NCBI GenBank assembly: GCA_015063005.1 | Contig: SUTF01000004.1 | Location: 23,497 to 55,496 of the forward strand | Length of the DNA stretch: 32,000 nucleotides | From: Methanobrevibacter millerae | GTDB taxonomy: Archaea > Methanobacteriota > Methanobacteria > Methanobacteriales > Methanobacteriaceae | Reading direction: 5' to 3' | Part shown: piece after piece, positions 1 through 32,000 of the stretch | Layout: every line of letters starts with the position of its first letter | Position numbering within the stretch: position 1 is the first letter of the stretch | The notes under the pieces: generated by a model | Databases searched by the model: none | What the model saw: only the letters and a program-made list of their open reading frames with translations | Told to the model about the DNA's origin: nothing | Translations under genes and position numbers: made by a program

Positions 1-962
1 CACATATGTCCTTCGGAGCACTTTCACGAGAAGTAAAAATTGCTCTTTCTAAGGCAACAGCGAGATTAAAAACTGCTCAGGCCAGTGGTGAAGGAGGAAT
101 TTTAGCCGAAGAGAAAATAAATGCATACAAATACATTTTTGAGTATGTTCCAAACAAATATAGTGTCAATAACAACAATTTAAAATCTTCAGATGCAATA
201 GAAATTAAAATAGGACAGTCTACAAAACCCGGTCTTGGAGGTCAGCTTGAAGGTTCAAAGGTAACAAAGGAAATTGCCAAACTAAGAAACAAATCTGAAG
301 GTGAAGACATTCACTCGCCGGCAACAATACCTGAAGTTAACTCCAAGAATGATTTAAAAGATTTGGTTGAGGATTTACGTTTAAAATCTGATGGCAGGCC
401 TATCGGTTTAAAACTAGCTGCGGGCAGAATAGAAGATGATTTGGAATATGCAATATATTCTGGTGCAGATTTTGTAACGATAGATGGACGTGGAGGATCA
501 ACTGGTGCCAGTCCAAAAATCATTAGGGATGCAACTTCAGTTCCAACAATATATGCCCTTTCACGTGCTCGCAAATATTTGGATGAAAAGGACTCGGAGA
601 TGAGTCTAATCATTACAGGAGGATTAAGATTATCTTCTGATTTTGCAAAAGCACTGTCTATGGGTGCTGATGCAATTGCAATAGGAACAGCGGCATTGAT
701 GGCGGCAGCATGTCAACAATACAGAATCTGCCAAACAGGACAATGTCCTTTAGGTGTTGCTACACAGGATGAAAAATTACGAAAAAGACTGAAAATAGAT
801 ACTGCTGCAAAAAGAGTTGAAAACTATTTAAAAGTATCAACTGAAGAGTTAAAAACCTTTGCAAGAATAACAGGACATGATAATGTTCATGACTTAAATT
901 TATCAGATATTCGAACATTGAACTCCGAAATATCTGATTTTACAGACATTAAACATGTATGA
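1..962 (+). CDS. Glutamate synthase-related FMN-binding domain protein (GltB domain-2 type), 5'-truncated at window edge
   Basis: The frame is open back to nt 3. The translation shows MSFGALS, IDGRGGSTGASP, ITGGLR...KALSMGADAIAIGTA and the Cys cluster CQQYRICQTGQCPLGVATQD, all typical of the GltS FMN domain. Full-length homologues have many more N-terminal residues, so the ATG at 6 is probably internal. TGA stop at 960-962. Confidence 0.85.
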   Translation, partial: HMSFGALSREVKIALSKATARLKTAQASGEGGILAEEKINAYKYIFEYVPNKYSVNNNNLKSSDAIEIKIGQSTKPGLGGQLEGSKVTKEIAKLRNKSEGEDIHSPATIPEVNSKNDLKDLVEDLRLKSDGRPIGLKLAAGRIEDDLEYAIYSGADFVTIDGRGGSTGASPKIIRDATSVPTIYALSRARKYLDEKDSEMSLIITGGLRLSSDFAKALSMGADAIAIGTAALMAAACQQYRICQTGQCPLGVATQDEKLRKRLKIDTAAKRVENYLKVSTEELKTFARITGHDNVHDLNLSDIRTLNSEISDFTDIKHV

Positions 963-1009
963 TATGTAATGAAAAAATATGTCATTAATTATGCAAATAT
1001 AGATAACTA

Positions 1010-1435
1010 ATGAACGGATGTTACTGCTTAATCATTGAATTTAATGAAAACAAAAAGTTAAAGATTGGTTCCAGACTCAAAATTGATTTCAAAAAGGGTT
1101 GTTATGTGTACATTGGTTCTGCAATGAATAATCTAAAATCAAGAGTAAAAAGACATTTATCCAATGAAAAGAAGCTCCACTGGCATGTAGATTATCTGTT
1201 GAAACACAGCGAAATCACAGAAGTGATATATAACCTTGATAAAAAAGTGGAATGTGAGCTGTCAAAAGAAATGTCCAAAAACAATGAATACATTCAGGAT
1301 TTCGGCTGCAGTGATTGTGAATGTGAAAGTCACTTATATTATTTTAAAAATGAAAAAGAAGCTATTGAGGAAGTAATTAAAGCTTACAACTCAATAGATT
1401 GTGAATTTAGAATTGGTATTTCTGATTTTTCTTGA
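1010..1435 (+). CDS. DUF123 / Uri-type GIY-YIG-like endonuclease family protein
   Basis: 141 aa with ATG start. GCYVYIGSAMNNLKSRVKRHL..KKLHWHVDYL plus GCSDCECESHLYYF match, from memory, the archaeal DUF123 (GIY-YIG superfamily) signature. The 3' end overlaps the convergent ORF 1407-1895 by 29 nt. Confidence 0.72.
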   Translation: MNGCYCLIIEFNENKKLKIGSRLKIDFKKGCYVYIGSAMNNLKSRVKRHLSNEKKLHWHVDYLLKHSEITEVIYNLDKKVECELSKEMSKNNEYIQDFGCSDCECESHLYYFKNEKEAIEEVIKAYNSIDCEFRIGISDFS

Positions 1436-1895
1436 ACCTGTAGGAATACTCAAATGAATTCAATGCCATTTCACGCAAAGCATCTATATCACATGAAACC
1501 TTACCAGCCCATTCATTTTCCAATGATTCAATTTCAGACAATATTTCTAAACCTTTATCCGTTAAAACAACGTCATAAGGCAAATCGTCAACATCAAGAA
1601 TTTCGGCCAATCCCAAACGTTCCAGTTTCTTATATTTTTTAAGATATAATTTTAAATGCAATTCAAAATGATTGTCATCATTAATTTTAGCATATTGCCT
1701 TACCCTAACTTTTCTGTGATGGGGCTTTGAATGCTTAACTATATTCTTGATTAACTTTATCTGGCTTTCATGCAGATGGATAGACAAATTATCCCGGACA
1801 TAACAGCTTTTTGATTCTGATATTATATCCACCAATTTTGAAGCATCCTCCATCTGTGAAATTGCCTTAACATGTGGATGTGGCATGATAATCAC
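1407..1895 (-). CDS. Hypothetical protein, possible winged-helix DNA-binding protein; last gene of the helicase operon
   Basis: 162-aa ORF. The start is either GTG at 1895, overlapping the TGA of the upstream ATPase gene (GTGA), or ATG at 1886, 5 nt after that stop. The protein is His/Lys-rich. The segment LERLGLAEILDV..YDVVLTDKGLEIL weakly resembles a wHTH wing/recognition region. No family was recognised. Confidence 0.55.
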   Translation of the reverse strand: MIIMPHPHVKAISQMEDASKLVDIISESKSCYVRDNLSIHLHESQIKLIKNIVKHSKPHHRKVRVRQYAKINDDNHFELHLKLYLKKYKKLERLGLAEILDVDDLPYDVVLTDKGLEILSEIESLENEWAGKVSCDIDALREMALNSFEYSYRFKKNQKYQF

Positions 1896-3454
1896 TTCAT
1901 TTGACCGAATAGGCCTCTCATAATACCTTTAGTAACTTCACGAGCCATGGTATTTGCTGCAGTAGTTGCTGCTTTTTCAATAGCTTTTTGCTGAGCTGTC
2001 TTTTTAGTTTTTTTGCCTGATGGCTTACCGCCACCCAAAATACTTCCCAAATCAAATCCACCAACAGTCAATGGCTCTTGTTGAGTTTCAGGAGCCTGTT
2101 CTGCTTGAGGTTGTTCTTGTGGAGCTTCAGCTTGAGGTGGTGTAGTCGGCACTTCACTTTCCATATTTTGATTCTGATTAATCTTATTTGCAAGCATCTC
2201 ATAAGCTGACTCATTGTCAATAGCTTCAAGATATTTATCCTTGAATTCTGACAGATTAATCAATTCAGATCTTACATTATCATCAACCGGACCAATATAT
2301 GACTGTGGAGCTATAATATTAACCTTTTGAACAATTCCAGGAACTCCTTGATCATCCAGAACTGATACCAATGCTTCTCCAATGCCCAAATTGGAAATGA
2401 CATCTGCAGTATCAAAGTCAGGATTTGCTCTGAATGTTTCAGCCGCTACTTTTACTGCTTTTTGGTCTTTTGGAGTGTAAGCTCTTAGAGCATGCTGAAT
2501 CCTATTACCTAACTGTCCTAAAATTTCATCAGGAATATCTGCTGGAGACTGTGAAATAAAATACAATCCAACACCTTTTGAACGGATTAAACGAGTAATT
2601 TGCTCAATTTTTTTCAAGAACTCTGGTCCCATATCATCAAAAATCAAATGAGCTTCATCAAAGAAAAAGACGAATTTAGGTTTTTCTGCATCTCCCACTT
2701 CAGGTAACTGTTCATATAATGAGGACAACATCCAAAGTAAAAATGATGAATATATTTCTGGAGACAAGGATAATTTCTGAGCATCCAATATGTTAATTAC
2801 GCCGCATCCAGAATCATCTACCCTTATGAAGTCATTTAAATCCAAAGCAGGTTCACCAAAGAAGTCATTTCCTCCTTGGTCTTCTAATGTAATGAGGTTT
2901 CTTAAAATAGTATTTGCTGATTTAGCTGCAATGGAACCATATTTTGGTTCATAGACATCCTTATGCTCAACAACATAATTGATCATTGATTTCAAATCTT
3001 TTATATCAATGATTAGTAAAGATTCTTCATCTGCAACCCTAAATACAATGTTTAAAACTCCGCTTTGCGCTTCTGTAAGGTTTAAAATTTTGGATAATAA
3101 AACAGGACCCATTTCAGATAAGGTAACACGAACAGGCAATCCCTTTTCACCGAATAAATCCCAAAATTCAACAGGATATGATTTGAGTTTAAAAGAATCT
3201 ATTCCTTCTACCCTTTTAGCAACATTATCGTTCATTTCACCAACTTTTGAAAGCCCTGAAATATCTCCTTTCATATCTGCTAGAAATACTGGTACTCCCA
3301 TATCACTGAAGGATTCTGCAAGTGTTTTGAGTGTTATTGTCTTACCGGTTCCCGTTGCTCCTGCAATTAAACCATGCCTATTTGCCATCTTTGGTAGTAA
3401 GTAAACATCACCACCAATTAAAATTTTATCTTCCACAAACATTTTTCTAACCAT
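1892..3454 (-). CDS. HerA-like P-loop ATPase, DUF853 / YjgR-type
   Basis: 520 aa. The N-terminus LLPKMANRHGLIAGATGTGKT carries a Walker A motif, checked at nt 3338-3361. FVFFFDEAHLIF is a Walker B-like motif, and LIRSKGVGLYFISQSP is also present. The layout matches the E. coli YjgR/DUF853 family as I remember it. The ATG at 3454 overlaps the helicase stop by 8 nt; an alternative ATG lies at 3442. The C-terminal tail is low-complexity, PQAE-rich then Lys-rich. Confidence 0.83.
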   Translation of the reverse strand: MVRKMFVEDKILIGGDVYLLPKMANRHGLIAGATGTGKTITLKTLAESFSDMGVPVFLADMKGDISGLSKVGEMNDNVAKRVEGIDSFKLKSYPVEFWDLFGEKGLPVRVTLSEMGPVLLSKILNLTEAQSGVLNIVFRVADEESLLIIDIKDLKSMINYVVEHKDVYEPKYGSIAAKSANTILRNLITLEDQGGNDFFGEPALDLNDFIRVDDSGCGVINILDAQKLSLSPEIYSSFLLWMLSSLYEQLPEVGDAEKPKFVFFFDEAHLIFDDMGPEFLKKIEQITRLIRSKGVGLYFISQSPADIPDEILGQLGNRIQHALRAYTPKDQKAVKVAAETFRANPDFDTADVISNLGIGEALVSVLDDQGVPGIVQKVNIIAPQSYIGPVDDNVRSELINLSEFKDKYLEAIDNESAYEMLANKINQNQNMESEVPTTPPQAEAPQEQPQAEQAPETQQEPLTVGGFDLGSILGGGKPSGKKTKKTAQQKAIEKAATTAANTMAREVTKGIMRGLFGQMK

Positions 3455-6029
3455 TTTCTATTTTTTTAATTAAATAAGAAGTTTTACGTTCGATGCTTCT
3501 ACGATTAAAAGCTTTTGCTATTCTTTTAATTGCATCCAAATTTTTAACGAAATTATCAAGCCATGAGAATATATCTCCTGGATAGACCTGAATCTGATAT
3601 TTTCTGAATAACTTATTTGATATGTCAACAGGATCCTTGCCTTTTAGACGCTCATGGATAATGACTTCAGATATTCCCAACTGCAGACATCTGCAAAATG
3701 GCCTATCCTGACAATTGCATTTTAAAAAGTCACTTTGAAGACGAATTAATGCATCCTGGAATTTAGAATCCAATTTATCCAAAGCCTCACCCGAGGAAAT
3801 GATATCCAAAGTGGATTCTGCAAACAATCGGGTTGAGAATTTTACCTTAAGTGCATTTGATATCTGATTGTGAATGACTGGAGATAAATAAGCATTTTCA
3901 AATAATTCCAAATCCAATGCCATTGCAATTATTTTTACCATCAATTTATCATATTCTTCTCTTTTTTTATACATTGGAGATAATCTAACATAGTTTATCA
4001 GATAATCCCAGTCATCCAGTGCAGTTCTAATAAATTCAGCATCATCCAAACTTAAAAAGGATACTGAAGTTGCCCTACCATATTTAGTTATTTTAAAATC
4101 ATCACTTATTAAACCTAAGTCTTTCATCTCACGAACAGCTATATCGAGACTAATCGGAACATCAATGTCTTCATAAAATTTGTTCAATTCATCCATATTC
4201 CTTATGGATGTTGATGAAATGTCGGCTAAAATCTGTTCATAAGAGCTTTCCTCATCATACTCAATATAAACATCTTCACTATTGCTTTCAAGCAATTCCA
4301 AAGCTTTTGCTTCTTCAGATTCGCCCTGGAATTCATTATTAATTTCTGGAAGAAGATAAACAATACCCCTATCATGATAACTTGGCCTTCCGGCACGTCC
4401 AAGCATCTGTGAAAACTCATTAGGATTAATCCATTTATTTCCCATTACTAATGAATCGAATATTACCTGTGAAGCCGGAAAATCAACACCTGCAGCTAAA
4501 GCAGCAGTCGTTACGACAACAGACAATCTTGCTCGGTCAAAGTCCTTTTCAATCTTTTCTTTTTTATAATATGACAGCCCTGCATGATATGCTGCTGCAT
4601 TAATATGCTTTTCCTGCAGAAAGTTTGCAATTTTATGGGTCTTGCGCCTTGAGTTGGTAAATATTATTGTCTGACCGCGATATCCTTTTTTGGACTTGGT
4701 ATTGAATTCCTTTTTAGCCAATTTAGCCATCAAATGACGTTTGGATGATTCATTTCTCATATAAACAAGATGTCTTTCCAAGGGCACAGGACGGTCAGGA
4801 TATTCAACCAATTTCATATTAAATTCATTTGCTAAAAATTGAGGATTCTTGACAGTAGCAGACAATCCTATAATCTGGGTTTTAGGATATAGGTTTTTAA
4901 TTCTTTTAATTAGACCATTCAAACGGGTTCCACGGTCTTCATCATCAATCATGTGAATCTCATCAATCAGCACCACACCAAGATTGCTTAATGCATTTGA
5001 ATTTCCATTCCTTAAAAGAAAATCAATTCCCTCATAGGTTGCAACAACAATGTCTGCATGAGATACATCACTATCAGGCAATTTAAGCTCACCTTTAGCC
5101 TTGACACGATTTCGACCAACCTTAATGGCTACATTCAAACCCAATTTTTTATATTTCCTTTTAAAATCACGATATTTCTGATTAGCAAGAGCAACTAAAG
5201 GAGTTAGAAAAATAAACTTTTTACCTTTCAATGCCTGAGAAATCCCAGCAAGTTCTCCAATCAAAGTTTTACCACTTCCAGTTGCACTTACAACAAGCAA
5301 ATCCTCTCCCTTAAGCAATCCTTCATGAATAGCCAAATACTGAACAGGCAATAACTTATCATTACCGTTCTTGATTAAAATATCCCTAAAATCATGATTG
5401 ATTTTTAGGCGCTTCATTTCAGCGGAAGGAATCTTAAGTCTTGATTTTGTGGAAGTCCTGTCAAACAATGTCAAATTCCTATTTTTCATCGGATTGAAAT
5501 GAGGATCTAGAACTGACAATGTTTTTTCCAAGTCATCCGTTTTTTCAAGAGTGGATTTTAAGTTTCTGAAAATCTTTTTATCAAATCCCTGAAGCTTGAT
5601 TTCATTTTTAATAGTATCCAATGCACAATTCTTACATAACAACTGGTTTTGATATTTGTATGAAAAATCAGAGTTTACAATAGTTATCATTCCATCATAT
5701 GCGCAATAGTCACATACCCTGGTGTGCCTGACCTTAACGTTTAGAGACTTCAGAAAATTCTCGACCTTTTCGTCACGGGTCGCTAAAAAAACAGCCTGAG
5801 AGCGAAGAAGCTTGTTTACCTCGCCTGGCGGAACTAGTTTTTCATTTAAAGTGGAATTTTCCTTAAAGTTATAATCTGCAATAAATCTGGAAATAGCTAA
5901 AGAATCACCATTATGAGTAAATTTAATATTTCCAACATATTCCGGTTCCCTTTTATGATTTAGTGCGCCTTTTGGAGAACCAATAGGATATAGTCTCCAC
6001 TGTTTTTTAATCTTTTTTAAAACTAGCAT
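3447..6029 (-). CDS. Superfamily-2 (Ski2/DEAH-like) helicase with N-terminal zinc finger and C-terminal Cys-rich domain
   Basis: 860 aa. Motif I is SATGSGKT, motif II is DEIH (checked at nt 4953-4964), motif III is SAT and motif VI is QMLGRAGRP. The N-terminal region has CDYC..(20 aa)..CKNC. The C-terminal region has CNCQDRPFCRC. From memory this resembles helicases annotated as DUF5814-containing in methanogens; that needs an HMM check. Confidence 0.85.
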   Translation of the reverse strand: MLVLKKIKKQWRLYPIGSPKGALNHKREPEYVGNIKFTHNGDSLAISRFIADYNFKENSTLNEKLVPPGEVNKLLRSQAVFLATRDEKVENFLKSLNVKVRHTRVCDYCAYDGMITIVNSDFSYKYQNQLLCKNCALDTIKNEIKLQGFDKKIFRNLKSTLEKTDDLEKTLSVLDPHFNPMKNRNLTLFDRTSTKSRLKIPSAEMKRLKINHDFRDILIKNGNDKLLPVQYLAIHEGLLKGEDLLVVSATGSGKTLIGELAGISQALKGKKFIFLTPLVALANQKYRDFKRKYKKLGLNVAIKVGRNRVKAKGELKLPDSDVSHADIVVATYEGIDFLLRNGNSNALSNLGVVLIDEIHMIDDEDRGTRLNGLIKRIKNLYPKTQIIGLSATVKNPQFLANEFNMKLVEYPDRPVPLERHLVYMRNESSKRHLMAKLAKKEFNTKSKKGYRGQTIIFTNSRRKTHKIANFLQEKHINAAAYHAGLSYYKKEKIEKDFDRARLSVVVTTAALAAGVDFPASQVIFDSLVMGNKWINPNEFSQMLGRAGRPSYHDRGIVYLLPEINNEFQGESEEAKALELLESNSEDVYIEYDEESSYEQILADISSTSIRNMDELNKFYEDIDVPISLDIAVREMKDLGLISDDFKITKYGRATSVSFLSLDDAEFIRTALDDWDYLINYVRLSPMYKKREEYDKLMVKIIAMALDLELFENAYLSPVIHNQISNALKVKFSTRLFAESTLDIISSGEALDKLDSKFQDALIRLQSDFLKCNCQDRPFCRCLQLGISEVIIHERLKGKDPVDISNKLFRKYQIQVYPGDIFSWLDNFVKNLDAIKRIAKAFNRRSIERKTSYLIKKIENG

Positions 6030-6089
6030 TGTATTTTATTATATCATTAATTGTTAATAAATTTTAAAAAAAAAAGAAGTATAATTTGA

Positions 6090-6959
6090 TTAATCAATAT
6101 AATCAAATCTAGTTTCCATAATTACAATAATTACAAAAGCAATCACTGCAACGATAATGCATGGCAATAAACCTGAAAAGTTCATGCTCACAGAATTTGA
6201 TATTTCAACTAATGGAACTCTAAGTGATCCAAGCATTACACCAATAAGAAATGCCATAGTTATCTCTTCATGGTGTTTAAGCAAGTAATTTAATATTTTT
6301 GAAAATCCAAGTATACCAATTACTGCACCAATAACAAAGACAATTATTTCTGTGAAATGAAGCTCATGAAGTGCATTCAACATGTATTCATATTGTCCAA
6401 GTAATAATAGTAAAAATGAACCAGAAATACCTGGCAGAATCATAGCACATATTGCAATCATTCCAGAAAGGAATAAGACAATTAAAGAGTGATTAGCAGC
6501 TATTGGATTTAAACTGACAAAAATGTAAGTTAGTACACAACCGATTGCTGCAAATAAAACAGTCTTAATATTGATTTGATTAAGTTTTTTAAACAATACC
6601 ACTGCTGAAGCAATAATCAAACCTAAGAAGAATGAATATGTTAATGCAGTATGTACATCCATACAATAGGTAACTACTTTAGCTAAAGTTAGAAAAGCTA
6701 CACCAATACCTAAAATCAATGGAATGAAAAATTTAAAATCAATTTCCTCTAAAAACTGATTCCAAAATCCTTTCAAGTCTCCTTTAAACAAAGGCTTTAA
6801 AAAACCGAATTTAATATTACTGATTGCCTCTATCAAATGGGTATAAATTCCAGTAATCAATGCCATTGTTCCTCCGGAAACACCTGGAACAATATCAGCA
6901 GCACCCATTAATAATCCACGAATAAAAATTAAAAATGCTTCTTTAATGTTAAAATTCAC
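6090..6959 (-). CDS. DUF368 family integral membrane protein
   Basis: The GAADIVPGVSGGTMALITGIY motif recurs later as MILPGISGSFLLLLLGQY, and the protein is hydrophobic throughout. The track ORF begins at a TTG at 7049. I prefer the in-frame GTG at 6959 because GAGGAGAT lies 4-5 nt upstream (plus-strand ttatctcctc at 6961-6970). An A-run after the stop gives an oligo-T terminator on the minus strand. Confidence 0.8.
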   Translation of the reverse strand: MNFNIKEAFLIFIRGLLMGAADIVPGVSGGTMALITGIYTHLIEAISNIKFGFLKPLFKGDLKGFWNQFLEEIDFKFFIPLILGIGVAFLTLAKVVTYCMDVHTALTYSFFLGLIIASAVVLFKKLNQINIKTVLFAAIGCVLTYIFVSLNPIAANHSLIVLFLSGMIAICAMILPGISGSFLLLLLGQYEYMLNALHELHFTEIIVFVIGAVIGILGFSKILNYLLKHHEEITMAFLIGVMLGSLRVPLVEISNSVSMNFSGLLPCIIVAVIAFVIIVIMETRFDYID

Positions 6960-7089
6960 ATTATCTCCTCTATTTAAAATATATAATATCTTTATAATAA
7001 CTGTTTTGATTGAAAAACTTTTGGTAAAGAAAAAGTAACTTATTTTCAATTAAATGATATTTGGTAAAAAAAAATAAATGTTGAAAATA

Positions 7090-9978
7090 TTATTTTCCCA
7101 TATCTTCAACTAATTCCTTAGCATATGGAGTAATATTTTCATTCAGCATTTTTTCTAAGAACTGGCCAGTGTATGTTCCGGCCTCTGCAATCTCTTCAGG
7201 AGTTCCGGTAGCTATTACTTCACCACCACCATCTCCACCTTCAGGACCTAAATCAATAATATGGTCTGCCGTTTTGATAACATCTAGATTGTGCTCAATT
7301 ACAACAACAGAATTGCCTGAATCAGTTAATCTTGCAAGCACTTCAAGTAATCTTCTTATATCTGCAAAGTGAAGACCGGTTGTTGGTTCATCAAGAATAT
7401 ATAATGTCTTACCAGTACTGGTTCTTGACAATTCCTTAGCTAACTTAATTCTTTGAGCTTCACCACCAGATAATGTTGTAGCAGGCTGGCCAATTTTCAT
7501 ATAGCCTAATCCGACATCATATAATGTTTGGAGTTTTTTGGTGATTTTTGGAATATTTTCAAAGAATTCCAAAGCTTCCTCAACTGTCATTTCCAATACT
7601 TCATAAATATTTTTACCTTTATATCTGATGTCTAAAGTCTCTTCATTGTATCTTTTACCGCCACAGACCTCACAAGGAACATAAACATCCGCCAAGAAGT
7701 GCATTTCGATTTGAACTATACCGTCACCGGAACATGCTTCGCATCTTCCACCCTTAACGTTGAATGAGAATCTTCCCGGTTTATATCCTCTTGCTTTAGA
7801 TTCAGGAGTATTTGCAAACAAATCACGGATATCAGTGAATACACCAGTATATGTTGCAGGATTTGAACGTGGAGTCCTTCCAATAGGTTTTTGATCTATT
7901 GCAATGACCTTATCAATATGCTCCAATCCCTTAATTTCCTTATATTTTCCAGCGAAAGTGAACTTTCTTGACAGTTTACCTTGAGCACCCTTGTATAAAA
8001 TCTCATTGATTAAACTGCTTTTACCAGAACCACTGACTCCAGTTACACAAGTAAACTTACCTAAAGGAATATCCACCTCAACATCCTTAAGATTGTTTTG
8101 GGCAGCACCAGTGATTGTAATGAACTTACCATTTCCAGGTCTTCTTTCCTTTGGAATATCAATCTTTTTAGCCCTTGAAATATATTGGCCAGTAAGAGAG
8201 TCCTTATTGTTCATTATATCAATCGGAGTTCCCTGAGCAACAACCTTACCACCATGCTCACCGGCACCCGGACCTATATCAACGACATAATCTGCAGACA
8301 ATATCGTTTCCTCATCGTGTTCGACAACAACTAATGTGTTTCCCAAATCTTTAAGCCTTTTTAATGCCTCGATAAGCTTTATATTATCCCTTTGGTGCAA
8401 TCCAATACTTGGCTCATCCAAAATATACAATACACCAACAAGACCTGAACCTATTTGGGTTGCCAGTCTGATACGTTGAGCTTCACCACCGGACAATGTA
8501 CCTGATGACCTTGACATGGACAGATAATCAAGTCCTACTTCAACTAAAAAACTTAAACGTTCTTTGATTTCCTTTAAAACTTCTTTTGCAATGAAATTTT
8601 CTCTTTCAGTCAATTCCAAATCCTGGAAGAATTGATAGGAATCCTTAATTGAAAGGTCACAAACATCAATGATTGATTTTCCGCCAATTGTAACAGCCAA
8701 TATTTCCGGCCTGAGCCTTTTACCGTCACAGACATGACATTTTCTGTCACTCATAAATTTAGAAAGATACTTTCTTGAATAATTTGATTTGGTTTCAAGG
8801 TATAACCTTTCCATTCTTGGAATAACTCCTTCAAACTTACGATTGACCATATAAGACTTGTTTCTTCTCTTGAATGTAAATGCAATCTTATCCTTGCATC
8901 CATATAATATATTGTCCTGATGTTCCTGAGGCAATTCATTGAACGGCACATCCATACTGAAATTAAAATGATCTGCAACCGCCTGAAGCATCTGATAATA
9001 GTAATTCTCCCTTTTGGTTGATTTTGCCCATGGCACAATTGCTCCTTCATTCAAGGATAAATTCTTGTCAGGGACAATCAAATCAGGATCTATTTCCATT
9101 TTAGAACCTATACCGTTACATTCAGGACATGCCCCTTGCGGAGCATTGAAAGAAAACATACGAGGAGTCAATTCCTCAAAGTTTATTCCACAGTCAACAC
9201 ATGCGAAGTGCTCTGAGTATTTTTTCTCATATTCCTCATCACCATTATCGAATAAAACAGTAATCAAACCTTCGGAAAATTCCGCTGCAGTTTCAAGTGA
9301 GTCCACCAATCTTCTTTTAAAGTCAACGTCATGCCTTATCTTAAGCCTGTCAACTACAACATCAATGCTGTGCCTATAGGTTTTTGCAAGGTCAATGTCC
9401 TCTTCCAATTCACGAACTTCACCGTCAACCCTTACACGGACGAAACCCTTGTTTCTCAAGTCATCTAAAACATCCTTATGCTGACCTTTTCTGTCACGGA
9501 CAATAGGAGACAAAATTTGGACTTTAATTCCTTCTCCCTCTTCAATGATGCTGTCACCAATTTGGCCAATGGTTTGATGAGATACTTCATTTCCACAATT
9601 CGGACAATGAGGAGTACCAATTCTTGCATATAATAATCTTAAATAATCATAAATTTCTGTAATAGTACCTACAGTAGATCTCGGGTTTTCTCTGGTAGTC
9701 TTTTGGTCGATGGAAATAGCTGGAGACAATCCTTCTATGGATTCCATTTCTGGCTTTTTCATTTGACCAAGAAACTGTCTTGCATAAGCGGACAATGACT
9801 CAACATATCTACGCTGTCCTTCAGCATAAATTGTATCAAAAGCTAATGAAGACTTTCCAGAACCACTTAATCCAGTAATTACTATGAATTCATCACGAGG
9901 AACACTAACATCAATATTTTGCAGATTATGTTCTCTAGCTCCTTTGATGATAATTTGTTTTTTAGAGTCTTCTGTCAT
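7090..9978 (-). CDS. uvrA: Excinuclease ABC subunit A
   Basis: 962 aa. Two ABC ATPase modules are present ([12 protein letters not shown] and [11 protein letters not shown] Walker A; two LSGGEAQR signatures; ILDEPS/ILDEPT Walker B). Zinc-finger Cys pairs are CPNCG, CVDCG, CPECNG and CEAC..CEVCGG. AGGAGAT RBS lies 6 nt before the ATG. Confidence 0.97.
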
Positions 9979-10023
9979 AATAATCTCCTAAAAATATATT
10001 AATATAATATTATTGTTCTATAA

Positions 10024-10031
10024 TATATAAA
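10024..10031 (-). promoter_or_regulatory. Candidate TATA box for uvrA
   Basis: The minus strand reads TTTATATA, 46 nt upstream of the uvrA ATG. That leaves room for a ~20-nt leader carrying the AGGAGAT RBS. The background is AT-rich, so chance occurrence is plausible. Confidence 0.35.
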
Positions 10032-10062
10032 CTATTAGAGAGCATTTGAAAAGAAATATTTT

Positions 10063-12024
10063 TTAATTTTTATCAAAAGCCTTAAGCGCATATAACTTAT
10101 TTCTAAGCTCAGCAGCACGTTCAAAATCAAGCCTTGCAGCTGCCTCTTTCATGTCGCTTTCAACATCCTTAATCAGCAACCTAAGTTCATCTTTAGGCAT
10201 TTTACTGATGTCCGCACCGGATGCGATTTTCTCTTCTGTTTCGGTTTTTTCTTTCAATGTACGTGTGGTTGATTTAGGTACGATGCCGTGTTCCTCATTA
10301 TATTTCATCTGTAGGAAACGACGTTTTTTGGTGATTTCAGTTGCATTTCTAACTGAATCGGTCATATCGTCAACATACATTATTACCTGACCGTTCACAT
10401 TTCTTGCTGCACGGCCGATAGTCTGTATTAATGAAGTTTCGTTTCTTAAAAATCCTTCCTTGTCCGCATCCAAAATGGCCACCAATGAAACTTCAGGCAA
10501 ATCAAGACCTTCCCTTAATAGATTTACCCCTACAAGAACGTCAAATGTTCCTCTTCTCAAATCATCAACAATATCAATTCTTTCAAGGGTATCTATTTCA
10601 GAGTGCATATACCTTACCTTAACACCGATTTTGGCATAATAATCAGTTAAGTCTTCAGCCATTCTTTTAGTTAATGTTGTAACAAGCACCCTTTCATTTT
10701 TTTCTGCTCGTTTTTTGACTTCACCTAGCAAATCCTCAACCTGACCTTCAACCGGCCTTATTATTACTTCAGGGTCAACCAGACCTGTCGGACGAATGAT
10801 TTGCTCTACAACATTTCTTGACCTTGCAAGCTCATATTGTCCCGGAGTTGCAGAAACATAAATTACTTGATTAACGCTTGATTCAAACTCATCAAATCTT
10901 AAAGGTCTGTTTTCCTTAGCTGAAGGTAATCTGAATCCATATTCAACTAAGGTTTCCTTACGGGCACGGTCTCCATTATACATTCCCCTGATTTGAGGGA
11001 CTGTAACATGTGATTCATCAATAATGGTTAAAAAGTCATCTGGGAAATATTTCAATAATGAATATGGTTTTTCTCCCCATTTACGACCGGACAAATGCAT
11101 GGAATAGTTTTCTACACCTGGACAATATCCCATTTCCTGAAGCATTTCTATATCAAAACGAGTTCTCTGCTCTAATCTTTGAGCTTCAAGAATCTTGTTC
11201 ATGGCATTTAATTCATTCAACCTTTCATTTAATTCGGATTTAATGTTGGCTAATGCCACATCCATCTTGTCCTGGCCGACTACAAAGTGCTTTGCGGGGA
11301 AAATCATATATCTAGGCAAACTTTCAATTTTTTTGCCTGTTATCTTATCAATGATGCTTATTGCATCTATTTCATCACCAAAAAGTTCAATTCTAACAGG
11401 CGGTGTTCCATGAACGGGATTGATTTCAATGACATCTCCCCTGACTCTGAAATGTCCACGGTCAAATTCAATGTCATTACGTTCATACTGCATGAAAACT
11501 AGTTTTTTGATGATTTCTGATCTGTCATAAATATCGCCGACAGCTATTCCGAATGCAAACTCCCCATAATCTTCAGGAGAACCGATACCATAGATACAAC
11601 TCACACTGCTCACAACAATTACATCATCCCTTGACAAGAGAGACTGAGTTGCAGAGTGACGCATCATATCAATTTCTTCATTGATGGAGGCCTCCTTATC
11701 AATGAATGTATCTGTTCTTGGCACATAGGCTTCAGGCTGGTAATAATCATAATAACTGACAAAGTATTCGACAGCATTGTCCGGGAAGAATTCCTTGAAT
11801 TCCTCGTACAATTGTGCAGCCAATGTTTTGTTATGTGAAATGACAAGGGTGGGCTTTTGAACCTTTTCAATGACATTTGCCATGGTAAAGGTCTTTCCGG
11901 AACCGGTTACCCCAAGCAGTGTCTGTTCACGAATATTATCATTTATGCCTTTAGCCAATGAATCAATAGCTTTCGGCTGATCACCAAGTGGTTTATATGG
12001 TGAATTAAGTTTAAATTCCTTCAT
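10063..12024 (-). CDS. uvrB: Excinuclease ABC subunit B
   Basis: 653 aa. Helicase motif I is [12 protein letters not shown], followed by DESHVT, YVSATPG and QTIGRAARN. The C-terminal UVR domain is [13 protein letters not shown]. The start ATG overlaps the stop of orf99 (ATGA at 12021-12024). Confidence 0.97.
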
Positions 12025-12320
12025 GAGTTATCAACGGTAATATTAAAGCTGATATGAATATATCTTGCAGAGCAGCAAGGAACAACCCTTTCATCCCTTA
12101 CAGTCAATTTACCATATTTAGCCAGCTTAGATTCAACTTCCCTCATTATAGCAGGAGCATTTCTTTCATCAAATACTCTTAAAGAACCTAAAAAAGTAGT
12201 TTTACCCCGCATATTCATTACAGAAATACCGTCTACCTCATAAGGTTCGTTCCAATCTTTTAAAATGGAATTTGAATCATCAATTAAGTCTTGTTTAATT
12301 TTTTCCTTATCAATTGGCAT
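12021..12320 (-). CDS. Hypothetical 99-aa protein translationally coupled between prs and uvrB
   Basis: The ATG at 12320 lies 2 nt after the prs TAA, with GAGGAA formed by the last prs codons. The TGA overlaps the uvrB ATG. No motif was recognised; the protein is soluble and contains a CC pair (VVPCCSARY). Confidence 0.6.
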
Positions 12321-12322
12321 TT

Positions 12323-13237
12323 TTATTTCCTCAATACATCCACTATGCTTTGAGCTAGTGAAACACGAGAAGTATCAGAAGATAAACTGTTGGTTGATAT
12401 GATTTTATCTGCACCTGCAGCGTATATTCTTACTGTTCCACCGTTTACAAGTATTGGGTGAACACAGCATACATCAACGCTTTCAGCACCATACTGTTTT
12501 AAAATTTTGATTGCATTAACAATTGTTCCACCAGTAGCAATAATATCATCAATTATAAAAGCATTTTTTCCTTTTACTGAATCCACATTTACTGTACTTT
12601 CATCGGCACCTTCACATCTTACATCCACTATTCTGGTTTCTACCTTATCAGGTCCTAAACGGACTTTGGACAAGTAAGTACAGTCACATCCTATAATTTC
12701 AGCCATTTCACGTGCAAAGCCATATGCACCTTTATCTGGAGCAATGATTATTGGATTACTTTTTTCTTTTTTAATATATTTCTTATTAATGTATCCTGCA
12801 ATTGCAGGCATTGCAGAAACGTTTTGAGTTTTGATAGAAAAGAAGTCTAGGACACATTCTTCATGAATATTGAATGTTATGAATTCATCTGCTCCTGCAG
12901 ATTCAATCAAATTAGCAACAATTTTTGCAGAAATAGCTTCCCCATCATTGAAACGTTTTTCTTGTCTTGCATAGCCCAAATATGGAACTACAACGCGAAC
13001 ATATTTAGCTCCAAGATCCTTTATGTTTGAAATCAAGAACAACAATTCCATGAGATTTTCATCTTGGGGATATCCTGTTGACTGAATGATAGTTACTTCT
13101 TCGTCCACTTTGCCGTTGACACGCAAATATCTTTCTCCATCAGGAAAACTCTTAAATTCAACATAACATAATTCTTCTCCTAATTCCTTTGCAACATGAG
13201 CCGCTAAATCTTGAGAAGCTGAACCGCTTATAATCAT
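12323..13237 (-). CDS. prs: Ribose-phosphate pyrophosphokinase (PRPP synthetase)
   Basis: 304 aa. The N-terminus reads FKSFPDGERYLRV. The PRPP-binding loop is AFIIDDIIATGGT, and VVVPYLGYARQEKRF is also present. GGTGAT RBS lies 3 nt before the ATG. Confidence 0.93.
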   Translation of the reverse strand: MIISGSASQDLAAHVAKELGEELCYVEFKSFPDGERYLRVNGKVDEEVTIIQSTGYPQDENLMELLFLISNIKDLGAKYVRVVVPYLGYARQEKRFNDGEAISAKIVANLIESAGADEFITFNIHEECVLDFFSIKTQNVSAMPAIAGYINKKYIKKEKSNPIIIAPDKGAYGFAREMAEIIGCDCTYLSKVRLGPDKVETRIVDVRCEGADESTVNVDSVKGKNAFIIDDIIATGGTIVNAIKILKQYGAESVDVCCVHPILVNGGTVRIYAAGADKIISTNSLSSDTSRVSLAQSIVDVLRK

Positions 13238-13318
13238 AATATCACCATAAATTTCTATTATTATATAATTTGAATTTACAGTAATAAAAAGTTAAGTATG
13301 AACTTAAAAAAATAAGAT

Positions 13319-13684
13319 TTATCTAAACATCACATATATTGATAAAATAACACCAACAGTTGAAATTGCCAATTGAATATAACCATGACGTCTCAATTCC
13401 CTATATGGAGCTTGAATTAAATAAAAAGGTAAGAAAAATCCGAAGAATGTGAATATTGCCATATTCGTATGTTTTGAAAGAAGACCAAAAATAAATCCAC
13501 TCCATGAAAGAAATATTGTTACGATATAGGACAGAATCAATACTTTTTTATTGATTCTAGGCTGTGCCTTATATACAATGAAATTTTTAGGCTGAACTCC
13601 CTCAATTAAGGGATTGCCACATTTGGCACAGAAATCATAATCATCCTGATTTTCATATTCACATTTAGAACAAATTCTAGTCAT
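13319..13684 (-). CDS. Zinc-ribbon domain membrane protein
   Basis: The N-terminus has CSKCEYEN..CAKCGNPL (a double CxxC zinc ribbon), followed by about three hydrophobic helices. The track start at 13687 is GTG; the next codon (13684) is ATG and is preferred. Confidence 0.65.
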   Translation of the reverse strand: MTRICSKCEYENQDDYDFCAKCGNPLIEGVQPKNFIVYKAQPRINKKVLILSYIVTIFLSWSGFIFGLLSKHTNMAIFTFFGFFLPFYLIQAPYRELRRHGYIQLAISTVGVILSIYVMFR

Positions 13685-13769
13685 CACTATAAAATTATAA
13701 ACTAAAAGTATATAAATTTATTTTATATTAAAACAGATTTATTAATATAACAATTGATTTGGTGAAAAT

Positions 13770-14612
13770 ATGGAATATTATAAATTGAACAATGGCGAAA
13801 AAATGCCTTCAATTAACTTTGGGGTCTATGAAATTGAGCCTGAAGAAACAAAAGAAGCTGTACTTAAAGCTTTAGAAGTTGGATATAGAGGAATAGATAA
13901 TGCCCAAGTCTACTACAACCAAAAAGAGGTTGGCCAAGCAATAAAAGAAAGTGATGTTCCCCGTGAGGAAATCTATTTGACCAGTAAAAACTGGGTCAGC
14001 AATTCAGGATACGACAAAACAATCAAGGCATTCGATAAAACATTAGAAGAATTGCAGACTGACTATTTAGACTTGTTTTTAATCCATCAACCTCTTGGAG
14101 ACTATTACGGAACTTATAGGGCACTTGAAGATTTGCAGAAAGAAGGCAAAATTTTATCAATAGGAGTATCTAATTTCTATCCTAAACGTTTGATTGATCT
14201 GATAATGAACAATGATACAGTACCACAAGTAAACCAAGTTGAAACAAGCCCATATTTCCAGCAATGGGAAGCAAATGAATATATGAATGAATATAACGTC
14301 CAACATCAATCCTGGGGTCCATTTTCAGAAGGAATTGATAATCTTTTTGAAAACCCTATTCTTTCAGAAATAGCAGAAAAATATTCCAAAAGCACAAGCC
14401 AAATTATTTTAAGATGGTTAATTGACAGAAAAATAGCAATAGCATGCAGATCAGTCAAAGAAGAAAGAATGGTTCAAAATTTTGACATATTTGACTTTAA
14501 ACTATCCAGTCAGGATATTGAAAAGATTAAAGAAATAGACACTGGAGAAAGTCCTTTCATGGAAGTAAATGACCCTACCGATGCAATAGAGTTCAATGAA
14601 GAAATAGTTTAA
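13770..14612 (+). CDS. Aldo/keto reductase family oxidoreductase
   Basis: 280 aa. The AKR pattern is present: GYRGIDNAQVYYNQKEVGQAI, LDLFLIHQP, IGVSNF, QVNQVETSPY. GGTGAAAAT lies directly before the ATG. Confidence 0.9.
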   Translation: MEYYKLNNGEKMPSINFGVYEIEPEETKEAVLKALEVGYRGIDNAQVYYNQKEVGQAIKESDVPREEIYLTSKNWVSNSGYDKTIKAFDKTLEELQTDYLDLFLIHQPLGDYYGTYRALEDLQKEGKILSIGVSNFYPKRLIDLIMNNDTVPQVNQVETSPYFQQWEANEYMNEYNVQHQSWGPFSEGIDNLFENPILSEIAEKYSKSTSQIILRWLIDRKIAIACRSVKEERMVQNFDIFDFKLSSQDIEKIKEIDTGESPFMEVNDPTDAIEFNEEIV

Positions 14613-14666
14613 TTTCAAATTTTTATTATTTTTTATTTTTGAAAATTTAAAAAAAAAGAAAAAAAG
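14613..14666. terminator. Bidirectional oligo-T terminator region between convergent genes
   Basis: On the plus strand, T-runs (tttttattattttttattttt) follow the AKR stop. An A9/A7 run follows, which reads as T-runs downstream of the minus-strand 71-aa gene. Archaeal termination uses oligo-T tracts. Confidence 0.5.
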
Positions 14667-14882
14667 TTAATATGTTTTATATGCATCATATGCAGCATAT
14701 AACTGGTATATTAATGATATAGCTCTACCAATAAGACCTAAACCAAACCAAAATATTGCAAATGATAATATTACAAAAATTACAAACATTATTATTGCTT
14801 TTTTCTTATATCCATTTATTCCCTGACCAAGACCCGGAATAATAAATGAAAGTATTGCATTAATTATTGCATCCCATTCCAT
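14667..14882 (-). CDS. Small membrane protein (two hydrophobic helices)
   Basis: 71 aa. An IIPGLGQGINGYKKK motif sits between hydrophobic segments. AGTGAT RBS-like sequence lies 3 nt upstream of the ATG. Confidence 0.55.
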   Translation of the reverse strand: MEWDAIINAILSFIIPGLGQGINGYKKKAIIMFVIFVILSFAIFWFGLGLIGRAISLIYQLYAAYDAYKTY

Positions 14883-15084
14883 TTTATCACTTGAAAAAAA
14901 TTTTTAAGAAACTGAAATATCGTTAAATTAAACTGTATATTCCATGTTCCATATTAATCATTAAATTTAGTTATATTTAAAATTAATGAATCAAAATATA
15001 TTTAGCAAATTCTAAAATATTTATTAACAACTTTATAACATATATATTTTATCTTTTAAAAAAAAATTGGTTAAAGGTTAAATT

Positions 15085-15999
15085 ATGAAAGTTAAAGACG
15101 GCATAATCGGATTAATTATTGGAGATGCATTAGGTGTTCCTGTAGAGTTTAACTATAGAGAAGACCTTAAAATGAATCCTGTTACAAAAATGGAAGGATA
15201 TGGTACTTACAATATGCCTCCAGGAACCTGGTCTGATGACTCATCAATGACAATAGCCACTATGGCAAGCATTGTAAACAGAAATGGTATTGACTATGAT
15301 GACATAATGAATGAATTCTTAGAATGGGTTGAAAGAGGAAAATACACACAATACAATGATACATTCGATTATGGAATAACAACAATCAACGGAATTAACA
15401 ATTACAAAAAAGGGTTTGAAGCTATTGAATGTGGTGGAACTGGTGAAAGAGACAACGGAAATGGATCTTTGATGAGAATTCTGCCTCTGGCATTTATTCC
15501 AAACATCGATTATGAAACTATTGAAAACATCTCTGGCCTGACCCATGGACATATGAGATCAAAGATATCATGCGTATTCTACATTGAAATAGCAAAATCA
15601 ATGCTTGAAAATGACTTGTCAATTGATGAGCACATCAACTTGGCCAGTGCAAAAATCAAAGAATACTACAAGGATTCCGGTGAGTTGCATCATTTCGATA
15701 GAATATTCAATGATGACTTAAATGATGAGGACACAATAAGTAGTAAGGGCTATGTAATCTCCACATTTGAAAGTGTAATCCATTGCCTTAAAAATACCGA
15801 CAATTTTAGGGATGCAGTACTAAAAGCTGTGAACTTAGGTCGGGACACTGATACTGTTGGTGCAATATGTGGAGGACTAGCAGGAATATTTTATGGATAT
15901 GACTCAATTCCTATAGATTGGATTGATGAAATTCCTAAAATTAATCAAGTCATTGAATTATGTGAAAAGTACGAGGCGTTTTGCGATGGATGTTTATGA
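15085..15999 (+). CDS. ADP-ribosylglycohydrolase family protein (DraG/ARH-like)
   Basis: 304 aa. Motifs are GLIIGDALGVPVEF, GTWSDDSSMT, GNGSLMRILPLA and GRDTDTVGAICGGLAGIFYG, which are the metal-binding Asp/Thr motifs of the ARH fold. Confidence 0.9.
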   Translation: MKVKDGIIGLIIGDALGVPVEFNYREDLKMNPVTKMEGYGTYNMPPGTWSDDSSMTIATMASIVNRNGIDYDDIMNEFLEWVERGKYTQYNDTFDYGITTINGINNYKKGFEAIECGGTGERDNGNGSLMRILPLAFIPNIDYETIENISGLTHGHMRSKISCVFYIEIAKSMLENDLSIDEHINLASAKIKEYYKDSGELHHFDRIFNDDLNDEDTISSKGYVISTFESVIHCLKNTDNFRDAVLKAVNLGRDTDTVGAICGGLAGIFYGYDSIPIDWIDEIPKINQVIELCEKYEAFCDGCL

Positions 16000-16468
16000 A
16001 ACTATTAAAAATATAAGGGCTAGATGCAATAATTTTATGGACCCTGATTTAGTAGCTACAATAATTGATGAAAACTACTACATGGGCAACAATAATATTT
16101 TAGAAATAACTGGATATGACATTTCAGAAAATGATAGCTATGAAGACAGGCTCATGAAAATATTAAAAAAAGAAAATATTTTCATTAACTGTGGAATGCT
16201 TGCATTTATCCCAATAGTCAATGAATGCGATATTTTTTCATTCATCGATGAGACAATCAAGATATCACAGGAAGAATATGAAAAAAATGCTCACGAAAAT
16301 GAGTTGTATTTTGGAATATTGATTGAAAAAGATACATCGGATTACATCATTGGAACAATTGATTTGTGCGGATGCAAAGTCGAATCTAGTTTTAGACCCG
16401 TTAAAAAAAGTGATGATGGATTATATAAAAAATTGGCAGAGATAATTGAAAAAGAAATTATCTCTTAA
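15986..16468 (+). CDS. Hypothetical acidic protein overlapping the ARH gene 3' end
   Basis: The track ORF starts at TTG 15923, with an ATG at 15926. I prefer ATG 15986 (MDVYETIKN...), which has GAGG 10 nt upstream and only a 14-nt overlap with the ARH stop. That gives 160 aa with no recognised domain. The 3' end overlaps the convergent MurT-like gene by 11 nt. Confidence 0.5.
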   Translation: MDVYETIKNIRARCNNFMDPDLVATIIDENYYMGNNNILEITGYDISENDSYEDRLMKILKKENIFINCGMLAFIPIVNECDIFSFIDETIKISQEEYEKNAHENELYFGILIEKDTSDYIIGTIDLCGCKVESSFRPVKKSDDGLYKKLAEIIEKEIIS

Positions 16469-17879
16469 TTAATTTTTGTTTTATGCTTTCCCACATTGCC
16501 TGCTCTTCACCGCAACCAGTCATGATTACATAATCATACTTTGACTCAACAGCGAGTTCATATAACTTATTGATTCTTTTTGTCATTTCATCATAGCTTA
16601 ACGGATAGAATTCGGCATCAGGATATTCTTTTTTAATGATATTATAATATTCTTCAGCTTTTTCTATGGATTTTCTTCCAGGAACTACAATTACATGAGC
16701 AGGTTTGAGAGCTTTTATCACTTCGAAGTGGTCTTCAAATATTTCCTCTTCATCAACATCAGGTGTTGTGTAGATGAATTCCAAGGGACCTTCAATAAAT
16801 TGATTCATGAATAATGCATTGATTTTTGCTGCATCACCATTATCTCCCTGACCAAGACCTATCAATTTATTTTCATGTTTTACCACTTCAAATCTTCCAG
16901 GAGGGATGAATGACATGTCTAAATTATCAAATACCTTATGGATAGTGCTTTCTATGTTTTCAATTTTTGGAGTGAATGTTGCATAAGTAGTTATTGAAGC
17001 TAAAGTATTGTATATATTGTGGAATCCGAATGGAGGAACTGTTAAATCAACTTTAAACGAAATATCATGTTTATTAGGGAAATTGAATAAGTTTCCTTCA
17101 ATAGTCATCATCCATTTTTCATTGGTAAATTCTATATTTGTCAATTTTACATTTGGTTCTGGGCGTTTAAATCCACATTCACAGGAATATATTCCCCTAT
17201 GATTCAAAAAGCGTTTTTCATAATTTAGTTCTTTTCCGCAGGAAGGACATTCTATCTTATCTGCATCGAAAAAGTCATGAATGTCATCAACTTCAAGGCC
17301 ATAATAATGAACCTTTACATCATTACATTTTTTATAGCCTAAAAATGCAGTTCTTGGATCATCAGTATTGGTTATTATAAATCCCTTATTCATGCCTTTG
17401 GATAATAACTCTTTTGCTTCATAATATTCATTGAAAGGATTTTTAACGCCTGCCACCTGAGCATGCTCCGGTGATATTGTTGTATAGACAACACCAATTG
17501 GGTCAACGACTCTTTGAACTGTATCAGGTATTCCATATTTCTTATTACGAATACCATATTCAAAAACTCCAATTTCTCCTTTTTGCTGAATTAAAGCAGA
17601 AGCAATAGCATTTATTGTATTACTTTCAAAACTACTCCTTATTTCCAAATCATTTGATAATAATTTAATTAAAAGAGTAGTTGTTGTTGTTTTACCGTTT
17701 GTTCCAGTCAATATAATAGAGCCAATACCTAAATCAGAAGATAACTGGGAAATTGCATCAATACCTGCAATTTTTGTAAAAACAATCCCTGCAAAACTTT
17801 TACCACTACCAGACCCTAATTTTGATATGGGCCCTCCGATTTTAGCCAATGATTTTGCAATACTCACTTTAATACTCAT
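16458..17879 (-). CDS. Mur ligase family protein, MurT-like (pseudomurein-type)
   Basis: Mur ligase P-loop ILTGTNGKTTTT at nt 17685-17705. MurT-type zinc ribbon CPSCGKELNYEKRFLNHRGIYSCECGFKRPEP at nt 17175-17249. The N-terminus KLGSGSGKSFAGIVFTKI resembles the MurT S-x-PGKIA region. The track start at 17900 is TTG; ATG at 17879 (MSIKVS...) is preferred. Confidence 0.8.
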   Translation of the reverse strand: MSIKVSIAKSLAKIGGPISKLGSGSGKSFAGIVFTKIAGIDAISQLSSDLGIGSIILTGTNGKTTTTTLLIKLLSNDLEIRSSFESNTINAIASALIQQKGEIGVFEYGIRNKKYGIPDTVQRVVDPIGVVYTTISPEHAQVAGVKNPFNEYYEAKELLSKGMNKGFIITNTDDPRTAFLGYKKCNDVKVHYYGLEVDDIHDFFDADKIECPSCGKELNYEKRFLNHRGIYSCECGFKRPEPNVKLTNIEFTNEKWMMTIEGNLFNFPNKHDISFKVDLTVPPFGFHNIYNTLASITTYATFTPKIENIESTIHKVFDNLDMSFIPPGRFEVVKHENKLIGLGQGDNGDAAKINALFMNQFIEGPLEFIYTTPDVDEEEIFEDHFEVIKALKPAHVIVVPGRKSIEKAEEYYNIIKKEYPDAEFYPLSYDEMTKRINKLYELAVESKYDYVIMTGCGEEQAMWESIKQKLIKR

Positions 17880-17948
17880 AATATTATACTTATAAAACAA
17901 AATATATAATTATTTTGGAAAAAATTAAAAAAAATAGTAGTAAACCAA

Positions 17949-19928
17949 CTAGTTAGTAGTTGGTTTTTGTATGGTTGATTGAGGAACTTTATCAGCAACT
18001 TTTGAACCGATTGATTTCATTTTTTCAATCAATTGGTCTTTTTTGCTTCCACTAATCAAGATATTTTCTAAAACATCACTTAATGTTTCAGTTGGAATAA
18101 TCTCAATCATATCTTCATATTTTTTCTCAATCATTACATCTTTTAAGTTTGATTTTGGAATTAAAACTTTTTTCATTCCGGATTCTGCAGCCGCTTCGAT
18201 TTTAGCTGTAGCACCACCAATAGGCATTACATCTCCACGAACATTTAGTGAACCTGTTAAAGCCACAGTCTGATCGATTGGAATCTCTTCAACAGCAGAT
18301 ATTACAGCGGTAGCTATACTTACACTAGCGGAGTCACCTTCAACCCCATCATAAGTCTGTATAAATTGAACGTGAATATCATAATCTGATAAGTTTTTGT
18401 TAGTGTACTTTTTGATTAATGCACTTACATTTTGAACAGATTCTGAAGCAATTTCTCCAAGTTTACCTGTAGCAATGATTTGACCACCGTTTTTGGATTG
18501 AGCAGGAGCTGCTTCTGCAGCTATAGGGGAAACGATTCCGCTTCTGTCACCAATGACAGCGAGTCCATTTACCAAACCGATTCTTCCACCTTCAGGGTTA
18601 ACCATACTGTATTCTTTTCTTTGGATAATTGATCTGTCAGCCATTTGCTGTTCGAGAGTTCTTGCGAATTTTTTAGCCTCTAAAACATGTTCAGCACTTA
18701 CCAAATCTTCACCATGTTCAATAGCTACATCACCGGAAGATCTGACTAATCCACCAAGCTCCCTTAATCTTAAGGTCAATGCATTTTGTTTTCCGGATCT
18801 ACGTTTAGCTTCCATAATAATTTCATCTAATGCATCTGGAGCGAAATGAGGAATTCTTCCATCATTTTTAACTTCCTGAGCTACAAACTGGACTAATTTT
18901 TCCCTGTTTTCGGTAGTATCTTCCATATAATCTTTCATGAAAACCTCGTAACCGTAACCTCTAATACGAGATCTCATTGCAATGTGCATTCCTTCAAGAA
19001 CTTGAATGTTACCTGATGCTACAAGCACAAAGTCACATGGCACTGCCTGGGATCTGACCATTGCACCACTTGAGTTTTCACTTTGTCCTGTAATTGCATA
19101 TTTCTTTTCCTGCATTGCAGATAATAGTTCCTGTTGGGTTTTCATTGACATTGTACCTATTTCGTCAATGTATAATACTCCACGATTTGCCTTGTGAATC
19201 ATACCTGATTCCACACGCTCATGTGCAGGAGTTCCTAATCCTCCAGATTGGTATGGGTCGTGACGTACATCTCCAAGTAAAGCTCCCGCATGTGCACCAG
19301 TAGCATCCATAAATGGTGCAAATCTTTTATCTTCATTATTTACAAGTAACTTAGGAGCCATCACATTATTTTTAGGCTTGATTTGGAGTGAAATAAGTAA
19401 AATTAATGCTGCTGCAATAATAGATTCAAGAATTCTTCCATAGAAAAATCCTATGACTAATATTCCACCAATAGCTAATGTAGTTATAAGAGTTTTACGT
19501 TCCTCATGTCCTCTAGCAGAACCTTTAGTTGCCTTTACTATTTTTTTACCTTCTCCCGCAGGAACGGTTCTTATTAAAGGATGATTATTATCTTCAACAT
19601 TCGGATAAATCAATACATCTTGAAGAGTTTCATGAGGCAATATCTGAGCCATTCCCTTTGCCAGCATTGATTTTCCAACACCCGGATCACCAATTAACAA
19701 AACATTCCTTCTTTGCTTTGCTGCCTTTTTAATAGTTTCTATGGACTCTTCGTGACCAATAACCTGGTCAATTAATAAAGGAGGAACCTCAATGTCTTTA
19801 GAACTTTTGATATTATCATAATCTAACATAGGTTTAGTTTCGTCACCTTCATCATTTTGTGCAATTTCTGGCTCTAAAACAACCTCTTTAGAAGAATCAT
19901 CAACTGGTTCTTGTTCATCAAATTTCAT
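17949..19928 (-). CDS. lon: Archaeal membrane-bound Lon protease (LonB type)
   Basis: 659 aa. Walker A is [10 protein letters not shown] and Walker B is LYIDEI. Hydrophobic helices are inserted in the AAA+ module ([27 protein letters not shown]). The C-terminal Lon protease domain carries GDSASVS and [10 protein letters not shown]. Confidence 0.93.
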
Positions 19929-20088
19929 TAAAAAACCTCACTATTTCATATAATAAATTCAACATTTATAAAATTCATTTTCCTACTACTAATTATATTG
20001 ATTTTATTATATATAAAAAGTTTTCTAATTTAGTAAACTCAAGTAAGAAAAATAAAAAAAGAAGTAAATGAATATTAATCCTATCCAC

Positions 20089-22614
20089 TTACTCAGAAGT
20101 GACGGTTACTTTATTCGCAATATTACATCCATTATAAGATGAAGTAATAATATACACGCCAGCTTGCAAATTAATATTTAAATGAGCTATACCAGCACTG
20201 TCTGTGGTTCTATTATAAAATACTCCATTAATATTAAATGTTATGGACTGTTCAGCAAAAGGATTGCCCTGACCATCCAACAATTGAACATTGAATTGAT
20301 CACTGCTTCCAAATACTTTTTCAATATCATCAGCAAATAAAATCGGTTTAACAGTAATGTTATTGGATGCCATACATCCATCACAGTCAGCTGTGATTAT
20401 GTAATCACCAGGTTCAAGATTTACATTAAGTTTTGCATGACCTGTTTCGTTTGTTACACGTTTATAGAACACACCATTAATATTAAATTCCACTGTTTTG
20501 CCTGCTCCCGCAACACTGCCATCATCATTCAATATTTTTACAACATATTGGGAATCATTTCTGTAGAATTTAATCAAATCATGATTTTCTATTATTTTGG
20601 ATACGACAACAATCTGATTAGCAGAATTTTCCCCATTTTCCAAATTGGTTGAGGTAATAATGTAGGTTCCTGCCATCAAATTAATATTTAATCTAGCAAC
20701 ACCATCTTCAGTCGTATTCCTATAATAGAATACACCATTGATGTTAAACATGACAGTCTTTTTAGCTAGAGAATTGCCGTTGCCATCAGTGAAGTTTGCA
20801 TAAAACTGAGTACCATTTTTATAAACTTTAACAATGTCTCGTGCAGCAATGGTGGATAAAACTGTAATTTTAGACATTACAGATAAGTTTTCACATTTCA
20901 CGCTAACGTCATATGCACCAGGTTCCAAGTTAATGGCTATTGATGCGGCACCATTTCCATCAGTGACCCTTTTATTGTCAACACCGTTTACAGTAATGAC
21001 TACTTCTTTATCACGTATTGGATTGAATTCACTGTCAAATAAATATGCATAGAAACGAGTACCATTTTTATAATATAATTCCACTTCAGGAGCGGTTAAA
21101 GTAACATTAACATTCACATCAGTTTTATTATCGTCGGAAGTTTGGTTATCATCACCAGTATGATTTTCACTGGAAGTGCCGTTGCCTACTTTAAATGAAA
21201 CAGATTCCTGATTGAAAATATACTTATTGGTGGATACTTTATCATTTGCATCAAGAATTACTTCATATTCACCAGCAGCCAATCCGGACAATGTAATGAC
21301 AGAATTTTCCTTGTTGACAACACCCACTTCATTTCCGGACATTTTAACCGGAATATTGTATTGCATGAAATTTGTACCGACATCAACATAGATGTTTACG
21401 TTTTCATCGCTTCCAGATTGTAATGCAGTTAAAGTATCATTTACTTCAAAGGTACAGTCCTTAATGGTCGGAATGGATCCTTCAATGAATATATGTCTTC
21501 CCTGACTTGCAGTATTATTTATAAAAGTACAATTGTCCACCAAAGCATCTCCACGGGATTCAATATATAATGCTCCTCCATCAGCTTTTGCACTGCAGTT
21601 TGTGAACAATGAATTTTTAATAGTTAGGCTTCCACCTTTTTCAACATAAACTGCCCCACCGTTTCCAGTTCCAATTTTTTTACCATCAGTATTCCAGATT
21701 ACACCACCAACTGAGGTACATTTATCAAAAATACAATTATCAATCAATACATAACTTTCCTTATCCACATCAACACATGCTGCATAGTCAACAGCCCTTG
21801 AATTGGTAAAATTTGAATTATAAATATTTACAGTACCCTTTTTGGTATGGATGATACCTGATTTTGCAGAACAGTTAATGAATTGGCAGTCATAAATATT
21901 TGCTGTTGCTTCCTTGATATTGAAACAGTTTCCTTCTTTTGATGAACCTTTTATGAAAGTACTGTTATAAACATTTAAAATAGAGCGTTCTTCCCCATAA
22001 AAAGATCCTCCTTTTTTAGCAGTGTTTGAGAAAAATGTAGAATCATAAACATTGCAAGTACCTGAATTGTGAATTGCTCCACCTTCTGTTCCCCATCCAG
22101 TATTTTCAGCAAAATAGCAATGATTAACAATCAGATTACCGTTGTTTACAATACCTCCACTGCCTGAGTCTCCAGTTTCAGCATCAAAAAATGTTAAGTT
22201 AATCAATTGGACTGTGCTTCCAGCAGTCGTACGGAAAAAACCGTTTTGATTCAATGCATCGATGATTGATTCGCTATCACCATATCCCTTTAAGGTAATG
22301 GATTTGGAAATGCTCTGCATTGAATTCCAGGCATAGTTTCCTCCCAAAAATACTATAGTATCGCCATTATTTGCACTAGAATAAGCATTATACCAATTTG
22401 TTGGACTATCTGCACTTATTCCAGAGCCAGTTCCCTCCGGACTGATAAATATTTCGCCAGATGCGCTAATTACATAACCCGTATTGTCATCGCCTACTAC
22501 ATCATTAGTCTGATTGAAATCATCACTTGCAAATACGCAAGAAGATGAAATTACAATACTTAAGACAACTAATGCAAATAATAGGGATTTAACCTTATTA
22601 TTTAAAAAAATCAT
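20089..22614 (-). CDS. Secreted adhesin-like protein: signal peptide, right-handed beta-helix repeats, four Ig-like repeats
   Basis: 841 aa. The N-terminal signal-like segment is KSLLFALVVLSIVISSSCVFA. Residues ~85-395 (nt 21430-22362) carry repeated GGA(I/V/L)Y / N-x-x-F-x-N-C-(S/T)A units, as in PbH1 and polymorphic-membrane-protein repeats. The C-terminal region holds four ~84-aa repeats. No C-terminal TM anchor is present. This is typical of Methanobrevibacter adhesin-like proteins. Confidence 0.8.
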   Translation of the reverse strand: MIFLNNKVKSLLFALVVLSIVISSSCVFASDDFNQTNDVVGDDNTGYVISASGEIFISPEGTGSGISADSPTNWYNAYSSANNGDTIVFLGGNYAWNSMQSISKSITLKGYGDSESIIDALNQNGFFRTTAGSTVQLINLTFFDAETGDSGSGGIVNNGNLIVNHCYFAENTGWGTEGGAIHNSGTCNVYDSTFFSNTAKKGGSFYGEERSILNVYNSTFIKGSSKEGNCFNIKEATANIYDCQFINCSAKSGIIHTKKGTVNIYNSNFTNSRAVDYAACVDVDKESYVLIDNCIFDKCTSVGGVIWNTDGKKIGTGNGGAVYVEKGGSLTIKNSLFTNCSAKADGGALYIESRGDALVDNCTFINNTASQGRHIFIEGSIPTIKDCTFEVNDTLTALQSGSDENVNIYVDVGTNFMQYNIPVKMSGNEVGVVNKENSVITLSGLAAGEYEVILDANDKVSTNKYIFNQESVSFKVGNGTSSENHTGDDNQTSDDNKTDVNVNVTLTAPEVELYYKNGTRFYAYLFDSEFNPIRDKEVVITVNGVDNKRVTDGNGAASIAINLEPGAYDVSVKCENLSVMSKITVLSTIAARDIVKVYKNGTQFYANFTDGNGNSLAKKTVMFNINGVFYYRNTTEDGVARLNINLMAGTYIITSTNLENGENSANQIVVVSKIIENHDLIKFYRNDSQYVVKILNDDGSVAGAGKTVEFNINGVFYKRVTNETGHAKLNVNLEPGDYIITADCDGCMASNNITVKPILFADDIEKVFGSSDQFNVQLLDGQGNPFAEQSITFNINGVFYNRTTDSAGIAHLNINLQAGVYIITSSYNGCNIANKVTVTSE
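20092..21102 (-). repeat. Four tandem ~252-nt coding repeats (Ig-like/Big-type domains) inside the adhesin-like gene
   Basis: The protein repeats follow the pattern (K/Y)-x-G-(T/S)-x-F-...-(I/F)-x-(V/I)NGV(F/D)Y.R.T...G.A.L.INL..G.Y.I(T/S). They span approximately aa 505-587, 588-672, 673-757 and 758-841. The periodicity is visible in the DNA, where ccattaatattaaat-like strings recur near 20225, 20474 and 20737. Confidence 0.85.
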
Positions 22615-22628
22615 TTTATCTAATCTCC

Positions 22629-22683
22629 CCTAATTAAAAATTAGGAATGTGAATAAAAATTTATGCATACCTAAATTCACATT
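22629..22683. promoter_or_regulatory. Two adjacent inverted repeats in the adhesin/cobQ divergent intergenic region
   Basis: IR1 is CCTAATT-aaa-AATTAGG at 22629-22645. IR2 is AATGTGAAT at 22646-22654, paired with ATTCACATT at 22675-22683 across a 20-nt spacer. They lie 15-70 nt upstream of the adhesin ATG (22614), in the leader or core-promoter zone. Confidence 0.35.
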
Positions 22684-22771
22684 GGTTATAATTTTTGAAA
22701 ATATAATTATATAAAGATTTACATAGAGATTATTATTAATAGAAAATTTAAAAAAAATAAAGTGATTTTTT

Positions 22772-24301
22772 ATGGCTAAGTGTATTATGGTTCAAGGGAC
22801 ATCATCAAATGCAGGAAAGAGCATGCTTGTAGCAGCTTTATGTAGAATATATAAAAACAGAGGATACAATGTAGCTCCATTCAAATCCCAGAATATGTCT
22901 TTAAACTCATATACGACATTCGAGAATGGTGAAATTGGAATAGCTCAGATGTTACAGGCAGAAGCTGCAATGATTGAACCAAGCATACATATGAACCCAG
23001 TTTTGCTTAAACCAAAGGGAGATTTCACATCCAATGTTATTATTCAAGGAAAATCAATCGGAGACATGAATTTCTATGATTATCAGCATAAATATCATGA
23101 TACTGCTTTTGATGCCATAAAAGAAAGCTTTAAAATATTATCCGAGCAATATGACATAATCATTATTGAGGGTGCCGGTTCCCCTGCAGAGATTAACATG
23201 AGAGATCAGGACATTGCAAATATGGAAATTGCCCATTTAGCGGATGCAAATGTAATATTGATTGCAGATATTGAAATGGGTGGTGTGTTTGCAGCCATTG
23301 CTGGAACATATGTTTTATTGGATGATTATGACAGATCCCGCCTGAAAGCAACCGTCATCAATAAGTTTAGAGGAAACTTAGATATTTTAAAGCCAGGACT
23401 TGACCGGATTGAAGAGATAACCGGTGAGCCTGTTTTAGGAGTACTCCCATATGATGAAACATTAAGGCTTCCCGAAGAGGATTCCGCATCCCTGACAACA
23501 CATAACTTCGAAGATGATAAGGACATCATGATTGGTGTTATCAGACTTCCAAAAATAGCTAATTTCACAGATATTGATCCTTTTGAAGCTGAAAGCGATG
23601 TTGGAATAAGAATGATTGGAATTAACGATGACATTGGTGATGTTGATGCAATCATCATTCCTGGAACACGTAACTCTACACAGGATGCATATGAATTACA
23701 TCAAAGCGGACTTGCAGAAAAAATCATTGCAAAAGCATCAGAAATTCCTATAATTGGAATCTGTGGAGGATTTCAGATTTTAGGTAAAGAAATAATCGAT
23801 GAGGATAAAAAAGAGTCCAAACATGGAAGCATTAAAGGATTAGGATTGCTTCCAATAACCTCAGAGTTTAAACGTGAAGACAAAATCGTTACACAATCCG
23901 AAGCCATTATTCCAGACAATCTTGAAGGCATAGCATCTGAAATGTTTAAAAATATAATTGGCGAGACCATAACCGGTTATGAAATTCATGAAGGAACAAG
24001 CAATCTTTATGATACCAAAGCCCTTTTAAAGATTAAAAAGGGACAGGGAAATGATGAACAGGGAGATGTTGACGGAGCATGCCATGAAAACATTTTTGCA
24101 ACATATTTCCATGGAATATTTAATAACTATAACTTCAGACGGGAATTTTTAAACTACATTAGAGCTAAAAAAGGCCTGGAAATCCAAACCGGAGAAGATC
24201 CATACGAAGCTCAAAAGAATTATTCATTGAATAAGTTAGCTGAAATCGTTGAGGATAATTTGGATATGGACATCATCGATAAGTTAATTTTTTCAGACTA
24301 A
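22772..24301 (+). CDS. cobQ: Cobyric acid synthase
   Basis: 509 aa. The N-terminal CobQ/CobB-type nucleotide-binding domain has MVQGTSSNAGKS and IIIEGAGSPAEINM. The C-terminal type-1 glutamine amidotransferase domain has IIGICGGFQILG and ATYFHGIF. GTGAT RBS lies 6 nt before the ATG. Confidence 0.9.
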   Translation: MAKCIMVQGTSSNAGKSMLVAALCRIYKNRGYNVAPFKSQNMSLNSYTTFENGEIGIAQMLQAEAAMIEPSIHMNPVLLKPKGDFTSNVIIQGKSIGDMNFYDYQHKYHDTAFDAIKESFKILSEQYDIIIIEGAGSPAEINMRDQDIANMEIAHLADANVILIADIEMGGVFAAIAGTYVLLDDYDRSRLKATVINKFRGNLDILKPGLDRIEEITGEPVLGVLPYDETLRLPEEDSASLTTHNFEDDKDIMIGVIRLPKIANFTDIDPFEAESDVGIRMIGINDDIGDVDAIIIPGTRNSTQDAYELHQSGLAEKIIAKASEIPIIGICGGFQILGKEIIDEDKKESKHGSIKGLGLLPITSEFKREDKIVTQSEAIIPDNLEGIASEMFKNIIGETITGYEIHEGTSNLYDTKALLKIKKGQGNDEQGDVDGACHENIFATYFHGIFNNYNFRREFLNYIRAKKGLEIQTGEDPYEAQKNYSLNKLAEIVEDNLDMDIIDKLIFSD

Positions 24302-24356
24302 TATTATATAATATGAAAAACATAAATACTAATACTAATTAAAGGAGATTTAAAAT

Positions 24357-24599
24357 ATGATTGTTAATGTAAAAGCAACTAATAAAAACAATGGCGAAGT
24401 AATTTCATACAAATTAGAAGGCGACTCCACTGCTGGATTCTTATGTGACGGTACCCACATGCAAGAAGTAGCAGATAACAAAATCAGAGAAGTTAACAAC
24501 AACTTAATCTTACAAGGTTCACCTTTATACACCATCAAATCTGGTGAAAGTGCTGAAATCGAAGCAATGACCTTTGACATTGAAATTAACGCTGAATAA
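24357..24599 (+). CDS. Hypothetical small soluble protein (80 aa)
   Basis: A strong AAAGGAGAT RBS lies 7 nt upstream of the ATG, and a hairpin plus T-tract follows the gene. No domain was recognised. The overlapping antisense ORF 24350-24580 is judged spurious. Confidence 0.6.
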   Translation: MIVNVKATNKNNGEVISYKLEGDSTAGFLCDGTHMQEVADNKIREVNNNLILQGSPLYTIKSGESAEIEAMTFDIEINAE

Positions 24600-24626
24600 A
24601 TTTATTCAGCTTCTTTACTATTTTTT
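24591..24626 (+). terminator. Palindromic hairpin plus T-tract after the 80-aa gene
   Basis: GCTGAATAAA/TTTATTCAGC is a perfect 20-nt palindrome at 24591-24610 that contains the TAA stop. It is followed by ttctttactatttttt. Confidence 0.5.
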
Positions 24627-24665
24627 ACCAAAAATCATCATTAAAAAAAAAAGAAATTTGGAGGA

Positions 24666-25505
24666 TTATCCCCCTCCAGGAATGGTATACTTATCGTTAA
24701 CCCCATAGAATATTCCATCCCCTTTTCGTTTTTCGCTTACATTCAATAATGCATTATTGAATATAATATTTAATAGTTTATATCCATCCTTATCAATTAA
24801 ATCTGTTAATGGAGAGTTATTTTCCCTTATGCCTAATGCATCTTTTTCAATGTCAAAGCATGATGCATACAATATTTGAGATGAATTTTCCAAAGCAGAT
24901 TCAGGAGGATATTTCTCAGTCAAATCTTTTGACTTTAAATAATCTTGGAAGTTTTTCCACTCTTTTTTAATTTCCTTTCCTTTGCTTGTTAATTTACCAT
25001 TTTCAAGGATATCTTTATAATTATTGCCATCATATCCATTTTCATTTTCAATAGCTTTAGCAAAGTCCATTAAATCATTTTCGAACTTATTGGCAACTGA
25101 AGAATTGTTACCCTGCTTTGCCATTGATTTTAAATTGAATTTTTTATTTTTGTTCATGTTTTTAAGCAAGTTAATAGCTAATGATTCTGAAGTTTTTAAC
25201 TCACCTTTATTTGCGATTCTAAGCGTTATTTTTTTCATTACTTCCATATCTTGTGGAGTTAATTTTTTTCCAACTTCATGAGAGTCATCCAAATCTATGT
25301 CACATTTGATTTGGTCTTTATTGATTAAATCAAGTATTGTAAGAGATAATGCATTCACACCTATCCCATTATTTTTTGAAAATAATATTGAAACCATAGG
25401 ATATGAATCATCACTTGGAGGATTTTTAATGTTTTCATCATATTTGTTATTGTTTAATCCTAACATATTTACCACATCACAAATATTTTTTTTATTAATC
25501 ACCAT
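24666..25505 (-). CDS. Hypothetical soluble protein; N-terminal segment reminiscent of the DUF2207 cytoplasmic region
   Basis: 279 aa with no hydrophobic helices. NPPSDDSYPMVSILFSKNNGIGVNALSLTILDLINKDQIKCDI resembles the PP..(P)a.vg.L......atlldLa.rG.i segment of DUF2207 proteins; this is from memory and weak. The protein ends in PGGG. Its ATG overlaps the upstream zinc-ribbon gene by 11 nt. Confidence 0.5.
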   Translation of the reverse strand: MVINKKNICDVVNMLGLNNNKYDENIKNPPSDDSYPMVSILFSKNNGIGVNALSLTILDLINKDQIKCDIDLDDSHEVGKKLTPQDMEVMKKITLRIANKGELKTSESLAINLLKNMNKNKKFNLKSMAKQGNNSSVANKFENDLMDFAKAIENENGYDGNNYKDILENGKLTSKGKEIKKEWKNFQDYLKSKDLTEKYPPESALENSSQILYASCFDIEKDALGIRENNSPLTDLIDKDGYKLLNIIFNNALLNVSEKRKGDGIFYGVNDKYTIPGGG

Positions 25506-25677
25506 TTTTTAAAGATTCAAGGTATGCTTCGCGAATTTCCTCAGCGAAATCATCGTTTCCTTCGACAATTGGTCCTGTGTAGTCACAGTCCTTGCAGACA
25601 CATTGTGACCAGTTTTGAGGAATAATCCAATCAATATTTTTAGATCCGCATCTTGGACAAATTTTATGCATTTTCAT
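25495..25677 (-). CDS. Small zinc-ribbon protein (60 aa)
   Basis: CPRCGSKN ... CKDCDY forms a four-Cys ribbon, followed by an acidic C-terminal helix. GGAGAT RBS lies 7 nt upstream of the ATG. Confidence 0.6.
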   Translation of the reverse strand: MKMHKICPRCGSKNIDWIIPQNWSQCVCKDCDYTGPIVEGNDDFAEEIREAYLESLKNGD

Positions 25678-25760
25678 TTTTAAATCTCCATTAATCTTTT
25701 TTGTGTTTTAACCATACACTAATTACCTAGTCTATAAAAAATTGTATATAAATGTTTTTG

Positions 25761-25782
25761 AATGTAAGTGCACACTTACATT
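25761..25782. promoter_or_regulatory. Near-perfect 22-nt palindrome next to a TATA-like box
   Basis: AATGTAAGTG-ca-CACTTACATT has 10-bp arms and a 2-nt centre. On the minus strand it lies 9 nt upstream of TTTATATA (25745-25752), which itself is 68 nt upstream of the zinc-ribbon gene ATG. Confidence 0.4.
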
Positions 25783-25800
25783 ATTAAAATGAGAATAAAT

Positions 25801-25906
25801 AAAAAATTAAAAGTTATAATAAAAAATAACTAAAATTAATGAGTTTAAATAAGAATCAGATAATCCTTGAATTTATTAATGCAATACAATCACCATTCAA
25901 GGATTA
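25801..25906 (-). terminator. Stem-loop plus oligo-T runs downstream of the NRPS-MATE transcription unit
   Basis: The 12-nt arms TAATCCTTGAAT (25861-25872) and ATTCAAGGATTA (25895-25906) are separated by 22 nt and begin 10 nt after the MATE stop. On the minus strand several T5-T6 runs follow (plus-strand A-runs at 25801-25845). Confidence 0.5.
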
Positions 25907-25915
25907 ATTTCTACT

Positions 25916-27643
25916 TTAATTTTTAATGGTTATTACAGTACTGTTTAAACCTAATACCCTGGAGTAGCCAATTTCATCAGCAATTTTATTTAAAACACCA
26001 ATATTATCAAATTCAAGGTTTGGATTTTCAACTACAGGATTGAAGTCAATGCCAGTATCCTTAATAGAAATCAAAATATTATCTTCATTATTTCTAATGA
26101 TGACATCAATAGTATCGACATGTTCATTAATGTTAATGATATTTACTAACATTTCTTCAATAGCCAAGCTAACTAAAGTTACTGATTTATTGCCTTTCAG
26201 ATAATTTTGAACATTCTGAGCTAAATTAACCGCTTGTTTAACATCACCATTAATAGTATGTTCAAATACTTTTGAATCGTCATTATGCTTGTTAATGAAA
26301 AATCCAGAATATTCTCCATCAGTCTTTTTATTATAATATTTTGAATATGCAAATATGAATAATATGGTTAATAATTCAGCTATTGCAAATGAAATCCAAA
26401 TTCCATTTCCACCAATTGCAGAAGACAATATAACTGCTGCTGAAATTGGCAATACAAATCCTTCAAGCAATGAGATAATTGTTGATAATTGATTTTTTTG
26501 AATAGCTTGAGAATAAAAAGTATATAAAAATGTAATAGCAATACCAACATAGCTTATTGCAAATATTCTCAATGCATTTAATACAACAGGAACATCTGCA
26601 GGATTTTTAACACTATACAGGAACAATAAAGATTGAGGATAAACAATAAATAATACAGATAGTGCTAAACTTGAAGCAATGACAATTTTTAAAGATCTTT
26701 TAATTATATAATTGACTCCAGAATAGTCCTCTTCCTTAAAGTAAACGGATACGATTGGAGACATTGTTTGTGCAGTTCCAATCAAGAAAATATATAAAAT
26801 AAATAAACTGTTATAACAAATACTGAATGCGACAACACCTGATTTTCCTATATAAAGGCCTATTAAAAAGTTTATGATAAGTAACTTCAAAGTTAAGTAC
26901 AACTGGGTTGATGCTGATGAAAATCCTGATGTTACTATTTTTTTAAGGAAACTGAAGAACGAATTAATTTTCAATTTAATAAATTCTAATGTGCGCTCTT
27001 TTTTAAAGAAGTAATAAGAAATTAAGATAGATCCCACCAAATAACCTGTTGAAGTAGCATATGCTGCACCTGAAAGACCCATGCCAAATAAACTGATATA
27101 AATTACATCACAACAAATATTTACAAGATTTGCAATCAATATAGCCCTAAATGGCAATGTTGGAATACCATCTGCCCTTATGAAATAAGATAAACTCATC
27201 ATATAACATAAAAAAGGCATTCCGATAATTAAAGCAACAAAAAATTGATTAACATCATTGACTAAAGCAGGCTGTGAAGAACATAACAATTGAGCAATAT
27301 TGCCCGAAAACAGCAAACCAAAAATAGTAATCAATATTCCGATGGATATCAGTGAAATAATCGATACTGAAAAGTAACTATTACTTTTTTCTTCATCAAA
27401 TTCGGCTTTTGCAACAGAACAAAGTACACTACCACCTAATCCAATCATCCAGTAAATAAGATTGACAAATGTGATTACAGGAGCAACAATTTGAATCGGT
27501 GCAAGATTACCTGCACCAATCAAAAAACTTACAATCAGTCCATCTACAAAAATACAAATATTTCCTGCCATTGATGTAAATAATGTTGGCAGGAAAAATT
27601 CCCTAAATTTATTTTTTAACAGTTCATAGTTTCTTTCATACAT
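25916..27643 (-). CDS. MATE family efflux transporter with C-terminal GHKL/RsbW-like ATPase domain
   Basis: 575 aa. Residues 1-~435 are polytopic (about 12 hydrophobic helices) with the MATE-like N-terminus FFLPTLFTSMAGNICIFVDGLIVSFLIG. Residues ~458-575 (nt 25919-26272) are soluble. They carry LAIEEMLVNII (N-box-like E..N), IKDTGIDFNP (D-x-G-x-G-like) and GLNSTVITI, resembling anti-sigma-factor kinases of the SpoIIAB/RsbW type. Confidence 0.85.
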   Translation of the reverse strand: MYERNYELLKNKFREFFLPTLFTSMAGNICIFVDGLIVSFLIGAGNLAPIQIVAPVITFVNLIYWMIGLGGSVLCSVAKAEFDEEKSNSYFSVSIISLISIGILITIFGLLFSGNIAQLLCSSQPALVNDVNQFFVALIIGMPFLCYMMSLSYFIRADGIPTLPFRAILIANLVNICCDVIYISLFGMGLSGAAYATSTGYLVGSILISYYFFKKERTLEFIKLKINSFFSFLKKIVTSGFSSASTQLYLTLKLLIINFLIGLYIGKSGVVAFSICYNSLFILYIFLIGTAQTMSPIVSVYFKEEDYSGVNYIIKRSLKIVIASSLALSVLFIVYPQSLLFLYSVKNPADVPVVLNALRIFAISYVGIAITFLYTFYSQAIQKNQLSTIISLLEGFVLPISAAVILSSAIGGNGIWISFAIAELLTILFIFAYSKYYNKKTDGEYSGFFINKHNDDSKVFEHTINGDVKQAVNLAQNVQNYLKGNKSVTLVSLAIEEMLVNIININEHVDTIDVIIRNNEDNILISIKDTGIDFNPVVENPNLEFDNIGVLNKIADEIGYSRVLGLNSTVITIKN

Positions 27644-27649
27644 TGTTTA

Positions 27650-27654
27650 CCTCT
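27650..27654 (-). promoter_or_regulatory. RBS of the MATE gene overlapping the NRPS stop codon
   Basis: The minus strand reads TAGAGGTAAACAATG. GAGGT begins inside the NRPS TAG stop, and 5 nt separate it from the MATE ATG. This implies co-transcription and coupled translation. Confidence 0.6.
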
Positions 27655-30600
27655 AAATACTAAAAAAATCTAAATCATCCAAATATTTAATAAAATTATA
27701 TATGTATTCTTGTGATACAAACGGCCATTTAATACCTAAACGATACAACACCTGAATAGTATAAGTATTATCAACAGGTACCCAAATCTTTTTAACTTTT
27801 CCAGAACCTATTGAAGTAATTAGACCAGACACTCCGTCCTGTTTGGATTTATCTGCAAGAGCTTTATCTAAAGCAATTTCATATTCATTTTCTTCAGCAG
27901 GATCGATATTTAATCCTAAAGGTTTGATAATTTCAATTATATCTCCAAAGCAAACACGATGATAATCATATGGATGGAAAACATTGCATTCTTTAGGAGT
28001 TTTTGAAAGATTTACAATGGCCTTTGCAGTCGTGTCAATTGGTGAAAATTCCACATTGTTCATTAGCATTGAATAAGGCATTTTTCCTATTGTTATAAAT
28101 GCTTTTAAACGATTGATGAAACCGTTTGATTCAAAATTGATTTGGAATTCACTGTCTGAGCTTCTTGCCATCAAGTTTCCAACCCTCATTATTTTCACAT
28201 CCAAATCATCATTGATAGCTGCTTCCAGTACTGCGCGTTCTGCTAGGAATTTAGAATTGAGATATTGGTTATCTACAGCCTGACCAATAAATAAATCATT
28301 TTCTGAGAATTTAACATCAACGGGAGGATAATTGTTAATGCTTTCACCTGCAATACTGTATGTAGATACTTGAACATATTTTGCATCTTTCATTTTTGCA
28401 AATTTAAGTCCATTTATTACACCACCAAAGTTAATGTCTTCAATATCTGTTCCGGATGAGAAGTGTTTAACATTAGCCGCACAATTAATTATCGTATCAA
28501 TTTTTTCAGGAATAAGCTTTTCAAAGTCTTCAAAGTTAGTAATATCACCTTCAATTATATGCAATCTTTCATCAAACAAATCAGAATATTCATCGGAGAA
28601 GTAATAAAACAATAATGATTTCAATCTTTCTTCTCCATTCAATACTTTATTAGCTCTGATAAAACAGTAAACATCCCCAGTTTCATTATCAAGTATTTCA
28701 CGAAGCACATGTATTCCCAAAAATCCAGTAGCTCCAGTAAGTAAAATATTACCTAAACTATCCTGAATTTCACCATTAATAAGATTTTCAAGATTATTTT
28801 TCTTAAGCAATTCATTAATTTGAGAGTAATCATAGGACAATTCTTCTTTTTTCTCAAATGATTCATCAGATAAAATAAACTCTGCCAATGCTCTTGGCGT
28901 TGGATTTGAGAAAACATCACCATAGCTCAAATTATAATTTCTATTTAAAGCTTCCATTGTGATTTTAGTAACTAAAAGTGAAGTTCCACCAATTTCAAAG
29001 AAGTTATCTGTGGCGCTTACCTCATCCAGTCCCAAAATTTCTGCAAATAAACTGGCGAAGAATGCTTCAATATCATTTTCAGGAGCAACATATTCTGTAA
29101 TTAAAACTGGTTCAGGCAAGTTCCTCAAGTCTGTTTTACCATTTACTGTTTGAGGCATTTCATCAAGTTCCATGTAAACAGTTGGAACCATATAATATAC
29201 CAATTTTTCAGCAAGTGATGCTTTTAAATCATCAATATTAATGGAATATCCATTTTCTTCACGATTTTCATCTTTGTACTCATCATGAACCGTGAAGTAG
29301 GCACATAAATGATCATTTCCTTTAATCTTTTTAACAACAACAGCAACTGATTTTATTCCAGGGAATTTTGAAAGGCCCACTTCAATTTCACCTATTTCAA
29401 TTCTTAAACCTCTAAGCTTAATTTGATTATCCATTCTTCCGAATACATAATAATTTCCATCTTCCGTGACTTTAACAAAGTCTCCTGAACGATAGAATCT
29501 GACTCCATTAATGACTTCATAGCTTTCAGCATTTTTCTCAGGCCGGTTTAAATATTCCCTTGAAACACCTTTTCCAGCAATATATAATTCCCCAATAACA
29601 TTTGGAGGCAATGGATTTGAATCAAAGTCCATAACCATTTCATGAACATTGAATAGCTCCTTACCAATGTGAATATCTGAGCTTTCCAACAGGTGCCCAT
29701 TACAATAAACTGTTGTTTCTGTTGGTCCATACATATTAAAGAATTTTCCGTTAGAATTTTTGGAAAGCAATTCATATAATCTTGCTGAGAAGGGTTCACC
29801 AGCATGAATATATACTTTAAAACCATACATCGTTTCTTGCATTGCTTCAATTTCCAAATATTGGAGTAAACGTGAAGGTGTAGCGATGTAAACATTTGCT
29901 CCAGACCTATGAATCAAATTCATCATTTCAATTGGATCCTTGTATTCTGTATCATCAGCAAATACCATTGGAACTCCATTCAATAAAGATCCCATTAATT
30001 CCTGCTGGAATACATCAAATGCTACAGTTGTAGTAGATAATACTTTATAATTTTCTTTTTCAAGATTGTGCACTAATTCATAAGTACAAACATTTCTAGG
30101 GTCAGGATATGCGAAGTTTGCAATGTTTCCATGCTCCAAAATTACTCCTTTTGGAAGTCCGGTTGAACCTGAAGTGTAAATCAGATAAGCCATATTATTT
30201 GCATGCACATCAGGATTAGGATTTGAAGTGTCTTCTTCTTTTAACAATTCATTAACATCCAATAAATTATTAGAGCATGTAGATAAATCAATACCTTTTT
30301 TATCAACTACATCATCAACAATAATAAATTTTGATTCACTATCAGTTAAAACATGCTCAATTCTTTCTGTAGGATATTCTGAGTCCACAGGAATAAATGC
30401 AGCACCTGATTTTAAAATACCAAACACTGACGCCATTACATTACTATTCCTGTTTAATATAAACATTATTCTATCTTCAGGACAAACACCTTTTTTAATA
30501 AGACTATGGGCAATCCTATTTGCCTTTTCATTTAACTGTGAATATGTAAACTCACCATCACTGGCATATAAAATAACCCTATCAGGATGCAATTCCACCT

Positions 30601-32000
30601 GATTTTCAAATATTTTGTTTAATCTTTCCTCAGGAATTTCATCATACTCAAAACTATCAATGCCCCAATCATCACTTTCTATTATTGAAATGTCTTTCAT
30701 CAGTGTATTTTCATCAAATGTTTGGAATTTATTTAAAACAATTCTAATAGAATCCAGGAATGTATTGATTAAAGATTCTGTGTATAGTTGATTGTTGTAT
30801 TCACAGAAAATTCTGTATTGATTATCAATTTCAACTACATTGATGCTAATTTTAAATTTCAATCCATCATAGTCAATTGATTGTCTTTCAACATTCATTC
30901 CACCGATTTCAATGTCTTCAATGATTTTTCCATGATATGCATATAATATTTCCGGAGTGATTCCGAATTCATTTGAAATTTCAGTTAAAGGATATGATGA
31001 ATAAGCCAATACATTTAACCATTCAGAATTTACATATTCCAAGTATTCCTTAAGATTTGAATCAGAATTTAATTTTAATGCTAAAGGTAACGTTTTAACC
31101 ATCATGGCCAATGTTTTCTGCTGATTTGGATTGAACCTACCATTAGTGATAGTTGCAATCAGTGTGTCCCTGTTAAAGACAAACTTATTTATAACAAATG
31201 AAGTAACGGCCAAGAATAAATTATTTTGAGATATATTTGATTTTAAACAGAAATCATCTACACTTTCTTTATCAAGGAATATATCTTCCACTGCAGCATT
31301 GCCCTCAGATTCATCACCATTTATATCCTGTGGGATTAGTGTTGCATCATCAAATTCTTTAATTCTATTTGAGAAGAATAATTTAGCTTCTTCGTATAAA
31401 CCTGATTGTTCTGTTTTAACTTCATTTAAAGAGTATTCAAAACCGTCAAGTTCCTCCAGTTCATAATCTTTTCCATCATAGATTTTAGCTATTTCATCGA
31501 ATAAAATGTTTAGGGATGTTCCATCAACAAGAATATGGTGGAAATCCGCAAGCAGCATTGAATTGCCAACTATCTTAAATCTAAATAATGGCCCTTCATC
31601 AAGTTTAAACGGTTTTACAAATTCATCTATATTAACTTCATCAACCACTTCAATAAAATCATCGACTTTCAGATTATTCTTTCTTTTTTGATAGGCATCA
31701 CCATTTTCCATCACAATTATTGTTTTTAAATATGGATGGTTTTCAATAGCTTTAACAATTGAGGATTTGAGTTTTTCTGCATCAATACCATCCCCAAATT
31801 CCATTTTCTTTGGAAGATTATATGCTGTATTTTCAGGATCTTTAATGCAGTCAAAGTAAACACCCAGTTGATTAGAAGTTAATGGATATAATTCTTGAAC
31901 ATCACTTGATTCAGTATCTTCAATTTTTATTTCAGATGCAATTTTTTCAATAGTTTTATATTTTAAAATCTCAGTAACATTTAGCTGAGCATTTAAATTA
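27653..32000 (-). CDS. Non-ribosomal peptide synthetase, terminal module C-A-T-R; 5'-truncated (continues beyond window)
   Basis: I translated nt 31805-32000 by hand in the same frame. It gives NLNAQLNVTEILKYKTIEKIASEIKIEDTESSDVQELYPLTSNQLGVYFDCIKDPENTAYNLPKK with no stop. The gene therefore extends past nt 32000, and the ATG at 31804 is internal. All canonical NRPS core motifs are present; see the domain features. Confidence 0.95.
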   Translation of the reverse strand, partial: NLNAQLNVTEILKYKTIEKIASEIKIEDTESSDVQELYPLTSNQLGVYFDCIKDPENTAYNLPKKMEFGDGIDAEKLKSSIVKAIENHPYLKTIIVMENGDAYQKRKNNLKVDDFIEVVDEVNIDEFVKPFKLDEGPLFRFKIVGNSMLLADFHHILVDGTSLNILFDEIAKIYDGKDYELEELDGFEYSLNEVKTEQSGLYEEAKLFFSNRIKEFDDATLIPQDINGDESEGNAAVEDIFLDKESVDDFCLKSNISQNNLFLAVTSFVINKFVFNRDTLIATITNGRFNPNQQKTLAMMVKTLPLALKLNSDSNLKEYLEYVNSEWLNVLAYSSYPLTEISNEFGITPEILYAYHGKIIEDIEIGGMNVERQSIDYDGLKFKISINVVEIDNQYRIFCEYNNQLYTESLINTFLDSIRIVLNKFQTFDENTLMKDISIIESDDWGIDSFEYDEIPEERLNKIFENQVELHPDRVILYASDGEFTYSQLNEKANRIAHSLIKKGVCPEDRIMFILNRNSNVMASVFGILKSGAAFIPVDSEYPTERIEHVLTDSESKFIIVDDVVDKKGIDLSTCSNNLLDVNELLKEEDTSNPNPDVHANNMAYLIYTSGSTGLPKGVILEHGNIANFAYPDPRNVCTYELVHNLEKENYKVLSTTTVAFDVFQQELMGSLLNGVPMVFADDTEYKDPIEMMNLIHRSGANVYIATPSRLLQYLEIEAMQETMYGFKVYIHAGEPFSARLYELLSKNSNGKFFNMYGPTETTVYCNGHLLESSDIHIGKELFNVHEMVMDFDSNPLPPNVIGELYIAGKGVSREYLNRPEKNAESYEVINGVRFYRSGDFVKVTEDGNYYVFGRMDNQIKLRGLRIEIGEIEVGLSKFPGIKSVAVVVKKIKGNDHLCAYFTVHDEYKDENREENGYSINIDDLKASLAEKLVYYMVPTVYMELDEMPQTVNGKTDLRNLPEPVLITEYVAPENDIEAFFASLFAEILGLDEVSATDNFFEIGGTSLLVTKITMEALNRNYNLSYGDVFSNPTPRALAEFILSDESFEKKEELSYDYSQINELLKKNNLENLINGEIQDSLGNILLTGATGFLGIHVLREILDNETGDVYCFIRANKVLNGEERLKSLLFYYFSDEYSDLFDERLHIIEGDITNFEDFEKLIPEKIDTIINCAANVKHFSSGTDIEDINFGGVINGLKFAKMKDAKYVQVSTYSIAGESINNYPPVDVKFSENDLFIGQAVDNQYLNSKFLAERAVLEAAINDDLDVKIMRVGNLMARSSDSEFQINFESNGFINRLKAFITIGKMPYSMLMNNVEFSPIDTTAKAIVNLSKTPKECNVFHPYDYHRVCFGDIIEIIKPLGLNIDPAEENEYEIALDKALADKSKQDGVSGLITSIGSGKVKKIWVPVDNTYTIQVLYRLGIKWPFVSQEYIYNFIKYLDDLDFFSI
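27656..28753 (-). other. NRPS terminal thioester reductase (R) domain, SDR fold
   Basis: The Rossmann motif LLTGATGFLG was verified at nt 28715-28738. Also present are VYCFIRA, GDIT, IINCAANVKH, the catalytic YLNSK (YxxxK) and RVGNL. No TE domain is present. Confidence 0.9.
28874..29083 (-). other. NRPS thiolation (T/PCP) domain
   Basis: The core is DNFFEIGGTSLL. The phosphopantetheine-attachment Ser codon was verified at nt 28979-28981. Confidence 0.9.
29108..30631 (-). other. NRPS adenylation (A) domain
   Basis: Core motifs A1-A10 are all present. A1 FTYSQLNEKANR, A2 LKSGAAFIPVD, A3 LIYTSGSTGLPKGV, A4 FDVF, A5 NMYGPTE. A6 GELYIAGKGVSREYL, A7 YRSGDF, A8 GRMDNQIKLRGLRIEIGEIE, A9 LVYYMVP, A10 NGKTDLRNLP. 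Confidence 0.95.
30680..31888 (-). other. NRPS condensation (C) domain
   Basis: The domain starts at YPLTSNQLGVYF. The catalytic HHxxxDG motif reads HHILVDG and was verified at nt 31520-31540. Confidence 0.9.
31928..32000 (-). other. C-terminal end of a carrier-protein (T) domain from the preceding NRPS module
   Basis: LNVTEILKYKTIEKIASEI resembles the last helix of a PCP domain. It is followed by an acidic linker and then the C-domain start, YPLTSNQ. Confidence 0.6.

Follow-up and report, generated by a model that had tools for sequence, protein, structure and literature searches.

The window, i.e., the whole 32,000-nucleotide stretch of Methanobrevibacter millerae DNA that was analysed, carries on its reverse strand the 3′ part of a non-ribosomal peptide synthetase (NRPS) gene and, immediately behind it, a gene in which a MATE exporter is continued by a soluble GHKL domain (Table 1). 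The NRPS stop codon (TAG, 27655-27653) is separated by 9 nt (AGGTAAACA) from the MATE ATG (27643-27641), and a GAGGT Shine–Dalgarno sequence (27653-27649) shares the last base of that stop and leaves a 5-nt spacer to the ATG, just as the original prediction had read the junction. The start codon is correctly placed, because the N-terminus of the fusion protein is conserved across the family from residue 4 on (R4, N5, L8, and K12). The tight coupling of the two genes, which had also been proposed, is a conserved trait: an NRPS-to-MATE gap of −4 to +14 nt is the rule in 70 bacterial loci, and in 17 bacterial loci NRPS and MATE share 4 nt.

Table 1. Features of the NRPS–MATE-GHKL locus, with positions in the window.
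Feature	Position	Strand	Basis
MATE-GHKL fusion gene (575 aa + stop)	25916..27643	-	ORF list, translation
MATE core (aa 1-440), 12 transmembrane helices, DinF/PfMATE-like	26324..27643	-	Pfam, NCBIfam, Foldseek
Linker of 18 aa (aa 441-458), last transmembrane helix to soluble domain	26270..26323	-	AF2
RsbW/SpoIIAB-like GHKL (Bergerat-fold) domain (aa 459-575)	25919..26269	-	Foldseek, HATPase_c_2, free-kinase identity
N box EEMLVN (aa 496-501), kept	26141..26158	-	Alignment of tails
G1 box DTGIDFNP (aa 529-536), kept	26036..26059	-	Alignment of tails
Degenerate G2 box FDNIGV (aa 545-550) after shortened ATP lid	25994..26011	-	Tail/kinase comparison
Tail-specific signature YSRVLGLNST (aa 560-569)	25937..25966	-	Alignment of tails
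NRPS–MATE junction	27641..27655	-	Bases read in sequence
NRPS, C-terminal 1448 aa of 2606 aa	27653..32000	-	Pfam Condensation, AMP-binding, PP-binding, NAD_binding_4

The part of the NRPS inside the window has the order C-A-T-R. The complete protein, whose ORF in the genome spans C1:51149-58969 and starts outside the window at C1:58969, reads C-A-T-C-A-T-R when both halves are compared with Pfam, which matches the domain order of the reductase-terminated NRPSs of gut bacteria. The clusters with reductase-terminated NRPSs that Guo et al. described in gut Clostridia in 2017 (cited in PMC12282076) reportedly lead to dipeptide aldehydes and pyrazinones; as at the present locus, their synthetases are bimodular C-A-T-C-A-T-R enzymes from gut or rumen anaerobes. 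Bacterial relatives of the pump itself sit behind reductase-terminated NRPSs in Lachnospiraceae, Ruminococcus, and others. Judged from the adjacent synthetase, the MATE-GHKL protein would be an exporter dedicated to whatever the bimodular, reductase-terminated NRPS upstream of it produces. A comparable pump dedicated to an assembly-line product is ClbM (PDB 4z3n), a MATE protein that serves as exporter in the NRPS-PKS pathway of colibactin, although ClbM lacks the C-terminal soluble domain that the pump described here carries.

The MATE core matches Pfam MatE in two stretches (6e-23) as well as NCBIfam MATE models, and the two MatE repeats form the transmembrane helices, which extend up to aa 440 in the AF2 model of the full-length protein (pLDDT 84, pTM 0.80). 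A Foldseek search aligns the core with PfMATE (6hfb/4mlb, TMt 0.82-0.83) and DinF-BH (0.84), and ClbM is also matched. The original prediction had placed a soluble domain of ~118 aa directly after this core; the domain is present, but its structured part starts only at ~aa 459 (nt 26269), past the linker. In the AF2 model of the tail alone the first 13 residues have pLDDT values <50, and in the full-length model secondary structure restarts at E459.

That the tail is an RsbW/SpoIIAB-type GHKL domain, as had been suggested from three short motifs, is borne out by a profile match, by its fold, and by its homology to a free RsbW-like kinase encoded 8 kb away. The isolated tail matches HATPase_c_2 with an E-value of 4.9e-5 and 23.8 bits, under the Pfam gathering score of 27.4, and 32 of 46 diverse full-length relatives match the same profile at E<0.01 (best 1.3e-14). 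Searching PDB sequences with the single tail sequence returned only noise, and a search with a profile of 25 tails returned weak matches, every one of them GHKL. The identity of the tail is settled by the fold search rather than by these sequence searches: modelled by AF2 (pLDDT 80.6), the tail adopts the Bergerat alpha/beta sandwich, and its top 20 Foldseek matches are exclusively anti-sigma kinases (SpoIIAB, UsfX, and RsbW), among them 1th8_A (E 4e-7), 8ih8, 8jzt, and 6m36/6m37, with TM-scores of 0.6-0.78 and a probability of 1.00. Aligned over its whole length, the tail is 31% identical to the free kinase of its own locus.

The three motifs themselves are real and fall at the N box, the G1 box, and a C-terminal strand (LGLNST). 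The N-box residues E55, E56, and N60 and the G1-box residues D88, G90, F93, and P95 (tail numbering) are invariant in 36 diverse tails, and among Methanobrevibacter orthologues EExxxN is found in 193 of 195 and D-x-G-x-x-F-N-P in all 195. The third ATP-binding element is missing: GG(L/F)G occurs in all 37 free kinases compared (36 from the loci and that of the genome itself) and in none of the 36 tails, which instead read (S/G/T)GIxL, or FDNI(S/G)V in Methanobrevibacter, at the G2 position, and the ATP lid of the free kinases is 6-11 aa longer than that of the tails. Despite the lost GGLG and the shorter lid, EExxxN and DxGxxF(N/D)P are kept in all 36 tails. The C-terminal strands differ as well, as Y119, R121, and N126 (tail numbering) are invariant in tails, whereas the free kinases have Y-x-Y...G-x-N. 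Because it lacks the G2 box and has a shortened lid, the tail is probably not an active Ser kinase. That Glu and Asn of the N box, and Asp and Gly of the G1 box, are constant across the deep divergence between Bacillota and archaea, and that most relatives match HATPase_c_2, would also suit a tail that is an active, atypical Ser/Thr kinase of the STAS protein, the pump, or the NRPS, and thus a second, membrane-anchored kinase. This explanation is nevertheless improbable, since every tail has lost, and every free kinase of the same loci has kept, the G2 box that holds the ATP phosphates, since one paralogue in the genome retains the domain without any of the boxes, and since a separate intact kinase is encoded alongside.

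A frameshift or missed stop that joined a MATE gene to a small, separate RsbW-like gene would explain the fusion trivially, but its probability is negligible: no support for such an artefact was found, and hundreds of assemblies made independently, archaeal as well as bacterial, contain the fused frame. A single frame of ~575-630 aa that holds MATE and tail is present in more than 190 Methanobrevibacter proteins and in other Methanobacteriaceae genomes, and the fusion recurs in 58 of the 201 Methanobacteriaceae genomes and at no fewer than 513 loci in Bacillota. In 80 Bacillota loci, which were gathered with a narrower bacterial tail alignment and are biased towards one bacterial query, the ORF is fused in 79; the bacterial lineages nearest to the archaeal clade are probably under-sampled among them. 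A profile search with 46 full-length proteins was dominated by near-identical Methanobrevibacter entries and added no taxa. The architecture is therefore not rare and represents the normal exporter of a large family of NRPS clusters in gut and rumen Bacillota and in Methanobacteriaceae. Those relatives that exceed the HATPase_c_2 threshold must already appear as MatE+HATPase_c_2 in domain databases, and no paper describing the MATE-GHKL fusion was found. In an unrooted tree of 38 full-length pumps, every archaeal copy, among them the three paralogues in the genome, falls on one side of a branch (100/97); the direction of transfer cannot be read from the tree because it is unrooted. Two metagenomic proteins in which the tail appeared to be fused to adenylation domains (P0250 and P0198) have no more than short stretches of AMP-binding and probably represent chimeric or truncated gene calls. 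A further entry, P0152, is a partial MATE.

The partner-switching genes that had been expected beyond the window lie just outside it, in one three-gene unit divergent from the NRPS that encodes a STAS protein (2e-16), an RsbW-type kinase (HATPase_c_2, 1e-12), and a PP2C phosphatase (SpoIIE, 3.5e-46). The 99-aa STAS protein carries, in the motif YISSAGL, a Ser aligned with S58 of SpoIIAA, the free kinase has 125 aa, and the PP2C is a polytopic membrane protein, so the full set of a phosphorylatable STAS protein, a kinase, and a phosphatase occurs together. The motif pattern of the 125-aa kinase favours phosphorylation of the STAS protein by this enzyme, and that of the tail argues against it. 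Elsewhere in the genome there are two more long MATE proteins, making three in all (575, 573, and 563 aa), each behind one of three NRPS genes, and six other MATEs (440-467 aa) without a tail. The genome has no more than two STAS genes, one free kinase, and one PP2C, all of them located at NRPS clusters. Each STAS gene belongs to a cluster whose tail keeps the N and G1 boxes; the third tail has lost all motifs, keeps the domain, and has no STAS gene of its own. Binding and inhibition of a sigma factor, the property that marks the anti-sigma kinase class, has no counterpart in this Methanobrevibacter host: archaea, to our knowledge, have no bacterial sigma factors, and the clusters examined showed no sigma gene. 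By census and synteny, the MATE tail is the only candidate for the exchanged output partner.

The neighbourhood is conserved in bacteria and archaea alike. Among the 79 bacterial loci with a fused ORF, a large NRPS lies directly upstream in 70; STAS genes were found in 50 bacterial loci, PP2C genes in 43, and in 35 of the 79 a kinase was detected, either free or fused to PP2C. Of 53 STAS genes, 38 directly abut a MATE gene, often with overlap. STAS genes are present in 52 of 58 Methanobacteriaceae genomes with the tail versus 27 of 143 without it, and in at least 20 Methanobacteriaceae genomes a STAS gene starts ~40-350 nt from the end of the tail. The linkage has exceptions: in 29 of 79 bacterial loci no STAS gene lies in the flanks fetched, five genomes with such STAS-less flanks contain STAS, kinase, and PP2C modules that are unlinked, and no STAS match at E<=1e-5 was obtained in six tail-bearing archaeal genomes. 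Some Methanobacteriaceae possess STAS and PP2C modules without any MATE tail, which shows that these modules also have other outputs.

This distribution bears on what the tail binds. A tail that senses ATP/ADP and, without involvement of STAS, adjusts export to the cellular energy state would account for loci without a nearby STAS gene and for the retention of adenine- and Mg-binding residues alongside the loss of the catalytic lid; the strong STAS synteny with its frequent gene overlap, and the motif-less third paralogue, in which the domain persists without a nucleotide pocket, leave this proposal with little likelihood. The NRPS is the most constant neighbour of all, often overlapping the MATE gene, and each long MATE of the genome stands behind one, as would be expected if the tail docked the synthetase, for example its terminal reductase domain, and a reactive aldehyde product were passed straight to the pump. 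Such docking is hardly probable, however, as adjacency to the NRPS is equally expected of any dedicated exporter, no example of a GHKL domain that binds an NRPS domain was found, and the nearest structural relatives of the tail are all STAS- or sigma-binding proteins.

A third possibility starts from the free kinase. The tail is closely paralogous to the free kinase, anti-sigma GHKL kinases exist only as dimers, and in a monomeric pump the dimer face of the tail would stay unsatisfied. The tail could thus be a pseudo-protomer that heterodimerises with a free RsbW-like kinase, so that the pump is what the kinase sequesters, as a sigma factor would be, and STAS competes with the tail for the kinase in the manner of a canonical partner switch, or the tail could anchor the kinase near the membrane PP2C. 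The detection of a kinase in nearly half of the bacterial loci is consistent with this idea, but the number of STAS genes, not that of kinases, equals the number of intact-box tails in the genome, MATE genes are abutted or overlapped by STAS genes rather than kinase genes, and the tail-invariant Y-x-R-x-L-x-x-N-x-T differs from the kinases on the last strands. It is an unlikely explanation, if somewhat less so than the active kinase, the energy sensor, or NRPS docking.

The reading we favour, to which we would give an even chance, is that STAS docks on the tail, a kinase paralogue with impaired catalysis, and that the exporter is the output of a partner switch operating without a sigma factor. 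The polytopic membrane PP2C would dephosphorylate the 99-aa STAS protein, and the free RsbW-like kinase would phosphorylate it at the Ser equivalent to SpoIIAA S58. Unphosphorylated STAS would then dock on the kinase-like tail of the pump and stay bound, because the tail would be unable to phosphorylate it, and this binding would alter MATE activity so that export is turned on or off. In an organism without sigma factors, the exporter would in this way fill the place that the sigma factor holds in Bacillus. The phosphorylation switch would probably act on export itself and not on transcription, with the signal received by the transporter. Several observations speak against STAS docking. The shortened lid is part of the surface by which SpoIIAB holds SpoIIAA, and docking may be altered; the N and G1 boxes do not vary at all, which points to a continuing need to bind nucleotide and to a tail that is more than a passive platform; and RsbW-type proteins act as dimers, while MATE pumps are usually monomers. 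The STAS-less bacterial flanks, the tail-bearing archaeal genomes without a STAS match, and the tail-less STAS/PP2C modules also count against it. The wider proposal, that a STAS/kinase/phosphatase switch gates MATE export of a non-ribosomal peptide post-translationally, that it is common to hundreds of gut and rumen Bacillota, and that it was carried with the cluster into methanogens, falls slightly short of an even chance.

The module resembles SpoIIAB-SpoIIAA-SpoIIE and RsbW-RsbV-RsbU/P of Bacillus in its STAS protein with a phosphorylatable Ser, its RsbW-type kinase, and its PP2C, and the fold of the tail is that of SpoIIAB and RsbW. In contrast to the Bacillus modules, no sigma factor is present, and an extra kinase-like domain, without a G2 box and with a short lid, forms one polypeptide with a transporter. 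UsfX (8ih8 and 8jzt), the anti-sigma-F factor of M. tuberculosis with the antagonists RsfA and RsfB, ranks among the best structural matches to the tail; 8ih8 shows it in complex with its STAS partner RsfB. UsfX does not act as a kinase but, as an anti-sigma factor, still binds STAS antagonists, which is what the tail is proposed to do; it is, however, a free, dimeric, sigma-holding protein, whereas the tail is part of a membrane transporter. Partner switches with non-sigma outputs include HsbR/HsbA in Pseudomonas, SypE/SypA in Vibrio fischeri, BtrU/V/W in Bordetella, and RsbW/RsbV in Chlamydia, in which the output is biofilm formation, motility, or type III secretion; we know of none among them with a kinase-like partner fused to a secondary transporter. 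STAS domains are also known to control transporters, as in the C-terminal STAS domain of SulP/SLC26 proteins and in MlaB on the MlaFEDB ABC transporter (PMC7367683). In these systems, as here, a part of the STAS/anti-sigma toolkit sits on a transporter for post-translational control, but SulP/SLC26 and MlaFEDB carry or bind the STAS side, whereas the present transporter carries the anti-sigma (GHKL) side and STAS is free.

If the STAS-docking reading is true, direct gating of an efflux pump, instead of sigma-factor release, would be a new class of partner-switching output, and it would explain the role of partner-switching modules in archaea, which have no sigma factors as far as we know. The cassette is the standard accessory of a large gut and rumen NRPS family that makes peptide-aldehyde-type products, which cultures rarely yield easily, and the control of export by a membrane-sensor phosphatase and STAS would offer handles for activation, namely phosphosite mutants, activation of the phosphatase, and deletion of the tail.

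In rumen methanogens, the locus would then mark a regulated system for the export of secondary metabolites. A locus of the same type is mru0066-mru0071 of Methanobrevibacter ruminantium M1, which comprises an NRPS, MatE, an anti-sigma-factor antagonist, and serine phosphatases, and for which roles in sensing, regulation, and export were proposed (Leahy et al. 2010, PMC2812497). In that paper MatE is a plain efflux protein and a kinase-like tail is unmentioned; the synthetase mru0068 is described as ending in a thioesterase (PMC2812497), whereas the NRPS of the present locus ends in a reductase. The corresponding M. ruminantium genes respond to a membrane-active inhibitor: the MatE genes mru_0069 and mru_0352 are expressed and are upregulated ~2-3 fold with lauric acid (PMC5816558).

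In the source genome (2.16 Mb, 20 contigs), the MATE–GHKL fusion protein, referred to here as the pump, follows an NRPS of 2606 aa with the domain order C-A-T-C-A-T-R, as determined by Pfam for the whole protein. The translational coupling of the two genes through a ribosome-binding site overlapping the NRPS stop, as originally predicted, is borne out by the sequence: nine bases separate the stop from the pump ATG, and the stop shares its last base with GAGGT, which is complementary to the anti-Shine–Dalgarno end of methanogen 16S rRNA. A 60-aa ORF overlaps the gene of a 279-aa DUF2207_C-like protein (Pfam 3.6e-17) at 24666–25677, also on the minus strand and 240 nt 3′ of the pump stop; the pair may belong to the operon.

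Features of the pump locus (window positions unless stated; C1, contig, on which the window spans C1:23497–55496; L006, source-genome region around the NRPS cluster; PP2C, SpoIIE-type phosphatase)
Feature	Position	Strand or orientation	Description
Pump ORF	ATG 27643 to stop 25916	minus	575 codons
NRPS stop TAG	27655–27653	minus	frame open at the window edge, upstream of the pump
GAGGT	27653–27649	minus	shares one base with the NRPS stop; 5 nt 5′ of the pump ATG
Linker	between MATE core and tail		18 residues
Tail	aa 459–575		compact alpha/beta domain
STAS protein		divergent from NRPS	99 aa; Pfam 2e-16
Free kinase		divergent from NRPS	125 aa; HATPase_c_2 1e-12
PP2C	L006:7128–8996 = C1:60127–61995, 4.6 kb past window end		622 aa; SpoIIE/PP2C 3.5e-46

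Residues 1–440 of the pump comprise a MATE transporter with two MatE repeats (Pfam, 6e-23), which is also matched by NCBIfam MATE models. The AF2 model of the full-length protein (pLDDT 84, pTM 0.80) contains twelve long helices, and its core superimposes on PfMATE and DinF-BH with TMt values of 0.82–0.84 in Foldseek, in which the last 135 residues are covered by no solved MATE structure. The expected HATPase match of the isolated tail was obtained with HATPase_c_2 at an E-value of 4.9e-5, although its 23.8 bits lie under the Pfam cut-off of 27.4. The fold is more telling. All 20 of the best PDB matches of the tail model (pLDDT 80.6; 36 diverse homologues as input) are anti-sigma-factor kinases, with E-values from 4e-7 upward and TM-scores of 0.6–0.78, including SpoIIAB (1th8, 1l0o, 1til, 1tid), UsfX (8ih8, 8jzt), and RsbW (6m36, 6m37), and sensor histidine kinases follow at three orders of magnitude weaker. 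Because of these matches, the tail is assigned to the SpoIIAB/RsbW type, as had been proposed.

The fusion is neither an artefact nor rare. A frameshift that joins a separate ORF to the MATE gene is ruled out, since the same single frame recurs in more than 190 Methanobrevibacter proteins (574–581 aa), in 58 of the 201 Methanobacteriaceae genomes sampled (18 of the 27 genera; 572–620 aa in nearly all cases), and in 79 of 80 bacterial loci (582–630 aa when complete). With the tail as query, exhaustive HMMER searching matched 249 clusters (50% identity); many of the matched proteins are 565–598 aa long, with the tail match at positions of about 440–590, and among 46 full-length proteins of this set MatE is present in all and HATPase_c_2 in 32 (best 1.3e-14). 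When a single genome of each prokaryote species was scanned for the pattern, at least 513 MATE–tail loci were confirmed, of which the best 80 all belong to gut or rumen Bacillota and allies (Lachnospiraceae, Ruminococcus, Erysipelotrichaceae, Christensenellales, Monoglobus, Selenomonadales, and one Acholeplasmatales MAG). Two short metagenomic proteins from the HMMER search, P0250 and P0198, carry the tail domain behind an adenylation-domain fragment; chimeric or truncated gene calls are the probable cause, a rare A-domain–tail fusion being the less probable reading.

An alignment compared 36 tails with 37 kinases, either free or PP2C-fused, from the same kinds of loci. Both groups conserve (D/E)E-x3-N at the N box and D/N-x-G-x-x-F/Y-D/N-P at the G1 box. 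At the G2 box, GG(L/F)G is found in every free kinase, along with a lid of roughly 17 residues, whereas in every tail the lid is 6–11 residues shorter, and bacterial tails show (S/G/T)G-I-x-L at the G2 position and Methanobrevibacter tails FDNI(S/G)V; the Gly of FDNIGV in the present tail is not conserved, being Ser in most orthologues. Tails also carry an invariant signature of their own, Y-x-R-x-L-x-x-N-x-T. Since the G2 box and lid are reduced in all aligned tails, the sequences identify the tail and the cluster's kinase as paralogues, the tail having systematically lost the region that binds the ATP phosphates but with its adenine and Mg pocket kept under strong constraint. The tail is thus probably not catalytic, and residual kinase activity, with which the retained N and G1 boxes would be compatible, is improbable given the altered G2 box and lid.

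As anticipated, partner-switching genes lie just outside the window, where STAS, free kinase (a separate RsbW-like protein), and PP2C form a unit of three overlapping genes, divergent from the NRPS. When aligned with SpoIIAA, the STAS protein has a Ser at the phosphorylated S58 position, within the motif YISSAGL. The PP2C begins with about 315 aa containing roughly eight hydrophobic or transmembrane segments, which have no Pfam match and are presumed to be the membrane sensor of the switch; similar PP2C proteins of 630–720 aa are encoded at related archaeal and bacterial loci, the bacterial ones often being kinase-fused. Genes 3′ of the PP2C (L006:9288–12730), encoding a TetR-family regulator, a prephenate-dehydrogenase-like protein, a 4HBT thioesterase, and an LCM-type methyltransferase, may be part of the biosynthetic cluster.

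In a whole-genome census, three NRPS genes (2606, 3617, and 7211 aa) were each directly followed by a long MATE gene (575, 573, and 563 aa), and the remaining six MATE genes (440–467 aa) have no tail. Every partner-switching part is located at an NRPS cluster: two STAS genes, the second just 5′ of the 3617-aa NRPS, one PP2C, and one free kinase, besides which RsbW-like domains occur only in the pump tails. The tail is unlikely to heterodimerise with this single kinase, whose fold it shares, as each STAS gene pairs with one box-retaining tail. In the third paralogue the tail domain persists without the N and G1 boxes (NK..D replaces EE..N; KYEG with a deletion at G1), and no STAS gene lies near its cluster. 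This persistence, together with the synteny of STAS and MATE genes, makes it rather implausible that the tail senses nucleotide independently of STAS, a role that the conserved pocket would allow. The third cluster (contig C18:20447–43774) lies outside the window, with its MATE gene at L007:11448–13139 and an aldo/keto reductase gene 3′ of it.

Similar cassettes occur widely. Among the 80 bacterial loci, an NRPS lies directly 5′ on the same strand in 70, most commonly with a 4-nt overlap; this adjacency would suit a tail that docks the NRPS, but it is equally expected of any dedicated exporter, and such a role is unlikely for a domain whose nearest structural relatives all bind STAS proteins or sigma factors. 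Small STAS genes are present in 50 loci and PP2C genes in 43, fused in 20 of these to an RsbW-like kinase. Of 53 STAS genes, 28 begin at most 120 nt from where a MATE–tail gene ends, 10 lie immediately 5′ of the MATE gene, and 10 precede the NRPS; five genomes without STAS at the locus have STAS with kinase or PP2C modules elsewhere. Two loci (L048, L078), unlike nearly all others, have no NRPS match within 8.6 kb upstream; they may be real exceptions, or the sequence there may be masked. Ten Lachnospiraceae loci (L041, L050, L056, L061, L062, L067, L070, L071, L085, L086) carry a second long MATE gene (584–602 aa), 0.1–1.5 kb 3′ of the first and with STAS directly 5′, and therefore two tailed pumps per cluster; PP2C and free kinase lie further 3′.

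In Methanobacteriaceae, STAS matches were found in 52 of 58 tail-bearing genomes versus 27 of 143 without the tail, and PP2C in 49 of 58 versus 38 of 143, counts that are descriptive only, given the non-independence of related genomes. STAS starts about 40–350 nt past the tail in at least 20 archaeal genomes and is followed there by a PP2C of about 650 aa. As STAS–PP2C pairs also exist in some Methanobacteriaceae without a MATE tail, such modules do not occur solely with the pump. Several tail-less genomes (G188, G139, G086, G146, G125, and others) have a different, smaller pair, with a PP2C of about 460 aa and STAS 1–3 kb away; methanogens therefore have further sigma-less partner-switch-like modules.

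The inventory comprises a phosphosite-bearing STAS protein, a single kinase, a single phosphatase with a presumed membrane sensor, and an exporter that carries a kinase-like domain, with no sigma factor. In the proposed mechanism, the exporter would be the output of the switch: dephosphorylated STAS would bind the pump tail and, because the tail could not phosphorylate it, the complex would persist and alter pump activity, until phosphorylation of unbound STAS by the free kinase reset the system. UsfX, which has the SpoIIAB/RsbW fold and acts as an anti-sigma factor, binds STAS partners without known kinase activity, the behaviour proposed for the tail, of which it is among the best structural matches. 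This precedent, the fold and motif pattern of the tail, the one-to-one pairing, and the often overlapping STAS and MATE genes lead us to hold, with moderate confidence, that STAS binding gates the exporter. The partner-switching interpretation is supported by fold and gene neighbourhood, as a variant of a known system with a transporter-fused, degenerate anti-sigma-like receiver; a phosphorylating tail is the part that probably falls away.

The nearest published STAS protein regulating a transporter, and in this respect alike, is MlaB on MlaFEDB (PMC7367683); the full-text literature searched, mostly outside subscription journals, held no description of a MATE fusion with an anti-sigma-like domain. 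The M. ruminantium neighbourhood described in the original prediction agrees with Leahy et al. 2010 (PMC2812497), who described an NRPS, a MatE protein, an anti-sigma antagonist, and serine phosphatases around mru0068 and proposed roles in sensing, regulation, and export. The MatE protein was taken there as an ordinary efflux protein, whereas the MATE protein described here has a kinase-like tail. Lauric acid modestly induces mru_0069, mru_0352, and mru_0351 (RNA-seq; PMC5816558).

Maximum-likelihood analysis of 38 full-length pumps places the ten archaeal ones, including all three paralogues of this genome, on one side of a branch with support of 100/97, and the closest bacterial sequence is that of a Bacillota MAG (L075). 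The tree gives no direction of transfer, as it is unrooted and its bacterial sample is biased; a bacterial donor and an archaeal recipient make the simpler reading because the pump is widespread in Bacillota and patchy (29%) in Methanobacteriaceae. A bacterial origin has likewise been suggested for the M. ruminantium NRPS genes by Leahy et al. (PMC2812497).

Follow-up and report, generated by a model that had tools for sequence, protein, structure and literature searches.

The window analysed here, a 32,000-nt stretch of Methanobrevibacter millerae DNA, ends in the complete final module of a two-module nonribosomal peptide synthetase (NRPS) of a rumen Methanobrevibacter. The favored reading, with a probability of about 0.8, is that this is the termination module of a functional and vertically maintained bimodular NRPS. 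The NRPS frame occupies 27653-31999 on the minus strand. Translated from base 31999, the frame runs through 1,448 codons to its first stop, the TAG at 27655-27653, and the remaining two frames contained many stops. The ORF listing shows only 27653-31804 because ORFs are counted there from the first ATG, while the frame itself is open to the window edge. The initial annotation had described a complete condensation-adenylation-thiolation-reductase (C-A-T-R) module in a frame open to the window end, and this reading, its strand included, was borne out by the translation and the Pfam domains. The window was 100% identical to L001 (Ga0216347_10000445), a 74-kb rumen metagenome contig. The features of the window were as follows.

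31925..31999, minus strand: C-terminal tail of T1, the module-1 carrier domain (translation; the full protein on L001 has these residues after its T1 PP-binding match)
30725..31900, minus strand: condensation domain C2 (PF00668, 1.1e-51, fragment residues 34-425)
29135..30610, minus strand: adenylation domain A2 (PF00501 AMP-binding, residues 464-817, 1.2e-69; PF13193 AMP-binding_C, residues 871-955)
28874..29056, minus strand: carrier domain T2 (PF00550, 5e-10, fragment residues 982-1042)
27665..28750, minus strand: terminal thioester reductase R (PF07993 NAD_binding_4, 1.6e-35, residues 1087-1328)
27653..27655, minus strand: NRPS stop codon, 9 nt ahead of the MatE start codon (sequence)
25916..27643, minus strand: MATE-family efflux protein (MatE), 575 aa (PF01554, 6.2e-23)
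25919..26305, minus strand: RsbW/SpoIIAB-like (GHKL) cytoplasmic domain fused to the MATE C-terminus (PF13581, 7e-5, below the Pfam cut-off)
20089-22614: adhesin-like protein with a Big_1 C-terminus
17949-19928: LonB
16458-17900: Mur-ligase-like protein
12323-13237: Prs

The last four genes were found as first described (LonB, MurT-like ligase, adhesin-like protein, archaeal Prs), and the assignment to a Methanobacteriales host holds. Profile searches recovered the condensation, adenylation, carrier and NAD-binding domains (PF00668, PF00501, PF00550, PF07993). Every motif named previously (HHILVDG, the ten A motifs, GGTSL, TGATGFLG and YLNSK) was located by regular expression. HHILVDG, the C2 catalytic motif of the HHxxxDG type, starts at residue 154 (window 31540). 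Core motifs A1-A5 of A2 read TYSQL, LKSGAAFIPVD, YTSGSTGLPKG, FDVF and NMYGPTE and A6-A10 read GELYIAGKGVSREY, YRSGD, GRMDNQIKLRGLRIEIGEIE, LVYYMVP and NGKTD, so that 10/10 were found, including the A10 lysine. A2 scored 329 bits against TIGR01733, above the cut-off of 317. The phosphopantetheine-attachment serine of T2 lies in GGTSL, with GGTS at residue 1004. In R the Rossmann motif TGATGFLG was found at residue 1088 and YLNSK at residue 1246, together with a conserved ST seen on alignment with 6VTJ and AusA. R matched TIGR01746 over residues 1084-1445 (1.6e-40), although at 139.5 bits this was below the curated cut-off of 213.

On L001 the full NRPS is 2,606 aa and is composed of a starter C domain, a dead C remnant, A1, T1, C2, A2, T2 and R. 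The starter C motif is QHILLDG. The second C domain is a remnant of the C-terminal subdomain. The T1 PP-binding match spans residues 1119-1180 of the 2,606-aa protein, and the first ~25 residues of the window fragment (NLNAQLNVTEILKYKTIEKIASEIK) are the end of this module-1 carrier domain, in line with the carrier-domain tail noted in the initial annotation. Its expectation of at least one more module outside the window was also correct and can be refined to exactly one module plus an extra N-terminal C domain. The 7.8-kb frame, window portion included, was intact in L001, L002 and L004. The frame in L001 thus has no upstream frameshift or stop of the kind that would have made the gene a pseudogene remnant.

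The initial annotation had pointed to the NRPSs of Methanobrevibacter ruminantium M1 (Leahy et al. 2010), and this was apt, as the locus fits the mru0068 cluster type (PMC2812497). In M1, mru0066-mru0069 comprise two C-A-T modules and a terminal reductase (Figure S8 legend), with genes for a serine phosphatase and an anti-sigma-factor antagonist alongside and a MatE efflux gene following (PMC2812497). The gene table and Pfam matches of L001 gave a bimodular NRPS, a terminal reductase, and Ser phosphatase, STAS and MatE flanks, as in the PMC2812497 description of the mru0068 type. Compared with that published description, layout, host genus and rumen niche are the same (PMC2812497). Judged by that description and the domain content, the locus is a homologue of the published mru0068-type system. 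It differs in having a separate RsbW-like gene between the phosphatase and STAS genes and an extra complete N-terminal C domain ahead of the C-domain remnant. The PCP-R structures of another M. ruminantium NRPS, Mru_0351 (6VTJ/6VTZ; Deshpande et al. 2021, PMC8024701), share the Rossmann motif, ST and YxxxK with R. Mru_0351 is likewise followed by a MatE gene (PMC2812497), but it has four modules compared to two here.

AusA, the aureusimine synthetase of Staphylococcus aureus, has the layout A-T-C-A-T-R without an N-terminal C domain. Both enzymes are bimodular and end in T-R, while only the enzyme described here has an N-terminal C domain. The AusA NCBIfam model NF047350 was the top family match of the 1,448-aa fragment at 700 bits, far below the equivalog cut-off of 2,500. 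By this score the window NRPS is a relative of AusA and not a member of the AusA equivalog.

The prediction of reductive release, made in the initial annotation from the R domain, was upheld by homology. The best solved relative of T2-R was Mru_0351 PCP-R (6VTJ, 3e-106 over 477 residues), followed by AusA PCP-R (4F6L, 1.5e-55), and the ST and Y..SK columns of R aligned with both 6VTJ and AusA. R-like redox-inactive domains exist in tetramate-forming hybrid synthetases, and an R*-type terminal domain would instead imply release by Dieckmann or other non-reductive cyclisation. This is highly improbable for the present enzyme, in which the TGATGFLG and ST...YxxxK catalytic residues are whole and line up with their counterparts in 6VTJ and AusA, and in which neither a PKS module nor a beta-keto substrate is present. 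Either an aldehyde or an alcohol can result from NRPS R domains that share this fold, and the two outcomes cannot yet be told apart from sequence (PMC8024701). Four-electron reduction by R, with the same assembly line yielding a peptide alcohol and not an aldehyde or cyclic imine, would be compatible with this and with the significant PDB match to the alcohol-forming R domain of MxaA (7.6e-12). It is nonetheless rather unlikely, as after Mru_0351 the R domain of AusA is by far the nearest of the characterised relatives and the AusA aldehyde cyclises to pyrazinones. Release of dipeptide aldehydes by reduction is also reported for a related gut-bacterial family, according to the passage on Guo et al. 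2017 in PMC8210680.

Substrate predictions were based on 10-residue codes and alignment to GrsA. The A2 code, aligned to GrsA-PheA, is DVQIIAMVYK. It matches the published Pro codes DVQYIAHVVK and DVQFVAQVVK (PMC9113097) at 7/10 positions, and proline, or a compound closely analogous to it, is predicted as the most likely A2 substrate. The A1 code is IVRGIGSIAK, which lacks Asp235. This residue of A domains normally binds the alpha-amino group. A substrate that bears a carboxylate side group and lacks an alpha-amine beside the activated carboxyl would account for I235/R239. A1 is without a characterised counterpart, and the I235/R239 code was confined to close relatives among the 1,041 A-domain codes extracted from the A1-domain search matches. 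In that exhaustive search of representatives giant multi-module NRPSs were ranked by summed score, and the matches were without annotation. A literature search with the exact codes IVRGIGSIAK and DVQIIAMVYK gave no match and returned Pro-type codes only.

The related gene was found at 41 loci in species-representative genomes, all of them Methanobacteriaceae. The initial annotation called NRPSs very rare in archaea; this stands for archaea as a whole but not for rumen methanogens, given these 41 loci and the 687 NRPS clusters reported in 125 rumen archaeal genomes (Anderson & Fernando 2021, PMC8241843). The 2,606-aa gene is present at full length and in one frame, with 78-87% identity, in approximately 30 Methanobrevibacter species-representative genomes, and likewise at two loci that are further removed (62-71% identity). 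Forms of 2,190 aa also occur. Among the homologues dN/dS was 0.06-0.14. In a 99.65%-identical sister strain a TT (2-bp) deletion inside A2 splits the gene into 1,884 and 723 aa, and the deletion is common to three independent sister-strain assemblies (L003, L005 and L006). The gene is thus dispensable at least in some strains. That deletion, with the absence of a PPTase gene nearby, is what could be said for the NRPS being a bacterial gene that was acquired by horizontal transfer, is now in decay and makes nothing. Such decay is very unlikely, however, since the frame is whole in the window, L001, L002, L004 and some 30 species, the dN/dS values are low and all catalytic motifs are kept.

Bacterial contamination had been named in the initial annotation as something that would refute its reading. 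The nearest non-archaeal homologues are indeed NRPSs of gut Clostridia, Eubacterium and Bacteroidales (35-44% identity), as would be expected if bacterial DNA had been misjoined to an archaeal contig through contamination or chimeric assembly. The probability of this is considered negligible. The junctions NRPS/MatE/DUF2207_C/CobQ/adhesin-like/LonB/Mur ligase recur in six assemblies (JGI, ENA, NCBI) of the 24 contigs read. Codon usage of the NRPS correlates at 0.95 with that of the window housekeeping genes, its GC3 is 0.215 compared to 0.21-0.32, and 41/41 related loci are in Methanobacteriaceae. No tRNA genes, which are possible integration-site marks, were found in the window.

Methanobrevibacter dominates ruminant methane production. 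NRPS genes of this type have been known since 2010 and are widespread in the genus, and their products are uncharacterised fifteen years after discovery. The initial annotation had stated that no archaeal NRPS product was characterised, which still held in 2021 (PMC8024701), and no report later than that paper was found in the literature search. Similar archaeal NRPSs have been published and are frequent among rumen genomes, so the finding as such is not surprising. For one cluster, which is widely conserved and under strong selection, the whole architecture is now established. Two substrate hypotheses were gained, a reduced C-terminal residue that is putatively Pro-like and a probably non-canonical first unit. 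The synthetase and its unusual pump also occur in a gut Clostridia cluster. With the architecture, the substrate hypotheses and the pump link, heterologous production and rumen protease-inhibitor or signalling assays are directly feasible.

The MatE gene has the same orientation as the NRPS and starts 9 nt downstream of it. It directly follows the NRPS in 39/41 related loci and in the Clostridia homologue cluster. The two genes are probably co-transcribed, and MatE likely exports the NRPS product. A scan of the NRPS-MatE junction for sigma-70 promoters and terminators gave hits at shuffle level, the sigma-70 model not being applicable to archaea. Transcription of the NRPS, MatE and PPTase genes is on record for M. 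ruminantium M1 (PMC5816558). A stand-alone RsbW-like protein is encoded upstream of the NRPS, and the C-terminal domain of the MATE protein matches it with 32% identity across 94 aa (E 1e-7). The AF2 model of this C-terminal domain had a pLDDT of 64.5 and a pTM of 0.60. RsbW/SpoIIAB/UsfX chains were the top 15 Foldseek PDB matches of this model and 18/20 of the top 20, with TM values of 0.56-0.75. On L001 the divergent genes upstream of the NRPS encode STAS, RsbW-like and SpoIIE-phosphatase proteins. Where the flank was long enough, most loci had STAS upstream, and the whole STAS/RsbW-like/SpoIIE trio was present in ~18. In a limited paper collection, no relevant literature was found on the fusion of MATE pumps with RsbW or on partner switching in archaea.

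In the proposed mechanism A2 would adenylate proline or a close analogue, the most likely substrate, and attach it to the T2 phosphopantetheine arm. The T1-held unit selected by A1, possibly N-acylated by the starter C domain, would then be transferred by C2 to the T2-bound residue. Cleavage of the thioester by R with NAD(P)H would give a C-terminal aldehyde, which may remain linear, close into an imine or a pyrazinone-type ring, or undergo further reduction to the alcohol. The product would be carried out by the MATE pump. The divergent genes for STAS, RsbW-like kinase and membrane SpoIIE phosphatase may provide phosphorylation-based control. The holo-enzyme would need a PPTase. As initially annotated, PPTase, MbtH and thioesterase families had no match in any window ORF scanned; PPTase also had no match among the called genes of L001, and the M1 PPTase is encoded away from the NRPS cluster (PMC2812497). 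A more speculative and on balance doubtful extension is that NRPS and MATE form a cassette common to gut Clostridia and rumen methanogens. The RsbW-like domain of the pump would here be the output of a sigma-free partner-switching circuit (STAS, RsbW-like kinase, membrane SpoIIE phosphatase) that acts as a post-translational gate on export or synthesis. An acyl-X-prolinal-type protease inhibitor of an unusual kind would be the product, its first residue selected by the Asp235-less, Arg239-bearing A domain without characterised counterpart.

Homologues from gut Clostridia, Eubacterium, Muribaculaceae and Bacteroidales aligned over ~2,000-2,360 residues at 35-44% identity. At ~2,420-2,470 aa they have the C-A-T-C-A-T-R architecture in common with the enzyme described here, and they may belong to the dipeptide-aldehyde family of Guo et al. 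2017, as cited in PMC8210680. In the R-domain tree the archaeal enzymes formed a clade of their own. The A1 code is conserved as IVRGIGSIAK in the archaeal enzymes compared to DAMFSG..-type codes in the bacterial enzymes, and the A2 code is DVQIIAMVYK compared to DMKN[ML]GTVSK. A 394-aa gene upstream of the Clostridia NRPS was considered as the origin of the archaeal extra N-terminal C domain and was rejected, the sequences being unrelated. In the Clostridia homologue cluster the gene after the NRPS encodes a 591-aa MatE that also ends in a HATPase_c_2-like domain and is 31% identical to the window MatE over its full length. This Clostridia MATE counterpart carries an RsbW-like domain as well.

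The NRPS of the window was read on the minus strand from base 31999, which gave 1,448 codons up to a first stop, TAG at 27655-27653. The two remaining minus-strand frames of the region were stop-rich. The following Pfam domains were found in this fragment:

Fragment residues 34-425, minus strand: Condensation
Fragment residues 464-817, minus strand: AMP-binding
Fragment residues 871-955, minus strand: AMP-binding_C
Fragment residues 982-1042, minus strand: PP-binding
Fragment residues 1087-1328, minus strand: NAD_binding_4

All scored far in excess of their cut-offs. The amino-acid adenylation model of NCBIfam passed its cut-off, and the thioester-reductase model matched with an E value of 1.6e-40, yet fell under its curated score. 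A-domain cores A1 to A10 were all recovered by regular expression. Fragment residues 1 to ~25 are the end of a further carrier domain. No PPTase, MbtH or type II thioesterase genes were found in a family scan of the window ORFs. The initial annotation had described a C-A-T-R module with its quoted motifs, a frame open to the window edge, a preceding carrier-domain tail and the absence of PPTase, MbtH-like and type II thioesterase genes. Since domains, every quoted motif, open frame, carrier tail and gene absences all agree, that description was correct in each checkable detail. This first reading of the locus is borne out and its interpretation supported, while its statement on rarity is outdated.

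The MatE protein, encoded directly downstream as a MATE-family efflux protein, was used as a search query and was carried by 24 public contigs. The 74-kb JGI rumen metagenome contig L001 was 100% identical to window 15916-32000. Five more assemblies (ENA, NCBI), among them MAG GCA_017622775.1, labelled Methanobrevibacter sp., had 99.6-99.99% identity to the window. The full NRPS in L001 is 2,606 aa long and its upstream part comprises:

L001 2171-4030, outside the window: complete C domain (QHILLDG) and C-terminal-subdomain remnant of a C domain
L001 4604-5449, outside the window: A1 domain, residues 812-1093 of the full protein

The complete C domain spans residues 1-405 and its QHILLDG motif retains the second, catalytic His. 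It is followed by a segment of ~210 residues with no Pfam match, which aligned to positions 172-412 of the C2 segment with 25.6% identity and is thus a C-terminal-subdomain remnant of a C domain, without the active-site half. The order then continues A1, T1, C2, A2, T2, R, so the expected "at least one more module" outside the window is narrowed to exactly one. Related Methanobrevibacter enzymes of 2,190 aa start at the C-domain remnant; the starter C was either lost in these or gained in the 2,606-aa enzyme. Public MAG annotations already list this exact protein (P0046), named as an NRPS or adenylation-domain protein.

Scanning a single genome for each species gave 41 related loci with 62-90% protein identity; apart from one Methanosphaera and one Methanobacteriaceae MAG, all were Methanobrevibacter. 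In about 30 of the loci the complete 2,606-aa domain order lay in a single frame. NRPSs had been called very rare in archaea. For this niche that does not hold, given 41 species-level loci and the 687 NRPS clusters reported from 125 rumen archaeal genomes (Anderson & Fernando 2021, PMC8241843). Pairwise dN/dS of the NRPS against six species was 0.06-0.14. The relative synonymous codon usage of the NRPS correlated with that of window housekeeping genes at 0.95, and its GC3 was inside their range. A pseudogene remnant is ruled out by the single-frame conservation and dN/dS values, and bacterial contamination by the distribution across Methanobacteriaceae and the host-like codon usage and GC3. 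Three assemblies made independently from a 99.65%-identical strain (L003, L005 and L006) have lost TT from a T4 run (window 29819-29822, minus strand; L001 7822-7823). The resulting frameshift lies within A2 and breaks the NRPS into products of 1,884 and 723 aa. The frame at this site is intact in the window, L001, L002 and L004. The deletion is read from these sequences as a natural loss-of-function allele, alongside strong constraint between species.

NRPSs have been known in Methanobrevibacter since 2010, and the initial annotation pointed to Leahy et al. 2010 on M. ruminantium M1 (PMC2812497). There, mru0068 is a two-module NRPS amid serine phosphatases, an anti-sigma-factor antagonist and a MatE efflux protein, and the legend of Figure S8 places a thioester reductase domain in it (PMC2812497). 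The locus as completed in L001 likewise combines a two-module NRPS and reductase with a phosphatase, STAS/antagonist and MatE, and this agreement in layout makes the window NRPS a homologue of the published cluster type. Transcription of the NRPS, MatE and PPTase genes has been recorded in M. ruminantium, with mild induction by lauric acid (PMC5816558).

The best matches outside Methanobacteriaceae were C-A-T-C-A-T-R proteins of 2,420-2,470 aa with 35-44% identity, labelled Clostridia, Eubacterium, Muribaculaceae and Bacteroidales. The R domains were placed in a neighbour-joining tree, a distance tree of partly unnamed sequences that is indicative only. There the query fell within a large archaeal clade adjoining a large bacterial clade, and a second Methanobrevibacter group formed a separate branch. 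The Clostridia homologue P0098 is more telling on origin than this tree. A 591-aa MatE starts 4 nt after its NRPS and aligned to the window MatE over the full length, C-terminal domain included (31% identity, E 5e-76). A two-gene NRPS-MatE cassette common to Clostridia and an archaeon favours shared ancestry through horizontal transfer, which had been put forward for these NRPSs before (PMC2812497, PMC8241843). The codon usage is fully ameliorated, so the transfer would be old. LonB, CobQ and the adhesin-like gene (window 1-24600) were non-syntenic in the other species (loci L007-L047), and two genomes (RUG11674, RUG648) had two NRPS loci each, which indicates that the cassette moved or was duplicated within the genus.

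The A1 and A2 domains were aligned to GrsA-PheA for ten-residue specificity codes. The reference was a fragment which we take to be GrsA, and its ten residues reproduced DAWTIAAICK. The A1 code is IVRGIGSIAK, with Ile in place of Asp235 and Arg at 239. Asp235 is present in nearly all amino-acid A domains. The local alignment of A1 and A2 is gap-free (SFIVFLRE versus AFDVFQQE). IVRGIGSIAK was conserved in all Methanobrevibacter homologues down to 57% identity and, among 1,041 A domains of top representatives, occurred in close relatives only. No characterised counterpart was found in a literature search or among these domains. The code is also in elongation modules of the related NRPSs P0070, P0031 and P0078, so the substrate of A1 must bear a nucleophile. 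Arg239 characterises A domains in which amino-dicarboxylic acids are activated at the side-chain carboxyl (ACV synthetase module 1, McyE, McyB2). From this background role, an iso-linked Glu/Asp-type unit may be one candidate for A1. The A2 code, within the window, is DVQIIAMVYK; in the close clade it was conserved or varied only as DVQV[IL]AMVYK. Published proline codes such as DVQYIAHVVK agree with it at 7 of 10 positions (PMC9113097).

[quoted passage not shown] The nucleotide-binding motif, ST and YxxxK columns were conserved in the alignment to both. In this family NAD(P)H-dependent release yields an aldehyde, or an alcohol after a second reduction (PMC8024701), and free-amine aldehydes cyclise to pyrazinones (PMC8024701; PMC8210680). 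The predicted reductive release is thus supported at the level of homology and catalytic columns. The aureusimine synthetase (AusA) equivalog scored 700 bits against a cut-off of 2,500 bits, so the NRPS should not be filed under it. The working prediction is an (acyl-)X-Pro aldehyde that would leave the cell through the MATE pump, with roughly even odds each for the Pro part and for the aldehyde part. The earlier statement that no NRPS product from these archaea is characterised still held in 2021 (PMC8024701), and a literature search found no later account of one. The interest of the locus is in this uncharacterised product, the conserved non-canonical A1 and a pump fusion common to a Clostridia cluster.

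MatE starts 9 nt after the NRPS stop on the same strand and was downstream of the NRPS in 39 of the 41 loci. The features are:

Window 25919-26305, minus strand: RsbW/SpoIIAB-like GHKL domain, C-terminus of the MatE gene (25916-27643)
L001 1-1686, outside the window, upstream of and divergent from the NRPS: STAS protein, RsbW-like kinase and membrane SpoIIE/PP2C phosphatase

The STAS protein has an ISSAGL phospho-serine-type motif, the RsbW-like protein is 125 aa with HATPase_c_2, and the SpoIIE-family phosphatase has a hydrophobic N-terminus. This is a bacterial-type partner-switching trio in an archaeon. STAS was upstream in most loci with sufficient flank and the whole trio in about 18.

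MatE is 575 aa with a cytoplasmic C-terminal domain of ~129 residues. This domain matched HATPase_c_2 weakly (7e-5) and the adjoining stand-alone RsbW-like protein with 32% identity (E 1e-7). Its AF2 model was moderate (pLDDT 64.5, pTM 0.60); RsbW, SpoIIAB or UsfX chains made up all of the 15 best PDB matches and 18 of the best 20 (TM 0.56-0.75). The N-box and a D-x-G-I-[DE]-F-N-P motif are the same in both proteins. The G2 glycine box is degenerate in MatE, FDNIGVL versus IGGLGIL in the stand-alone protein, so the MatE domain may serve only to dock a STAS partner. The domain is kept in Methanobrevibacter MatE orthologues of ~575 aa and in the 591-aa Clostridia counterpart adjoining a homologous NRPS. 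Archaea are not known to have sigma factors, and the partner-switching genes therefore need another output. An obvious candidate is the pump domain, which may act as a STAS docking site in sigma-independent partner switching. No papers on a MATE-RsbW fusion or archaeal partner switching were found in a literature search of limited scope.

Directly downstream of MatE, window 24666-25677 (minus strand) encodes a zinc-ribbon-like ORF of 60 aa and a membrane protein with DUF2207_C. In several further species (e.g. loci L015, L031, L033, L041, L044 and L046) MatE is again followed by a DUF2207_C homologue, and this gene may be part of the NRPS cluster. Window 20089-22614 (minus strand) encodes an 841-aa adhesin-like protein with a beta-helix region; its C-terminal domain is Big_1-like, the 'M1-C' type described for M. 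ruminantium adhesin-like proteins (PMC2812497).
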